From a phage: 64,000 bases of DNA. Of the stretch, positions 1 to 64,000 are shown one piece after another; position 1 is the first letter of the stretch, and each line of letters starts with the position of its first letter. The notes under the pieces were generated by a model. It was not told where the DNA came from. It did no database searches and was given only the letters and a program-made list of their open reading frames with translations. The stretch lies in assembly GCA_011911785.1 (NCBI GenBank), contig GCA_011911785.1_4084.1; one strand, written 5' to 3'. The translations under genes and the position numbers were made by a program.

Positions 1-1
1 T

Positions 2-464
<463 letters not shown>

Positions 465-474
465 TTAAAAAAAG

Positions 475-1621
<1,147 letters not shown>

Positions 1622-1622
1622 A

Positions 1623-1680
<58 letters not shown>

Positions 1681-1685
1681 CAATC

Positions 1686-1841
<156 letters not shown>

Positions 1842-1870
1842 CAAAAACGAAATTACAATAGGAAATTAAA

Positions 1871-2056
1871 ATGCAACTTTTAATTCTTTCAATATTGTAT
1901 ATTATTATAATGGTTCCGATATCAATACGTTTAATTACAGTTGAACGATTTTTATCGAAACATGGAAATAGGTCTATGATCTTTGTACCAATCGGTCTGA
2001 TATTGTTTGGTATATTTGCATTTATAATGGGAATTAACGCTACATTCATTTCATAG
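1871..2056 (+). CDS. small hydrophobic membrane protein
   Basis: ATG with AGGAAA upstream; two hydrophobic segments. Confidence 0.5.
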   Translation: MQLLILSILYIIIMVPISIRLITVERFLSKHGNRSMIFVPIGLILFGIFAFIMGINATFIS

Positions 2057-2065
2057 GAAACAAAT

Positions 2066-2547
<482 letters not shown>

Positions 2548-2554
2548 AAGAACG

Positions 2555-2587
<33 letters not shown>

Positions 2588-2588
2588 C

Positions 2589-2644
<56 letters not shown>

Positions 2645-2645
2645 T

Positions 2646-2879
<234 letters not shown>

Positions 2880-2882
2880 TGT

Positions 2883-3227
<345 letters not shown>

Positions 3228-3228
3228 T

Positions 3229-3657
<429 letters not shown>

Positions 3658-3665
<8 letters not shown>

Positions 3666-4020
3666 TCTAATAGTACGTATAATGCAAGATGTTCGAAAGA
3701 ACCTTTATACAGGCAATTTTGACGATTCGAACATTAAACTATTATGTTATGATGGTTTTACCTTGGTACATCCATCTGAATCAAATAATATATACATATC
3801 ATATACTTCCAAAAATCAATTATATCAATTTGATATATATAGCACAATGGCTAAAATAACTTTGGACGTATCCAAGCAGCCTATTCTTATCGCTGTACCA
3901 GAATGCAATTACACTGAAGAATCACTGTTTCAGTACTCAATGATAAATGACATTGGCGACTTGACATTAGAAGAGATTAACGCTATACTAGATGTATCAC
4001 GTTTGATTAATGCCTACTAA
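3658..4020 (+). CDS. hypothetical protein, EE-YFQ-S module family (variant EESLFQYS)
   Basis: Overlaps upstream stop; conserved C-terminal module ...DLTLEEINAILDV. Confidence 0.6.
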
Positions 4021-4033
4021 TTTGGAGATTAAT

Positions 4034-4225
4034 ATGTTCTGGAATTTGTTATGTCTTTTTGGTCGTACCTTTGTTCTTGCAATTATTCATACACCAGGTA
4101 TTCGTAATTTTGTTTCTTATGAATTTAAGAAAAATTATCACAACAATACTGAAGTTCGTGCCACTAAAATGTGCAAAGACTTCAATGTAACAGTACCACC
4201 ATTTAAGAAGTACGAGGATGAATAA
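4034..4225 (+). CDS. small hydrophobic protein
   Basis: Internal ATG of track ORF with GGAG upstream. Confidence 0.4.
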   Translation: MFWNLLCLFGRTFVLAIIHTPGIRNFVSYEFKKNYHNNTEVRATKMCKDFNVTVPPFKKYEDE

Positions 4226-4503
4226 TGGAATTCATTGTAGCTCCTGAAGAACTCAAGACCTTTAAGTTCAAAGATAATTATACGTATTCAAATCATTCCT
4301 TGAATTCAATTCATGTAATTGCAATGGTTGCATCTGAATATAAAGATAACCCGTGTATTGATTTTAAAACCACTGATGGTGAATATACATGGGTGATCCC
4401 ACGAGATAAATATAGTTATCAAGGGGCAGTAGAAATTCGTGACTCGATTCTAAAACAAATCGAAGATGGACATACTCATCCTAAACTAAACATTCAGTAC
4501 TGA
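4225..4503 (+). CDS. hypothetical protein
   Basis: ATG with AGGATGA upstream, abuts previous stop. Confidence 0.55.
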   Translation: MEFIVAPEELKTFKFKDNYTYSNHSLNSIHVIAMVASEYKDNPCIDFKTTDGEYTWVIPRDKYSYQGAVEIRDSILKQIEDGHTHPKLNIQY

Positions 4504-4753
4504 AAATGTTATACCGATAGCTTCTGGAGCAGTACTGAATCCTCCTTTTTCTTTCAGAAGCTATCACATATTTTGTCGTAAAATGGTACTGTGAGTGGTT
4601 TGTCTTTCCATTCTCTCCAGGTCCAGTACCTATCATTGTAGTTCTGGAGAGATATAACATGTATAATGTTTTTTACCTCCTGTTTATCATTATATATGTC
4701 ACTAAACGAGTAATAACTACCCTCCCTCTAGGTTATTACTTTTGATTTTGGTA

Positions 4754-4782
4754 TTGACTTTCAATGCCGCAAATGTTATACT
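4754..4782 (+). promoter_or_regulatory. sigma70-type promoter (TTGACT-17-TATACT) followed by hairpin and T-run in the leader
   Basis: Hexamers read directly; GGCTGATTC...GAATCGGCC plus T-run lies between promoter and SD of 4833 gene. Confidence 0.5.
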
Positions 4783-4832
4783 TAAGGCTGATTCAAATTG
4801 AATCGGCCTTTTTTCTTTTTAAGGAGAACACC

Positions 4833-5228
4833 ATGAATTTGGTTGTAGAAGACGATATCTTTTCCGATGCTATTGAGTATATGTACAATCTTGTTAGACT
4901 TAATGAATTTGTACAACGTCATACATTGACACATAAGGATGGGATTATTACTGTTGGTGCATACATTAATGGATACTTAACCGAGTTTTACAATTGTGAT
5001 AACATTTTTATAACCATTGATAACATCACTACGACTAATGACATATCCATTGATTTATTCAAAGATCATATTGAAATTGATATAGACAAGATGATTGCCA
5101 TCGATATCGATCCTGTAATGTATGAGTTACAAGAAGAAATGTATGAGCAATTATGCTTTGTGTATGATTTGAGTAAAATTTCATTCTTTGACTTACGCAG
5201 AATCTGTTACGTAGTAGGTAAGTTATGA
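4833..5228 (+). CDS. hypothetical acidic protein
   Basis: ATG 7 nt after AAGGAG; track start 4764 lies inside the promoter. Confidence 0.55.
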   Translation: MNLVVEDDIFSDAIEYMYNLVRLNEFVQRHTLTHKDGIITVGAYINGYLTEFYNCDNIFITIDNITTTNDISIDLFKDHIEIDIDKMIAIDIDPVMYELQEEMYEQLCFVYDLSKISFFDLRRICYVVGKL

Positions 5229-5698
5229 CAAATATACGTGATGTATTAATGCAGTACGGTATCAGTGCTGAAATGCTTTCAGATGAAATTATTAAAAACT
5301 CTAAGATAGAATTTATGTTTAATAGACACCGTTATCCAGGTGTTTATATTAATCGATCCTGTTCATTAATTTACTTTGAATACATGGATGAATATGTTAT
5401 CATTGAAGAAATCAAACTCAATGGATGGCACTGTACAATTGAGTTAACGAAACCAAGAACCAAGAACAAAATAGTGATTAGTATTAATATCTATTACGAT
5501 ATTAGTACTGAAGATGGAGCCTCACACTTTGTTCGAGTTTTGTCATCTGATGATAATTTAAAGTTAGATTATAAATCAGAAGAAGAATACTTTCAGGAAA
5601 GTTTAATCAATGATTTAGTTTTTGATTATAACTTTTATAAAGAACTATCAAAAAACTTCGTTGAATGTATCAAACTATATGAGGAAGAGGACGAATGA
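5225..5698 (+). CDS. hypothetical protein, EE-YFQ-S module family
   Basis: ATGA overlap; C-terminal SEEEYFQESLINDL. Confidence 0.65.
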   Translation: MTNIRDVLMQYGISAEMLSDEIIKNSKIEFMFNRHRYPGVYINRSCSLIYFEYMDEYVIIEEIKLNGWHCTIELTKPRTKNKIVISINIYYDISTEDGASHFVRVLSSDDNLKLDYKSEEEYFQESLINDLVFDYNFYKELSKNFVECIKLYEEEDE

Positions 5699-6114
5699 AA
5701 AATTATAAGTTAAGTACAGAATACAATGAAATGATCATCAATGCACTTGATAATCATGGTGAGTTTCGTTATCCAGGTGAAGGATTGAACGTTTACTTCG
5801 GAGATGAAAACTGGTGCTATCTGAATAATGGTGTTCTGACTATCCATATTCAGGATATTAAAAGTGATGTATCATTTGGAATTCACCTAGTTCCCGGTAC
5901 ATTGGTTAATGACGCACGTATCAATGTTATTGTCAATGAGAACGAATTCTTTCATGATGATTTTGAAGATGTTAAAATGGCAGCTAGTAAGATGTATACT
6001 ACTGAAGAAGAGTACTTTCAGGATAGTACTGTGAAAGATATGCGAATCCCTTATGAGTTGATGGTTTCAGTACAGAAATTTATTGAGGATTTCAGATGCG
6101 ATTTGATCAAGTAG
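5695..6114 (+). CDS. hypothetical protein, EE-YFQ-S module family
   Basis: ATGA overlap; C-terminal TEEEYFQDS. Confidence 0.65.
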   Translation: MKNYKLSTEYNEMIINALDNHGEFRYPGEGLNVYFGDENWCYLNNGVLTIHIQDIKSDVSFGIHLVPGTLVNDARINVIVNENEFFHDDFEDVKMAASKMYTTEEEYFQDSTVKDMRIPYELMVSVQKFIEDFRCDLIK

Positions 6115-6563
6115 TTAATCGTGAGTACTTGGGTCGTATGGTGGGTGCTGCAATTGACATGATGGTAAAAAAGATGTGCCGTTATCATCCATCACAATGG
6201 AATGCTTCATATAGCATTGAGATATATGCATATAAACTTCATGGGGCTGCAACTTCATTTGAGAAAATTCACTCATTGAGGCTTCACATGTACAGGGGAA
6301 CCGAACGTACATACACTGTAATTGTGAATTCCGGTGGTGTTACATTACATTTAACACCATTTAATGCTGTTAATTTGGATTTAAGTTCAGTTATTGAGAG
6401 CACAGAAATCTGTCACATTGAAGTTGGTGCTAATTATCATCCATTAACCGAAGAACAGTACTTCCAGATTCAAACTCTACATGATATCCATGACTTGACA
6501 TATGAAGAAATTCGTGATTTAATAAGATTAAGTGCAATGATTCCAAATAAGGGTACAGTGTGA
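6096..6563 (+). CDS. hypothetical protein, EE-YFQ-S module family
   Basis: C-terminal TEEQYFQIQTLHDIHDLTYEEIRDLIRL. Confidence 0.65.
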   Translation: MRFDQVVNREYLGRMVGAAIDMMVKKMCRYHPSQWNASYSIEIYAYKLHGAATSFEKIHSLRLHMYRGTERTYTVIVNSGGVTLHLTPFNAVNLDLSSVIESTEICHIEVGANYHPLTEEQYFQIQTLHDIHDLTYEEIRDLIRLSAMIPNKGTV

Positions 6564-6666
6564 ACGACCACATAACTGTCTGATTTGAATGGGTTGACAT
6601 TTAACCAATGTAAAAGAATTGTTTCTATATGTAATCGAATTACATATGAGTACACGGAGATATAAA

Positions 6667-7113
6667 ATGGCATTTGGTAACATTGAAGAAGTACAACTAG
6701 TATTTGAAAACTGTGAAGTTCAAAACTTCAAGTTCACTGACATTCTGTACATGTATGTTGGTGATGAATCGCAACGTGCATATCGTTATGCTAATGGTTT
6801 GTCAATTGAATCAGTACTGAAGAAGTTTGCTATTGTCTTTAAGAAAGACACGGAGGCTGATTTTTACAACGGAACTTCATTGGTAGATCGCCTGTCAGAG
6901 CGTGATGTTACTCATGTTGTGTTCTTCGGTGCAAATGACAAAATGGCATCATATGTCATTGACTGGGGTGAATATGATTCATGTAATATGCAGTACTCAA
7001 TCAATCAGAGGTTGCAATTTACACCTGATGGACATATCATCTTCACAAGCAGTACAGAAGATATGATTAAGATTGATGCAGAAGAGATTGATTCTTTTGC
7101 GAGGTACATGTAA
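6667..7113 (+). CDS. hypothetical protein
   Basis: ATG after GGAGATATAAA. Confidence 0.55.
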   Translation: MAFGNIEEVQLVFENCEVQNFKFTDILYMYVGDESQRAYRYANGLSIESVLKKFAIVFKKDTEADFYNGTSLVDRLSERDVTHVVFFGANDKMASYVIDWGEYDSCNMQYSINQRLQFTPDGHIIFTSSTEDMIKIDAEEIDSFARYM

Positions 7114-7577
7114 TGCGTCCAGTACTGAAAGATATTAAATCCAGGAAATATTTTCCTGGGTTTATGGAGTACATCATTGGGTTAGCTGAATCCAAGACTG
7201 GAAATAAAATTGATATCCAACTAGGTAATGTACTTATTTGTGCAAGATCTTATCGTAATAATTTCATGGACATTTTTGAAAGATCCAATTCGATTCTTGC
7301 ATCTCTTGATTTAGAGGGCTATTTAAATGCTAAATTCGTATTGGATATATACAGTCATGGGTTTTCAATAAGACCTTATAATTCACATTACAATGATGAT
7401 CCCAAAAACTTCTTTGTGCATGTAGAAAATGTTGACCAATTCACTGACCTTAGTGATGAAAGTTACTTTCAGATGCAGGTGGCATATGACCTACAGGACT
7501 TGACACGTCAAGAAATCAATGCTATCCTCTATGTATGTTCTAAATTGAAAGAAAATGAGGTAAGCGGTCGTGTCTAA
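7113..7577 (+). CDS. hypothetical protein, EE-YFQ-S module family (variant SDESYFQMQ)
   Basis: TAATG overlap; conserved C-terminal module. Confidence 0.65.
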   Translation: MRPVLKDIKSRKYFPGFMEYIIGLAESKTGNKIDIQLGNVLICARSYRNNFMDIFERSNSILASLDLEGYLNAKFVLDIYSHGFSIRPYNSHYNDDPKNFFVHVENVDQFTDLSDESYFQMQVAYDLQDLTRQEINAILYVCSKLKENEVSGRV

Positions 7578-7998
7578 TACAGCAAAGATTAAAGTTCATT
7601 TTCGTGACACATGGAAAGACGTAGATACTGGTAACGTACTAAATGTAGAATACAGTACAGAAACAGTTCATGCCGATGATATGGGAACGGCTAAAGCTCA
7701 AGCACAGAAACTGAAAGAAACCGAAGGTGTTGCCATTTTTGAAGGGGTTGAGCATACTCGTGAATGTATCAATGTAGATGTGATTACTGAAAATGTCACA
7801 GTACTATCAAAGGAACAGATGTTTGATTTCATTTTAAATCACACTGTATCTATTACACCAGACAACACACTTTGGACCAAAACTGATGGCACAAAGGTAC
7901 GTAATAAGTACAAAGTTATAATTGATGGTATTAACTATCAGGGTTATGACCTGGTAGATGCAATAAATGAACATACTAGTAAGAGTAGAGGTTATTGA
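7570..7998 (+). CDS. hypothetical protein
   Basis: ORF with short overlap to neighbours. Confidence 0.55.
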   Translation: MSNTAKIKVHFRDTWKDVDTGNVLNVEYSTETVHADDMGTAKAQAQKLKETEGVAIFEGVEHTRECINVDVITENVTVLSKEQMFDFILNHTVSITPDNTLWTKTDGTKVRNKYKVIIDGINYQGYDLVDAINEHTSKSRGY

Positions 7999-8324
7999 AA
8001 ATGTATGCTATAATTATCACTGTAATATGTTGTGCTACTATAATCATCTGCCGTTGTATTGAAAAGAATGCACACATTCGTGGTATGGAAATTGAAAAAG
8101 AACTATATACTGAAAACATAGCAGAAAAGAAACCACAATCTCCATATAAACTTCAGAGAGATATGCATAATGAGTCAAAAACATGGGGTTATTGCATTAC
8201 TCAAAATGGCAGTCGTCTAACATCAAGTTCTGGACATTATCAAATCATCCATAACATTGATGAAGCAAAAGAACTTGTTTGGGAACTAGAGGATCTTGGT
8301 GGCTATGAAAGAACGAAATTTTGA
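7995..8324 (+). CDS. hypothetical protein with N-terminal transmembrane segment
   Basis: ATGA overlap; Cys-rich hydrophobic N-terminus. Confidence 0.5.
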   Translation: MKMYAIIITVICCATIIICRCIEKNAHIRGMEIEKELYTENIAEKKPQSPYKLQRDMHNESKTWGYCITQNGSRLTSSSGHYQIIHNIDEAKELVWELEDLGGYERTKF

Positions 8325-8508
8325 AATTTACAAAACAATTCAGGAATTAAACGTAAAGCATGATATAATGCTAGATGTAGACAATAAGATTGCTTACATG
8401 AAAAAAGAAACTGTTTCAATGCTTCAGAGATTTTCACAAAAAGCATTTTTAATGAAGTTCTGTGCAGATGAGCATCTCACGGGACGAAAACTCTATAACG
8501 AGGCATAA
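8296..8508 (+). CDS. hypothetical protein
   Basis: ORF in tight array. Confidence 0.45.
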   Translation: MVAMKERNFEIYKTIQELNVKHDIMLDVDNKIAYMKKETVSMLQRFSQKAFLMKFCADEHLTGRKLYNEA

Positions 8509-8509
8509 T

Positions 8510-8851
8510 ATGGATTTAAGCTCAACAATTAATTTTTTGAGTGATAATTACGAAAAGGTCATATCAAGGGGTGGTATTATTATCCACCCTGTAACAAATG
8601 AAATGTTCATGGTTCGCTTTGATGCAAATTCATATGACCAAGTACTTGTAATATCACAATTTATCGATTATAATGAAGTTGTTCAATTTTGCTGTACTGA
8701 ATTCGGAATCTATCTTAAAGATGCGGAAACTAATGAGATTGGTCATTACTTATATCAAACTCTGATGGTTACTCTAGATTTTGGACTTACTTTCGAAAAT
8801 CTGGTACAATGTCACTATATGTTTAAAAACTTTCCCGCGTCTGGGAATTAA
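8510..8851 (+). CDS. hypothetical protein (weak similarity to EE-YFQ-S C-terminal module: LTFENLVQ)
   Basis: Internal ATG with GAGG upstream. Confidence 0.5.
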   Translation: MDLSSTINFLSDNYEKVISRGGIIIHPVTNEMFMVRFDANSYDQVLVISQFIDYNEVVQFCCTEFGIYLKDAETNEIGHYLYQTLMVTLDFGLTFENLVQCHYMFKNFPASGN

Positions 8852-8861
8852 TGGAGTTCAA

Positions 8862-9704
8862 ATGTCAAACATTATCGTATTCAAAACTGTATCATTCAAT
8901 AAAGATCTTTATTCTCATTCTTATGTGTCTTCCAATAATCTCATCATTGAGTTGACAAATGGGGCAACGTTGGCGGTAGAATTCGATTCTAGTCTTGAAT
9001 CCAACGCTGCACTAAAAGAACTAGCAATGGTATTAAATGGTGAACCAGTAAACAAATCCAAACCAACTGATGGGTTGGATATGTTGGTCAATAAGATCCT
9101 AAATGGCAAATCTTCTGAAATTGTTGAACTTCTTAAAAATTGTACTGATAAAATCACTGAAACTGTTAGTACTGCAAAATCTAAGGCTGAAGATAAGCTT
9201 TATGAAGAAGCATTTAAAGTCGTTGGTGCAGCAGCAGAATCTAAGTTAAATGGTATGATTAATAATCTTGACCAAGTGCTGTCTCATATGTTCACAAAAG
9301 AATATGAAACTGAAGAACCTGAATCCCAAGAACAACCTTCCAAAAAAGAAGATGTAAAATCTAAAGTGAAATCCGCATTTACTGGTGCTAAAAAGAAATT
9401 TGGTCTATCTGAAGATATCTTTGGATATTCTGATACCACAGCACAAACCGACGATGATTCACAGTCAGATGATATTCTGATTGGTGATATGCTTGATCGT
9501 CAGTTGCGTGCTGAAATTTCAGCATTCGTTGACAGTGTTGTTAGTTCTGAACGTGCACAAGATATGTTCGAAAGTATCAGTAAGAATTTTGGTGAAGAAG
9601 AATCGAAAGCTGCTATTGATGGATTTAAAAATCTAATTTATTCCGTTGCAGTGCAGCACCAAGATAAAACATTAGAATATGTGATTCGCAATTACTTTAT
9701 GTAA
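8862..9704 (+). CDS. hypothetical acidic protein
   Basis: ATG with GGAG upstream; followed by terminator. Confidence 0.55.
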   Translation: MSNIIVFKTVSFNKDLYSHSYVSSNNLIIELTNGATLAVEFDSSLESNAALKELAMVLNGEPVNKSKPTDGLDMLVNKILNGKSSEIVELLKNCTDKITETVSTAKSKAEDKLYEEAFKVVGAAAESKLNGMINNLDQVLSHMFTKEYETEEPESQEQPSKKEDVKSKVKSAFTGAKKKFGLSEDIFGYSDTTAQTDDDSQSDDILIGDMLDRQLRAEISAFVDSVVSSERAQDMFESISKNFGEEESKAAIDGFKNLIYSVAVQHQDKTLEYVIRNYFM

Positions 9705-9712
9705 TGAGAACG

Positions 9713-9738
9713 AAAAAGCCTCCATATGGAGGCTTTTT
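9713..9738. terminator. bidirectional intrinsic terminator between convergent genes
   Basis: GCCTCCATATGGAGGC hairpin flanked by A-run and T-run. Confidence 0.7.
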
Positions 9739-10896
9739 TTATTGTTTGTCATAACCAATCACTACAATCTTAGCATCAAATGCTTCGGCAGAAGTAATTG
9801 TAACATTCTCATCATCATCAAGCTGAATTTCACATTGAACTGCATCATTGTTATTATCATATACTTGAACAAAAACAAATTCTTTTAAGTGTCCAGTACT
9901 GGATATATTAATTTCATACATTTCACCATTGCGTGTCCATTCAGAAGAAGAGACATTTTGTACATATGGAGATGTTTGTAATGTACTACCCAATATACTT
10001 AGTTTTATAGGTGTATTATCATATATTGTTACTGTAATATCACCAGTGGAGCTAACATTAATGCCAGCAGATACCAAATTATTATGATTATCATATACCT
10101 GAATAGCTAAGTTATTACCACGCCCATGTACATCACCAGGGATTCTTGCACTATACACATCACCAGGCCCAGTACTGAATGTAGTTACTGATACAGTAGT
10201 GGTAAAGCCGTCATCATCACCAACATCTAATATATTAAAATTAACGCTTTTTGTATTATAAAAATCAGACGTAAGAGTTATAGTTGCAGTTCCGGTTGAC
10301 ATAATTTCCGGTACTGTTATAATGAATTCATCATTGACTATTGTACTCGTTGAATACTCGGACCCATCTGAAAATTTTACAGTAATTGTCATTCCTGTTG
10401 TGTTGATGGTTTGTCCAGCATTGAACAGTTTACCCGATATTTCAGTATCCCCAACATGAACTGGATTAACTAAAATATTATCTATATCACGATCAATAAT
10501 TGAACAAGTTGGTGTGTACATATCAAAAGTAACATCGGAGTTTCCAAATATCGTTTTGTGTAATTGGAATTTAGTTACAAACCCTGTTGGATCTGTAGGT
10601 TTCAATTGATTAGTGTATCCACGAACAAAGAAAGTATTCTTTGCAATAACATCCAATAATTCATCATCGGATTTTTTATAGTTAAGTAAATTTCCTACCT
10701 TATCATAAGAAGTAATTTGTACGCGTCTATATATTTTGTTTGTTACAGGATCTATAATATCAAATAGTTTATAACTACGCTGTCTGTAAATTCTTATATT
10801 TTTTAATTTGGTTCCATCGATTAGTAAAGCACCATCCACGATATAACCACATTCACCGAACTTGTATTCTCCGGCATCAGCTATGGTTCTAGACAT
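9739..10896 (-). CDS. hypothetical protein with repeated beta-rich segments (possible structural/adhesin-like)
   Basis: 385-aa ORF, GAGGGG SD; only minus-strand gene in block A; recurring V(Y/I)DN motifs. Confidence 0.6.
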   Translation of the reverse strand: MSRTIADAGEYKFGECGYIVDGALLIDGTKLKNIRIYRQRSYKLFDIIDPVTNKIYRRVQITSYDKVGNLLNYKKSDDELLDVIAKNTFFVRGYTNQLKPTDPTGFVTKFQLHKTIFGNSDVTFDMYTPTCSIIDRDIDNILVNPVHVGDTEISGKLFNAGQTINTTGMTITVKFSDGSEYSTSTIVNDEFIITVPEIMSTGTATITLTSDFYNTKSVNFNILDVGDDDGFTTTVSVTTFSTGPGDVYSARIPGDVHGRGNNLAIQVYDNHNNLVSAGINVSSTGDITVTIYDNTPIKLSILGSTLQTSPYVQNVSSSEWTRNGEMYEINISSTGHLKEFVFVQVYDNNNDAVQCEIQLDDDENVTITSAEAFDAKIVVIGYDKQ

Positions 10897-10961
10897 AAAA
10901 CAAACCCCTCATTGTTGAAATGCTTATAAAATATTTATGATAAGGAGGGTGAAAATCGGCC

Positions 10962-10989
10962 TTGACAGACCTGTATTTTTGAGTATAAT
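10962..10989 (+). promoter_or_regulatory. sigma70-type promoter (TTGACA-16-TATAAT)
   Basis: Consensus hexamers. Confidence 0.6.
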
Positions 10990-11017
10990 GTACATTAATA
11001 GTGAAAAGGAGTATTTT

Positions 11018-11602
11018 ATGAATGTATTAGAAAATCGTTTAATTGTTAAAAATGGCAAGATGACTGTGAAACTATACTCTGATGAAGCAGATTCTTTCAT
11101 GGCGAAGGCAATCGAAAAGTCTGAGCGATATCAAGTTCTTGCACCTGAAAACAAATCACCTTATGGGTTTAATCACGCTCATAGTCATTTTGTTGGAATG
11201 GTTTGTGAACACGCATCGTTTGTATTGTTCTCTGAAATTGAAGCCAGTACTGGTATTAAGTTAAACATTGATCCAGCATTCCAATGTGATGGACGTGATG
11301 GTGAATGTGACATTAAAGTAAATGGATTGCGTATAGAAGTAAAAGGTATTAAGTATAAATCATGGAAAGACTTTGGTCCATGTGTCAGTACTCGACAATT
11401 GAAAAACATTCAGAAAAAAGCTGATGTTATTCTGTGGGTCTTGTATAATGAGAAAAAACAAGAATTTACGTTTGAGGGATTCAATTATGTAAAAGACATT
11501 AGTTCGATTCCAGTAGTATTAACAGGTGTACCAGGTCGTCCATTAATTGAGAATCACCCAGTTATTAGTATTCTTAAGCCACTACAGGAGCTACCACTAT
11601 GA
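11018..11602 (+). CDS. hypothetical protein
   Basis: ATG after AAAGGAG; track start 10937 precedes the promoter. Confidence 0.55.
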   Translation: MNVLENRLIVKNGKMTVKLYSDEADSFMAKAIEKSERYQVLAPENKSPYGFNHAHSHFVGMVCEHASFVLFSEIEASTGIKLNIDPAFQCDGRDGECDIKVNGLRIEVKGIKYKSWKDFGPCVSTRQLKNIQKKADVILWVLYNEKKQEFTFEGFNYVKDISSIPVVLTGVPGRPLIENHPVISILKPLQELPL

Positions 11603-11838
11603 TTAAATGTAATATTGAAGTAAATGAATACACTACTAATCAATATAACGGTGAGAAAGAGTTTTCATTTAGTACAGTACAACATGTATTGAATTTCCCA
11701 GTACTTCCATCTATTGGTTCAGTACTGACAATCACAAATACGTATGATACCCAGTACGAGATCCTTGATATTGAGTACAGAGCAAATCTTAGTTCCAGTG
11801 CAGATGTTGAAATCTATATCATCGTAGAAGAGGTATAA
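11599..11838 (+). CDS. hypothetical protein
   Basis: ATGA overlap. Confidence 0.5.
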   Translation: MIKCNIEVNEYTTNQYNGEKEFSFSTVQHVLNFPVLPSIGSVLTITNTYDTQYEILDIEYRANLSSSADVEIYIIVEEV

Positions 11839-12164
11839 TGATGTTCAAGAACTTCATTGCTATAGTAGCAGTACTATTCTTAACTACGTGCTTCATCAAT
11901 CCAGTTTATGCTGATAAAGTGCGATGGAAGGATGTTAAATCACCATCCTATTGTGCTGGTTATGCTAAGGTAAAGGATGAACAACACAATAAGCAGTACT
12001 ATAAGGATATGTTTTCATTTTACAATTCAATGATTTCAGAAACTGACTTGATGGCAAAGAGAGTTGATCGTGAAGATTTCCTTCAAGGCTATGACATGAA
12101 TGATGATGAAAAAACATTAGAATGCGTAGAAGTTTTTAATTACATACGAGGGTTTGATGAATGA
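11838..12164 (+). CDS. secreted small protein (signal peptide)
   Basis: Hydrophobic N-terminus ending VYA. Confidence 0.55.
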   Translation: MMFKNFIAIVAVLFLTTCFINPVYADKVRWKDVKSPSYCAGYAKVKDEQHNKQYYKDMFSFYNSMISETDLMAKRVDREDFLQGYDMNDDEKTLECVEVFNYIRGFDE

Positions 12165-12625
12165 CAGCACTGATATGTATTAGTCTATTTGTTATTGTAT
12201 ATCAATTGATTTTTTCTATCATTGATGATGTTGAACATATTGCATATAGTAAATCTATATCTAAGTTTGAGGGCAATCTTGCTTTTTTTAAATCATTATT
12301 TTGGACATATTTGTTACCCAAAGAATTTTTAGTTGTGTCTTCATATTATTCATCATATAATCTAAACTATAGTATTAGTGATTTAGCAAACATTGAACTG
12401 GTTTGTCGAAATGCTATTAACAATGTTAATGGATACAAAGTTGTGATGAAAAATCCAGGGGTGATCCATTTTATAGAACCAGGTAACAGCAGTTCTGAAC
12501 TAAAACTTAGTGATATGTATCTTTCATATAACTCAATGGAAAGATTCGTTTTACCACCGTACTATATTCGTTTGATCCTAAAAGCACTACAAAATAAAAC
12601 TACAGATGTTCTTGACAGGCTATAG
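12161..12625 (+). CDS. hypothetical protein with N-terminal TM segment
   Basis: ATGA overlap. Confidence 0.5.
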   Translation: MTALICISLFVIVYQLIFSIIDDVEHIAYSKSISKFEGNLAFFKSLFWTYLLPKEFLVVSSYYSSYNLNYSISDLANIELVCRNAINNVNGYKVVMKNPGVIHFIEPGNSSSELKLSDMYLSYNSMERFVLPPYYIRLILKALQNKTTDVLDRL

Positions 12626-12689
12626 GTGAAGTGATAAGATAGTACCAATGAAACACAACACTAATTTATAATCTAATGAGGAACCAATC

Positions 12690-13148
12690 ATGACAGTATT
12701 AGCTACCCAATTTAAACGAAATACAGAGCAACGTGAAGGTTACTTGAGTATCAGTGAAGTGGTTGAAGGAAACTTCAAACAATACATTTTCAATGCTTCT
12801 ATTAAATTAAAAGCGACAAAATCTGATAAAGATCGTGGCTTTACTAAGTGGGTGGCTTACTGGGAAGATTCACCTGTTGCAATTGAAATGACAGTAATGA
12901 CAACAGTACTGGAAACTGGATACATTAAAGCGACCATTGTAGATAAACAAGTACGAACCATTGATGAGATTGGTCCTTACCCAGCACGAAATTCTAAAGT
13001 ATTTGGTAACTTGATTGATGGTAAGTTTATGTTGGATAAAGATGCACAAGTTTATGTGATGGATAAGGTAGAAAAAGCGGCAGCTAAAAAAGAAGTTGTA
13101 AATCAAAGTCAAATTGACTTAATCAAACAAGCATGGGGTTTAAAATGA
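12690..13148 (+). CDS. hypothetical protein
   Basis: ATG after GAGGAA. Confidence 0.55.
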   Translation: MTVLATQFKRNTEQREGYLSISEVVEGNFKQYIFNASIKLKATKSDKDRGFTKWVAYWEDSPVAIEMTVMTTVLETGYIKATIVDKQVRTIDEIGPYPARNSKVFGNLIDGKFMLDKDAQVYVMDKVEKAAAKKEVVNQSQIDLIKQAWGLK

Positions 13149-13588
13149 TTTCTATCAAATCCGTAAAATACATTTATCTTCTTGGTATTTTGTCTTGGTT
13201 TGCATTACCAGTACTGGACTTCTTTCAAGTCACAGATGGTAACAAGTACCAAACAGTAGTTTCAGTGTTTTCACTTTTATTTTTTCTTGGTGTCTTTTTT
13301 TCTAGTGCTTTTATGATCTTTAGTGATGAAGACGATGCAAGACGTTTCTATGCAGTAGTTTTTGAATTTAAACACTATGGGTGGTATCTAACACTCCCGT
13401 TCATTCCATGTATCATTTATGCTTTCAACTATGAATACTATTCATATATGGGCATGGCAATGATTTTGTTTATTATCCTTGAACGTATGCGAACGGTTCA
13501 AAACAAGTTTGCACAGGAGTACGAAGACATGCAAACTGCGGAAGAGATACGTAGGAAGTCAATTCCAACAACAAAGGTAGATTTATAA
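13145..13588 (+). CDS. multi-pass membrane protein
   Basis: Several hydrophobic helices. Confidence 0.5.
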   Translation: MISIKSVKYIYLLGILSWFALPVLDFFQVTDGNKYQTVVSVFSLLFFLGVFFSSAFMIFSDEDDARRFYAVVFEFKHYGWYLTLPFIPCIIYAFNYEYYSYMGMAMILFIILERMRTVQNKFAQEYEDMQTAEEIRRKSIPTTKVDL

Positions 13589-14013
13589 TGAGAACATACT
13601 ATAAACTATTACTCGCTCCCTTTTCATTTGGTATTTTATGTCTAATCGACGTATTATGCACAAAGTATTCGATTAGTACAGTACTTAATCCAGCGTGGTT
13701 TACTATTGCTATTGTTGGATACTGTCTGTGTGCGGGTATGGCTGCTCTTATTACGTTACTAACAATTGCAATGGATAATGACGAGAAAGATAAAAACAGC
13801 TTTGCGAATGACTTTGGGTGGAAAACGATCAGTTCAGTAACTATTGTACCATTTGCATTACTGACAGTTTATTTCATTCAAATGGGTGAGATCATTCCTG
13901 GTGTTGCATCATCAATACTTTTGTTAATGACAATAGTTGTTCGTTCACGACAAAATTCAATAATCCAAGAGTTTCTTGAACGAGAGGCAAGGGAAGGAAC
14001 AAAAACATCTTGA
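13588..14013 (+). CDS. multi-pass membrane protein
   Basis: Hydrophobic helices; TAATG overlap. Confidence 0.55.
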   Translation: MRTYYKLLLAPFSFGILCLIDVLCTKYSISTVLNPAWFTIAIVGYCLCAGMAALITLLTIAMDNDEKDKNSFANDFGWKTISSVTIVPFALLTVYFIQMGEIIPGVASSILLLMTIVVRSRQNSIIQEFLEREAREGTKTS

Positions 14014-14038
14014 CATAAAATGTGTTAAGGGATATAAT
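14010..14038 (+). promoter_or_regulatory. sigma70-type promoter (TTGACA-17-TATAAT)
   Basis: Consensus hexamers. Confidence 0.55.
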
Positions 14039-14067
14039 TATTTTATCAAAACAAAGGAGGGACACAT

Positions 14068-14319
14068 ATGAATCTCGATGTGGTGAAATCATTAACTGAA
14101 GCTTTACAGAAAAATGAAGTCCAATGTCAAGAACTACGTGACACTATTAAGGTTGAATACGCTCGACTTCAAGGTATGTTACAAGAATCAGAATGGGTAG
14201 TTACTAAAAGCATCGAAGGTATCTACAAAGATATCGAATCAATGTTCAATAAGAAAAGTAAGATTGAATCAGATTCTTTTAATAAACGTAAAGAACTAAA
14301 TGCAGTTTTAGGTATCTAA
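14068..14319 (+). CDS. hypothetical protein
   Basis: ATG after AAGGAGGG. Confidence 0.5.
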   Translation: MNLDVVKSLTEALQKNEVQCQELRDTIKVEYARLQGMLQESEWVVTKSIEGIYKDIESMFNKKSKIESDSFNKRKELNAVLGI

Positions 14320-14323
14320 GTAC

Positions 14324-14353
14324 TTGACAGTACTGAAAATATAGGAGTACAAT
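14324..14353 (+). promoter_or_regulatory. sigma70-type promoter (TTGACA, TACAAT)
   Basis: Hexamers; -10 embedded in a short palindrome. Confidence 0.45.
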
Positions 14354-14393
14354 GTACTCCTACTTTAATTGAAAACCAAAAAGGAAAAACACA

Positions 14394-14669
14394 ATGAACT
14401 CTATTCTAGTAGCAGTAAACCTGGTTGCTTCTCCGTCTTTTGATTTTAAAAAAGTTATTTCTAATAATCTTAAAAACATTTGCCCTGATACTGAACTTAC
14501 TTTTTGTGTATTCGATTCTGAAAAAGTTACTAAAGTAGATCTTAATTATCTCATGAACGATGTTAAGAGTGTTCAAGGTAAAACTAATTTAGATGTAGTA
14601 CGTTCTGTTGCTGACGACTACGATGATGCTCTGATCATTTCTGAATCTTTTGAAGAGGGTGTACTGTGA
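14394..14669 (+). CDS. hypothetical protein
   Basis: ATG after AAAGGAAA. Confidence 0.5.
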   Translation: MNSILVAVNLVASPSFDFKKVISNNLKNICPDTELTFCVFDSEKVTKVDLNYLMNDVKSVQGKTNLDVVRSVADDYDDALIISESFEEGVL

Positions 14670-15133
14670 ATAAATTAGTTCAATGGGTAGAAAAAACTAA
14701 GGTCTATCCACCGTCTGAATTGTTTTTCCAAGCTGACTCTAAGCAAGCAAAGGCAGAAAAACGCGTTGTAGCCATTTGTGAAGACCTTTATAAACTTGAA
14801 GTACATACTCTTAGTGATATGCATACTGCGTTCACAGTGCTTGCAAACGCTGCTAAACGCGATATTCATAACATGAAGATGAAGTACATTGAAGAACTAT
14901 GCGGTGTGCTTGCATTCCATGTTGAATATTCGGTTAATGCATTAGATGCTATGCATAAGAAAGATCCCATCCTCCAAGCTTATTACAAAGGATGGTCAGT
15001 AAAAGCTAAAGAGCTAAAGGATGAAATCAAAGCATTACTTATTGAATCATTCCCTGATATTGATAAGGCAATGTTACTTTCGGAGATGCAGTACTATTAT
15101 GATTCTGAAAAAGATAAGGTACTTTCTAAGTAA
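14666..15133 (+). CDS. hypothetical protein
   Basis: GTGA overlap. Confidence 0.55.
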   Translation: MNKLVQWVEKTKVYPPSELFFQADSKQAKAEKRVVAICEDLYKLEVHTLSDMHTAFTVLANAAKRDIHNMKMKYIEELCGVLAFHVEYSVNALDAMHKKDPILQAYYKGWSVKAKELKDEIKALLIESFPDIDKAMLLSEMQYYYDSEKDKVLSK

Positions 15134-15530
15134 ACTAATTCTAAGTAAGCCCAAAGTACAAATACAAGCTCAAGAGGCTTTTGATATATACGAGGCATTG
15201 AATAATTGTAATTATGATTTACTCAATAAGCATTGTAGATCCAAAGTAGCTCTTGATTTGATTTGTGAACAAATGACAGTTAGTAACTTTTCAAAAAATT
15301 ACAACATTCACTATTTTGGATTTGATGGTTCACCTACAAAATTTGATTATAATTCTGCTTATGCAGAATTGGTTAATAGTAAGAAAAACATCAAAATAAC
15401 TGAATTCATTGCCTTGTATTTTTTCACAAAACTTGGTATAGTAACTGGATGTAAAGATCCCTTCCCATTTGATAAGGTATTGAAAGGAAGAGAACTTGAT
15501 ATATATTCCGCATTCTTAGATAAGGTGTAG
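15099..15530 (+). CDS. hypothetical protein (start uncertain)
   Basis: Frame overlaps end of previous gene; first ATG chosen. Confidence 0.35.
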   Translation: MILKKIRYFLSKLILSKPKVQIQAQEAFDIYEALNNCNYDLLNKHCRSKVALDLICEQMTVSNFSKNYNIHYFGFDGSPTKFDYNSAYAELVNSKKNIKITEFIALYFFTKLGIVTGCKDPFPFDKVLKGRELDIYSAFLDKV

Positions 15531-15531
15531 A

Positions 15532-16029
15532 ATGACTACAGTATATGTTGACAAGCGTGTTGGATTATTGCTCACTGATTCACGAGTAACAACCACTACT
15601 GAGAGGTACTTTCTCGGATTATTCCCGTTAAAACCAAAAAAACAATATGGTGTAGTTACTCAAAAATCATTATACATTCATGATCGTCTGTTTAGTGCCG
15701 CAGGTTCAGTGAATGAAATCAATAAAGTATTGATGTATCTGATATATGGTGATATAGTACTACCCAGTAGAAAAGAGAACTGCCATTGTGTCTTGTTGTC
15801 CAAAGATTATTGTATTCACTTAGGAACAAAGAACGGGAAGTTTTTTAAGTACCTTGAGTTCATGCATGAGGAATATGTGTTCTTCATGGGAAGTGGTGGA
15901 GAGTACATGGTTGATGCTGCTGTGCATGAGAACCAAGACACACTACTTCAAAAAATATTCAGTACTTTCAAAGAGGTAAAAAACCACGATGAATATACTG
16001 ACGACAATATTAATGTATACCAATTTTGA
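15532..16029 (+). CDS. hypothetical protein
   Basis: Starts 2 nt after previous stop. Confidence 0.55.
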   Translation: MTTVYVDKRVGLLLTDSRVTTTTERYFLGLFPLKPKKQYGVVTQKSLYIHDRLFSAAGSVNEINKVLMYLIYGDIVLPSRKENCHCVLLSKDYCIHLGTKNGKFFKYLEFMHEEYVFFMGSGGEYMVDAAVHENQDTLLQKIFSTFKEVKNHDEYTDDNINVYQF

Positions 16030-16050
16030 TTTTTTCATTAGGAGAAGTAA

Positions 16051-17013
16051 GTGAAGAAACTAGACTTAAACGCAATTTCCGAAGAAGTACTGGATGAATG
16101 TTTTGCGAATGAAGAAGTCAATCCATTGGAAGCAATTGAACCATCAGAAGTTATTGAAGATGATATTCCACATAAAGTTCGTAGTAAAAGTAACATTAGT
16201 CTCAAGCGTCCAGTAGGTGTGACTAATGAATCCATCATCGAAGAGATTCGTGCTGGAATTAATGTAAAAAAGAACACTGACCTATTACTTCGTTATAACT
16301 ATGGTATGATCGTTGATGTTGCTTCAAAGTGTACATGTTATATTCCGTTTGAAGATAAAATTGCATATGGTGTAGAAGGTTTTATGCGAGCACTTAAAAC
16401 CTTTGATCTTAGTAAGAATGTCAAATTCATTACATATGCAACAACGTCCGTTTATATGACTATGTATAATGAAAGTTCAGATGCAAATTACATGGTGTAC
16501 TTACCACGTTATATGAGCGTTCATAACATCCAAGTACGTCGATTTAATGAATCATATCAACGTGAACACGGTAAGCGACCTACACCAGAATTAATCTCTG
16601 AGAGTACTGGTATCGAGCTTCAGCACGTTAAGAACTGTTTGTTATACCAGAATGCATATACGACTCTTGATGCACAACTGGGTTCAGATTCAGACGGAAC
16701 CCTTGGGGATATTCTGAGTTCATCTGCTCGTGATTATAACCTTAATGTTGATAGCATTTGTAATCCATTACGTTATGCAATCACAGAAATCATTGACGAA
16801 TTGAGTACTAAAGAACGAGAAATTATCATGCGTGTTCATGGTCTGGGGGATTACAAAGCAGAAACCCTTCGTGAAATTTCTGATAATGGATATGTTGATG
16901 ATAAAGGAAACATTGTTAAGTCCCGTTCATCTGTGCACCGAAAATATAGTGAAGCTATTCAAAAGCTTAAAAAAATAGTACTTGAAAAAGGGTACGAATA
17001 CGAAGATTTCTAA
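16051..17013 (+). CDS. sigma-70 family RNA polymerase sigma factor-like protein (divergent)
   Basis: GTG start after GGAG; region-2-like ...KFITYATTSVYM... and region-4-like C-terminal segment. Confidence 0.6.
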   Translation: MKKLDLNAISEEVLDECFANEEVNPLEAIEPSEVIEDDIPHKVRSKSNISLKRPVGVTNESIIEEIRAGINVKKNTDLLLRYNYGMIVDVASKCTCYIPFEDKIAYGVEGFMRALKTFDLSKNVKFITYATTSVYMTMYNESSDANYMVYLPRYMSVHNIQVRRFNESYQREHGKRPTPELISESTGIELQHVKNCLLYQNAYTTLDAQLGSDSDGTLGDILSSSARDYNLNVDSICNPLRYAITEIIDELSTKEREIIMRVHGLGDYKAETLREISDNGYVDDKGNIVKSRSSVHRKYSEAIQKLKKIVLEKGYEYEDF

Positions 17014-17020
17014 AGAAAAA

Positions 17021-17048
17021 GGGTTGACTTAGGTCAGCCCTTTTTTTA
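17021..17048 (+). terminator. intrinsic terminator (GGGTTGAC-TTAG-GTCAGCCC plus T7)
   Basis: Hairpin plus T-run directly after sigma-like gene. Confidence 0.7.
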
Positions 17049-17560
17049 TGGGACAAAATGGATGTTCATGATACAATGATATTGTACAATTCTGTTGGCA
17101 TGGATGACATGAACCTGATCCACTCGAAAATGTAGAGGGCAGTTGAGCAGTCCAGCAGTGCGAAGTGCAGAAGAAACCCGTCAGATGTGGGCATATTATG
17201 AACCCCTCACGGCAATGCGGCACTATAAAGAACCACGTTAGGATGGCTGGTGGTTCCTCGATAGACATATAAGGATAACACCTTACGAATTATCTAAGGG
17301 AGAGTTATCAAATTTTGTACAGGAAAGTTGCGTCCAAAATTTGAGTACTCACATTAAGTATTTGATTGCATAGATACTTAATGAAGATACACTATGTTTA
17401 AAAGTGTAGACCGTCATATGAAACTGAAGTAGAGAGAAACAGGATGACCCGCTTTCGTACTCATTAAGAGTAATCTTCAATGCAATAGCTCTGATACCAT
17501 CAGCGTCAAATTCCCCTCCCAGCGGGGGGAAGAAAAATCCCTTCCTCAAATCCCGTCAAT
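17049..17560 (+). ncRNA. candidate structured non-coding region (function unknown)
   Basis: ~500 bp with no plausible ORF, locally higher GC, several G/C-rich inverted repeats. Confidence 0.2.
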
Positions 17561-17571
17561 ATTAAAAGTCC

Positions 17572-17600
17572 TTGACAGTTATTAATCATTCGCGTAGAAT
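17572..17600 (+). promoter_or_regulatory. sigma70-type promoter (TTGACA-17-TAGAAT)
   Basis: Hexamers read directly. Confidence 0.55.
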
Positions 17601-17664
17601 ACGTAGTATTAGAAGCGAACAGACATCTCGAAGAGATGGATGACTAACTATTAAGGAACATTCA

Positions 17665-17874
17665 ATGAATACTACAATCTTTTTAATTGTTGCTCTTTCA
17701 ATGCAATCCGGTGTACAAATTACCCCTATGAATTCATTAAACCAATGTTTTTCTGTACGTGATAGTACATACGAACAAGTAAACAAAAATTCTTGGATGA
17801 CAGTTAGTGAAGAACAAATGTGGTGTTACAAAAGTGATATTAAAGCGAAATTTATTGTAGGACAAACTCAATGA
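17665..17874 (+). CDS. small secreted protein
   Basis: Signal-peptide-like N-terminus. Confidence 0.5.
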   Translation: MNTTIFLIVALSMQSGVQITPMNSLNQCFSVRDSTYEQVNKNSWMTVSEEQMWCYKSDIKAKFIVGQTQ

Positions 17875-18065
17875 TTTATCGAGTGAGGTTTGAAGTTTGT
17901 AAAATTGTTTTCAATAGCAAAGGTGAAGCCTCACTCGATGAAACTCTGCACATATATAATCTCCAATTTAGGGCAAAAACAGAAGCTGATGCATTAGTAA
18001 ACATGTTTAATTTCAACCATAGGTGCGGGTATCATTTAGTAAGAGTTATAGAGGTTAAAAAGTAA
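17871..18065 (+). CDS. hypothetical protein
   Basis: ATGA overlap. Confidence 0.5.
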   Translation: MIYRVRFEVCKIVFNSKGEASLDETLHIYNLQFRAKTEADALVNMFNFNHRCGYHLVRVIEVKK

Positions 18066-18095
18066 TTACCGAATGCAGTGAAGAGGAAATCTAAA

Positions 18096-18890
18096 ATGAG
18101 TACTATCGATGAATTGATTCGACGGAATTCAAAATATTACCAACCATCAGAAATTGTGGATAATATTACTAAATCTGAGTTTGGACCTAATACTCGCAAA
18201 CTCATTCATGTAATGTCTCGTGACGGCTTTAAATGTGATTGTTGTGGTGAATCCAATGTAGTATTCACTTTACATAAGCACAGTACTAAAGAACGTTATA
18301 AATTCAGACCTTATGTACTTAAAGGGAAACGTCTTGTACGCATGACGTTAGACCATAATGTACTGGACTGTCTCCAGGGTGGTAATGATAAAGAAAACAT
18401 GACTGCACTGTGTGAGGATTGTAATGCCTTACGCCAGCATAAGTTCGCAGAGTACAGCGAGTTTAAGTACTGGTATCATAATGCAGACCGTTCAATTGAG
18501 CCTAATGTAAACTACTGCTTCATTGAGTACATCAAGAATGCAAAAGATACATACATTCTTAAATCCATGTCTCCGATTACAGTGTTTCCTGAGAATCTAT
18601 TCAGTACTATGGAGCGTGATTTTAAGCGTGGTATCATCAATGCATTCAAGCACTTAGACAAAGGTATCAAACACTTTGATGTTGAATGTTTAAATTCAGG
18701 TATGAATCGTTTAGTACAAATTTACATGAAATCGTTTATAGGTATTGACAGTGCACGACTACCAGTATATAATTACTTTATTGAAAGCGTAGAAGGTGAA
18801 TCACTTCGTGATTATGGTGAAAGATTTAATAAGAAAGTCTTCACTGCAATAGCAAATGAGATTCATTACTATAAACCATATGTAATTTAA
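18096..18890 (+). CDS. HNH-type endonuclease-like protein (possible homing endonuclease)
   Basis: CDCCG...TLDHN...GGNDKENMTALCEDCN motif arrangement typical of HNH nucleases. Confidence 0.55.
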   Translation: MSTIDELIRRNSKYYQPSEIVDNITKSEFGPNTRKLIHVMSRDGFKCDCCGESNVVFTLHKHSTKERYKFRPYVLKGKRLVRMTLDHNVLDCLQGGNDKENMTALCEDCNALRQHKFAEYSEFKYWYHNADRSIEPNVNYCFIEYIKNAKDTYILKSMSPITVFPENLFSTMERDFKRGIINAFKHLDKGIKHFDVECLNSGMNRLVQIYMKSFIGIDSARLPVYNYFIESVEGESLRDYGERFNKKVFTAIANEIHYYKPYVI

Positions 18891-18904
18891 TTAGAGGAAC
18901 TATC

Positions 18905-19072
18905 ATGCAAATCATTATCTTAATCGTTGGTATCGGTTTGGGCATCTATGGACATTCATGGGTAACTGAGAAGTTTCCTGACACCCGTCCAGATTACTGT
19001 ACAACTAAAACTGAAAGTACTGAAAGTATTGGAACTAAGATCGATAAAGTAATCGAGGTGATTAAACAATGA
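18905..19072 (+). CDS. small membrane peptide (55 aa)
   Basis: ATG after AGAGGAA; not in ORF track (<60 aa). Confidence 0.35.
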   Translation: MQIIILIVGIGLGIYGHSWVTEKFPDTRPDYCTTKTESTESIGTKIDKVIEVIKQ

Positions 19073-19160
19073 TGAAACTTAATATATTTCTGGTTGTATT
19101 CACTGTCGTTGTTATCGGTATTGGTGCACTGGCATATATCCAACCTTAAAGGAAAAATAA

Positions 19161-19361
19161 ATGTTTAAATCGAATACAAATGTTGGTAAGCAGGTTCAAT
19201 TACTTGAAGACGTATCCACTATGAGTGGAACCTTCACTAAAGGTCACATCATGACTATTATTGCCGAAACATCCCGTGGCTGGGACTTGGAAGATGCTGA
19301 TGGTAATCGCATCCTTGAGGCTGGCTTCTATGGTCATCGTGAATATAAAATCATTGATTAA
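19161..19361 (+). CDS. hypothetical protein
   Basis: ATG after AAGGAAAAA. Confidence 0.5.
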   Translation: MFKSNTNVGKQVQLLEDVSTMSGTFTKGHIMTIIAETSRGWDLEDADGNRILEAGFYGHREYKIID

Positions 19362-19459
19362 GGATGCAAACGTGACTTTAGAGATTATCGTTGGTATTGT
19401 TAGTTTTATTCATCTGTGTTGGTTGGTTTGGGTATATGATGATTTTTAGTGATTAACAC

Positions 19460-19487
19460 TTGACAGAAGATATCAGTACTGTATAAT
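19460..19487 (+). promoter_or_regulatory. sigma70-type promoter (TTGACA-16-TATAATgtttatatc)
   Basis: Consensus hexamers with cagtactgTATAAT context. Confidence 0.6.
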
Positions 19488-19532
19488 GTTTATATCAAAC
19501 GAAATCCACTTTAACAAATGATAGGAAATATT

Positions 19533-19811
19533 ATGTCTTTTACCAAAGAAGAACGTGACCTTATTAAAAAAGCAATCTGGTTTTATGCTAATGAAGGGGA
19601 GTGCGATGAAGAAAAAGCACGTGAACTGTGTAATATCCTTGAGCAGAAACAAGAACTGAAAGTGTATCGTATCCGTGTTTTGGATGATGGGGATCGTATT
19701 GTCCTAGCTGAAACAAAAGAAGAAGCAGAACAAATCTTCACTGATAAAAACGAAAATCCACATTGGATGGAAGAAGTCTGTGAAGTAAAAAAAGGTACTT
19801 ATATCGATTGA
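19533..19811 (+). CDS. hypothetical acidic protein
   Basis: Internal ATG with AGGAAA upstream. Confidence 0.5.
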   Translation: MSFTKEERDLIKKAIWFYANEGECDEEKARELCNILEQKQELKVYRIRVLDDGDRIVLAETKEEAEQIFTDKNENPHWMEEVCEVKKGTYID

Positions 19812-19836
19812 CTGTACTGAATAATAGCAGTATAAT
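19808..19836 (+). promoter_or_regulatory. sigma70-type promoter (TTGACT-17-TATAAT)
   Basis: Hexamers; followed by a long imperfect hairpin in the leader. Confidence 0.55.
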
Positions 19837-19929
19837 GTTTATATCAAAGGGAATGCAGTGAAAGGAAAGACAGCATAATCGTACTCGTCACTGCGTTCCC
19901 GCCCTTTTAAATTAAATGAGGAATTAACT

Positions 19930-20238
19930 ATGTTTCAAACTAACACTCAAGGTTTTGTAATCATCGATTTGAATCAAAACAGCGGTTATTGGATGAAACC
20001 TACTGACGCATGTATGCAGTTTGATTTTTTAGGTTACAGGATTAGTGTAAGTACTGGTGCTTCTGTACTGCGTGGTGGTTGTATCGTTGAACATCTGGTA
20101 ACTGATCCAGAAGGTCGTGAGTATGAAATCGCAGGTTCAGTACAAGATGCCATTATGTTTGTATGTCAGCGTGAAATGAATGGTTCGAATTCAAATGCAC
20201 TGACTCATGCTCTTTCTCAAGAAGTGGAGGTTCGTTAA
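19930..20238 (+). CDS. hypothetical protein
   Basis: ATG after GAGGAA. Confidence 0.55.
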   Translation: MFQTNTQGFVIIDLNQNSGYWMKPTDACMQFDFLGYRISVSTGASVLRGGCIVEHLVTDPEGREYEIAGSVQDAIMFVCQREMNGSNSNALTHALSQEVEVR

Positions 20239-20483
20239 TGAAATATATTGTAGCAGTACTCGTCGCATTTTTACTCACTGCATGTGATGCTTCAACCAAA
20301 GAACGAACTAGTGAGTTTGTTTTACCAACTGAACTCAAAGAAGCAGGGTGTAAGATTTATCGTATGCAACAAGACGGTGCTGGTGCATCTTTGTACACTG
20401 TGTACTGTCGTAATGCAAACACTACTACGTCTTATATGAGTGGTAAAGTTCGCGTGGATACATCTGTGGTTCATGGAGAATAA
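20238..20483 (+). CDS. small lipoprotein (lipobox LTAC)
   Basis: Signal peptide plus LTAC lipobox; TAATG overlap. Confidence 0.55.
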   Translation: MKYIVAVLVAFLLTACDASTKERTSEFVLPTELKEAGCKIYRMQQDGAGASLYTVYCRNANTTTSYMSGKVRVDTSVVHGE

Positions 20484-20485
20484 CA

Positions 20486-20854
20486 ATGAGTCTTGATACT
20501 ACTCGTTCGGCAAATATCTTAAAACGTTTGAATGACGAAGAATATCTAGCTAATACACGATATCAGCTTGAAAAACTCAGTCGAAATGTAAAATATATTG
20601 ATATCACTACACAGCTTCCACTGGATGAATATCACAAGTTAAACGAAGATATTGTATATCACCCAAATGAAATTTGGATTGAGTGGGAATCATGGACCCA
20701 CTCGGTTCTCCGTATCGAGGGCTATTGTGTGAAATATGAAAGTTCACTAGGTGATTTTACAAAAAAACTGTCGATATTGTGCACTGACACACATGAAATA
20801 GTTGAGGTGAATTTGAATCATATGAAGGGTTGCCGTTGGGGAGATCTTAAATGA
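20486..20854 (+). CDS. hypothetical protein
   Basis: ORF in tight array. Confidence 0.55.
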   Translation: MSLDTTRSANILKRLNDEEYLANTRYQLEKLSRNVKYIDITTQLPLDEYHKLNEDIVYHPNEIWIEWESWTHSVLRIEGYCVKYESSLGDFTKKLSILCTDTHEIVEVNLNHMKGCRWGDLK

Positions 20855-21126
20855 TTAAAAAACTATTGACTGTGTTTGTTGTATTCTGTACAATGTTTCT
20901 TACAGCATGTAATGATGACGGCAGGTTAAGTGCAAAAGACTTAGCTCGATATGATTGTACATTCACAGGTAAGTCTTTTATTAACGAGTATGAGGTATGC
21001 ACACAATCAGGTCGTATCTGTGGTGGTTGGGAGAAACGTCAGGAGCGATTGTATGTATATGAATGTCCTGGGCAACTCAACAAAGTAATAAGTACTCACA
21101 AACTTGTTTATGATAAGGTTGAATAA
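20851..21126 (+). CDS. small lipoprotein (lipobox LTAC)
   Basis: Signal peptide plus lipobox; ATGA overlap. Confidence 0.55.
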   Translation: MIKKLLTVFVVFCTMFLTACNDDGRLSAKDLARYDCTFTGKSFINEYEVCTQSGRICGGWEKRQERLYVYECPGQLNKVISTHKLVYDKVE

Positions 21127-21335
21127 TGACTACCAATGAAATGATGCAGGTTATCTGGAATAAAGGTTGTGATCTTAAAATCACTAGTACTGATGTTCGT
21201 GTATTCAAAACTGAATACATGGAATACTTGGACCTTGATACTTATAATAATATTGTATCAATTGAACACAAAGGTGCAGTACTGGAAACAATTGACGTTG
21301 TTCTCAAGAAAGCAACGGATTTATTGGGAGCATAA
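21126..21335 (+). CDS. hypothetical protein
   Basis: TAATG overlap. Confidence 0.5.
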   Translation: MTTNEMMQVIWNKGCDLKITSTDVRVFKTEYMEYLDLDTYNNIVSIEHKGAVLETIDVVLKKATDLLGA

Positions 21336-21336
21336 G

Positions 21337-21483
21337 GTGAACAATAAAGAATGGGAAGAGTACCGCAAGAAGTGCCGAGAGTTTGATAAAGAACTCACTG
21401 GTACTGTGAACGCAGTAATGTGGGTATCTGCAATAATTGCAGTACTGGGACTGTTTGCAGTTATCATTAATAAGTTTTTTTGA
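21337..21483 (+). CDS. small C-terminally membrane-anchored protein (GTG start)
   Basis: GTG with GGGAG upstream; track ORF 21169 overlaps previous gene. Confidence 0.35.
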   Translation: MNNKEWEEYRKKCREFDKELTGTVNAVMWVSAIIAVLGLFAVIINKFF

Positions 21484-21492
21484 GGAATACAC

Positions 21493-21693
21493 ATGTTTAC
21501 TTTATATCTAGCCGTAGTACTAACAAATGGTGAAATCACACGTACATTAGGTGACGGTGTATATAAAACACCTGAGCAGTGTTATTCTGCGACACACTGG
21601 CCTCGTGATGCTGGTGAAGAAACTCGTACCGAATACAAATGTATGAAGGTCAAAGGTGACTTTGTTAACCTTAAGGTCATTGAGGTGAAGTAG
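21493..21693 (+). CDS. hypothetical protein
   Basis: ATG after GAGGAA. Confidence 0.5.
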   Translation: MFTLYLAVVLTNGEITRTLGDGVYKTPEQCYSATHWPRDAGEETRTEYKCMKVKGDFVNLKVIEVK

Positions 21694-22199
21694 TGAATCT
21701 TAGTACTGATAAGTTTGTAAAGTTCATAGAGTTTATCAACTTCAATGAGAGCTACAATGGTACGTACAATACTATGAATATTGTATCTGATAAAGTATTT
21801 GATAGTACAATGTTCTATTTGTATGATACAAACGGTGATAAGCTGTGTGATGTTACATTCGGTATTGGTGATCTTTTTGAATCTGCGGTTTATCTATCTA
21901 AACCAACGGTGCGTGATACATATGAAATTCACTTTCATAATAGACCGAATCACAAAAACATTGTAGAATATGATATACCATCATCACACGAACTGTTCAT
22001 TGTAGATTACAGTACTGAAGAGGGTGTATTTCAAAGTTCATTGCTATACAACTTTGAACTACACGATCCTGATATTCCTAAAGTACTGGCAATTTCCAAT
22101 AAGGTATGTGAATTGCCATATAACATATACATGTCAGTTCCTGGTAAAAGAGTAGGTAATTTCTGTAAAGCCTTTGACATACAAGCGGATGATAAATGA
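21693..22199 (+). CDS. hypothetical protein (weak EE-YFQ-S-like motif STEEGVFQSS)
   Basis: Overlapping start; degenerate family motif. Confidence 0.55.
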   Translation: MNLSTDKFVKFIEFINFNESYNGTYNTMNIVSDKVFDSTMFYLYDTNGDKLCDVTFGIGDLFESAVYLSKPTVRDTYEIHFHNRPNHKNIVEYDIPSSHELFIVDYSTEEGVFQSSLLYNFELHDPDIPKVLAISNKVCELPYNIYMSVPGKRVGNFCKAFDIQADDK

Positions 22200-22420
22200 A
22201 CAGATACGTGATTGAATACGTGGGTATATCTGAATTTGATAACATTCGTGGCTATGAAAAGGTCATGAGTGAACGCACGATATATGTTAGGGGTCGCGAT
22301 GAAGCCCATGTTCTCTCTTTACTGTTAAATGACCTGACAAAGTTCAATACAACAAAGACACAACGTTATATTGAAACAATTAAATCTATTAAACTTTTAG
22401 ACGAGGATGATGAAGAATGA
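22196..22420 (+). CDS. hypothetical protein
   Basis: ATGA overlap. Confidence 0.5.
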   Translation: MNRYVIEYVGISEFDNIRGYEKVMSERTIYVRGRDEAHVLSLLLNDLTKFNTTKTQRYIETIKSIKLLDEDDEE

Positions 22421-22629
22421 ATTTATATCTAGTAGAAGGTACAGTGCAGGTTTTCCGTTTTGATGGTGATCGTGGTATGCGTTTCTCACATGTTGAAGAA
22501 TTTAAATTTGTCGTACATGCAGAAGGTGAGTACGAAGCAGAGATTAAAGTATCTGAATCCTTTGATAAGAAAGAAACAGTAGATGTACAGTATCAGCAAC
22601 TACAATTTAAAGTGTGGCCTACGCTTTAA
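22417..22629 (+). CDS. hypothetical protein
   Basis: ATGA overlap. Confidence 0.5.
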   Translation: MNLYLVEGTVQVFRFDGDRGMRFSHVEEFKFVVHAEGEYEAEIKVSESFDKKETVDVQYQQLQFKVWPTL

Positions 22630-22633
22630 AAAC

Positions 22634-22662
22634 TTGACACGCATGTAAAAAGCGAGTATTAT
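22634..22662 (+). promoter_or_regulatory. sigma70-type promoter (TTGACA-17-TATTAT)
   Basis: Hexamers read directly. Confidence 0.5.
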
Positions 22663-22693
22663 ATCTGTATTATGAATTAACTGAGGAATACGT

Positions 22694-23359
22694 ATGCTCG
22701 CCAATTTAAGTTACATTATTAGTGATGATATGGTACAAAGTCGTGGTATGTATCTTGAGAAAGTTCCATACGATAGCGATGGTATCAAAGGAACTTTATA
22801 CGAAAGTCGTTTTGACAGAAAGCATCCATTCTGGGAAAAGGCTAATCTAACGGAAGAAGATAGTAATCGTTTATTTTGTGCTGTGCAGACGCCTACACCT
22901 GGTATATTAGCGGGTTATGGTATAGATAAAGTCATTAACTTTATGACAGACTATGAAGTTATTAAAAGTCTGCAATATATTAATACGAACAATGGTGAGT
23001 TCTATAATTCTGATGATTTTCTTGCTATGTGTAGTGCTTCATATGAGAGTGAATTATTGCCAAGTGGTAGACCATTCCCATTGTCAACACATTGTAATTC
23101 CCCTTACGGTGTAGCTGACAACTTACAGCAGATCCTTAAGAAACATAAGAATGTTCTTACATCTGAAATGGAAGTTGTTATTGGATTTCATCCAGTGTAC
23201 AAGGAAGATCAACCTGAACATGGTGGGTGGCGTTGGCATAAGCACGGCACATACATTGGTACTCATAAGAAAAAGCATGAGTACTTGTATGATGAAGAAG
23301 GTATTGATGTTGTTTATTGTTACGAACTAATCCCAGTAAAGAAAAAGGAAACACTATAA
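22694..23359 (+). CDS. hypothetical protein
   Basis: ATG after GAGGAA. Confidence 0.55.
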   Translation: MLANLSYIISDDMVQSRGMYLEKVPYDSDGIKGTLYESRFDRKHPFWEKANLTEEDSNRLFCAVQTPTPGILAGYGIDKVINFMTDYEVIKSLQYINTNNGEFYNSDDFLAMCSASYESELLPSGRPFPLSTHCNSPYGVADNLQQILKKHKNVLTSEMEVVIGFHPVYKEDQPEHGGWRWHKHGTYIGTHKKKHEYLYDEEGIDVVYCYELIPVKKKETL

Positions 23360-23601
23360 TGTTAATTTTATACGTTGTACTGATTTTATTAGTTAACTTT
23401 TCTCCAACTATTTTAACTTTAGTATGGGGTAAATTTTATGATGCTGTAAAAGTATTTCTCTTGAATACTGCATGGGTATTGGTAAGTCTGACTCTTTATT
23501 GGTCTACTGATTGGATGATGATTGTGAGTCATATACTACTATATATTTCATTCCTAATGTTGTTCCAAGAAAAAGAAGTACTTGACAAACTTGAAGGTTA
23601 G
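23359..23601 (+). CDS. small membrane protein
   Basis: Internal ATG with AAGGAA upstream; hydrophobic. Confidence 0.45.
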   Translation: MLILYVVLILLVNFSPTILTLVWGKFYDAVKVFLLNTAWVLVSLTLYWSTDWMMIVSHILLYISFLMLFQEKEVLDKLEG

Positions 23602-23610
23602 ACCTATAAT
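23582..23610 (+). promoter_or_regulatory. sigma70-type promoter (TTGACA-17-TATAAT)
   Basis: Consensus hexamers. Confidence 0.55.
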
Positions 23611-23633
23611 ATCCTTCTACTAAGGGGGATATT

Positions 23634-23894
23634 ATGGCAGTAGGGTTTGGTTCACCAGATAACCACCAAGAAACGATACAAGCAACTATTGATAATGCTA
23701 TTGACTTTGCTCGCTCAAATCTGTATAGTGGTGAGTCTGAAGAGTACTGCATCGACTGTGACTGTGAGATACCAGAGAAGCGGAGGTTAGTACTGAAGGG
23801 TGTAAAACGATGTGTTCAGTGTCAATCAAAGGTTGACAAGGTATATCAAGAGCGTTATAATAGACGTGGAAGTAAAGACAGCCAACTCCGTTAA
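23634..23894 (+). CDS. C4 zinc-finger protein (TraR/DksA-like)
   Basis: CIDCDC...CVQC motif near C-terminus. Confidence 0.45.
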   Translation: MAVGFGSPDNHQETIQATIDNAIDFARSNLYSGESEEYCIDCDCEIPEKRRLVLKGVKRCVQCQSKVDKVYQERYNRRGSKDSQLR

Positions 23895-23914
23895 ATTAAT
23901 ATGAGGAACTACTA

Positions 23915-24247
23915 ATGTTATCATTTATTCTTTCTATCCCTTGTTTTGTTCTTCTTTTTGTATTACTTTTTGAAGCATTCCAGAAAGATGAAGAAGTTAA
24001 AAATGACCTACGTAAACTATTCAATCTGGATAGTCCAGTAGTTGGGATCTTTTATGTTTTAGTATGTGTGTATGCTGTTGTGTGGCTATTGGGCTTTTTA
24101 TTACCACTATCTACTGTACTTGCATGGATTTCCGTTGTTGAAAATTTAGTAGCTATTGTATGGTTTATTCAATGTTTGTTTAGTGGTTTGGTTTCTGATT
24201 GGATTTTCTTACTTAAAGTGAAGTTTAAATCAAAATCTGATAAGTAA
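23915..24247 (+). CDS. multi-pass membrane protein
   Basis: Hydrophobic helices; followed by hairpin plus T-run. Confidence 0.5.
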   Translation: MLSFILSIPCFVLLFVLLFEAFQKDEEVKNDLRKLFNLDSPVVGIFYVLVCVYAVVWLLGFLLPLSTVLAWISVVENLVAIVWFIQCLFSGLVSDWIFLLKVKFKSKSDK

Positions 24248-24338
24248 TAACCAAGTACTCATATAAAATACAGAATAGTATTAAATACTTGTGTACTAGT
24301 TAAGTACGCAAGTATTTTTTTATTATTTTGAGGTTAAT

Positions 24339-24704
24339 ATGGGAAAGCTTACAATTATAATAGCCATGATAATGGCACTTAATGTTATGCCAGTTGAAGC
24401 TAACGAGGACGTTGCGTGGTTCGATTGCATAGGAAATGATGGACAGTGGCATACGTTTTCCAGTGATCCATATAATGGTACTGATATACTAATAGATGGT
24501 GAAAATTATCGTTTTGTTAGTGAAAGTAAAATTGGCAACAAAAAGGTATCGACATTTAGAACTGATTCTGGTATAATTGCTAATGTCATACTGATAGTTG
24601 ATCCTGAAAATAATACAGGGGATATATATGTAGTGGTTTACCGTGATCATTCCAATAAAAGAAGTCTGGATCTTGATAAACTTCATTTACATTGTCAAAT
24701 ATAA
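24339..24704 (+). CDS. secreted small protein; paralog of 25090..25443
   Basis: Signal peptide; shared D-I-x-I-D-G-x-Y segment. Confidence 0.5.
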   Translation: MGKLTIIIAMIMALNVMPVEANEDVAWFDCIGNDGQWHTFSSDPYNGTDILIDGENYRFVSESKIGNKKVSTFRTDSGIIANVILIVDPENNTGDIYVVVYRDHSNKRSLDLDKLHLHCQI

Positions 24705-24718
24705 TTTAAGGTAAATCT

Positions 24719-25093
24719 ATGTTCAATAGTATCATTGGGTTCTCATTAGTACTTCCACAAATCATTTTTGGTATTTGTTTTGTAACTTTTATGATGGGGT
24801 CAATCTATGGTATATGGTATTACATTTTAAAACAATCAGATGGAATCATTTTAAAAATAACAATGCATTTTGATGTGGATTCACCAGCATGGAATTCATC
24901 TATTATTACCAATACATTGTATTTTATGATGATCATTTTGGAACAATTGGGATTTGTATCTAATAGTAATGTTTCTATGACCGCAGGTATGGCAAGTATT
25001 TGTTGTTTGTGGTATATTGTTTATAAGATTGATGTGTTGTATAATATGTATCGTGAAATGGTATTGAACAGAGATATGCAGAGGAAAAAATGA
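24719..25093 (+). CDS. multi-pass membrane protein
   Basis: Hydrophobic helices. Confidence 0.5.
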   Translation: MFNSIIGFSLVLPQIIFGICFVTFMMGSIYGIWYYILKQSDGIILKITMHFDVDSPAWNSSIITNTLYFMMIILEQLGFVSNSNVSMTAGMASICCLWYIVYKIDVLYNMYREMVLNRDMQRKK

Positions 25094-25443
25094 TGAAAGT
25101 TATATTATTTTTTATGTGTATTATTATGTGTGGTGTCTCTTATGCTGCACCCTTAGCCGGATTGCTTTGTAAAGAGAATTCTGAACAACACATATTCCAA
25201 GGGGATTCAGATGACCTTGATATCATTTACATCGATGGTACTGAATATACATACGTTAAAGACCATACTGTTGGTGATATCAGTTTCACTGAATATGCAA
25301 AAACAGGTGACACTGATTATAGAGCCTACCTTCAAGTGAATATGATAGAGGGTGAAGACGGAACACAAGAAGTCAAACTCGTACTTAAACGTATTGGAGA
25401 TAAGGAGGCTGATTTTGGAGGTGAGTGTACATATGATGATTGA
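25090..25443 (+). CDS. secreted small protein; paralog of 24339..24704
   Basis: Signal peptide; ATGA overlap. Confidence 0.5.
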   Translation: MMKVILFFMCIIMCGVSYAAPLAGLLCKENSEQHIFQGDSDDLDIIYIDGTEYTYVKDHTVGDISFTEYAKTGDTDYRAYLQVNMIEGEDGTQEVKLVLKRIGDKEADFGGECTYDD

Positions 25444-25450
25444 TTAAAAA

Positions 25451-25483
25451 AGGTTGACTAACGTCAGCCTTTTTTGTTATACT
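25451..25483 (+). terminator. terminator hairpin fused to extended -10 promoter (TGtTATACT)
   Basis: AGGTTGACTAACGTCAGCCT hairpin, T-run, then -10. Confidence 0.6.
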
Positions 25484-25513
25484 TATTCCATATTAATTGA
25501 ATAGGTGCACATC

Positions 25514-25954
25514 ATGATTGTATATCGTTTTGAACTGAAATTCAGCTATATTGAACCAAATCTGGAACCAGCCAAAACGGTAGGTCCATTCGCACGATAT
25601 TCATCACGATACAGTACTGCCAATGGTTTCGACCGTCTGCGTATGACCACACCTACACAATTTCAACCAGAACCCACCGACGATGGAATTTATTCTATAA
25701 AGCGTGGCTGGGCATTTGGATGCCAAAGTTTAAACGACCTGTTCAGATTCTTTACAATGGACTTAGGTAAACTTCATCGTTCAGGATTTTCTGTTTTTGT
25801 GTATGAAGTTCCTGATAACCATGTAGACATTGGACATAACCAAGTGCAGTACTATTGTGGTAGTGCAAAACTACTTCGTATTATGTCAGTAAAGGAAGCT
25901 AAAGAAGAATTTCGTGCCACAAGATTTAATAAGGAAGAGATGGTATATGGATAA
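25514..25954 (+). CDS. hypothetical protein
   Basis: First ATG after composite promoter. Confidence 0.55.
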   Translation: MIVYRFELKFSYIEPNLEPAKTVGPFARYSSRYSTANGFDRLRMTTPTQFQPEPTDDGIYSIKRGWAFGCQSLNDLFRFFTMDLGKLHRSGFSVFVYEVPDNHVDIGHNQVQYYCGSAKLLRIMSVKEAKEEFRATRFNKEEMVYG

Positions 25955-26303
25955 AACATCAACACGATTTGCAAAGTTCTTGAGTTATGAGATACCACAA
26001 GATCCGTATTTCGACCAACGTGACGATGAAGATTACATAAAGTTAACTCGTGAACTACGAAACAAGTTCCAACAGATTTTAAGTTCATACACTAATACAC
26101 ATCCACATTTAAAGTACTTCATTAAGGCAGATATAGATTCAGATGATTCTGAACTATCATTCCTTGAATACACAGTGGAGTGTGTTGGGTATGTACCCGA
26201 TAATAGTGTAATTAATCACAACAAAATAAAGTTCGACTTGTACGCTATTTGTGTTATAATGAATATAATTGCACAAATGAACAACTATTCAATAGGGGAT
26301 TAA
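25947..26303 (+). CDS. hypothetical protein
   Basis: Internal ATG with GGAAGAG upstream. Confidence 0.5.
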   Translation: MDKTSTRFAKFLSYEIPQDPYFDQRDDEDYIKLTRELRNKFQQILSSYTNTHPHLKYFIKADIDSDDSELSFLEYTVECVGYVPDNSVINHNKIKFDLYAICVIMNIIAQMNNYSIGD

Positions 26304-26567
26304 ATGAAACTGAAATTGAACTATCATGGTTTTCGTCTGCGTGATGATGTGGAGTTCCTTCGTCGCACACCAGGTGCTGAGATGTTTTTAACTGAAATGG
26401 GTGTCCCATTTAAAGTCGAGCACATTGGTGACAATGACTGCCTGGTATATGATAATCAACCGGATATCAACGTTCCGTGGTATTCTGAACATATGTACAT
26501 TGATATGGCGGCTCGCTACAACTGTACGTTCGAAATTACATCTAAAGGTATTGCTATTCAATTCTAA
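26304..26567 (+). CDS. hypothetical protein
   Basis: Abuts previous stop. Confidence 0.5.
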   Translation: MKLKLNYHGFRLRDDVEFLRRTPGAEMFLTEMGVPFKVEHIGDNDCLVYDNQPDINVPWYSEHMYIDMAARYNCTFEITSKGIAIQF

Positions 26568-26588
26568 TAGTCTGATGGACACGAGTAA

Positions 26589-26813
26589 ATGAAATACATG
26601 CTGGTGGCATTAATGTTTGTGAGCACGATAGTACAAGCCAGAATCAAGTACTTTGTGAAGTGTACAAACGTTAGCGGTGGCTACACAGAGACATATCAGG
26701 GTAAGTCGGTTAAGATGGCAATACACAATGATAGAGGAACAGTGATTTTCCTTGTGAATGATATAATCATTTTGTACAAACCAGATGTACCATGTGAAGT
26801 AAAAAGATATTAA
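26589..26813 (+). CDS. secreted small protein
   Basis: Signal peptide. Confidence 0.5.
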   Translation: MKYMLVALMFVSTIVQARIKYFVKCTNVSGGYTETYQGKSVKMAIHNDRGTVIFLVNDIIILYKPDVPCEVKRY

Positions 26814-26819
26814 ACTACG

Positions 26820-26850
26820 GGGTTGGCATAAGTCAGCCCTTTTGTATAAT
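26820..26850 (+). terminator. terminator hairpin fused to -10 (TGTATAAT)
   Basis: GGGTTGGC-ATAA-GTCAGCCC hairpin with wobble pairs, T-run, TATAAT. Confidence 0.55.
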
Positions 26851-26858
26851 GGTGACTT

Positions 26859-27437
26859 ATGAACCGTAAAGGTAAGTTTAAAGTATCAAAGAAGAATAAA
26901 AGTGGAAGGTTCAATGATATATGCTTAGGTTTTATCAAAGCACACAATAAACTTTCTGCCCTGAGTAGAAAGATAGTATCTAACAAGATTGATATTAGAT
27001 ATATAAGTACTAACAATAGTACAGGGAAAGATGCACATCCAACTGAAAATATTATTTCAGTATCCTTCGTATACGATGGTCTGGACATTACGATAGATGA
27101 TTACAGACGATACGGTACTGGGTTTATACGTATCTATTGCAGAGATGCATCTGATAAGCCGGAACGTATTCGTATTATCGGTACATTGAGTGCTGGTATA
27201 TTTGAGTGGGAGATTGTTCAACTTAAAACTATCGATGAGTACACCACAAGTTCTAATATTATTGAGTTGAATTGTAATGTGAAAGACCTCCCAAACTTGA
27301 GCGAAGAAGAATATTTTCAAGAAAGCTTGCTAACGCCAAATTTGGATGATATAATTAAACAATATAAGACAATGGTGTACTTCTTCAAATGTATCAAACC
27401 TAAGACTTGTTTGATGAATATTGTCCGTGATCTATAA
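26859..27437 (+). CDS. hypothetical protein, EE-YFQ-S module family (SEEEYFQES)
   Basis: ATG 8 nt after the -10 (possible leaderless start); conserved C-terminal module. Confidence 0.5.
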   Translation: MNRKGKFKVSKKNKSGRFNDICLGFIKAHNKLSALSRKIVSNKIDIRYISTNNSTGKDAHPTENIISVSFVYDGLDITIDDYRRYGTGFIRIYCRDASDKPERIRIIGTLSAGIFEWEIVQLKTIDEYTTSSNIIELNCNVKDLPNLSEEEYFQESLLTPNLDDIIKQYKTMVYFFKCIKPKTCLMNIVRDL

Positions 27438-27448
27438 CAGGAAAAACT

Positions 27449-27880
27449 ATGTGGGTTAACGTTAATAGTACTGAACTTAATGAAATTGATATCTTTGCAT
27501 TTGTTAATCTGGAAACTGATACCTTTGTTCGTGGACGTTTGTTCATGAGTTCTGCCTGTGTTCGCAGTATTGCAGTTATGGATGAACTCGGTCAGGTAAT
27601 TGAGTGCCTACCATTACCTGCATGGGCATATAGCAGTACTGAAGAAGATGTAATGCATAAGATCTTTGAAGGGATCAATAAGCTACCAGGTGCAGATGTG
27701 AAGAATAAGATATTCAACATTGAGAATAAGAACTACAGTGCAGATGTACTGCGTCCTTTAGTTGATTCAGTACTGCAAGCTGCATTAGCTAAACCTAAGT
27801 GCATTATTTTAAAGTACATTCCAGAACTTTCCCTAACTAAAGAGGATATGAAAGGATTTATATTCTCATCGGAGTTGTGA
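27449..27880 (+). CDS. hypothetical protein
   Basis: ATG after GGAAAAAC. Confidence 0.55.
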   Translation: MWVNVNSTELNEIDIFAFVNLETDTFVRGRLFMSSACVRSIAVMDELGQVIECLPLPAWAYSSTEEDVMHKIFEGINKLPGADVKNKIFNIENKNYSADVLRPLVDSVLQAALAKPKCIILKYIPELSLTKEDMKGFIFSSEL

Positions 27881-28104
27881 TGAAAAGGTATAAAATTGAA
27901 TACCTACTTAAAGTAAGAGAGAAAAGTATTAGTAGTGAGAAATACACCAGTGAGATATTCGTCAGAGATGAGTATTACATTGGTGAAAATGAAGTTGAAG
28001 TACTGTTACAATGCATAGAAAATGAATTTCGAGATATGACACGTTATATGTCATTTGAGATATCGTGTGCAAAAGTTACATTCTTGAACAATACTTCATA
28101 TTAA
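27877..28104 (+). CDS. hypothetical protein
   Basis: GTGA overlap. Confidence 0.5.
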   Translation: MMKRYKIEYLLKVREKSISSEKYTSEIFVRDEYYIGENEVEVLLQCIENEFRDMTRYMSFEISCAKVTFLNNTSY

Positions 28105-28108
28105 AAAA

Positions 28109-28133
28109 GGGTTGACTTTTGTTGACCCTTTTT
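28109..28133 (+). terminator. intrinsic terminator (GGGTTGAC-TTTT-GTTGACCC plus T-run)
   Basis: Hairpin with wobble pairs plus T5. Confidence 0.6.
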
Positions 28134-28175
28134 GCTATTCTATAAATATGACATAGAGGTAACATTTAATAATCT

Positions 28176-29726
28176 ATGGAGAAAAAAATGCCAGATAATT
28201 TTAAATCAAAAAGTGGGGCAACACTTTCTGGACATTCGGAGAAATGGGCTGAAAAAAATCGTCGCCAATCAAGTCATGACGCAGGTCAAGGTTCCCGTGG
28301 CTCTCGCAACCAAGGAACGGGAGAAGCGGGGAAAGCAAACACAGTTGCATCACAGGGTCTTGATACTTCAAACATGTCCCAGCATGAAAAATTGAAGTAC
28401 TTCAATAGTCTTGGTCTTTTAAATCCGCAGCAGAAGCAACAACTTGCTGCTCTGGATAAAGCACAAGAACAACCTAAAGCAGCACCTGAAGCACCTGCAC
28501 AGCCTAAAGCGGCTAATCCGGTAAAAGAACTAAGTGATAAACTTGGGAAGATCTTTGCTAACAAACCACAACTAATTCAAGGTATCGTAAAAGCACTTCA
28601 AGCGGTTCCTAAAGAACAACTCAAGGATAAAGCACAAGCTGTTCTTGATAGTATGAAAGGGAATACCAGTACTGAACCAACTGAAGTATTCAGTACTATC
28701 ATGCGTGCACTTGAAGGTAAGCCACAGGCTGATGATGATATTGAGTTTGATGAACCTGCACAAGAAGTAGCAAATCTTGACTCAATCGTTTCTACATTTG
28801 GAAAAATTGGTGCAGAAGATAAGACTAATGCACAACAAGTTAAGAATGTACAAGCTAAGTTACAAAATCGTCTTGAAGGTAAAGATGAAAAGATTAAACT
28901 TGCAGCAGATGCGTTGAAGAAAGCATTAGAATCATATAAACCTGGTGAGAAATCTCGCTTCATTACTGCAATGAATGCAGTATTCGGTGCAATGAAGAAG
29001 TATGAAGCTGAACACGGTGAGAAAGTAACTCCTGATGGATATCTCCTTCGCAAAGATGAAGAAGGTGCTGTTGACCAGAAGAACGCTGAACCAGACTATA
29101 GTGATTTACCGGATACAGTTGATATGGATGGATACATTCATCGTCCTGATATGCAAGAATTTGGTTCAGACAAAGAAGGTTTTGAACATGCTATGGCTGT
29201 GTACAAAGCATTAGTCGATAATCCACAATATGCAAATAGTTTTGTAGATGAGTTTGATAGTGCATGGAACAACTACCAAGACAAAGGATATGATTTCCCA
29301 GCAGAAGCAGCATTCTTTGAACTAGGTAAACTTCTTGCTAAAAATGGTATTAATGTTGGTTCTAATGGTGAAGCAAACACTTCGGAAATGGACGCTGAAT
29401 TGGCTAAAGATCGTAAAATGACTGATAAGTCAATTCATGAACTACAAAAGCTAATGATGTGGATTGCTGAAATTGGCAAGAAAGCTGGTGCAGATCCTAA
29501 GAGCATTAACAGCAATATTAGTTGGATTAAACATAAGGTTGATAACAATGCCCGTAAATTACAAAAGGCATGGACCGACCTAGTGAATGGTGCAGACGAT
29601 GTTGATATCGATTCACCAGAAGCATACGAGTACGCATTGAACACACTTGATAACTCTTTCCAGGATTACGAAAATGGTAACGTAACTGATTGGGAAAAGG
29701 ATATCATGCATAAGTACGGTAAATGA
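28176..29726 (+). CDS. hypothetical 516-aa charged, Ala/Lys/Glu-rich protein
   Basis: ATG after GGAGAAAAAA; bracketed by terminators; likely helical from composition. Confidence 0.65.
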   Translation: MEKKMPDNFKSKSGATLSGHSEKWAEKNRRQSSHDAGQGSRGSRNQGTGEAGKANTVASQGLDTSNMSQHEKLKYFNSLGLLNPQQKQQLAALDKAQEQPKAAPEAPAQPKAANPVKELSDKLGKIFANKPQLIQGIVKALQAVPKEQLKDKAQAVLDSMKGNTSTEPTEVFSTIMRALEGKPQADDDIEFDEPAQEVANLDSIVSTFGKIGAEDKTNAQQVKNVQAKLQNRLEGKDEKIKLAADALKKALESYKPGEKSRFITAMNAVFGAMKKYEAEHGEKVTPDGYLLRKDEEGAVDQKNAEPDYSDLPDTVDMDGYIHRPDMQEFGSDKEGFEHAMAVYKALVDNPQYANSFVDEFDSAWNNYQDKGYDFPAEAAFFELGKLLAKNGINVGSNGEANTSEMDAELAKDRKMTDKSIHELQKLMMWIAEIGKKAGADPKSINSNISWIKHKVDNNARKLQKAWTDLVNGADDVDIDSPEAYEYALNTLDNSFQDYENGNVTDWEKDIMHKYGK

Positions 29727-29735
29727 TAAAAAAAG

Positions 29736-29768
29736 AGGTTGACTTCGGTCAGCCTTTTTTGCTATAAT
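29736..29768 (+). terminator. terminator hairpin (UUCG loop) fused to extended -10 promoter (TGcTATAAT)
   Basis: AGGTTGACTTCGGTCAGCCT, T6, TGCTATAAT. Confidence 0.7.
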
Positions 29769-29795
29769 ACTCACATAACCTAAAGGAGAAACTCT

Positions 29796-30071
29796 ATGAA
29801 CACCTACGAACGTTTAGTTGGCTCAATGCGTTATGAAGAAATTTTAAGTGATATTGAAGAACTGAAAGACTCTAAAAGTTACATCCACTTAGATGAACTT
29901 ATCGTGAAGTATGGGGAGGTTGGTGCAAAAGAATTAATTTGCTTTATGGTTCATGTTCGAAATTTAAATTACTTTGATCTTTCATCGAAGAACGGTGAAC
30001 CGAATCTTTATTATCTATATTATTTGAAACATAAAGATGCATGTAATAAATTATTCTTAGAACTTTTATAA
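29796..30071 (+). CDS. hypothetical protein
   Basis: ATG after AAAGGAGAA. Confidence 0.55.
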   Translation: MNTYERLVGSMRYEEILSDIEELKDSKSYIHLDELIVKYGEVGAKELICFMVHVRNLNYFDLSSKNGEPNLYYLYYLKHKDACNKLFLELL

Positions 30072-30084
30072 CTGGAGATATCTA

Positions 30085-30345
30085 ATGCAAAACCCTGAAT
30101 TGAAAATGTTTACACAAATCCGTCTTGCTCGTGTTGAACATGACACTAACTATGTACTGAACGATGGTCCTCCACAACGCGTTGAAGTTGGTTATATTGA
30201 CGTTGATAATTCACAATCTCTTCTGATTACCATTGGATCTAACTCTTACAGTGTTGCTACACTGGAGAGTGTATTGTCCCTGGCACAATCCGCAAGGATT
30301 GCCCGTAACGCTCTTATGAACTGTGATGAACCTGATAATGAATGA
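30085..30345 (+). CDS. hypothetical protein
   Basis: ATG after GGAGATATCTA. Confidence 0.55.
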   Translation: MQNPELKMFTQIRLARVEHDTNYVLNDGPPQRVEVGYIDVDNSQSLLITIGSNSYSVATLESVLSLAQSARIARNALMNCDEPDNE

Positions 30346-30676
30346 TTATATGTATGAATTAAACCTGGTATCGTTTATCGTATCAGGACTAGGATGGATG
30401 TACTATATGCTTGGGTATATTTTATTATTCTTCCGATACAATACATTCTACAAACGCTATTGGGATGATGCACCAATTCACTTCTTCGCATTTGTATTCT
30501 TAACTATGGCAGTGGGTGAAGTACTGCTAACTGGTATCCAAAGTACTGGTGGAATGATGTGCACACTAACAACATTCTTTGTTGTTTTTGGGACTGTAGT
30601 TTGGTTTTTCGCGTGGGGACTCTTCTCTTTGATTATGAAACTTGAGAAACTCCGAGACAAATTACCAGAGCGTTGA
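30323..30676 (+). CDS. multi-pass membrane protein (start uncertain)
   Basis: Hydrophobic; overlaps end of previous gene. Confidence 0.45.
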   Translation: MMNLIMNDYMYELNLVSFIVSGLGWMYYMLGYILLFFRYNTFYKRYWDDAPIHFFAFVFLTMAVGEVLLTGIQSTGGMMCTLTTFFVVFGTVVWFFAWGLFSLIMKLEKLRDKLPER

Positions 30677-30686
30677 TGAAAAGTAT

Positions 30687-30714
30687 TTGACAAACTCAAC
30701 TAGTACTGTATAAT
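30687..30714 (+). promoter_or_regulatory. sigma70-type promoter (TTGACA-16-TATAAT) with leader hairpin
   Basis: Hexamers; GGGATGA/TCATCCC hairpin at 30725-30743 before SD. Confidence 0.6.
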
Positions 30715-30761
30715 GTTTATCAAGGGGATGAACTTCTCATCCCTTCAATCGAGGAACTACC

Positions 30762-31316
30762 ATGATTACTTTTAAGAAAACTGCCAACCACATCCATGAA
30801 ATCTACATTAACGGTCACAAAGCTGGCCTTCTTCGTTTACTCGCCCATCATCCTGATGCTACCGTATCTGATAATGAACCTAAAGATTGGCGTGTCTTTT
30901 TCTTTGGGAAGTACAGTGATTTTCAAGTATCAAACCTGAAGAACATTCGTTCAGTGTGTACGTTAACTGAAATTAAAGAAAAATTAGCAGAAGCATTGAA
31001 AACTAATCTAGATGGAGTTCTTCCACCTGATAACTTTGTAGAGAAAGGTTATGCCTTAGCTCATTTCAAAGATGGAACTATTCAATCTATCTATACTGCA
31101 TATGAATATCAATGGACTGAGTACTTCACTTATGGCTCCCGTGATACTTTGATGGCTTCACGTAGTAAATTGGAAGAAGTATTAACTATTATAAATGAAC
31201 GTGAACGTCATTTATATGATAAACCTGAAATGTGGAGTTCAACTTACATTGACCGTATTGACTATGTTATGATGACTCCAATCTTTGACACTGCTTACTA
31301 TGATTCTATGAAATAA
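30762..31316 (+). CDS. hypothetical protein
   Basis: ATG after GAGGAACTACC. Confidence 0.6.
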   Translation: MITFKKTANHIHEIYINGHKAGLLRLLAHHPDATVSDNEPKDWRVFFFGKYSDFQVSNLKNIRSVCTLTEIKEKLAEALKTNLDGVLPPDNFVEKGYALAHFKDGTIQSIYTAYEYQWTEYFTYGSRDTLMASRSKLEEVLTIINERERHLYDKPEMWSSTYIDRIDYVMMTPIFDTAYYDSMK

Positions 31317-31327
31317 GGATAACTTAT

Positions 31328-31504
31328 ATGAAACTACGTACTCGCAATCGTTTGATGGATGAACTGTACCACGAACGCTATACATTGAATGAAGTAAAGC
31401 GTCAGTTAATGCATACCTATCAGTTACCAGCCCGTGCAGCGAAACAACGTGCTAACGAATTGCTGAAAGAAGCAATCGAGTACTGGGAATCTGATTCGTA
31501 CTAA
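31328..31504 (+). CDS. small basic protein (58 aa)
   Basis: ATG after AAGGATAA; below ORF-track size cutoff. Confidence 0.4.
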   Translation: MKLRTRNRLMDELYHERYTLNEVKRQLMHTYQLPARAAKQRANELLKEAIEYWESDSY

Positions 31505-31543
31505 TATTACGTGATATGTCACGTTAATTAAGTGAGGCGATAA

Positions 31544-31795
31544 ATGAAAATTTTATTAGTTCTAATACTACTAATTGTTTTACCATTTACTTTAGTATCC
31601 CCTGAACTTGCATGGAATGTGTTTGTGTACTTAGTATGTACTATTGTAGTAAATGGTATCTTGTTCTTAGTTCTATTCATAAATGGAATAGGACACGGTG
31701 GAGGATGGACCAGTACTGCTGATATTGTACATAAAACCACTATGTCTTTATTTGTAGTGTGGAATTTATTCTGGACTTGGTTTGTGTTCTTCTAA
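31544..31795 (+). CDS. small multi-pass membrane protein
   Basis: ATG after GAGGCGATAA; hydrophobic. Confidence 0.5.
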   Translation: MKILLVLILLIVLPFTLVSPELAWNVFVYLVCTIVVNGILFLVLFINGIGHGGGWTSTADIVHKTTMSLFVVWNLFWTWFVFF

Positions 31796-31803
31796 TTAAA
31801 AAT

Positions 31804-32175
31804 ATGAATATAGATTTGAAAGGTGCAACCAGAACTGTTATCCTTATTGGGGATTATGCTATCAAGATTCCAACCTTCAAAAGCTGGAAGTTATTCCTAA
31901 CTGGAATGATAGCTAACCTCAATGAACGCTCATGGATGCAGTACTCCAAGCGTAGTGACAGTGGGATATGTCCTACTCTGTGGTCATCGCGAACTGGCTT
32001 AATAACAGTACAGAAACGTTGTAAGCCAGTACAACATAGGGGTTTGTTTTGGGTGGAGTTGAGTGCATTAGCATTGAATTCAGAGTTGAGTACTGACTTC
32101 TTCTATTCAGATGCGAAGCCAGAAAACTTTGGATATTTGAATGGTAAGTTAGTTAAGCTTGATTATGGAGATTAA
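31804..32175 (+). CDS. small protein with kinase-like motifs (DAKPEN, DYGD)
   Basis: Motifs resemble kinase catalytic loop and DFG; only ~124 aa, assignment tentative. Confidence 0.4.
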   Translation: MNIDLKGATRTVILIGDYAIKIPTFKSWKLFLTGMIANLNERSWMQYSKRSDSGICPTLWSSRTGLITVQKRCKPVQHRGLFWVELSALALNSELSTDFFYSDAKPENFGYLNGKLVKLDYGD

Positions 32176-32202
32176 TATGTACGCATTGTATAATAAAGAA
32201 AA

Positions 32203-32235
32203 GGGTTGACTTCAGTCAGCCCTTTTTGCTATAAT
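32203..32235 (+). terminator. terminator hairpin fused to extended -10 promoter (TGcTATAAT)
   Basis: GGGTTGACTTCAGTCAGCCC, T5, TGCTATAAT. Confidence 0.7.
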
Positions 32236-32263
32236 TATTTCATCGAAACGAGAGGATGAATAC

Positions 32264-32701
32264 ATGACACGCATTAACTTAGTACACGTTAAAGAACTTG
32301 CTGACCAACATCTGATGGCTGAATATCGTGAACTTCCACGTGTGTTTGGTGCTGTACAAAAACATGTTCAAGCACGTAAGCGTGTACGTGATTTCAAAAT
32401 TAACAGTACTTATCTGTTAGGTTCAGGTCATGTAACATTCTTCTACGACAAGTTACTGTACTTACAGAAGCGTCATATTGATATTGTTAACGAATGTTTG
32501 CGTCGTGGTATGAAGATTCAAAACACTGAAGTAAACGACATTAGCGGCTTCCCTGCTGAGTTTTGTAATGACTACGTACCATCGGAGTCCGAGATTAAAA
32601 CATCACGCGAGCGTTTGATTGAGAAGCTTCAGATGAAGCCTAAGTGGTATAAGTTTACTGATGTTGAGCTACCTGTATATTATGTTGATATGATACAATG
32701 A
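32264..32701 (+). CDS. denV: endonuclease V (pyrimidine dimer DNA glycosylase/AP lyase), T4 DenV-like
   Basis: [35 protein letters not shown]...[10 protein letters not shown] matches T4 endonuclease V as recalled from memory along most of its length. Confidence 0.9.
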
Positions 32702-32925
32702 ATGATGAAGAATTCAAAAAATATGCGATTGAGAAGCTTGATTCATACAAGCCACGCGAAACGTATAAATTTAATCCTGATAAAACAAAAGCATCTATAA
32801 GATGGTTGATTAATTCACCCAAATATACATTTGATGAAAAATATTCATGGATAGTGCAATGTAGTGATTATGAGGATTTGGTATATAATATTAAACTGTG
32901 TTGGTATGAATACAACAATAAATGA
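32698..32925 (+). CDS. hypothetical protein
   Basis: ATGA overlap with denV. Confidence 0.5.
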
Positions 32926-32931
32926 TATAAG

Positions 32932-32964
32932 GGGTTGACTTCGGTCAGCCCTTTTTGCTATAAT
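32932..32964 (+). terminator. terminator hairpin (UUCG loop) fused to extended -10 promoter
   Basis: GGGTTGACTTCGGTCAGCCC, T5, TGCTATAAT. Confidence 0.7.
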
Positions 32965-32990
32965 CATTTCATCAACTCAAGAGGTAACAC

Positions 32991-33227
32991 ATGAAACTAT
33001 CTTTTATACGTTTAGCAGAATTCTTCGGTACTGATGTAATTACTCTACAACAAATCGCAGATAATACATCATTAACTACGCAAGAAGTACTTGACTTAGA
33101 TGTAATTAAGAGCGATAATACTTCCATTGATTTCAAAGAAGGTCTTGTCGAAAAAGATAAGATTCAAGCTAAGATTCATGGTGCTGGGCGGGTTCAGTAC
33201 TGGAAAGGAGTTTTAAGTAATGTTTGA
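32991..33227 (+). CDS. hypothetical protein
   Basis: ATG after AGAGGTAACAC. Confidence 0.5.
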   Translation: MKLSFIRLAEFFGTDVITLQQIADNTSLTTQEVLDLDVIKSDNTSIDFKEGLVEKDKIQAKIHGAGRVQYWKGVLSNV

Positions 33228-34347
33228 ACAGTACTATTTTAATGAAGATGGTGAAAAAGTTTATTTTTATGAAGAGCATGGAATGCTTTTTGAGTGGATG
33301 AAAGCCGAAGATATAAATTTTGTAAAAAAATCCAACATTGCTCAAGATCCTATTAGTATTATGGGTGAAATAAATGATCCAAGAGTTCTTGGATTCTATA
33401 TCAATAGATCACAAGATTATATATCTAAATCAAAAACCAAACTTGTAGTGAATAACGATGGTATGTTAGTTATTGGAGCCACCTGCACGAATTTTATTAG
33501 GCAGGGATTTAATGGGAAGATTTTTTACAATATTATTAATATTCCATATTACAGCCTTAATCATATTAGTGTCATCAACAAAAAATATGGTTATGATAAA
33601 TTTACTTATAGTGGAATAACTTCGTTTAACTCTACACTTCCTAGTAGAACTAAAATTGAAGTAGTATGTAATGATTGTGGTGATATAAAAAAACCCACAA
33701 TTACTGACTTAGCTACTGGTAAAATTGGTTGTCAAGAATGCACGAAACAAACTTTAGGTGAATTTATAAAAAAATCACATCTTATACACGGAAATAAGTA
33801 TGATTATTCTTTATATGACTACATTAACAACCAAGTAACCTCTATTATAATATGCAAAGAACATGGTGAATTTCAACAAACACCAAATTCACATCTGTCT
33901 GGTTCTGGTTGTCCCACGTGTGCAGTAAAAGGATTTAAAACTTCCAAGCCTGGAAGATTTTATATTCACAATGATTATGCAAAAAAATCGGATAAAGCTG
34001 GTATTACAAACAAAACTATTAAAGCAAGATTAAGTCCACAAAACTTATCTTATAAAAAAATATATAAAGTAGATAATTTTTGGAGTAATGAAATTTCCAT
34101 TTTATTTCATAAGAATGTGGGTGGGAAACTTGCTAGAGAATTGGAAATAATAATACATACAATTGCGTTATGTGGTAAACTATATAATAAAGGTTATTAT
34201 GAAAAGGGAGATGGTTGCACAGAAACATTCAATAATATCCATCGTCCTAAAGTTAATGAAGCCATTAAAAAATTCTTAGCTGAACATGAAGGAGAATACA
34301 TCATTGAACGTGATATCAATGGTATTTTTGGTGAAGTGATTGTATAA
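33220..34347 (+). CDS. hypothetical protein with Cys/His zinc-ribbon-like motifs (possible nuclease)
   Basis: CNDC, CQEC, CKEHG, HLSGSGCPTC motifs; function not established. Confidence 0.5.
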   Translation: MFEQYYFNEDGEKVYFYEEHGMLFEWMKAEDINFVKKSNIAQDPISIMGEINDPRVLGFYINRSQDYISKSKTKLVVNNDGMLVIGATCTNFIRQGFNGKIFYNIINIPYYSLNHISVINKKYGYDKFTYSGITSFNSTLPSRTKIEVVCNDCGDIKKPTITDLATGKIGCQECTKQTLGEFIKKSHLIHGNKYDYSLYDYINNQVTSIIICKEHGEFQQTPNSHLSGSGCPTCAVKGFKTSKPGRFYIHNDYAKKSDKAGITNKTIKARLSPQNLSYKKIYKVDNFWSNEISILFHKNVGGKLARELEIIIHTIALCGKLYNKGYYEKGDGCTETFNNIHRPKVNEAIKKFLAEHEGEYIIERDINGIFGEVIV

Positions 34348-34355
34348 AACAAAAA

Positions 34356-34387
34356 GGTTGACTTCGGTCAGCCCTTTTTGCTATAAT
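34356..34387 (+). terminator. terminator hairpin (UUCG loop) fused to extended -10 promoter
   Basis: GGTTGACTTCGGTCAGCC, T5, TGCTATAAT. Confidence 0.7.
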
Positions 34388-34415
34388 CATATCATCAACT
34401 ACAGAGGGTAACGAA

Positions 34416-35189
34416 ATGAACCGTACAGAGAAAGCAATCCAAATCGAAAAGAACTTCAACTCCATGATGGCAGCACTGGAATGTCTTCTTGATACACAAA
34501 CTAACTCTATCAACTCTCTGATCGTTTCTGGCAAGGGTGGTGTTGGTAAAACTTTCAACGTTGACCAACGGTTGCAGAAAGCTGATGACAACTTTGAAAT
34601 CGACTACAAGAAAATCAGTGGCAAAGTAACTACTGTTGGTCTGTACGAAGCACTGTATCGTTCACGTCACGCTGCTTCAGTACTGTTACTTGATGATGTT
34701 GATATCTTCTCTGATGAGACGAATATTGATTTGCTTAAAGCTGTATTGGATACTTCTGAGAAGCGTGTAGTATCTTACGCTACTTCTGCTAAGTACCTGG
34801 AACAGCAGGGTATCCCTAAGCAGTTTGAATTCCGTGGTAAAGTAATCTTCCTGACTAACAAAAACCTGTCACAGATTGCTAAAGGTAAAAGCAGTTTAGC
34901 ACCACACATTGATGCACTGATCACTCGTAGTATCTTTGTTGACCTGCAACTGTTCACCAACGAAGAAGTGATGATTCACATTGAGAACATCATGAACAAA
35001 ACTAACATCCTTGAAAACAATGGTGTTAACAAAAATGGTTGTAAAGCAATCCTGAACTGGATGCTGAGCAATGAAGACCGTCTGCGTAGTCCTTCACTGC
35101 GTATGCCAGTACTGATCGCTGGTCTTTACAATAAATTCCCATACGACTGGGAATCAATGGCTGAAAATATGTTCCTGGAGAAAAATTAA
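34416..35189 (+). CDS. P-loop NTPase (Walker A GKGGVGKT, Walker B LLLDDVD)
   Basis: Walker A/B motifs read directly. Confidence 0.6.
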   Translation: MNRTEKAIQIEKNFNSMMAALECLLDTQTNSINSLIVSGKGGVGKTFNVDQRLQKADDNFEIDYKKISGKVTTVGLYEALYRSRHAASVLLLDDVDIFSDETNIDLLKAVLDTSEKRVVSYATSAKYLEQQGIPKQFEFRGKVIFLTNKNLSQIAKGKSSLAPHIDALITRSIFVDLQLFTNEEVMIHIENIMNKTNILENNGVNKNGCKAILNWMLSNEDRLRSPSLRMPVLIAGLYNKFPYDWESMAENMFLEKN

Positions 35190-35408
35190 TTGATAACATA
35201 TAACATCGATAAGGTCATGTTATTATATGCATGTATTAACATGATTGTCGTTTTAGTTAAAGTTTATAGATGGTTTCATACACTTGATATTGATACTGAA
35301 AAGGAGTATAATCCTCAAGAAGCATCTCTTGGATTAAAAATTATTGTTTTAATTAGCGTAGTATCCGTATACATGGTATTACTATCAACTATGATTAAGT
35401 TCACTTAA
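35190..35408 (+). CDS. small membrane protein
   Basis: Hydrophobic; first of eight consecutive small membrane-protein genes. Confidence 0.45.
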   Translation: MITYNIDKVMLLYACINMIVVLVKVYRWFHTLDIDTEKEYNPQEASLGLKIIVLISVVSVYMVLLSTMIKFT

Positions 35409-35418
35409 CGAGGAACAT

Positions 35419-35751
35419 ATGATTAATTTATTTTCAACTGAGGTTATGATTAAAATTACATTAGTATACATGTGTCTATTCGTATACTACCACGCTCTCA
35501 TCGGAATCTTGTGGTTCTTTAAGAAAGGTCGTCTTCTTGAGAAATTGTACCCAGACTATATGATATTGTATACAATCGTCCAGGGTGTAGGAATAGTACT
35601 GGGAATTCTAGTGCACTTGATATATTTGTTTGAACCACACCTTCCGTGTATTACACAATACATTGTATTCGGAACTACTATTATGTGGCTTGTAATGATG
35701 GGTGTGTATGGTCTGTATTTGTACAGGAAACGTATAGTGGGAGATTTCTAA
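35419..35751 (+). CDS. small multi-pass membrane protein (WFFKKGR motif)
   Basis: Hydrophobic helices; paralog motif. Confidence 0.5.
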   Translation: MINLFSTEVMIKITLVYMCLFVYYHALIGILWFFKKGRLLEKLYPDYMILYTIVQGVGIVLGILVHLIYLFEPHLPCITQYIVFGTTIMWLVMMGVYGLYLYRKRIVGDF

Positions 35752-36104
35752 TGCAAGAGGTTATTAAATGGTTGACAACCAGTGATATTGCTAGTACACT
35801 GAACTATGTACTCATTATCTTATATCCGTTTTTGATGGTTCTAAACTTCATTGGATGGTATTTCAAACGTCCAATTTACTACAAGATTAATAATTCAGAG
35901 TACTATGAAAGTGTTGTAATTGCAACCTCAATCACGTATACTATGGGTGCAGTTCTTACAGTCATAGGATTAGGTCAAGGTGATAATCTTAACTTTATGC
36001 TATGTACCTTTGTTATGATATGTATTCCAACACTAATTGTAATTCTATCGAATATTGTGTGGAAAAAAATGTTATTTGCACGCAACAAAATACCGGAGGC
36101 ATAA
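35751..36104 (+). CDS. small multi-pass membrane protein (WYFKRPIYY motif)
   Basis: Internal ATG after GGGAG; TAATG overlap. Confidence 0.5.
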   Translation: MQEVIKWLTTSDIASTLNYVLIILYPFLMVLNFIGWYFKRPIYYKINNSEYYESVVIATSITYTMGAVLTVIGLGQGDNLNFMLCTFVMICIPTLIVILSNIVWKKMLFARNKIPEA

Positions 36105-36439
36105 TGGAGTACTTTATCAGTTTACTACCGTGGTACTTGAAAGTAAGTACAATTTACTACATCATTTCCGCTGGGTTTTATTTCTTGATGTGGTTCTTTA
36201 AACGTCCAATCAGTGAATTCATCGATAATCATCTGATGAGTTTTAAACTTCACTGCTGGTTTTGGTCATCGTCAGTGATGCCATTCATCCATTACGGAAT
36301 TATCAGTACTGGTAAACGTTCTAATGGTGAAATAATTTCCTTGGGTTTTTACTGGATATCGACTATTGTTTACATTGGTGTGCTTTTGTATCCATTTGTA
36401 GTTAAACTACGAAACTCTATCCCAGATCACAGGAAATAA
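36104..36439 (+). CDS. small multi-pass membrane protein (WFFKRPISE motif)
   Basis: Internal ATG after GGAGGC. Confidence 0.5.
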   Translation: MEYFISLLPWYLKVSTIYYIISAGFYFLMWFFKRPISEFIDNHLMSFKLHCWFWSSSVMPFIHYGIISTGKRSNGEIISLGFYWISTIVYIGVLLYPFVVKLRNSIPDHRK

Positions 36440-36440
36440 T

Positions 36441-36761
36441 ATGAAGATTGAATTGATTCTTTTCACAGTAAGTGCATTCTACTTTTGGGTTTGCTGGATT
36501 GGTTTTCTCTTTGCACTAAAACCATTTGACTTCTATGCAAAGCAGTGTAAAAATGCTGCTGTTGGTAATGTAGCTTTTACATTGCTTAGTACATTATGGG
36601 TAATACTGCTTATATTCAATCCACCTGATAATGATTTGGAAATGTCATTGTGTACATTATTTGCAGTCCTGTGTGTATTCGCAGCATTCTGTAGTTATAT
36701 TGGAAAGTTATGTTCTTTGGTATCAAATTTCCATCGTAAACAAAAAGATAAGAGGGTATAA
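36441..36761 (+). CDS. small multi-pass membrane protein
   Basis: Hydrophobic; tight array. Confidence 0.5.
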   Translation: MKIELILFTVSAFYFWVCWIGFLFALKPFDFYAKQCKNAAVGNVAFTLLSTLWVILLIFNPPDNDLEMSLCTLFAVLCVFAAFCSYIGKLCSLVSNFHRKQKDKRV

Positions 36762-37144
36762 TGTACACAACAATATATGTTATTCTTAATATCCTAAGTG
36801 CATGTCTAACAATAGGTGCATTAATATACATTGGAAAGTTCTTTTGTGTAAAGTTCGTCGAAGATGTGTATGAGGATATTGAATACGACTACGAATCTAA
36901 GTGCTTCTTCCATGTTGGATATATCATTTGCTTAGTAACTACTATCTTCACATGGATTGTATACGTATTCGGGATTGGAATCACTTCAATTGGTGAACCA
37001 GTACTGTGCATTATTGGATTAGTGTTTTCTTCAATATTCGGGTTATTGTTCATGATTATTCTTATGTATAATTTAATCTGTACTGCTATTGTTCCTTTCT
37101 TTTATGAAATTCACAATAACATTAAACGTAAGAAACGAGGTTAA
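36761..37144 (+). CDS. small multi-pass membrane protein
   Basis: TAATG overlap. Confidence 0.5.
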   Translation: MYTTIYVILNILSACLTIGALIYIGKFFCVKFVEDVYEDIEYDYESKCFFHVGYIICLVTTIFTWIVYVFGIGITSIGEPVLCIIGLVFSSIFGLLFMIILMYNLICTAIVPFFYEIHNNIKRKKRG

Positions 37145-37146
37145 TT

Positions 37147-37500
37147 ATGTTTTCTCCTGCTGGTCAAGTTATATTCATGTTATGTACACTGGTATTCTTT
37201 ATGTTATCTGTACTACTTGTGATGAAATTCTTTCACATGAAACCATTCAGTACTTGGTATGATAATATTGTGTACTATATTGGTAATGCTATAACACTCT
37301 TTTCAGTTGCATACTATTTCGGTTATTTTGCAATGCTATTTGGGTTATTACTTGAAGCTCGTGCATTGCTTGTAGCTGGTATGGTGGCAGATTTAATGTG
37401 TCTAACACTAGCCTGTATTGGATTTACTGTATGTATGTCGTTAACCATTTTTGACAAATTATGTAAACTACACAAACGTTTAGGTGAGAGGATGAAATAA
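37147..37500 (+). CDS. small multi-pass membrane protein
   Basis: Hydrophobic. Confidence 0.5.
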   Translation: MFSPAGQVIFMLCTLVFFMLSVLLVMKFFHMKPFSTWYDNIVYYIGNAITLFSVAYYFGYFAMLFGLLLEARALLVAGMVADLMCLTLACIGFTVCMSLTIFDKLCKLHKRLGERMK

Positions 37501-37883
37501 TGACTTACCGTGATTACTTTTGTATTTTTGAAATTGCAGTATTCGCTTTAGGTTCAGTCTGGTTACTTCTATACTACTTCTGTATTAATCCAGTATTCAA
37601 TTGGGTTCGTCGTGCTGAACAAAGTAGTGCTGGACAAATAGCAGTTGTTATGGGTATGACATATTATATGTTCGCCGTAGCTTCTGTTGTTATTGAAGTA
37701 ATATTTGGTGGCATGAATGGTGATGATGGGGCAACGTTCTATGGATTCGTAACATTCTTTAGTGTGCTGATTCCGTGTGGTGCTCTTATTATTACTGCGT
37801 TCTATTGGCTATATCGTGGTGTTAAGAAGCTGGAATCAATTCACGTAGATATGCGTTCAAAACGAATGGGGATTGACAAATAA
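37500..37883 (+). CDS. small multi-pass membrane protein
   Basis: TAATG overlap. Confidence 0.5.
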   Translation: MTYRDYFCIFEIAVFALGSVWLLLYYFCINPVFNWVRRAEQSSAGQIAVVMGMTYYMFAVASVVIEVIFGGMNGDDGATFYGFVTFFSVLIPCGALIITAFYWLYRGVKKLESIHVDMRSKRMGIDK

Positions 37884-38434
37884 TGAAACGAAGTTCTAAT
37901 GTCATTCGTGAACGATTTCGTAAAGTAAAAACTATTAAGTACGGGACTATTGCTCTTGTACTTAGTAGTACTTTTATTATGACAGGATGTGAACGCTCTG
38001 AAGATATTTCTGTATATCAGAATGTGGACCAATGTAAAAGAAGTGGTAGCAATCCGGTACAATGTGAAGATGATTATAAAAAAGCCCTAACTGAATCGGA
38101 AAAGGTAGCACCAAAATATAGTTCACAGAGTGATTGCTCAAGCGATTTTGGTAATCAATGTCAACAACATAGTTCGGGATTCTTTTGGATTCCAATCATG
38201 AGCGGGTTCCATAGTAGTGGTAATGGGTTTGCTAGTCAACCACTATACAACTCTAAAGGGAACTACTATGATGCTGGTGGTAACTCCTACGGTAGCAGTA
38301 CTGCAAAAGGTACAACACGTACTGTATCAAGTTCCGCATTAGCTCCAAAACCTCCTACAACGACCACAATCACCCGCAATGGGTTTGGGTCTTCAATAGC
38401 CAGAAGTGCCGCTCACACGAGTTCTGGTGGATAA
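37883..38434 (+). CDS. lipoprotein (lipobox IMTGC), Gly/Ser-rich C-terminal region
   Basis: Signal anchor plus lipobox; convergent with the first beta-propeller gene. Confidence 0.55.
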   Translation: MKRSSNVIRERFRKVKTIKYGTIALVLSSTFIMTGCERSEDISVYQNVDQCKRSGSNPVQCEDDYKKALTESEKVAPKYSSQSDCSSDFGNQCQQHSSGFFWIPIMSGFHSSGNGFASQPLYNSKGNYYDAGGNSYGSSTAKGTTRTVSSSALAPKPPTTTTITRNGFGSSIARSAAHTSSGG

Positions 38435-38435
38435 T

Positions 38436-38464
38436 AAAAAAGCCCACTTAATGTGGGCTTTTTG
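38436..38464. terminator. bidirectional intrinsic terminator (AGCCCAC...GTGGGCT)
   Basis: Hairpin with A-run upstream and T-run downstream. Confidence 0.7.
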
Positions 38465-41398
38465 TTATTTGTGTTTTATGTGTAAAGTATCTAATATTGT
38501 ATTGAACAATGATTTAGCAGAAATCATGATTACTTGATCAAAATCTTTAGTATAAGAAATATTAGCAGTACTGGAAGAATCTTTCACCTCATCCGGTAAT
38601 GCATCAAACTCTTCTTTTTCCATAATCTTTTCAAGTTCTTCACGAGAAATGGCTTTTACGTTTTCAATAGTCCTTAGTTGTATATTATAATCTTTATAAT
38701 ACGAAACTAAGTTCGTTGCGTATGAACCATCTTTAGATGCTGTTCCAGTAAAATCATAACATCCTGTATCAGTACTAACCCAATCGATTTTCCCTGAGCT
38801 ACCACTATATACACCTTTGTTAAATTTAATATTAACAACATCGCCAATAGTTTTCAATATACCACCTTTACATTCATTAAATGCGTTTAATTGATAACTT
38901 GTAGTCATATAGAATTTCGGTTCTAATGTAACAGTATCACCTACAGTTGCTTTCATGTCAGAAACACTTAAGAACAATTCATTAAATCCTTTTGAATAAG
39001 TCTTGGTAATTGTTGTTCCATCCCTGTTAGTTACTGTGTATTCTAAGTCCAATTCACAAATACTATTCAATGATAAGTAAGGGATATCAAATTTATCAGT
39101 ACTAGCATCATAAGGACATCTTGATGATGGTAGTATACCAGTAGGGTTTGGTACGTATTGAACTTTTGTTAACTCATACCCGCTTGCATTCGCTGGTGTA
39201 ACTGTAATAGACGGTGTAGATATTCCTTTCATTCCACAGAAGTATATGTTATCTGGAAAATCATTTATTACGAAGTCAGTGACAGGAATATCATAAGTAT
39301 CTTTATCAGTCCAATTGAGAACAACATTAGAACTGGTTGGATCAACAATATGTTCACTAGAACCACAGAAATATACTGATTTGGTATTAGTAATCATTAG
39401 TAATGTTTTGGATGATGAGTTCAATTCAAGAACATCTTTCACTTCAAGACCAGATGGTAATGTCAATGGTAACTTCGTGAATGATGTTAAATCTTGTTCA
39501 TCTTTAACACCACTAGTCCCCGCCGGAAACTTACCTGAACCATAGAAAACACCTTTATTCGTCATGAAATACATGAACGGGGTTGATGTTCCTTTGTCAA
39601 ATAGTTTAATGTCATCACATGTTAAACCATCAGGTAAACTTACTTTAGATGGAGTTCTATAAACACCAGGCTTAATACCACCTTCACCATTACTTACATC
39701 ACCTAGTACATATAAATCTTTACCTAGTTTCAAGAACATTGATTTATTTTTAGCACACAAGAATGTATCATATGATTTATCATCAATTGGTAGCTTGGTA
39801 TATTCGGTGTATGTAGGTATTGAATCATCAATCCACGAACTATCACCACTAATGTAAATGTGATTGTTTCTGTCAATATAATATGAATACACATCAGTAC
39901 TGTTCATATATAAAGCATTTAGTGCATTTGTTTTCACTAAGTGATTGAACTTAAGAACTTGTTTTCCATCGTACTTATGGGAGTTGACACCAATATCACC
40001 ATTCAGGCTACTACCAAATGAATATATGTGACCACGTGGTAATAGAACTTGAACACCACTTTTGGTTAAATTATATTTGGAGTGCAAGAGATCGTTATAT
40101 ACAACTCTAACTTTCTTAAAGATATCAGTACATTCAATCCACGATTTAGATGGTGTACCATCCATTCCTATTATTGCTGGATCACCATAATAATAAGCTT
40201 TATTTTCATATGATATTTTAAAAGATGATTTACCATCTTTTGTATTAGCACTGAAATACACATCTTTACTATCTTTAATTGGATAAGTACTATTCTCTAC
40301 AAAAGTATTATATGAGATATCGTTGTTAGAACTATTAAGAACAAAAGAAGTAGATGTACTATTGGACTTATAGACTGCTACGGAAGATGTATCACTGAAA
40401 TCAATTTTAGTGAACGTATCTTTGTATGTTTCGTTTAATAATCCTACATAAAAAACATCAGTGCCATCAGTAACGAATATAGCATTTCTATTATTACATA
40501 AAGAAGTAATATTTTTTACTACTTTATTTGAATTATAGTTCGGTAACTTCTTTAATCCACGAACAAAATTATCACAAATAATACCAGTACCATAGAAGTT
40601 ATAATCTTTATCACAGTATATAAATGCTGTATCATATGGTGAAGTACTTAAATTCTTATAGAATGGGAATGGAGTGAATGTGAATTGTAGAACATTACGC
40701 AATTCCCCTACTGTCTCTGTTGGGAATTGTCTGTTTTTATTATTTCCAAGAAAAACAACTCTATCTGTTAGGTATGTGTACATAATTCCATATGGTTTTA
40801 CGTACAAGTCATTATATCCTAATGATAATTTAGTTGGTGATGTTAGTGGACCGGAATTTATTTTATTTTGGTTAAAAGAAAATTCATTTGAATTATAACC
40901 AGCCCCATATGTATTACCATCAGTACTTAAATAATATACAGTAGCTTCCCCTGCTCCAAGAAAAGTCTTTACATCAGTTGCTAACGTTTTTTTGAAAGTT
41001 GGATAAAATTTATTATATGTTCCCGTTCCCATCATCAGTTCACCATTGCGGTTATGACCACGAGCATATAGAATACCTTTGTCTGTATCTAAGAAGAACA
41101 TACCATTATATGTTTTGTAAATCTTACCTTTTGTAATATCGAAATTGGAAAAATCATCACTAATATCAATGAATATCGTCTCAAGGTTATTTTCAAGGGA
41201 GTTTAGAGATTTACCACAATACCATACTGAGTTATCTTTTTTAACAGCAACACAACCACACGGACTGGCATCAAAATATGTTACATCGGAAAGAACCAGA
41301 GATAAGTTCTTTGTACTGCAATAATTATCCATTGCATATAAATCGGAATCTTTAAGTATATATACGGAATTCCCTACCGCTTTAATCGAATTTATCAT
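38465..41398 (-). CDS. large beta-propeller-like protein with RCC1-like repeats (~977 aa); possible adhesin/fibre
   Basis: Start at ATG 41398 (GAGGA SD) preferred over 41488; recurring YxxGxNxxGxLG-type repeats; lacks the MLPFVR N-terminus. Confidence 0.55.
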   Translation of the reverse strand: MINSIKAVGNSVYILKDSDLYAMDNYCSTKNLSLVLSDVTYFDASPCGCVAVKKDNSVWYCGKSLNSLENNLETIFIDISDDFSNFDITKGKIYKTYNGMFFLDTDKGILYARGHNRNGELMMGTGTYNKFYPTFKKTLATDVKTFLGAGEATVYYLSTDGNTYGAGYNSNEFSFNQNKINSGPLTSPTKLSLGYNDLYVKPYGIMYTYLTDRVVFLGNNKNRQFPTETVGELRNVLQFTFTPFPFYKNLSTSPYDTAFIYCDKDYNFYGTGIICDNFVRGLKKLPNYNSNKVVKNITSLCNNRNAIFVTDGTDVFYVGLLNETYKDTFTKIDFSDTSSVAVYKSNSTSTSFVLNSSNNDISYNTFVENSTYPIKDSKDVYFSANTKDGKSSFKISYENKAYYYGDPAIIGMDGTPSKSWIECTDIFKKVRVVYNDLLHSKYNLTKSGVQVLLPRGHIYSFGSSLNGDIGVNSHKYDGKQVLKFNHLVKTNALNALYMNSTDVYSYYIDRNNHIYISGDSSWIDDSIPTYTEYTKLPIDDKSYDTFLCAKNKSMFLKLGKDLYVLGDVSNGEGGIKPGVYRTPSKVSLPDGLTCDDIKLFDKGTSTPFMYFMTNKGVFYGSGKFPAGTSGVKDEQDLTSFTKLPLTLPSGLEVKDVLELNSSSKTLLMITNTKSVYFCGSSEHIVDPTSSNVVLNWTDKDTYDIPVTDFVINDFPDNIYFCGMKGISTPSITVTPANASGYELTKVQYVPNPTGILPSSRCPYDASTDKFDIPYLSLNSICELDLEYTVTNRDGTTITKTYSKGFNELFLSVSDMKATVGDTVTLEPKFYMTTSYQLNAFNECKGGILKTIGDVVNIKFNKGVYSGSSGKIDWVSTDTGCYDFTGTASKDGSYATNLVSYYKDYNIQLRTIENVKAISREELEKIMEKEEFDALPDEVKDSSSTANISYTKDFDQVIMISAKSLFNTILDTLHIKHK

Positions 41399-41618
41399 GT
41401 TTATATCCTCATAAATTGATACCAATTCTAATGTATTTACCCACTTAAAGTACAAAAAATGATCAATTAAATGGGGAATCTTTAACAAATGAATTCATGA
41501 TGTACTTGATGAATTGCCCATACCAACGGATTCCCCAGTCCCAGCATACCACATGGTATTATCGAACTTTTTTATCATTGTAGTATCATAACCACACCAA
41601 ACATCATCAACATTAGTA

Positions 41619-42971
41619 TTACAACAATTGTATTTCTGTGAGTGTTTGATATGTTGTACCGTTGTACACACCTCTCCAATATACCCTACCTTCAGTACTA
41701 ACCACTAATAGTCCATATGTTGTAAACCCAAGAGTACCACCAACATACATAGCATCTTTAATTCGAATACCAATGTCTTCATATGTAAATGAAGCGACTG
41801 CTCCCGCTTGCCACGAAGGACTAGCGTAGTAATCACTATAAACACCATGTGCTTTATATATTGATGTTGTTCCTGGTTCAAAAATTACAGTTCCACAGTA
41901 GTTCATTCGTATTTTAGTACTGGATGAAGTCGGTACATTTATACCTATGCCATCTTTTATCCCTGTAGTTAGGACGTTAAAACCACCCGCCACACGGTTG
42001 ACGTCATTCTCACCGATTAAAAACATACCAACGTTGTAGCCCATATAATATACACTGCTACTGCCATTCCAGAAAGAAAAACCACCACCATTACCACAGC
42101 GATATAGTTGTGAATTTGAGCAGTACATCATACCTTCGTTTGTCGCATCAAATTCATCTGCTGTTCCTATTGTAGCTACAGTAGTCCACGTTTTAATCAC
42201 TTGGTTTGTACTAGCTGGTGTTTGTATACCATATCGTATATTATATCCCTTACCAACGATTGTACCATCTTCTAATTTAGCATAAAGTACAGGTCTATTA
42301 CCAACAAAATACATATTATTGTGTGACATGTCTATTGTGCATCTTAATGAAACTACTTTTTGTGTCAATTGATTATCTTTAGTAAAAGAAGTAAAGTAGT
42401 AATCCGATGTTGAGTTGTTTATTAAACCTTGTATTGACAATCCCATATACCAGATTTCACCATTGCTGTTTAATGCTGCCAAAATACAACTATATTTTGA
42501 AGTGTATGCTGGTGATGTTGTTGAAGTTGCTGGTCCTTTATCATATCCACCACAGAATACCATCTCCACAACTTCACCTACGTTCGCAAAATAAGAAGAT
42601 ACATTGATAAAACCATTTGTTATAAAAGGTGCTGTATTCATACTTGAATGTGTGAATATCCCATTTGCATATACACCACAAAAATGATATGAACCATCAT
42701 TATCTTGGACTATTATTCCATTTGATAGTAACCAAAAATTGTTTACATTTTTTCTTACTAATTCAACTCCTGCACCATTGGTTGGTGTTATACCAAAAGA
42801 AACATATTTTGTTTGACCAATACCATATAAATTTCCATTAGTTGCTAGTATTGCACCAAACCAGTTCCCACCACCATTCCTATCATGACCCATACCAATG
42901 GAGTCGAATTTCTTTACAGTAGGAACTTCAACTTTATTCCCATACTCTAGCATTCTAACAAAAGGTAACAT
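41619..42971 (-). CDS. beta-propeller family protein, MLPFVRMLEYGN N-terminal module
   Basis: Start at internal ATG behind AAGGAGGA; shared N-terminus; RCC1-like repeats. Confidence 0.65.
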   Translation of the reverse strand: MLPFVRMLEYGNKVEVPTVKKFDSIGMGHDRNGGGNWFGAILATNGNLYGIGQTKYVSFGITPTNGAGVELVRKNVNNFWLLSNGIIVQDNDGSYHFCGVYANGIFTHSSMNTAPFITNGFINVSSYFANVGEVVEMVFCGGYDKGPATSTTSPAYTSKYSCILAALNSNGEIWYMGLSIQGLINNSTSDYYFTSFTKDNQLTQKVVSLRCTIDMSHNNMYFVGNRPVLYAKLEDGTIVGKGYNIRYGIQTPASTNQVIKTWTTVATIGTADEFDATNEGMMYCSNSQLYRCGNGGGFSFWNGSSSVYYMGYNVGMFLIGENDVNRVAGGFNVLTTGIKDGIGINVPTSSSTKIRMNYCGTVIFEPGTTSIYKAHGVYSDYYASPSWQAGAVASFTYEDIGIRIKDAMYVGGTLGFTTYGLLVVSTEGRVYWRGVYNGTTYQTLTEIQLL

Positions 42972-43016
42972 ATATCCTCCTTTATTCATTATATTATATT
43001 TAATCAAAAAAGAAAA

Positions 43017-43035
43017 GCCAGTACAGAGTACTGGC
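43017..43035 (-). terminator. intrinsic terminator (GCCAGTAC-NNN-GTACTGGC), array cassette
   Basis: Perfect 8-bp stem followed on the minus strand by a T-rich run. Confidence 0.6.
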
Positions 43036-43046
43036 ATTTAAAATAA

Positions 43047-44222
43047 TCAAAATGTAGGAAGTTTGAATTCTCTCATAACAGATGAACTGCTTGCAGATAC
43101 ATTATCTGGTGATTTCCCTGCGTAGTATAATTTATTATCAATGAACATATACAATGTTGCATCATTTCCTGCTACAAGCGATTCACTTTTCTTAAATTTA
43201 ACACCACTAGGTAAAATTGCTTCAACAAATGAACCTGATTCTCGTGTAGTATTATTTGCCAATTGACCATTGTTATTATAACCAGTACTATAAATTTTAC
43301 CTGAACTATAATATACGAGTCCACGAGTACTAGTGTTTTCTATTCGAATGAATTCACTATCATCTGGAACTGTCGTTGATAGTACTGGGTTTAACTTATA
43401 AGCAGATGATACATTATTATTACCCAATTGACCATAACCTTGAAAGCCTAGTGTATACATAGGACATGATTCTGGTGTACCTTTTGTTATAATACCAATA
43501 TAATTCGTACTACAAAAAATGTCTATTACTTCTGTAATAGGTGTACCCTTATATTGAACCCAAGGGAATACATACGATTGTTGCTTACCATTTCCCAAAG
43601 TACCGGAAGTTGTTGTCCCAGTACGCCACATTGTATCATCAAGTTTAATAATCCAGTTAGCTGTCGTTATCGATGAACAGAATTTTTTAACATTATCCAC
43701 TAAAAATGTAAATTGATTATAATATGATGCAGTGTTTATACCAAACTTAGCACCAGTATTATCACCTAACAAATATAAACTATTATCTGTACCTAAAATC
43801 AAAGCATAATCATAACCCACGTATATATCTTTAATTCTTGAAATTCCAAATTGTGTAAAATAGCTTGTACATTCTGTGAATGTTGTTATATTATTGGTTG
43901 TATTATTACCCAGCCATTTATCTAAACCACTATAAAAGAATCTATCATCATTTGTGCGTATTAGACAAAAAGCGTTCATTGTACTGCACCAAAAATCTTT
44001 AACATTGCTATATATTTTTGTCCATTCAGTTAGTGGATTAGTATGACCTAAACCAAAAATTCCACCATTCTGAAGACCAATAGCCCATATTGAACCATTT
44101 TTATCAAGCATCATTGTACATGTATGTGAATAACCACCCGATGGTGTAACTAATTTAACAAAATTGGGAATATATGGTAAAACTTTATTTCCATAATCCA
44201 ACATTCTAACAAAAGGTAACAT
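43047..44222 (-). CDS. beta-propeller family protein, MLPFVRMLDYGN N-terminal module
   Basis: Conserved start context and N-terminus. Confidence 0.65.
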   Translation of the reverse strand: MLPFVRMLDYGNKVLPYIPNFVKLVTPSGGYSHTCTMMLDKNGSIWAIGLQNGGIFGLGHTNPLTEWTKIYSNVKDFWCSTMNAFCLIRTNDDRFFYSGLDKWLGNNTTNNITTFTECTSYFTQFGISRIKDIYVGYDYALILGTDNSLYLLGDNTGAKFGINTASYYNQFTFLVDNVKKFCSSITTANWIIKLDDTMWRTGTTTSGTLGNGKQQSYVFPWVQYKGTPITEVIDIFCSTNYIGIITKGTPESCPMYTLGFQGYGQLGNNNVSSAYKLNPVLSTTVPDDSEFIRIENTSTRGLVYYSSGKIYSTGYNNNGQLANNTTRESGSFVEAILPSGVKFKKSESLVAGNDATLYMFIDNKLYYAGKSPDNVSASSSSVMREFKLPTF

Positions 44223-44266
44223 ATTCCCTCCTTTATTCATTATACTATATTTAATCAAAAAGAAAT

Positions 44267-44285
44267 GCCAGCATCAAGTACTGGC
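44267..44285 (-). terminator. intrinsic terminator, array cassette (imperfect)
   Basis: GCCAGCATCAAGTACTGGC hairpin. Confidence 0.45.
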
Positions 44286-44292
44286 GAAATTA

Positions 44293-45483
44293 TTACAATT
44301 GTCTAGGTGTATCCAGAACATATCTATTTGTACTAGGACCACCATCATCATACGTTCCGGTTGAATATATATTTTTCATATCAGCAGTTAAAAATGTACG
44401 ATACGAACCTCTATATATTTTTATTTTATCATACATAGAATATGTTATTTGTGCTGGCAGTGGACATGCAGTAAATCTACCAATAGTAACATTAGAACCA
44501 ACACCCAATGTACCAGCATAACTACTCTCATTTAAACCAGTTGCATATACACCAGTACTCGTAACTAGTATACTAGATTGTGTTGGATATCCAGTATGGA
44601 TTGAATACAACGTGCCAGTTGGTAGAGTAGTACTATTATTTCCTAATACTGCTAGTGCTGTACTAGTCGTAGTGTTATTACCCCATGCACCATTCCTAGC
44701 TAAACCACCCACAAGGAACTGGCGTGCTCCTGTACTTGGATTTTCAACTAAAGCACTGACCGCACCACTTGAACAACCAGTGTATTGTAACGTTTTTGTA
44801 TATGTTGTACTTGGCTGATATAAAGTATATTCATTATAGGGAGTCCATGTGGTACTGGTACTTATACCTGACGTACCACCACCAATATATAAATTATTTT
44901 GTGTATCAAAAAACATTACACAGTTATTTGTTGACTGTATTTGTGCAATATCAACATTAGGCGTGACAGCTTTTACAAATGATCCATCTGTTATTTGTTG
45001 AGTACTACCAGTACCATCAGCGAATTGTCTAGCCCCACTCCAACCAGTACTCCATATTGTATTATTATCCATTAATACCGTAAACCACGTAGTACCTCCA
45101 TACATCTGTTTAATTGAAGTACTTGAACTTTGCGTGTACAAATTTTCAATATATTGGTTATAACTTAAAAACGTAGTAGTACTAGTTGGTAAACCAATAT
45201 GATCACCATATCCACAATAAAAATAATTTGAGTCATTATCTTTTACTAATAAAGTTCCTTGTGTAACCCAGCAATCATTAACGTTTTCTCTAATTAATGT
45301 CCATGATTTTAATGCAGTGTTGTTTCCCCTCCCAAATTTCCCAAAACTATTATCCCCACGTGCATATAGTTGACCATCCGTATACAGAACAACAACATCT
45401 AAATCAGTTGGGATTATTTTCTTAATTTGAAGTGGTACTGGGGTAATATTCCCATAATCAAATAATCTAACAAAAGGTAACAT
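44293..45483 (-). CDS. beta-propeller family protein, MLPFVRLFDYGN N-terminal module
   Basis: Conserved start context and N-terminus. Confidence 0.65.
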   Translation of the reverse strand: MLPFVRLFDYGNITPVPLQIKKIIPTDLDVVVLYTDGQLYARGDNSFGKFGRGNNTALKSWTLIRENVNDCWVTQGTLLVKDNDSNYFYCGYGDHIGLPTSTTTFLSYNQYIENLYTQSSSTSIKQMYGGTTWFTVLMDNNTIWSTGWSGARQFADGTGSTQQITDGSFVKAVTPNVDIAQIQSTNNCVMFFDTQNNLYIGGGTSGISTSTTWTPYNEYTLYQPSTTYTKTLQYTGCSSGAVSALVENPSTGARQFLVGGLARNGAWGNNTTTSTALAVLGNNSTTLPTGTLYSIHTGYPTQSSILVTSTGVYATGLNESSYAGTLGVGSNVTIGRFTACPLPAQITYSMYDKIKIYRGSYRTFLTADMKNIYSTGTYDDGGPSTNRYVLDTPRQL

Positions 45484-45529
45484 ATATTCCTCCTTTATTC
45501 ATTATACTATATTTACCCCAAAAAGAAAT

Positions 45530-45548
45530 GCCAGTATCAAGTACTGGC
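45530..45548 (-). terminator. intrinsic terminator, array cassette
   Basis: GCCAGTATCAAGTACTGGC hairpin. Confidence 0.5.
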
Positions 45549-45554
45549 CTATAT

Positions 45555-46724
45555 TTAAACTGGTGAATCTAATACAAATTCTAAACTACTAATGCCACCA
45601 TATGTGACATTTGTCCCTGTGCTATATACAAAATTACCATCAGTTATATAAGTTCGGTTATACCCACCTGCCATCTGCGACTTACTATAATCAAACCCAT
45701 CAGGAACGATTGCTTTGGTATATACTAATGCATTATTAGATGTACCAATACCTAACATACCAGCTTCTGAAGATTTATTGTAGCCGCAACAATATATACC
45801 ATCTGTTGTAGCAATAACTTGGTTATAATATGAAGTAATGTTAGCAATGCTTACTACATCACCGGGTGGCATTAGTGAAGCAGTTTGAACCTCAAATGCT
45901 CTATAATCACTGAGAGAACCATTTATCCCATCTGCTTGTGCACCAAATATTCTCGAACCGCCATTTGCGATGATGGTTTTACCAGTGGGATCAGTACCAA
46001 TTGCCATTGCCATTGAAGTACTATTCTCCATATAGTACTTGATATTAATTGTATTTCTTAAGCTGGTAGGAGCACCATAATATATAGTATATAACTTACC
46101 TCCTGAACTTGTAACTGCATTTACTCTTCCTGTATAAAATAGCCATCCTTGGTTTGTAACATAACCGTGCATTAAATTACTTGCAAACAATTTAACAGGT
46201 AATTGATCTGCTGCGGTCGGAACAGTACTTTTGACGAATTTTCTAGCAACATTGTTAGTTGTTGTCCCATCACCCAACTGACCATCACCCCCTGCTCCAG
46301 TACTCCATATTGTTTGGTCTGTTAGTAATACACTTGTAGTCTGATAACTAACTGCTATATCTAATATTGGTAATGTTAACGTATCGAATGTTGGCATAGC
46401 AGAAGTCCATATTGATACTGCTGCCCCTGGCATACCAACAGTTGTTGAACTTCCACTGTACCATATTTCATCATTGCTTTTCTTAATAACTATCGACGTG
46501 GCTCCCATCCAAAAATCTTGAACATCAGAAGTGCTAAAAGTCCATGTAGTAACAATATTTTTGTGACCTAAACCCAAAAGACCATTTGCATTCTCACCAC
46601 GCACATATAAATCACCACTGTTTGTTAAAACAGCAACATTATAGTTGTTAGCTAGTATTTTTTTAATATTTGGTTTAGCAGGTGCAATATTCCCATACTC
46701 TAACATTCTTACAAAAGGTAACAT
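45555..46724 (-). CDS. beta-propeller family protein, MLPFVRMLEYGN N-terminal module
   Basis: Conserved start context and N-terminus; GxGGDGQLGDG-like repeats. Confidence 0.65.
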   Translation of the reverse strand: MLPFVRMLEYGNIAPAKPNIKKILANNYNVAVLTNSGDLYVRGENANGLLGLGHKNIVTTWTFSTSDVQDFWMGATSIVIKKSNDEIWYSGSSTTVGMPGAAVSIWTSAMPTFDTLTLPILDIAVSYQTTSVLLTDQTIWSTGAGGDGQLGDGTTTNNVARKFVKSTVPTAADQLPVKLFASNLMHGYVTNQGWLFYTGRVNAVTSSGGKLYTIYYGAPTSLRNTINIKYYMENSTSMAMAIGTDPTGKTIIANGGSRIFGAQADGINGSLSDYRAFEVQTASLMPPGDVVSIANITSYYNQVIATTDGIYCCGYNKSSEAGMLGIGTSNNALVYTKAIVPDGFDYSKSQMAGGYNRTYITDGNFVYSTGTNVTYGGISSLEFVLDSPV

Positions 46725-46769
46725 AATTCCTCCTTTATTCATTATATTATATTTAATCCAAATAAGAAA

Positions 46770-46788
46770 GCCAGTATCAAGTACTGGC
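46770..46788 (-). terminator. intrinsic terminator, array cassette
   Basis: GCCAGTATCAAGTACTGGC hairpin. Confidence 0.5.
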
Positions 46789-46794
46789 TTTAAT

Positions 46795-47943
46795 TCATTG
46801 TATAAATGACATATCAACTTCGGTATATCTTGTAGTGTACTGCCCAGAACTTCCACCCATTACTAGATTGGAAAAACCAGTATAAAATAACTTACCTTCA
46901 TCTGTGAGAATCAAACTACCGATGTTATTCAGTACTAAACTGTAAGAACTATTAAAATTAGCATAGGACTGGGTATAATAGAACTGATTTGTAAGATTAC
47001 CAACACCCAATTGTCCACCAGTGTTAACCCCAGTTGCAAATATCGTAGTACCAAATCTGCGAATATGCGAGGCCATATTGCCGACGCAACAATGTACATT
47101 CTGAACATCCGAATTCAATAAAGTTGGTGTTGTGTATTGCTTAAGTGTTGTGCCTGTACCGAATTCATTACCATATGATACCCCATACTGTGTACCACAA
47201 GCGTACAATTTATTATCATCTTTAATAAAAAATGTACTCTGATAACTTACATCGACATCTATAACATTAGTCTGTATTCTAACAACTCCAGTACTAGCAG
47301 TTTGATTGCCTGTCCCTAACTGATAGTAAGTGTTAATACCACAACCCCATAATGTATTATCTTCTTTTAGGTATATGTTACCAACAGCTTTTTTTACCGA
47401 TGATATGGCTTCAATCTTAACAAAGGCGTTAAATGAATTTGTATTTGTGCCATTACCAAAAGATGATCTGGTTGATGTGCTGTTTGTTCCGCAGCAATAT
47501 AAAGTACCATCAGTTGTTATCAAATTCACTTTAAGATCACTGTAACTACTCATGTATTTTATATCAGAAACATTAATACCACTGGATGTTATCCATGAAG
47601 TACAATCTGTCCACGTGTTATAATATGCACCTGAACCAGAAAACGCACTCGGACTTCCTGTTATAAACACTTTTCCAGTACCGTCTTCTTCATATAATTG
47701 ACAACCACTACTGTTATTTTCCAAAAGAACTCTTTTAACATTAGTTGCACTAAGAATAAATTTACTTGACGATACACCAGTCCCCGTACCCTGACTGACT
47801 GCTGCTGAAGCATACAAATTTTTAGTGTATGTATCATGAAAATACATAGCACTACCACCGGAATATATTTTAAAACGTGTACTAGGATCTGGTGGAATTG
47901 GTGCAATATTCCCATAATCTAACATTCTTACAAAAGGTAACAT
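46795..47943 (-). CDS. beta-propeller family protein, MLPFVRMLDYGN N-terminal module
   Basis: Conserved start context; YYQLGTGN, GGQLGVGN repeats. Confidence 0.65.
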   Translation of the reverse strand: MLPFVRMLDYGNIAPIPPDPSTRFKIYSGGSAMYFHDTYTKNLYASAAVSQGTGTGVSSSKFILSATNVKRVLLENNSSGCQLYEEDGTGKVFITGSPSAFSGSGAYYNTWTDCTSWITSSGINVSDIKYMSSYSDLKVNLITTDGTLYCCGTNSTSTRSSFGNGTNTNSFNAFVKIEAISSVKKAVGNIYLKEDNTLWGCGINTYYQLGTGNQTASTGVVRIQTNVIDVDVSYQSTFFIKDDNKLYACGTQYGVSYGNEFGTGTTLKQYTTPTLLNSDVQNVHCCVGNMASHIRRFGTTIFATGVNTGGQLGVGNLTNQFYYTQSYANFNSSYSLVLNNIGSLILTDEGKLFYTGFSNLVMGGSSGQYTTRYTEVDMSFIQ

Positions 47944-47988
47944 AATTCCTCCTTTATTCATTATATTATATTTAATCCAAATAAGAAA

Positions 47989-48007
47989 GCCAGTATCAAG
48001 TACTGGC
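47989..48007 (-). terminator. intrinsic terminator, array cassette
   Basis: GCCAGTATCAAGTACTGGC hairpin. Confidence 0.5.
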
Positions 48008-48013
48008 ATTATG

Positions 48014-49123
48014 TTATTTTGGTAAATCAATTTTAGTAAAGACTGCAACATCCTCGCTTGCACCGGGAATGGCGTAATACGTTCCAGTACTATATACATC
48101 TCCATTTTTGGTTAATATTGAAGTCAAACCATCACTAAAAAGAACATCCCTAATCTCACTAACTTCAACGGGTAATTGTAAATTTGTAGCACTATATATA
48201 GCACCAGTTTGAGAATTGTTTAATCCCAAACCACGGTTCGCCCCAACACCCTTCTGATATGTACTGGTAATTACCATTTGTGTAGCAGTATTTAATGCAG
48301 GTGAATTCGTCATAAACAACGGAGAACTATTAGGAAAAGTACTTGCAGGAACTGCACGGAATGTAGTCGTGCCTGAACTAAGAAAGTTTGGAGTTTGACC
48401 ACATACGAAATATGATGTACCATTATAGTAATTAAATGCATTACCACCAATGGCTGCATCGATTACACCAGAACTACGTAATCCCCAAGTGTTAATTTGT
48501 GTTTGGTCCCCTGTACCATGCTGCCCACTGCTATTCCATCCAGAACTATATAGCTTATTATCTAATGTAATATACATACTATCATTTGCATTAGTCATTA
48601 CTTTACGCACGTTAGTAGCACATTGAGTTAATGTGTAAATCGATGATGAGCCAATACCTAAAGAACCACGATATCCATTATCTCCTGCACCATAGAGTAC
48701 TGAACTAGTGCTAAGTACAAATATTAAACCATTTGTACATACAATATTAGCAATTTCACTCACTGGTATAGCATTGGTAAACCAATTAGTCCTTTCAACT
48801 AATATAGTACTGTAAGAAGTAGTTGTAGAAGATGAGAACCAGTACGTTTCACCCGATGTCCATATCGTATTATCATTTTTAATAATAACAAGTGTACGAC
48901 CACCCACGAAAAAATTAGAAACATCTGAACTTACTAATATCCATGAAGATACCGTGTTGTTATTACCATTTCCAGATTCACCACCTTGATTTCTACCTAT
49001 GTAATATAAATCATGTGAATCAGTCAATAAGAATTGACCTTGTGTAGAAGCACCAACTTTAATTATATTTTTAGGACCAGGTACAATATTCCCATACTCT
49101 AACATTCTAACAAAAGGTAACAT
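48014..49123 (-). CDS. beta-propeller family protein, MLPFVRMLEYGN N-terminal module
   Basis: Conserved start context and N-terminus. Confidence 0.65.
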   Translation of the reverse strand: MLPFVRMLEYGNIVPGPKNIIKVGASTQGQFLLTDSHDLYYIGRNQGGESGNGNNNTVSSWILVSSDVSNFFVGGRTLVIIKNDNTIWTSGETYWFSSSTTTSYSTILVERTNWFTNAIPVSEIANIVCTNGLIFVLSTSSVLYGAGDNGYRGSLGIGSSSIYTLTQCATNVRKVMTNANDSMYITLDNKLYSSGWNSSGQHGTGDQTQINTWGLRSSGVIDAAIGGNAFNYYNGTSYFVCGQTPNFLSSGTTTFRAVPASTFPNSSPLFMTNSPALNTATQMVITSTYQKGVGANRGLGLNNSQTGAIYSATNLQLPVEVSEIRDVLFSDGLTSILTKNGDVYSTGTYYAIPGASEDVAVFTKIDLPK

Positions 49124-49169
49124 AATTCCTCCTTTATTCATTATACTATATTTAATACAAATAAGAAAA

Positions 49170-49188
49170 GCCAGTACAGAGTACTGGC
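49170..49188 (-). terminator. intrinsic terminator, array cassette
   Basis: GCCAGTACAGAGTACTGGC hairpin. Confidence 0.6.
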
Positions 49189-49195
49189 TATTATA

Positions 49196-50338
49196 TTATT
49201 TCCACGGTAGAAGTGAATCAGGAACTCTGGTTGGTACTCTAACGGCTGGAACATTTCCAAGTTCAGGTAAACCACTCATATACAAATTGTTATTTTCATC
49301 AATTATCATTGAATAGAAATTATCAATTACGAAGCCTGAAATTCGTCTTCCTTCTAATGCATCAAGAACCATTTCGGTGAAAGTTAGTATATTTTCGGAT
49401 GTTTGATTAACACCACATGCACCATAGGTATTTCGACCACAAGTATATAACTTATTATTATTTTTAACAACACATCCATTCCCTTCGTTGTTGGATAAAC
49501 CACCCACCAACTCTATTTCACCTTGGAATGATAAATTGGGAATTAATGTACTCATTGGTACTGCTGATACTCTACCTACACCAGCTTGACCATATGCATT
49601 TGGTGAAGCAACCTTCACTGAACCATCATTAAGAAATATATATGAAGTACGGTATGTATTTACAGCTTGTATAGCATTGGTGATCGTATTGTCTTTTGTA
49701 AAACTTAATATATTTGATGTTGTTGTACTACCAGGAGCAACAGTATTTCCTGCATACCAATAGGAGCCATCATCAAGTACTAACCCAGTACTGAGCAAAG
49801 AACAGCCATAACTTTTAACATTTTCTATAGTGCTGTATCTGAACGATGTGACATTAGCTGTTGACGCGTTACCAAATACACCACCTTCGCCAGCACCACA
49901 GTAGAACCATTTTCCATTTTTTAAAAATACACGCAAATTCTGCCCAACAGCAATACCATCAATATCATCAGCACTGACACCAAAATCAGTGAAGTACTGG
50001 GTTACATCAATCCAAACCCCATTTGTATTTGTTCCGATTTGTGGCATTACTATACTAGCACCTGTGAACCAAATAGTTCCATCATTCTTAATGGCAATGG
50101 AACCAAGAACACCACCCCAGTAACGTTCAATATTATTATTCACACGGGTCCATACGGTGGATGATTGTAATGAACCATTACCACCTTGTCCAAATGAAGA
50201 TGAACCATACCAGTACAAGTCACCATTAACATGCAAATAAAAACGAGTATTATAATTTGCTTGTAATCTATTTTTAAATAGAGGTTTTGGTTCTGGTGCT
50301 TCATTTCCATACTCTAACATTCTAGCAAAAGGTAACAT
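49196..50338 (-). CDS. beta-propeller family protein, MLPFARMLEYGN; near-duplicate of 50412..51554
   Basis: Same length (380 aa) and long identical stretches with neighbour. Confidence 0.7.
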   Translation of the reverse strand: MLPFARMLEYGNEAPEPKPLFKNRLQANYNTRFYLHVNGDLYWYGSSSFGQGGNGSLQSSTVWTRVNNNIERYWGGVLGSIAIKNDGTIWFTGASIVMPQIGTNTNGVWIDVTQYFTDFGVSADDIDGIAVGQNLRVFLKNGKWFYCGAGEGGVFGNASTANVTSFRYSTIENVKSYGCSLLSTGLVLDDGSYWYAGNTVAPGSTTTSNILSFTKDNTITNAIQAVNTYRTSYIFLNDGSVKVASPNAYGQAGVGRVSAVPMSTLIPNLSFQGEIELVGGLSNNEGNGCVVKNNNKLYTCGRNTYGACGVNQTSENILTFTEMVLDALEGRRISGFVIDNFYSMIIDENNNLYMSGLPELGNVPAVRVPTRVPDSLLPWK

Positions 50339-50385
50339 AATTTCCTCCTTTATTCATTATACTATATTTAATACAAATAAGAAAA

Positions 50386-50404
50386 GCCAGTACAGAGTAC
50401 TGGC
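50386..50404 (-). terminator. intrinsic terminator, array cassette
   Basis: GCCAGTACAGAGTACTGGC hairpin. Confidence 0.6.
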
Positions 50405-50411
50405 TATTATA

Positions 50412-51554
50412 TTATTTCCACGGTAGAAGTGAATCAGGAACCCTTGTCGGTACATTTGTAGTAGACACCCCATCAAGATTTGGTACACCGCATGTATATA
50501 AATTATCAGCATCGTCAACTAACATCGTATAGTTATATCCCCTACAAAAACTACTAACATTACGACCTTCTAATGCAGTAAGAATCATTTCAGTGAATGT
50601 TGTTATATTTGTCGAGGTTGAACCAACACCACATTGTCCATTTGAATTAAGACCACATAAAAATAACTTATTATCATTTTTAATTATACAGGATGGTCCA
50701 GTAAGGTTTGTACCAAGCTCACCCACTAACTCTATTTCACCTTGGAATGCTAAATTTGGAATTAATGTACTCATAGGGGCTGGTGTTGTATTCCCAGTAC
50801 CTGCTTGACCACGTTCGTTGGAAGATGCAACTTTAACTGTTCCATCACTAAGAAATATATAGGAAGTTTCAATTGTATTGACTGCTTTAATTGCAGTGCT
50901 GATAGAAGTTTCTTGTGTAAATCTTAGCACGTTTTGTGCTGACGTTCCCGATATAAACGTATTACCTGCATACCAATATGTACCATCATTGAGTACTAAT
51001 GCAGTACTTCGAATTGCACAACCAGCACTTCGAACATTTTCTATAGTACTGTACGTGAATTGTGAAACGCTTGCCGATGAACCATTTCCGAATACACCAC
51101 CACTCCCAGCACCACAGAAGAACCACTTTCCATTTTTCAAAAATACACGCATACACGCAGATATAACAATACTATCAATATCATCAGCACTGACACCGAA
51201 ATCAGCAAAGTGCGATGTCACATCAACCCAAACACCGTTAGTGTTTGATGCAATTACTGGAATAACAGAACTTGTACCAGTGTACCAAATAGTACCATCT
51301 TTCTTTATCGCTATTGTTCCTTGAACACCACCCCAATATCGTACAACATTTGTATTGACGAGAGTCCATGCGGTTGAAGAGTTCAATGAACCATTACCAC
51401 CTTGACCATATGATGAAGAACCAAACCAATATAGATTACCATTGGTGTGTAAATAAAATTTGGCATCTGCCGAGCATTGTAACCTATTTTTTAATCGTGG
51501 TGCGGGTTCCGGTGCAATATTCCCGTACTCTAACATTCTTGCAAAAGGTAACAT
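50412..51554 (-). CDS. beta-propeller family protein, MLPFARMLEYGN
   Basis: Starts 12 nt after upstream gene stop (co-transcribed). Confidence 0.7.
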   Translation of the reverse strand: MLPFARMLEYGNIAPEPAPRLKNRLQCSADAKFYLHTNGNLYWFGSSSYGQGGNGSLNSSTAWTLVNTNVVRYWGGVQGTIAIKKDGTIWYTGTSSVIPVIASNTNGVWVDVTSHFADFGVSADDIDSIVISACMRVFLKNGKWFFCGAGSGGVFGNGSSASVSQFTYSTIENVRSAGCAIRSTALVLNDGTYWYAGNTFISGTSAQNVLRFTQETSISTAIKAVNTIETSYIFLSDGTVKVASSNERGQAGTGNTTPAPMSTLIPNLAFQGEIELVGELGTNLTGPSCIIKNDNKLFLCGLNSNGQCGVGSTSTNITTFTEMILTALEGRNVSSFCRGYNYTMLVDDADNLYTCGVPNLDGVSTTNVPTRVPDSLLPWK

Positions 51555-51566
51555 AATTCCTCCATA

Positions 51567-52463
51567 TTATTTAAAAACATACTGCGTATTAACACGAGTG
51601 CCATTGTCAAAACCAAGTACATAAAATATCTCAGCACTATTCTTAGAACCAAATAACGCACCAGTACTACTACTCAAAGTAGTATTAACCGCTAAGGGAA
51701 TCCATATGTCTTCTTCTGCATCGTATCTCAATAAATTTAATGCACCATACGACACTGCATATATATTTTTATCATATGTACTGTAACATATTTTACTAGG
51801 GTTATTACCACCAACTGGTGCTATGTTAGACCACACCGCACTTTGTATATGATATTTTTGTGCAGTACTAGTACCTTGACCAGTAATATATATGTAAGTA
51901 CCATCCGTACACATATCACCACCTCCATTGTTATTTGTTCCATCACTTGTACCTAATGATGACCATGTATTAGTACTTGGAGTATAACTGTATAACGAAT
52001 TATTAGTAGGCGAACCCCACAAATATATCTTATCCCCAGCAGTAATCATCTTACTATACGCCAGTTGACTAGGCTTCCCAATACTGTTAGTGTTCAGAAT
52101 CCATGTATTTGTACTTATATTATATACATAAAAATTATTACTACTATTACCTGAACCACCAAACAAATATATTTTTCCCTGATAAGCACATAACGCACTA
52201 CCAAATGTAGATACAGGTGCATTGGCTAATTGTGACCACGTTCTTGTAGTTAAATTAAAACTCCATAACTGATTATCCGTCTGCACCGCATTCTGTATAC
52301 CACCAAATATATAAGCAATATTACTTTCCGCATCATACGTATAACCAAAGTTATTTCGTGCTGAAGGTACTGGTGTTGTAGTAAATTGTGTTCGTACTCC
52401 ACCATTTGGGCCAGGTAATGGACCTACATTCCCGAACTCAAACATTCTAACAAAAGGTAACAT
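51567..52463 (-). CDS. beta-propeller family protein, MLPFVRMFEFGN; Kelch-like repeats
   Basis: Conserved cassette start; IYLFGG/IYIFGG-type motifs. Confidence 0.65.
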   Translation of the reverse strand: MLPFVRMFEFGNVGPLPGPNGGVRTQFTTTPVPSARNNFGYTYDAESNIAYIFGGIQNAVQTDNQLWSFNLTTRTWSQLANAPVSTFGSALCAYQGKIYLFGGSGNSSNNFYVYNISTNTWILNTNSIGKPSQLAYSKMITAGDKIYLWGSPTNNSLYSYTPSTNTWSSLGTSDGTNNNGGGDMCTDGTYIYITGQGTSTAQKYHIQSAVWSNIAPVGGNNPSKICYSTYDKNIYAVSYGALNLLRYDAEEDIWIPLAVNTTLSSSTGALFGSKNSAEIFYVLGFDNGTRVNTQYVFK

Positions 52464-52511
52464 AATTCCTCCTTTATTCATTATACTATATTTAATCAAA
52501 AAAGAAAACCC

Positions 52512-52540
52512 TTGACACCCTTTCAGTACTGATGTACTAT
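52512..52540 (+). promoter_or_regulatory. sigma70-type promoter (TTGACA-17-TACTAT) for the small-gene array, divergent from beta-propeller array
   Basis: Hexamers in the 100-bp divergent intergenic region. Confidence 0.5.
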
Positions 52541-52565
52541 ATGAGAAATCTAAGGAGAATCGTAC

Positions 52566-52793
52566 ATGCCATATGCTCTAAAGTACTACATCAATGAACT
52601 AAATGAACTAGAGTACGCAAAGGTTCTCTCTGACCAATCGTGGCTAATTGAACTAAAAAATCATAAGAGCACAGGGTGTAACCTTATGCTTGGTAGTGCA
52701 CTGAATACCCTTACTGTGAGCATTGTACACAATACACTATTAGGGGATACCCGTAAACAATTTTTAAACATCTTAGTACTAGTGGCTATATGA
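52566..52793 (+). CDS. small protein, first gene of tandem small-paralog array
   Basis: ATG after AAGGAGAA. Confidence 0.55.
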   Translation: MPYALKYYINELNELEYAKVLSDQSWLIELKNHKSTGCNLMLGSALNTLTVSIVHNTLLGDTRKQFLNILVLVAI

Positions 52794-52990
52794 ACATTAA
52801 CCCGTACTACATCAATGCATTGCACCCTGGGCTACAAGATGCAATGAAGAACCAAAAAACAGTACTGAAAAATGCTAAACGCATACCAGGACTCCTGAAC
52901 TCAAACAGGAATAACCTCATATGGAATGCAATAGAAGGTAACGAAAGTATGCAGTACTATTTCATCTTAACACTACTATTGGAGTACTAA
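52790..52990 (+). CDS. small paralog-array protein
   Basis: ATGA overlap. Confidence 0.5.
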   Translation: MNINPYYINALHPGLQDAMKNQKTVLKNAKRIPGLLNSNRNNLIWNAIEGNESMQYYFILTLLLEY

Positions 52991-52991
52991 T

Positions 52992-53201
52992 ATGAATACT
53001 GAACATAAAGAATTCTACACCAAATACCTCAGCAACGAAGAACAAATGTTTCTAAGGAGTGTACCACCTGTAAGTATAGACACACCCAACACAAGGAATT
53101 GCTTTAATAATTGTATACGTAGTACTCTAGAAGCTATTGAATGCAATAACAAAAATATGCAGTACTCAAGTTTAATCGGACTAATATACTTCTATGAATA
53201 A
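52992..53201 (+). CDS. small paralog-array protein (HKEFYTKYL N-terminal motif)
   Basis: Starts 2 nt after stop; family motifs. Confidence 0.55.
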   Translation: MNTEHKEFYTKYLSNEEQMFLRSVPPVSIDTPNTRNCFNNCIRSTLEAIECNNKNMQYSSLIGLIYFYE

Positions 53202-53385
53202 TCATAAAGATTTCTACTGTAGTAAACTACACGAACAATACAGGGACTCATTCCCTCAAGAACCTATGAGAAAGAATAGTCCCTTTTATAATTACGATTT
53301 CAGGTTGGAGACACGTTATGCAATAGAACAACCATTTACTTCAACTAAGTACCGCTCTATCCTGAACCTCATCTTTAAGTTCTAA
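53194..53385 (+). CDS. small paralog-array protein (HKDFYCSKL)
   Basis: Family motifs. Confidence 0.5.
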   Translation: MNNHKDFYCSKLHEQYRDSFPQEPMRKNSPFYNYDFRLETRYAIEQPFTSTKYRSILNLIFKF

Positions 53386-53605
53386 AAAGGTACTATATGA
53401 AAACTACAAACATTCATCAGTACTACATAGATATTCTCCCTAAAGATATACAGTTCATACTTAAACAAGAATTCAGTACTTTTTAAAAACTTAAAAGAAC
53501 CGCACCGAATGTACTCATCCAGCACCAAAAAAATGTCGTGCGTAATATTCTACAAGGTGCAACAGGGACCGAGTACTTTAATATAGTAAGGCTAATTACA
53601 TTACA

Positions 53606-53791
53606 ATGAATCATATAAGCTACTATTACCAAAAACTATCCGACAGAGACAAGTACAGCCACAACTCCCATGTGTGGTACTACAAACGCGGCAGTATAAG
53701 AGACAAACAACATTACTTCTGTACTGCTATAAAAGAAACACTAACAACTAAGTACACGTACAGAGCAGTACTTAAACTTATTGAAATGTAG
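53606..53791 (+). CDS. small paralog-array protein
   Basis: Family-like termini. Confidence 0.5.
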   Translation: MNHISYYYQKLSDRDKYSHNSHVWYYKRGSIRDKQHYFCTAIKETLTTKYTYRAVLKLIEM

Positions 53792-53799
53792 AGAATACA

Positions 53800-53979
53800 A
53801 TGCTAGAATACTACCTAAGCGTAATTTACCCAGAAGATAGATACGGCTTCAATTACTTCTCAATGAGCTATCATTGTAGTTCGCAAAGAAAACAAAGAAA
53901 ATTACTCCTGAATTGTACTAAATTGGCACAGGACGAAATGTTCACATATAATGAAGTACTGAAACTAATCTCTATATAA
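53800..53979 (+). CDS. small paralog-array protein (MLEYY...), 59 aa
   Basis: Below ORF-track cutoff; ATG 9 nt after previous stop. Confidence 0.4.
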   Translation: MLEYYLSVIYPEDRYGFNYFSMSYHCSSQRKQRKLLLNCTKLAQDEMFTYNEVLKLISI

Positions 53980-53989
53980 GGAATAAACT

Positions 53990-54169
53990 ATGCTAGAGTA
54001 CTACACCGATAATCTCAGTACTAAGGATCGTTTCATGTACGACACCTTCGTGAAGTACTACAACATAGGAACAAAAAGTACTAAAACTATTAATCTCAAT
54101 AGCTGCATTCATCACGTCCTGACAAAAAATAACCCATACAGAGAAATAATCTCGCTTGTAACAGTATAA
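53990..54169 (+). CDS. small paralog-array protein (MLEYY...), 59 aa
   Basis: Below ORF-track cutoff; paralog of previous. Confidence 0.4.
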   Translation: MLEYYTDNLSTKDRFMYDTFVKYYNIGTKSTKTINLNSCIHHVLTKNNPYREIISLVTV

Positions 54170-54197
54170 GCAGTATAAGCAATTTAAGGAGACTAAA

Positions 54198-54869
54198 ATG
54201 AAACTCAATCCACAAAGCAAACGATACCTACAGCACTTTAAGTACCTACAATCAATCCAGGCTGAATCTACCACTAATGCATATACTTATCATCCTAATG
54301 TACTAAAGAACCTAAAGAAAAGTAAAAAAACCAGTACAAATGGAGTTAACGTATCAAAGAACCTTGAATTGTACATGAAGAAAAATAATATAGCTGTTCA
54401 TTATATGAATATCTATAATACTGATTTAAAAGTATTGAGTACTAATACGAGCATGAAGGTACTAAAGAACGCATCCTTCATCATCCATATGCAGTTGGAT
54501 AATACCCCGTGCACTTTAATGCTATACTTCGGGAATACATACTTCTTCGGGAATTGTAACACCTCCCACGATGTCAATACAGCACAATTCCAAATGGGTG
54601 GCATATACAGTATGGGTTCAGAAGAAATACACGATAACATGCATTTCTTCCAACAGCAACGTACAGAAGAAACTAAATCAATTGTAGAATTCCTCAAAGA
54701 ACTACAAGGCAAAGAATTATCAGAAGAAGAACTATTCATGTACAGTACTGTAATCGATAATCCTGTACTGTACAAAAACGCGTACAATCTTACAAAACAT
54801 GTACAGGAACTTATCAGTACTAATAAGAAAATTCATCACCTCATTACATATATTACAAACTATGCATAA
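54198..54869 (+). CDS. hypothetical 223-aa protein embedded in the small-gene array
   Basis: ATG after AAGGAGACTAAA. Confidence 0.55.
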   Translation: MKLNPQSKRYLQHFKYLQSIQAESTTNAYTYHPNVLKNLKKSKKTSTNGVNVSKNLELYMKKNNIAVHYMNIYNTDLKVLSTNTSMKVLKNASFIIHMQLDNTPCTLMLYFGNTYFFGNCNTSHDVNTAQFQMGGIYSMGSEEIHDNMHFFQQQRTEETKSIVEFLKELQGKELSEEELFMYSTVIDNPVLYKNAYNLTKHVQELISTNKKIHHLITYITNYA

Positions 54870-55044
54870 AGAATACTACGTAAGTAAACTTACAATAGAT
54901 CTCCAAAAACTTATTCCCCAAAAACCTGTAGATTTCAAAGATAAAAGCCAAACTATATTCTACCGATATCAAACAGAATCTGCAATAAATGAAGATGATA
55001 TCTATAACCTGTACAATGTACTAACACTTATATACAGGTACTAA
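54862..55044 (+). CDS. small paralog-array protein (MHKEYY...LIYRY)
   Basis: Internal ATG; conserved N- and C-terminal motifs. Confidence 0.6.
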   Translation: MHKEYYVSKLTIDLQKLIPQKPVDFKDKSQTIFYRYQTESAINEDDIYNLYNVLTLIYRY

Positions 55045-55045
55045 T

Positions 55046-55234
55046 ATGCACAAAGAATACTACACAAAATATTTCCCAATGTACCTCAGAACTAATCTAT
55101 TAGATAAACCTCGCGGTATCAATGCACAAAACGATAAAAAGTACTTTACTATGTGCACTAAAGCATGTATACAAGATTATGATAGCTATCATCGAGTACT
55201 GTACCACACCCTGTACCTCGCATTCGTGTACTAA
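55046..55234 (+). CDS. small paralog-array protein (MHKEYY...LAFVY)
   Basis: Starts 2 nt after stop. Confidence 0.6.
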   Translation: MHKEYYTKYFPMYLRTNLLDKPRGINAQNDKKYFTMCTKACIQDYDSYHRVLYHTLYLAFVY

Positions 55235-55243
55235 GGAAATCAT

Positions 55244-55444
55244 ATGCATAAAGAACACTACATAAAAGAACTACCAAAGTTTCTACAAGGCAATCTATTA
55301 GATGATGAACCTCGCGACATTAACTGTATATACGAAGCTGATTACTTCCGTACATGTACTGAACAAGTACTTAATGAAGAAGTTAATGAAAACAATTCTC
55401 AAGTGCAACTGTACCACACTCTGTATCTCGCGTTCCAGTACTAA
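55244..55444 (+). CDS. small paralog-array protein (MHKEHY...LAFQY)
   Basis: Conserved termini. Confidence 0.6.
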   Translation: MHKEHYIKELPKFLQGNLLDDEPRDINCIYEADYFRTCTEQVLNEEVNENNSQVQLYHTLYLAFQY

Positions 55445-55452
55445 GGACTAAT

Positions 55453-55635
55453 ATGTATAAAGAATTTTATAAAGATCATCTCCCAATGCATCTCCAACAC
55501 CATGTGCCAACAAAACCATTGGGCATAAAAGATCATGCAAAAATAATGTTCCAACAATGTACTAAGTACACCCTAATATACGATGACAATCCATATATGC
55601 TGTACTACATAACAATGCTAATATTCAGGTACTAA
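55453..55635 (+). CDS. small paralog-array protein (MYKEFY...LIFRY)
   Basis: Conserved termini. Confidence 0.6.
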   Translation: MYKEFYKDHLPMHLQHHVPTKPLGIKDHAKIMFQQCTKYTLIYDDNPYMLYYITMLIFRY

Positions 55636-55637
55636 TC

Positions 55638-55838
55638 ATGTATAAAGAATACTATATGAGTAAACTATCAAGCACCGAAAGAATCTGGTGCGGAGCCGCC
55701 GCCCCCGTTAATCCAAAAAGTGCATACGCAAAAATGTGCTTTAGGAAAGCTACAACGAACTCAATTGAAGCTCTAGAACAAGATGACACTAAAGCACTAT
55801 ACTCTAACCTAATGTTGCTAGTATATATCTATGGATAA
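55638..55838 (+). CDS. small paralog-array protein (MYKEYY...)
   Basis: Conserved termini. Confidence 0.6.
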   Translation: MYKEYYMSKLSSTERIWCGAAAPVNPKSAYAKMCFRKATTNSIEALEQDDTKALYSNLMLLVYIYG

Positions 55839-56022
55839 TTATAAAGAATACTATAAACAATTTGTTAAAGAGAACTACAAAGATGCCGTCCCCGTAATCC
55901 CTTTAAATTCCCATGACCCAAGTTCTATATTCTTGTTTAAGGACGCAATACGTACAGTACTCAATACTAAAGATGAACAGGTGCAGTACGTATTCTTACT
56001 ATTACTTATATACAGACACTAA
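55831..56022 (+). CDS. small paralog-array protein (YKEYY...LIYRH)
   Basis: Conserved termini. Confidence 0.6.
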   Translation: MDNYKEYYKQFVKENYKDAVPVIPLNSHDPSSIFLFKDAIRTVLNTKDEQVQYVFLLLLIYRH

Positions 56023-56023
56023 T

Positions 56024-56221
56024 ATGAATGACCATAAAGAATTCTATATAAGTAAACTCAAAGAGAATGAACAAGTATGGATTAACGCTCTAATCCCTCT
56101 ACCAATGACTCGATATGAATTTAATAAATGTACTAATATAGCAATAGACCCTTCTCCTGTTCTAGAGAATGTACAGTACAATCAGTACTACTATATCTTA
56201 ATGCTTATATATAGGAAGTAA
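56024..56221 (+). CDS. small paralog-array protein (HKEFY...LIYRK)
   Basis: Internal ATG 2 nt after previous stop. Confidence 0.6.
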   Translation: MNDHKEFYISKLKENEQVWINALIPLPMTRYEFNKCTNIAIDPSPVLENVQYNQYYYILMLIYRK

Positions 56222-56851
56222 TTAAACACATATAGCTAGGGGAAGCTCCGTAGTGCAAGCATTATACAGGCTTTAACATATGTTGCATATGTTAAAATTC
56301 AGCCTGGACAAATGCGATCACTAGGATTCTCCCCAGGCTAAACCCCGTAATCATAGGTAGTCATAAGTAATCATATATAAACATTTAAGTAATCATTTAT
56401 AATCATTGCAGTGAAGAGTATTGAGTACTGTTTCCCCTATATGATTCAGTACTGATATCCCACTAAGTAGGCAAATGAAGTCGCCCAAAATTTACATAAT
56501 TTTACAGTACTGAACAATTGCAAAACAAATCATTTCCAATCAAAAGTAATCACGGAATGACCAGTACTGAAAACTCCCAATCACCTATTCAAAAAAGTTC
56601 AATTTACCCTTTGTCAAAAATCCCGAATACCCATTGGGGAAAATTCCGAATACCCCTTGAGGCTCCAGCAAAAAGTTGGTTAGTACTCCATTGTAAATCT
56701 GGATCGTAAAAATTTTGGAGTACCTATGAAATAAAAGTTGGATCTTCGAAAGTTGAAATTTACATTGGGACATATAGGATTAGTGGGATATAATGAGTTT
56801 TGAAGAGATACAGAAGATATGTTTTCAGTACTGAATAATGAAAGAAATCTA

Positions 56852-56879
56852 TTGACATTATGATTCAGTACTGTATAAT
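56852..56879 (+). promoter_or_regulatory. orphan sigma70-type promoter (TTGACA-16-TATAAT) in non-coding hub
   Basis: Consensus hexamers with no ORF downstream. Confidence 0.45.
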
Positions 56880-57280
56880 GTTCTACATAGAGTGATGGAT
56901 TGCCGCAAACAATTCAGAGCCTTAACCCTCCTGTCGTGAGACAGTACAGAAGAGATTGAATCCTCCTATGCAGTGGTTCATCTTTGACAACCTCTTTTTT
57001 CGTAATATAAACAGTACTGTTATTAACAGAATGGTAGCAGTACTGATATTAATCTAATATAATGTTACCATGCAATGTGGTGAATTTCCCTTAACAGTAT
57101 TCAGTACTACATGATAGTCTTCATCCTCCTAGGGTAACATAGTGAGGGCTATTGTGGCAGTACTGAATACTCCTTTCACAAGATAGATCTATGGTATAGT
57201 ACTGACGGATTTTGGGCGTAGTAACCCTGGGTGGATTTTGGACGTAGAGATGCCTAGCCCTCCAGAAGTCTGGAAGTAAA

Positions 57281-57408
57281 GATGGCTATCCCTCTAGACG
57301 GCTGGATGGCTAGATTTCTAGATGGCTGTACTGCTAGACGTTTGGACGGCTAAACGGCTAAACGGCTAAACGGCTAGATGGTTAAACGTCTGGATGTATA
57401 GACGGCTA
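57281..57408. repeat. tandem array of ~16 copies of an 8-bp unit (consensus GAYGGCTA)
   Basis: Direct reading: gatggcta, gacggctg, gatggcta, gacggcta, aacggcta x3, gatggtta, gacggcta etc. in strict 8-bp register. Confidence 0.85.
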
Positions 57409-57573
57409 AATCAAAATTTTTATTTTGTTTTTTCCAATAGTTCCCCTACCGCGTGGGGATGGTTTCCCCGCAGTATCTGGAGTTAGATTTTTCTGAATCT
57501 GGAATCATTATCTAATAAACTGGGGGCAATGTCAACCGCCTGGATGAATATTTTTAAAAATAATCTAGTACTG

Positions 57574-57650
57574 AATTTTGGGCGTAACTATGCACCCGGT
57601 GGGCTAGAGTCTTTCTCGACTTGATGAAATAATTATAGCAGTACTGAATG
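57574..57650 (+). repeat. repeat element B copy (ttttgggcgta...gcacccggtgggctagag...taattata)
   Basis: Shares ~50-bp core with copies at 57786, 59660, 61176. Confidence 0.5.
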
Positions 57651-57785
57651 ATAAAAGCAATAGCCTAAGTGTAAAAAGTTTTAATTAATTTGCTTGCCAT
57701 CCTGGGGCGTACTATGGTACTATGATTCAGTACTGAGAAAGTGCTTTTACCTGCTAGGGTGCGGGAGTGTATCCTTTTTAAATTT

Positions 57786-57860
57786 ACTGAATTTTGGGCG
57801 TAGTTCCGCACCCCCTGGGGTATCCGCTTTCTCGCGTCTATGTAGTAATTATACGCTTTT
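57786..57860 (+). repeat. repeat element B copy
   Basis: ttttgggcgtagttccgcaccccctggggtatccgctttctcgcgtctatgtagtaattatac. Confidence 0.5.
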
Positions 57861-58078
57861 TTAGTACTGAGTCAATAGCTAAAAACAAAATAATTGAAAA
57901 TAATTTAACGCGTTTAAATGGCCCGTAAAGCCCTGGATTGTTGGGAGTGGTGCAAATGTATAGCTTAGGTGTATTAATGCGTTAGAATGCGTATGAGGCC
58001 GTTTTAAGGGTATAGTACTGAATAATAGTACTCCTATATAGAAAGAAAACTATTTTAAAAAGTATTTGTAGAAAGTAC

Positions 58079-58106
58079 TTGCAAAGTATTGGGAAAGGTG
58101 TAGAAT
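58079..58106 (+). promoter_or_regulatory. early-type promoter (aaaagtacTTGCAA-16-TAGAAT-gttttacatc)
   Basis: First of >=12 near-identical promoter units in block C. Confidence 0.6.
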
Positions 58107-58120
58107 GTTTTACATCGAGA

Positions 58121-58137
58121 GCGGGAACACTTCCCGC
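58121..58137 (+). promoter_or_regulatory. 5' leader hairpin (GCGGGAA-CAC-TTCCCGC)
   Basis: Inverted repeat between -10 and SD. Confidence 0.55.
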
Positions 58138-58161
58138 TACACTTTAAGAGAGATTAAAACG

Positions 58162-58524
58162 ATGGCTACTCAAATCAATAAAATTATTGCTAACCTGGTT
58201 AACTTCCGCGAAGAGATGAAAGGTCTTCCGGCTGAAACTGTAAAGATTCACATTTCAGCTTATCGGGAATTGATTGCGATGTTACCGCTTAAGCGTGAAC
58301 AATACGCCGCTACCGTGATGCTTGATGCGATGATCCACAAGATGATTGCCAGTGATTTAACGATGGCTTATCAGTACATGGGCGAAATGTTTGCGGTGTA
58401 TAGTAAACCAGTACCAGGGATGGAAAGTACCGAAGTATTGCACGGTTTAAACTTAAAACAAGATGCATGGGATAATATGCCTCGTTTCCTGGTATGGGCT
58501 GACAGTGGCAAGATTTACGAATAA
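58162..58524 (+). CDS. hypothetical protein
   Basis: ATG downstream of leader hairpin; track start 58105 lies in the -10. Confidence 0.6.
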   Translation: MATQINKIIANLVNFREEMKGLPAETVKIHISAYRELIAMLPLKREQYAATVMLDAMIHKMIASDLTMAYQYMGEMFAVYSKPVPGMESTEVLHGLNLKQDAWDNMPRFLVWADSGKIYE

Positions 58525-58538
58525 GTTTTAAAAAGTAC

Positions 58539-58566
58539 TTGCAAACTAAGTTTAAAAGCGTATAAT
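58539..58566 (+). promoter_or_regulatory. early-type promoter (TTGCAA-16-TATAAT)
   Basis: Repeated promoter unit. Confidence 0.6.
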
Positions 58567-58578
58567 ACTTTCTATCAG

Positions 58579-58597
58579 GTGGGGAATAGTTCCCCAC
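58579..58597 (+). promoter_or_regulatory. 5' leader hairpin (GTGGGGAA-TAG-TTCCCCAC)
   Basis: Perfect 8-bp inverted repeat. Confidence 0.6.
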
Positions 58598-58618
58598 TAC
58601 AAATAAGAGAATTTAAAA

Positions 58619-58858
58619 ATGGCTACTACTAAAACTTTCAACGGTCACAAAAACAAAACTCAATGGAATGTAAGCCTTTGGATTAATAACGATGAGTCAT
58701 TGTATCGTCTGGCGAAAGAATTTATCGACGCTAATACTAATCGTAATGATGCGGCCCGTCATATGATGCTATTTTTAGAACAAATTGGACAAGATAAAAC
58801 ACCGGACGGATTCAAGTATAGCACTACTGCGATCCGTGCTGCAATGGTTGGCATGTAA
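58619..58858 (+). CDS. hypothetical protein
   Basis: ATG after AAGAGAATTTAAAA. Confidence 0.6.
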   Translation: MATTKTFNGHKNKTQWNVSLWINNDESLYRLAKEFIDANTNRNDAARHMMLFLEQIGQDKTPDGFKYSTTAIRAAMVGM

Positions 58859-58939
58859 GAGAATAGATTAAAAGTACTATTGCACGGTGATAGTACTTTA
58901 TAATAGATTTCTTTTATACATCAACGATGGGGTAACAGC

Positions 58940-59206
58940 ATGAATATTATATACTTTGCAACGCGTGAACTAGCTCGGATTGCAGCACGCCAGGACGGGG
59001 CGACGTTTAAAGATATGGGTGTACAATCGGAACGTGGTAAACGTTGGGCCGTAGTAAAGCAAAGTACAGCCCGATCAATTCAGTACTGGTTAGCGGCGTT
59101 AAAAAGTCCTGATAGTGTATCGCGTCGAGTAGTAGAAATAAAGCACGACCGCAAGGGCAACCGTGTTACTGTGTACAGTACTAAAAAGATTGCAGTACTT
59201 GAATAA
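58940..59206 (+). CDS. hypothetical basic protein
   Basis: ATG after GGGGTAACAGC. Confidence 0.55.
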   Translation: MNIIYFATRELARIAARQDGATFKDMGVQSERGKRWAVVKQSTARSIQYWLAALKSPDSVSRRVVEIKHDRKGNRVTVYSTKKIAVLE

Positions 59207-59212
59207 AAGTAC

Positions 59213-59240
59213 TTGCATACTAAGTTTAAAAGCGTATAAT
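59213..59240 (+). promoter_or_regulatory. early-type promoter (TTGCAT-16-TATAAT)
   Basis: Repeated promoter unit. Confidence 0.6.
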
Positions 59241-59252
59241 ACTTTATATCAG

Positions 59253-59271
59253 GTGGGGAATACTTCCCCAC
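59253..59271 (+). promoter_or_regulatory. 5' leader hairpin (GTGGGGAA-TAC-TTCCCCAC)
   Basis: Inverted repeat; loop differs from the 58579 copy. Confidence 0.6.
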
Positions 59272-59292
59272 TACAATGAAGAGGATTTTAAA

Positions 59293-59523
59293 ATGGCTAT
59301 CATGTATATGACCGAAGTTAAAACCGTAAAAGATACTACCACTAATAAAACTACTTACTTACAGCGGGTATGCGGTGTATGGCAACGTATTAGTAAAGCA
59401 AAGTACTTTAAATTAACATCATATGCTAATCGTTCGGATTCATTCAGTACTGAAATAAAAGGTAATAAATTACACCAATACGGCACTTATTATTATTATA
59501 GCCTGGACGCGATTGCAGTCTAA
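59293..59523 (+). CDS. hypothetical protein
   Basis: ATG after AAGAGGATTTTAAA. Confidence 0.6.
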   Translation: MAIMYMTEVKTVKDTTTNKTTYLQRVCGVWQRISKAKYFKLTSYANRSDSFSTEIKGNKLHQYGTYYYYSLDAIAV

Positions 59524-59659
59524 GCAGTTTACAAATCTTTACAATTGCCGGTATTGACTTATTTTGTCAGTACTGGCATAATGTATCTATTGAAACGAAC
59601 AATTTGGCCCACGGGGTGCGGGAGTGTATCTATAGAAAAAGTAGTTTAGTACAGTTACA

Positions 59660-59710
59660 ATTGTGCACCCGGTGGGTTAGCTGTTGTCATGGGGTATATT
59701 ATACCAGTAC
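59660..59710 (+). repeat. repeat element B copy (partial)
   Basis: gtgcacccggtgggttagctgttgtcatggggtatattatac. Confidence 0.4.
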
Positions 59711-59772
59711 TTGATAATGCTGTCAATACTTTTTTTTACTATTCAGTACTGAAAACTATTTTTAAAAAGTAC

Positions 59773-59800
59773 TTGCAAACTATGTTTAAAGGCGTATAAT
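59773..59800 (+). promoter_or_regulatory. early-type promoter with leader hairpin but no ORF (degenerate duplicate of the next unit)
   Basis: TTGCAA-16-TATAAT, hairpin 59814-59841, then ccaggagtaaggcatacg where the next unit has ccaggagtaagcatcATG. Confidence 0.5.
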
Positions 59801-59890
59801 GTTTTACATCAGGACGGGGAACGAAATAAGTAACTCCCCGTTAAGTAGCCCAGGAGTAAGGCATACGAAAAACTCCCCTGATAAAATAGT

Positions 59891-59918
59891 TTGACAATTG
59901 TTTTTAAAAGCGTATAAT
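59891..59918 (+). promoter_or_regulatory. early-type promoter (TTGACA-16-TATAAT)
   Basis: Repeated unit; leader hairpin 59931-59953. Confidence 0.6.
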
Positions 59919-59973
59919 ACTTTACATCGAGGCGGGGGAATGATTCTCCCGCCTATAACCAGGAGTAAGCATC

Positions 59974-60207
59974 ATGATCGAACAAATCAAAACTACTACA
60001 AGCCGGACTGGAACGAAAGTACATTGCATCGCTGATAACGAAAAAGGCGTACCCTATTGTGCTGTACACGTAAACACAGATGGCGACTATTGGTTAACTG
60101 TATATGGGAGTTATTCGTTTGCTCGACCTGCTCATAGTAAGATCCTGGACGTAGTGAAGCCTACCGGAAAGGATATCACGGTAGAAAAATATTTTACTAA
60201 GCACTAA
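59974..60207 (+). CDS. hypothetical protein
   Basis: ATG after CCAGGAGTAAGCATC. Confidence 0.6.
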   Translation: MIEQIKTTTSRTGTKVHCIADNEKGVPYCAVHVNTDGDYWLTVYGSYSFARPAHSKILDVVKPTGKDITVEKYFTKH

Positions 60208-60214
60208 AAAGTAC

Positions 60215-60242
60215 TTGCATACTAAGTTTAAACGAGTATAAT
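60215..60242 (+). promoter_or_regulatory. early-type promoter (TTGCAT-16-TATAAT)
   Basis: Repeated unit; leader hairpin ~60256-60276. Confidence 0.6.
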
Positions 60243-60295
60243 ACTTTATATCGAGGCGGGGGAATGGTTCCCCTGCATTTACAGAGGATTATCTA

Positions 60296-60583
60296 ATGAG
60301 CAAAGTAATTGACTATAAAGTGTTAACCAAATCATTTTCTATCAGCCAGTGCACCGATGGTTATTGGCTTTATGATGAAACACGCGGCATGAATTTAGCT
60401 ATGCGGGAGAAAACTGCTGAGGCGGCGTATGTGCAAGCCCTGGAATACTACCAGAAACGTTTAAAGGAAGTAGAAGAGGATTATAAAAGCCTCAAAGAGA
60501 AAGTAGATAATTTCGTCGGTCAATTCGTTGACGATGACGAGGAAGACGGGTACTACTGCAACCGCTGCGGATCTTACAATTAA
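60296..60583 (+). CDS. hypothetical protein with C-terminal CNRCG motif
   Basis: ATG after AGAGGATTATCTA. Confidence 0.6.
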   Translation: MSKVIDYKVLTKSFSISQCTDGYWLYDETRGMNLAMREKTAEAAYVQALEYYQKRLKEVEEDYKSLKEKVDNFVGQFVDDDEEDGYYCNRCGSYN

Positions 60584-60600
60584 GTACTGAGGATTATCTA

Positions 60601-60804
60601 ATGAGTGATTTAATCGACCGTATCAAAGAGCTTGAAGAAAAAGAATTGCAGTTAATCGGCTTACAAAATAAAATCTTTCATGATTTGGGGAGTTTTATCA
60701 ATGCCTGGGATAGTGGCGATCCTGCTGCGTTACCTGCTAACCGCGAGGCGATGATCAATGATGTGCGTGGTGTCTTTGAGTATGTTTTAAAGCAATTAAA
60801 TTAA
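60601..60804 (+). CDS. hypothetical protein
   Basis: ATG after GAGGATTATCTA (duplicate of upstream RBS); co-transcribed. Confidence 0.6.
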   Translation: MSDLIDRIKELEEKELQLIGLQNKIFHDLGSFINAWDSGDPAALPANREAMINDVRGVFEYVLKQLN

Positions 60805-60812
60805 AAAAGTAC

Positions 60813-60840
60813 TTGCAATTAGTTTTCAGTACTGTATAAT
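60813..60840 (+). promoter_or_regulatory. early-type promoter (TTGCAA-16-TATAAT)
   Basis: Repeated unit; leader hairpin 60853-60871 (GGGGAGA/TCTCCC). Confidence 0.6.
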
Positions 60841-60890
60841 AGTTTACATCAAGGGGAGAAATGGTTCTCCCTGGTAATGAGGAAAATAAA

Positions 60891-61112
60891 ATGGCTAATA
60901 TCACTACTCTTTCCCAACTTGAAGCACTGGTTAAATCTATGCGGGAACATGCCGACAATATCGGCGTAAAAGATCCAGCCGTTTGCTTCTGCGACGAATT
61001 GAATGATGATACATTGGTAATAGCAGAAGTCCAGGACGTTTCTAACTATTCATCGCGTTACACTGGCGGCGTAGCAAATAAAGGTGACTTCTGTTTATAC
61101 CTTACAAAATAA
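60891..61112 (+). CDS. hypothetical protein
   Basis: Internal ATG after GAGGAAAATAAA; track start is inside the leader hairpin. Confidence 0.6.
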   Translation: MANITTLSQLEALVKSMREHADNIGVKDPAVCFCDELNDDTLVIAEVQDVSNYSSRYTGGVANKGDFCLYLTK

Positions 61113-61117
61113 CAACG

Positions 61118-61147
61118 AGGGGATCAATTGATCCCCTTTCTTTTTTC
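61118..61147 (+). terminator. intrinsic terminator (GGGGATCAATTGATCCCC plus T-run)
   Basis: Perfect palindromic stem followed by T-run. Confidence 0.75.
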
Positions 61148-61175
61148 AGTACTGAATCATTTAATAGACGGATCT

Positions 61176-61235
61176 ATGCACCCGGTGGGTTAGAGACTGT
61201 TTCGTCTTTATGTAGTAATTATACAGTACTGGATG
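61176..61235 (+). repeat. repeat element B copy
   Basis: tatgcacccggtgggttagagactgtttcgtctttatgtagtaattatac. Confidence 0.5.
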
Positions 61236-61357
61236 CAGTTGTCAAGAACTATTTTTCAAATACTTTTATATTAATGTACTATACAATAGTTTTTAAACGC
61301 GTATAATGTTTTACATCTAGTCGGGAATACTCCCTAGTACTAACAAAGGATATACAA

Positions 61358-61657
61358 ATGAAAACTGCAATCATCGCCCTGGCTTTATCTGTTTCCTCTT
61401 TCGCTGTTAATGCGTCGTTAGATGTACCTGGTGATAAATTCATTCAGTGCACCGTAGCAATGACCGATGAAAGTACTGGCGAGATTGTTTTAAAGGATCT
61501 GGAATTACAGCCAGAAGCATTTAAAAACGGGCCGTTCCATGAAGAAGACGAAAACGGTAGCACAACAATTTATTATGATGCAAAGAAAAAACGCGGTTCG
61601 GTCACTGTTATGGATACTGAGAAAGTAACGCATACAGGCGTTATTAACTGCCTATAA
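61358..61657 (+). CDS. secreted small protein (signal peptide)
   Basis: MKTAIIALALSVSSFAVNA signal peptide; ATG after AAAGGATATACAA. Confidence 0.6.
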   Translation: MKTAIIALALSVSSFAVNASLDVPGDKFIQCTVAMTDESTGEIVLKDLELQPEAFKNGPFHEEDENGSTTIYYDAKKKRGSVTVMDTEKVTHTGVINCL

Positions 61658-61677
61658 TACATCAGTACTGAATCACT

Positions 61678-61705
61678 AGCCCACTATAAGCAGTGGGCTT
61701 TTTTG
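61678..61705 (+). terminator. intrinsic terminator (AGCCCACT...AGTGGGCT plus T-run)
   Basis: Hairpin plus T6; near-duplicate of terminator at 62408. Confidence 0.7.
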
Positions 61706-61752
61706 TAGTATCGTAGTACTGGAATACTTTGAAAATAGTTTTAAAAAAGTAG

Positions 61753-61780
61753 TTGACATTACCGCAAAAAGGCGTAGAAT
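61753..61780 (+). promoter_or_regulatory. early-type promoter (TTGACA-16-TAGAAT) with ~120-nt leader
   Basis: Hexamers; leader shares motifs with the orphan unit at 59773. Confidence 0.55.
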
Positions 61781-61903
61781 GTATTACATCAAGACGGGGA
61801 ACACTAAGTAGACCGCCAGTAAGTCGAACGAAAAACTGGACACGTCGAGAAAACTTTGATACACTAACTAACGTAAACTAAACTTTAATTGAGGAATTAC
61901 ATA

Positions 61904-62386
61904 ATGGCTAACGTAAAATCATTCATCAAAGCACTGGTAGCAAATGAAACTAACGTAGCGGCAGAGATCCTGGCCGAACTGGATAGCGATACCATGAAAG
62001 CAGTACGCAACAATTTTAACATTGCGTACAGCGAAGCGAAAGAACTGCAAGCTAATAAAGCGGCAGCACTTGAAGCTGAGAAGGCAGCACGCGAAGCTGA
62101 ATTGCAGAAAACGATTGAAGATATTAACGCCGCCGTCGCTGGGCTTGATCTGGAAGTAGTTACCGAAATGGCACGTAAAGCCCTGGCAGCGAAATACGGG
62201 GAAGACAAGCCAGAAGTAAAAGCTAAAAAATGGATTCAGGAACGCGTGACGGTAGTACTGGATAACGGCGAGGAATACACTGTACCAGTACGCGGTAACT
62301 GCATTGCGGTAGTACTGGATGCTATCAAAGAAAGCGGATTGACTCGCGAGGAATGGATCGAAGCTCATCGCAAAGTTGAAGCATAA
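61904..62386 (+). CDS. hypothetical Ala/Glu/Lys-rich protein
   Basis: ATG after GAGGAATTACATA; antisense track ORFs are low-complexity artefacts. Confidence 0.65.
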   Translation: MANVKSFIKALVANETNVAAEILAELDSDTMKAVRNNFNIAYSEAKELQANKAAALEAEKAAREAELQKTIEDINAAVAGLDLEVVTEMARKALAAKYGEDKPEVKAKKWIQERVTVVLDNGEEYTVPVRGNCIAVVLDAIKESGLTREEWIEAHRKVEA

Positions 62387-62407
62387 CAATTAAAGTACTG
62401 AATCACT

Positions 62408-62435
62408 AGCCCACCTTAAACAGTGGGCTTTTTTG
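62408..62435 (+). terminator. intrinsic terminator (AGCCCACC...CAGTGGGCT plus T-run)
   Basis: Hairpin plus T6. Confidence 0.7.
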
Positions 62436-62588
62436 TGTCTATCGTTTACCAGGCCAGCAGCACCGCCTAGAATCGATTCTAACGCATTAAACTGATTATC
62501 TGATGCATCGCCCTAGCTGGTGGCGTTAAGGTCGTTAGAATGCGATTGAGGACGTTTAAAGTATTTTGCAAAAAGTAATAAAAAGTAC

Positions 62589-62616
62589 TTGCACGATTAA
62601 GAGATTAGCGTATAAT
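62589..62616 (+). promoter_or_regulatory. early-type promoter (TTGCAC-16-TATAAT)
   Basis: Repeated unit. Confidence 0.55.
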
Positions 62617-62661
62617 TAATTTCATCAAGGCGAGACACCTTAACTAACTGAGGATATAAAG

Positions 62662-62814
62662 ATGAATACTTATGAACTGGATTGTTTCACTTTACAAGTA
62701 ATGTCAGTATGCAGCAAGAAAGATTGGTCATCAAAGGAATTTAAAGCAGTTATCGCGTGTGCAAAACACGGCAAGACTATCAATGAAACGGCATCAATCA
62801 TTGATAAACTTTAA
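62662..62814 (+). CDS. small protein (50 aa)
   Basis: ATG after GAGGATATAAAG; below ORF-track cutoff. Confidence 0.4.
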   Translation: MNTYELDCFTLQVMSVCSKKDWSSKEFKAVIACAKHGKTINETASIIDKL

Positions 62815-62822
62815 AAAATAGT

Positions 62823-62851
62823 TTGACAATAGTTTTAAGTACTGACATAAT
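62823..62851 (+). promoter_or_regulatory. early-type promoter (TTGACA-17-CATAAT)
   Basis: Repeated unit. Confidence 0.55.
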
Positions 62852-62885
62852 ACATACATCAACTACTGAATAGGAATTAAAAAAA

Positions 62886-63113
62886 ATGGCTATCGTAATC
62901 ACTCGCGTAACTGGTACTACTGGCAATTCTTCTACTGTTGCTGTAATTACTAACAAGAAAGGTGCGGAACTACATTTTGCAATGTATAACTGGTCAGTTG
63001 ATGAGTTTGGTCAGTACGCTAGTGTAGAATACATTGAAACCTATCAAGTGCCGTCGATTAGTTTAACTGATTTGGGCGTTGAGCGTATCCTTTGCCTGGA
63101 TGAATTAAATTAA
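62886..63113 (+). CDS. hypothetical protein
   Basis: ATG after AGGAATTAAAAAAA. Confidence 0.6.
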   Translation: MAIVITRVTGTTGNSSTVAVITNKKGAELHFAMYNWSVDEFGQYASVEYIETYQVPSISLTDLGVERILCLDELN

Positions 63114-63121
63114 AAAAGTAC

Positions 63122-63149
63122 TTGCAAAGTAAAACGAATAAAGTATAAT
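63122..63149 (+). promoter_or_regulatory. early-type promoter (TTGCAA-16-TATAAT) with leader hairpin 63162-63181
   Basis: Repeated unit; GGGGAGAAATGGTTCTCCCC hairpin. Confidence 0.6.
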
Positions 63150-63198
63150 ACATTACATCAAGGGGAGAAATGGTTCTCCCCACTAAGAGGAAACGAAA

Positions 63199-63342
63199 AT
63201 GAAAACTTGTCAATGTGGTAAAAAATCTATTACTGGTTTAAAGCGGGGCGTTGCTCTTTGTCAGTATCACTATAATGCTCAAGTATGGGGTAAAGAGTGG
63301 GCCGACCAGGTTGAAGCAGTAAAGAAAGCAAAAAGTAAGTAA
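63199..63342 (+). CDS. small Cys-containing protein (47 aa, CQCG...CQYH)
   Basis: ATG after AGAGGAAACGAAA; below ORF-track cutoff. Confidence 0.4.
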   Translation: MKTCQCGKKSITGLKRGVALCQYHYNAQVWGKEWADQVEAVKKAKSK

Positions 63343-63361
63343 AATTATTATCACAGTACTA

Positions 63362-63390
63362 TTGACATAGATTGATAGTACTGGCATAAT
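63362..63390 (+). promoter_or_regulatory. early-type promoter (TTGACA-17-CATAAT), copy 1 of duplicated promoter-leader
   Basis: Unit at ~63343-63433 repeated almost exactly at ~63647-63737. Confidence 0.6.
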
Positions 63391-63433
63391 AGATTTTATC
63401 AAGACAACACATATTAATTTAAGGAATACTAAA

Positions 63434-63646
63434 ATGGCTATCATTATTAAAAACAAAGTTAACAAGACTATCGTTAAACTGGCAGAAGTGAAAGAAGGTT
63501 ATAAAGTATCTTGGGAGGGTTTTTATAGGATGTTCACAGATATAGACGATGCAATCAAGTACTACACTGATACGGTTGCTGACTTTGTTCGTTCTGATGT
63601 AGTAATGGCAGTTGCACAACATAAAGCATCGAAAGAAAGTAAGTAA
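63434..63646 (+). CDS. hypothetical protein
   Basis: ATG after AAGGAATACTAAA. Confidence 0.6.
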   Translation: MAIIIKNKVNKTIVKLAEVKEGYKVSWEGFYRMFTDIDDAIKYYTDTVADFVRSDVVMAVAQHKASKESK

Positions 63647-63665
63647 AAATATTATCACAGTACTA

Positions 63666-63694
63666 TTGACATAGTTTGATAGTACTGGCATAAT
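63666..63694 (+). promoter_or_regulatory. early-type promoter, copy 2 of duplicated promoter-leader
   Basis: Near-identical to 63362..63390 unit. Confidence 0.6.
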
Positions 63695-63737
63695 AGATTT
63701 TATCAAGACAACACATATTAATTTAAGGAATACTAAA

Positions 63738-64000
63738 ATGGCTAAAACTATCATTAACACCGTATCCCTGGCTGCAATCCGTGCAATCAATGTTGACGGT
63801 AAACGTTGGACTGATTCATATGGCAATACTTATCATTCTTGTCATGTAAGCGTTGAACTGGATAACGGTGTGAATGATCTGGCGGTTGAATCATTTACTT
63901 ATGGCTATGAAGATGCATATCAACAAACGGCGTTATCTCTCTTAAAGGAATCAGTAGATGGGCTTGATACTGTTGAAACCTCCCTTAATCGTTTGTGCAA
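63738..64000 (+). CDS. hypothetical protein (3' end outside window)
   Basis: ATG after AAGGAATACTAAA; open to window end. Confidence 0.55.
   Translation, partial: MAKTIINTVSLAAIRAINVDGKRWTDSYGNTYHSCHVSVELDNGVNDLAVESFTYGYEDAYQQTALSLLKESVDGLDTVETSLNRLC

Follow-up and report, generated by a model that had tools for sequence, protein, structure and literature searches.

Two adjacent small genes at the end of the window (the whole 64,000-nucleotide stretch of phage DNA analysed here) lie behind upstream sequences that are almost the same. How did genes for different proteins come to share one promoter and leader, and does the shared sequence take part in rearranging them? A preliminary description of this DNA had noted a near-identical promoter-leader of about 90 bp duplicated in front of the two genes and had read it, together with other duplicated signals nearby, as a sign of cassette-like gene shuffling by recombination between regulatory repeats.

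On its nucleotide matches, the window is that of an Asteriusvirus, a jumbo coliphage of the 121Q/PBECO4/A4 type. Identity to Asteriusvirus genomes is 85-97% overall, with A4 nearest, and lies at 85-93% in the 61-64 kb region (121Q, PBECO4, A4, G17, and others). A core stretch at 28-36 kb matches A4 at 97% over two thirds of its length and at 85-88% over the remainder; the 97% match makes A4 the nearest deposited relative, and the window would thus represent an undeposited or divergent member of the group.

The 58-64 kb region is a row of very small plus-strand open reading frames (ORFs), each with a near-consensus sigma-70 promoter upstream in the promoter scan, and it holds 11 type I and 4 type II-like promoter copies. 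The proteins flanked by promoter copies have no Pfam match above the curated cut-off, and a PHROG scan of seven of them returned families of unknown function or no family. The tRNA search found none near the repeat locus, and the Rfam search of 54-64 kb (E<=0.1) gave an implausible retroviral match as its sole result. Predicted folds of small units on the minus strand are unremarkable. In phage vB_Ec-M-J, the stretch homologous to the small-ORF run is annotated within the direct terminal repeat.

The duplication is real and longer than first described. The intervals originally given, 63343-63433 and 63647-63737, coincide precisely with the two intergenic spacers, each of 91 nt and identical to one another at 89/91 positions, but the repeat is longer than these spacers: it covers 109 nt at an offset of 304 nt (Table 1), and the two copies differ only at 63345 (T/A) and 63370 (A/T). 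It takes in the final 11 nt of each upstream ORF (AAAGTAAGTAA), through which both ORFs end in -SK and a stop, as well as the 7 nt with which each downstream ORF opens, ATGGCTA. Both an ungapped self-comparison at offset 304 and a repeat search recover this extended identity, and similarity drops to background immediately beyond both ends. A match of this length cannot be chance. The downstream genes encode different proteins, as had been stated: their products have no mutual BLASTP match at E<=1 and belong to different PHROGs. The duplicated ribosome-binding site (GAGGATTATCTAATGAG at 60281 and 60586, 17 nt identical) and the duplicated terminators (43 nt at 93% identity) were recovered as well. 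Copy A of the window and copy B of phage A4 are 108/109 identical.

Table 1. Positions in the window of the repeat copies, their parts, the neighbouring genes and other elements of the small-gene region
Feature	Coordinates	Strand	Details
Repeat copy A: ORF tail with stop, promoter, leader, Shine-Dalgarno, ATGGCTA	63332..63440	+	107/109 identical to copy B
Repeat copy B	63636..63744	+	TTGACA 63666-63671, CATAAT 63689-63694, AGTACT 63659 and 63681
Translation start signals of copy B		+	Shine-Dalgarno 63725, ATG 63738
Promoter core of copy A, 51 nt	63340..63390	+	A/T-rich tract, inverted repeat, -35, -10
Predicted sigma-70 promoter A	63362..63390	+	TTGACA 63362-63367, 17-nt spacer, TG 63382-63383, CATAAT 63385-63390
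Inverted repeat / hairpin around -35	63354..63383	+	arms 63354-63365 and 63372-63383; AGTACT 63355-63360 and 63377-63382
Leader of copy A, long type (...ACACATATTAATTTAAGGAATACTAAA)	63391..63433	+	Shine-Dalgarno AAGGA 63421-63425
47-aa ORFan	63199..63342	+	100% identical to 121Q gp280; 89% to W70_14 (Vequintavirinae)
70-aa ORFan between the repeats	63434..63646	+	PHROG 35559, function unknown
121Q gp282 homologue, 5' part, ends at window edge	63738..64000	+	PHROG 6246; 95% aa identity to gp282
Type I promoter with hairpin leader	58530..58610	+	in duplicate in A4, around an extra 234-nt gene; blastn HSPs overlap by 81 nt
Promoter	61272..61316	+	twice in A4, UE-S1, G17 and WPEC3, flanking an extra 237-nt gene; 45-nt HSP overlap
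Promoter, 50-aa ORF and next promoter	62580..62872	+	62630-62871 absent in WPEC3, PBECO4, SHEFM2K and E9.1
Terminator module copy 1	61664..61706	+	repeat search, terminator scan
Terminator module copy 2	62394..62436	+	93% identical to copy 1 over 43 nt

Each copy has the layout of a complete regulatory module. The upstream ORF stops at a TAA (63340-63342 in copy A), which is directly followed by the A/T-rich tract TAAAATTATTATCAC. In both copies, the promoter scan predicts a promoter with 11/12 consensus matches plus the TG of an extended -10; the spacer of promoter A ends in TGG, and its transcription would start near 63397-63398. The leader that follows is predicted to be unstructured and ends at the ATG at 63434. 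Around the -35 the sequence is an inverted repeat. As RNA, positions 63340-63400 fold at -18.8 kcal/mol (z = -5.7 against shuffles), with an A/U-rich inner stem of 12 bp and an outer pairing that joins the A/T tract to the -10; together the two stems surround the -35 and take the -10 into the pairing. Of the hairpin cells in 29 copies, 84% are paired, and there are 3 compensatory double changes against 0.3 in shuffles, all three from phages W70 and outra. The covariation favours the structure but is weak, being limited to these 3 cells, and fits a symmetric protein site as well as an RNA hairpin. The terminator scan did not flag the promoter hairpin as a terminator and found no terminator-like site between the two copies (63434-63738).

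Comparison with related phages bears directly on whether such modules take part in rearrangement. Homologous regions of 121Q, A4, UE-S1, G17, WPEC3, PBECO4, SHEFM2K, E9.1, Turkey3, vB_Ec-M-J, BF17, Ecwhy_1 and Turkey5, taken from INPHARED records, were compared by mapping the window genes onto them from the 75-aa gene to gp283. Between these two genes, six arrangements occur across about 40 genomes, the counts of the G17, PBECO4 and UE-S1 types beyond the compared genomes coming from match geometry only. The order 47-aa gene, 70-aa gene, gp282 is that of the window, 121Q, WPEC3, Turkey3, vB_Ec-M-J, BF17, Ecwhy_1 and Turkey5. A4 has the 47-aa and 70-aa genes followed by the allele A4_280. The 47-aa gene directly precedes gp282 in G17 (and in ten others by match geometry) and A4_280 in UE-S1 and SHEFM2K (and in four others by match geometry). 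The 70-aa gene stands first, before gp282, in PBECO4 (and in six others by match geometry), and before A4_280 in E9.1. A pattern scan of IMG/VR returned 121Q itself as its sole match.

The 47-aa gene, which has no Pfam or PHROG match, is therefore missing from PBECO4 and E9.1, and the 70-aa gene from G17-type and UE-S1-type genomes. In A4, UE-S1, SHEFM2K and E9.1, gp282 is swapped directly past ATGGCTA for the A4_280 type, the two being alleles of one family at 33% amino acid identity. Presence or absence of the 70-aa gene combines with the gp282/A4_280 allele in all four ways, so that the four-gamete test is positive across promoter B. Promoter copy B alone separates the 70-aa gene from the downstream allele, which places exchange or repeated indels there. 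Divergence from A4 is mosaic: 97% identity for the 47-aa gene, 87% for the 70-aa gene, 108/109 for copy B and 51% for the next gene. The 70-aa gene stands out in itself, with a best nucleotide identity to any deposited phage of 86%; it is 79-86% identical to Asteriusvirus alleles and 83% to those of the Vequintavirinae W70, A7_1 and A5-4, and its flanks are 95-99% identical.

The junctions between these arrangements lie mostly in the regulatory modules, and the comparison supports the shuffling first proposed. G17 lacks a 304-bp unit consisting of the 70-aa gene and one repeat copy; it has a single hybrid copy in place of the window's two, and its flanking alignments overlap by 121 nt. A junction of this form would result if copies A and B recombined or if the 304-bp unit were inserted. 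PBECO4 and E9.1 have the 70-aa gene behind the type I promoter of the 47-aa gene, the join falling within 14-15 nt of Shine-Dalgarno homology (CTAAGAGGAAAC...AAAATG). In UE-S1 and SHEFM2K, the short leader is joined to the A4_280 allele at AAAATGGCTA.

Over the wider 55-64 kb region, chained alignments against eight relatives give nine indel or replacement events, most of them ending in promoter or leader modules. Four of the nine are flanked by direct repeats that are regulatory modules, of 81 nt, 45 nt (where relatives carry 272 extra nt at 61272-61316), 14-15 nt (at the junction of the missing 47-aa gene) and 121 nt (at that of the missing 70-aa gene). The events at 59928/60205, 61652/61700 and 62629/62872 have no overlap and end at the CATCAAG start-site motif or at terminators; in the last, 242 nt of the window (62630-62871) face 29 nt, with one end past the CATCAAG of the start-site region and the other immediately ahead of the following Shine-Dalgarno. 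Events at 60538-60800 have their end-points within the 3' ends of ORFs. By this comparison the modules are the predominant but not the sole junctions, and the junctions with microhomology only, without overlap or inside ORFs mean that homologous recombination between long repeats is not the sole route. Surviving indels are expected to lie between genes under any mechanism, owing to selection for intact genes; it is the overlapping homology in these alignments that specifically favours homologous exchange.

Leaders are exchanged as well as genes. Three leader types occur, freely combined with genes: 121Q and A4 have the long leader in front of the “C” gene (121Q gp290), where UE-S1, G17 and WPEC3 have the third, and the 70-aa gene is found behind a type II or a type I promoter depending on the phage. 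Within the core, all four combinations of the polymorphic sites 63345 and 63370 are represented among copies. In each of the other eight genomes where the 70-aa gene follows the 47-aa gene, copies A and B share only their first 77-80 nt or so, after which copy A continues with a different, shorter leader (of the TAAGAGGAAACAATA type). Full 109-nt identity, with the long leader at both positions, is found in the window only among these nine genomes. This difference is most simply read as import or conversion of a leader-plus-gene unit, through crossovers that would lie inside the conserved cores on both sides.

Taken as a whole, these comparisons suggest, with a probability of roughly 0.8, that the repeats are copies of a modular early-gene regulatory cassette whose crossovers shuffle gene units. 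Each cassette would begin at the stop codon of a small ORFan and finish at the start codon of the one after it, with the start context AAAATGGCTA, and judging from its signals would give its small gene its own immediate-early transcription and translation. Dozens of similar cassettes, head to tail and a few hundred bases apart, could then serve as portable homology for a T4-like recombination machinery. Crossovers in the promoter core, the Shine-Dalgarno or the start context would delete, insert or replace gene-plus-cassette units and leave the neighbouring genes undamaged. The 70-aa gene would be one such unit, of 304 bp, whose leader may have been replaced by, or converted to, that of the downstream copy; this would explain why identity spans 109 nt in the window and about 77-80 nt in the relatives. 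It is from genome comparison that we infer the shuffling. The related phage RaK2 has genes for a RecA-like recombinase, gp46/47-like nuclease subunits and an endoVII homologue (PMC3622015), and these T4-like recombination proteins make the same mechanism plausible here.

Part of the identity has another source. Erwinia phage Hallingskeid has at least 8 copies that match the core of copy A at 90-96% identity, and the core is also recognisable in Klebsiella phage RaK2. The early-region proteins tested against Hallingskeid are only 32-64% identical, and nucleotide similarity between the early regions of the window and of Hallingskeid is almost confined to regulatory modules. In these alignments, conservation of the core extends over the spacer and the upstream arm, beyond what sigma-70 contacts need. 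The core is kept constant by strong purifying selection across genera, and about half of the repeat identity is thus by itself no sign of recent exchange. A rival reading has selection account for everything: the exact promoter would be functionally required, for example as a regulator site at the AGTACT inverted repeat, and the repeats would have no role in rearrangement. The deep conservation of the core amid diverged proteins and the fixed position of AGTACT in the promoters speak for this. Selection on the promoter leaves unaccounted for, however, the identity in the ORF tail and in the leader, which varies freely among other copies, the exact presence or absence of 304 bp with a hybrid copy, and the duplicated flanks of 81 nt and 45 nt around extra genes. 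As a full explanation it is unlikely.

Modular shuffling of cassettes also has to be set against separate gene arrival, for which the exchange between phage groups is relevant. The Vequintavirinae phage W70 (and likewise A7_1 and A5-4) carries the 75-aa, 47-aa, gp289-like, 70-aa, 79-aa, 95-aa and gp288-like genes in another order. The genes shared with this type are 70-87% identical to the window in nucleotides; blocks of similarity are interrupted at promoter modules, and the same promoter follows the 70-aa gene there too. The Stephanstirmvirinae phage outra has a third order, namely gp290, A4_280, 79-aa, 75-aa, gp289 and 47-aa. That shared genes stand in differing orders indicates that large virulent coliphages draw on a common pool of early ORFans. 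On this evidence, the same small early genes and promoters pass among three unrelated kinds of large virulent coliphage: Asteriusvirus, Vequintavirinae and Stephanstirmvirinae. Moron-like accretion would likewise produce genes common to unrelated subfamilies: each gene would have arrived separately by illegitimate recombination with its own promoter, the repeats being a consequence and not a substrate, and junctions with zero or only 14-15 nt of homology would fit. But incoming promoters need not be near-identical to resident ones, the 70-aa gene lacks a terminator, and homologous exchange is indicated by the overlaps of 45-121 nt, the hybrid copies and the four-gamete patterns found within 25 nt of the core. 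Accretion of this kind is quite unlikely to be the main process.

The long leader at copy A, present in the window alone among the nine genomes with this gene order, might be suspected of arising in assembly, from repeat collapse or mis-joining of short reads. Against this, there are two differences between the copies, the 70-aa allele next to the leader is likewise unique (<=86% to deposited sequences), as in a real import, and ordinary reads easily span a 109-nt repeat at 304-nt spacing; an artefact is very improbable. Tandem duplication of a promoter-plus-gene unit, followed by divergence into unrecognisable paralogues, would give the head-to-tail layout and the 304-nt period but is scarcely credible, since the 70-aa protein and gp282 have no similarity in BLASTP and belong to different PHROGs, both genes occur separately elsewhere, and the non-coding part would have stayed 98% identical while the coding parts diverged completely.

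The sequence AGTACT, found twice in the cassette core, is the commonest hexamer in Asteriusvirus, in Alcyoneusvirus (RaK2) and in Hallingskeid, at 10-17 times expectation: the window has 229 copies against about 22 expected, 18 kb of Hallingskeid have 131, and 24 kb of RaK2 have 137. Several other palindromic hexamers have zero copies in the window. In most promoter-like sites, AGTACT starts at -20/-19 and at -42/-39, and the G after the proximal box supplies the TG of the extended -10. AGTACT also stands beside terminators. In the large late genes, the Ser-Thr dicodon AGT-ACT occurs 30 times against 10.8 expected from codon usage (about 3-fold), and the reverse dicodon 6 times against 8.2. 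The homologous cassettes in W70 and outra are mostly without AGTACT.

Two known proteins were considered as readers of AGTACT and set aside by inspection. The SlmA site, GTGAGTACTCAC, does not fit the flanks found here (CAGTACTG), and the LexA box, CTGT-N8-ACAG, would need an ACAG half-site that is lacking at the right distance. The literature search found no description of AGTACT or CAGTACTG in these phages, and the motif is absent from the CBB promoter table. The RaK2 paper reports no promoter analysis. A tentative possibility is that the repeat is an ultraconserved palindromic control element of Rak2-like jumbo phages, in which two AGTACT boxes about 22 bp apart bracket the -35 and are read by a phage-encoded or injected factor. 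The AGTACT excess, extending into late genes, its set promoter positions and its loss from homologous cassettes in Vequintavirinae or Stephanstirmvirinae phages would agree with this. A signal spread over the genome in this way could act in global transcription control, in DNA organisation or in recombination targeting. The AGTACT-bearing core offers a handle on the early transcription control of these jumbo phages.

The shuffling reading has consequences beyond this locus. Promoter-cassette modular shuffling, documented in T4-like phages, would extend to the 350-kb Rak2/121Q group; the literature search on Rak2-like phages found no report of it. It would explain in concrete terms how host-takeover ORFans turn over so rapidly in phages under development for therapy, and the comparison defines exact recombination units, such as the 304-bp one.

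Among known mobile arrangements, integron cassettes are promoterless and move by integrase-mediated site-specific recombination between attC and attI. The present array resembles them in being a promoter-proximal series of small, individually mobile ORFs with repeated recombination sites that contain inverted repeats. It differs in that every unit here has a predicted promoter and in having junctions of the kind expected from general homologous or microhomology recombination. In lambdoid and other phages, morons are extra genes with their own promoter and terminator inserted between conserved genes. The 70-aa gene is like a moron in being a small accessory gene with its own promoter that is present or absent between the same neighbours. 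Unlike a moron, the 70-aa unit has no terminator of its own, its promoter is a member of a repeated family common to its neighbours and not private, and it lies in the early region of a virulent phage, whereas morons lie in loci expressed from the prophage.

The closest counterpart is the promoter-early stem-loop cassette of T4-type phages, known as PeSL. PeSLs were defined in RB49 and phi1 by Arbiol et al. 2010 as modules of about 100 bp made of an upstream stop, an A/T-rich tract, a sigma-70 promoter, a stem-loop whose register varies, a Shine-Dalgarno and a start codon (PMC2839356). They are abundant in hyperplastic regions, upstream of ORFans; ORFan192 has two flanking PeSLs in RB49, where phi1 has a single PeSL in its place, and the study also detected mini-circles (PMC2839356). 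Comeau et al. 2014 extended PeSLs to T4/PST and KVP40/nt-1 (PMC4122927).

The likeness covers the whole module and its behaviour. As in PeSLs, an intergenic module of about 100 bp (here 109 nt) runs from the upstream stop to the downstream start, with an A/T-rich tract directly from the stop (TAAAATTATTATCAC), a strong sigma-70-like promoter (here predicted in both copies as TTGACA-17-CATAAT with the TG of an extended -10), a stem-loop that can overlap the -35 or -10 (here predicted from the fold), and a Shine-Dalgarno and start codon that close the module (AAGGA at 63421/63725, ATG at 63434/63738). In both systems, many copies lie in a plastic region of small ORFans, where one phage has an ORFan between two copies a close relative has just one copy, and the modules are exchange points between otherwise unrelated genes.

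The differences are equally specific. PeSLs were described in T4-like phages (Tquatrovirinae), whereas the present phage is a Rak2-like jumbo phage (Asteriusvirus). PeSL stems are polyG/polyC, and the stem here is A/U-rich with two AGTACT boxes; the AGTACT excess lies outside the PeSL picture, which offers no explanation for it. The promoter core is far more conserved here, over 51 nt across genera, and exchange also takes place at the Shine-Dalgarno and ATGGCTA microhomologies. Terminator activity and mini-circles have been demonstrated for PeSLs, whereas the cassettes here are described from sequence. Every sequence-level feature of a PeSL is found at this locus, and by these features it is a PeSL-like cassette pair in a new phage group, outside the original set.

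The hexamer AGTACT ranks first in the hexamer count of the whole window, with 229 copies against about 22 expected. Its density in the early region reaches 6-7 per kb. Erwinia phage Hallingskeid and Klebsiella phage RaK2 likewise have AGTACT as their most frequent hexamer; besides the window, the regions fetched from other phages in which the motif was noted are L001-L004, L006-L009, L012 (Hallingskeid) and L013 (RaK2). In the large late genes (38465-52499), AGT-ACT dicodons occur 30 times vs 10.8 expected.

In the window and in L012 and L013, AGTACT starts at fixed points of promoter-like sites, -20/-19 and -42/-39, and the 3' G of the copy starting at -20/-19 supplies the extended -10 TG. 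This fixed placement is seen at 20 of the 24 Hallingskeid sites and 15 of the 21 RaK2 sites, the RaK2 promoter consensus being AAGTACTTGACA-N9-CAGTACTGTATAAT.

Six palindromic hexamers (CGATCG, CCATGG, CAGCTG, AGGCCT, AGCGCT and ACCGGT) have no copy in the window-wide count, against about six expected for each. This suggests avoidance of restriction sites, coexisting with the AGTACT excess.

Four minus-strand units, paralogous to one another, each consist of a consensus sigma-70 promoter followed by a short predicted transcript free of ORFs. One example promoter matches the consensus at 12 of 12 positions, and the unit at 61 kb terminates at a bidirectional terminator. The predicted transcripts share a conserved 22-nt core, CTCTAACCCACCGGGTGCATAG. 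Rfam and tRNA searches gave no match to the four units, and their RNA folds are unremarkable; they are candidate small RNAs.

Coordinates of the features described in the text
Feature	Position	Strand	Detail
AGTACT, example sites	63355, 63377, 63659, 63681		
Minus-strand units	61105-61250, 57520-57680, 57740-57880, 59610-59730	minus	
Promoter of a minus-strand unit	61245->61218	minus	
Bidirectional terminator	61117-61138		
ORF-poor stretch	56200-58100		
Promoter before long leader	61753-61780		
Long leader	61779-61903		
160-aa ORF	61904-62386		
77-aa gene	59974-60207		
tRNA cluster	922-3217		Gly-TCC, Ser-GCT, Met-CAT, Asn-GTT, Thr-TGT

Over about 2 kb, no ORF exceeds 63 aa. This stretch is rich in AGTACT sites and in promoters on both strands, and its counterpart carries no annotation in the related genomes 121Q, A4 and G17 either. 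The 160-aa ORF has an unusually long leader (~115 nt). The opening 56 nt of this leader share 89% identity with Hallingskeid L012:3667-3722, while the proteins have diverged. For the 160-aa early protein itself, Pfam gives a weak hit to Tox-PL-2 (papain-fold toxin 2; E = 0.0015), whose score of 19 bits is under the curated cut-off of 25. A paralogue or allele of the 77-aa gene, 65% identical to it, lies at another position in A4, UE-S1, G17 and WPEC3, where it sits after the 73-aa gene, between duplicated 45-nt promoters. Five tRNA genes are clustered near the start of the window.

Several early ORFans (the 47-aa, 70-aa, 75-aa, 79-aa, 95-aa, gp288-, gp289- and gp290-like genes) also occur in Vequintavirinae or Stephanstirmvirinae coliphages. 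Gene order differs, and each subfamily has a subset, as in the Vequintavirinae phage W70 and the Stephanstirmvirinae phage outra. AGTACT is nearly missing from the homologous cassettes of these two phages. In many of these coliphages, similarity at the 47-aa gene stops exactly at the start of the 109-nt promoter-leader repeat (query positions 134-140).
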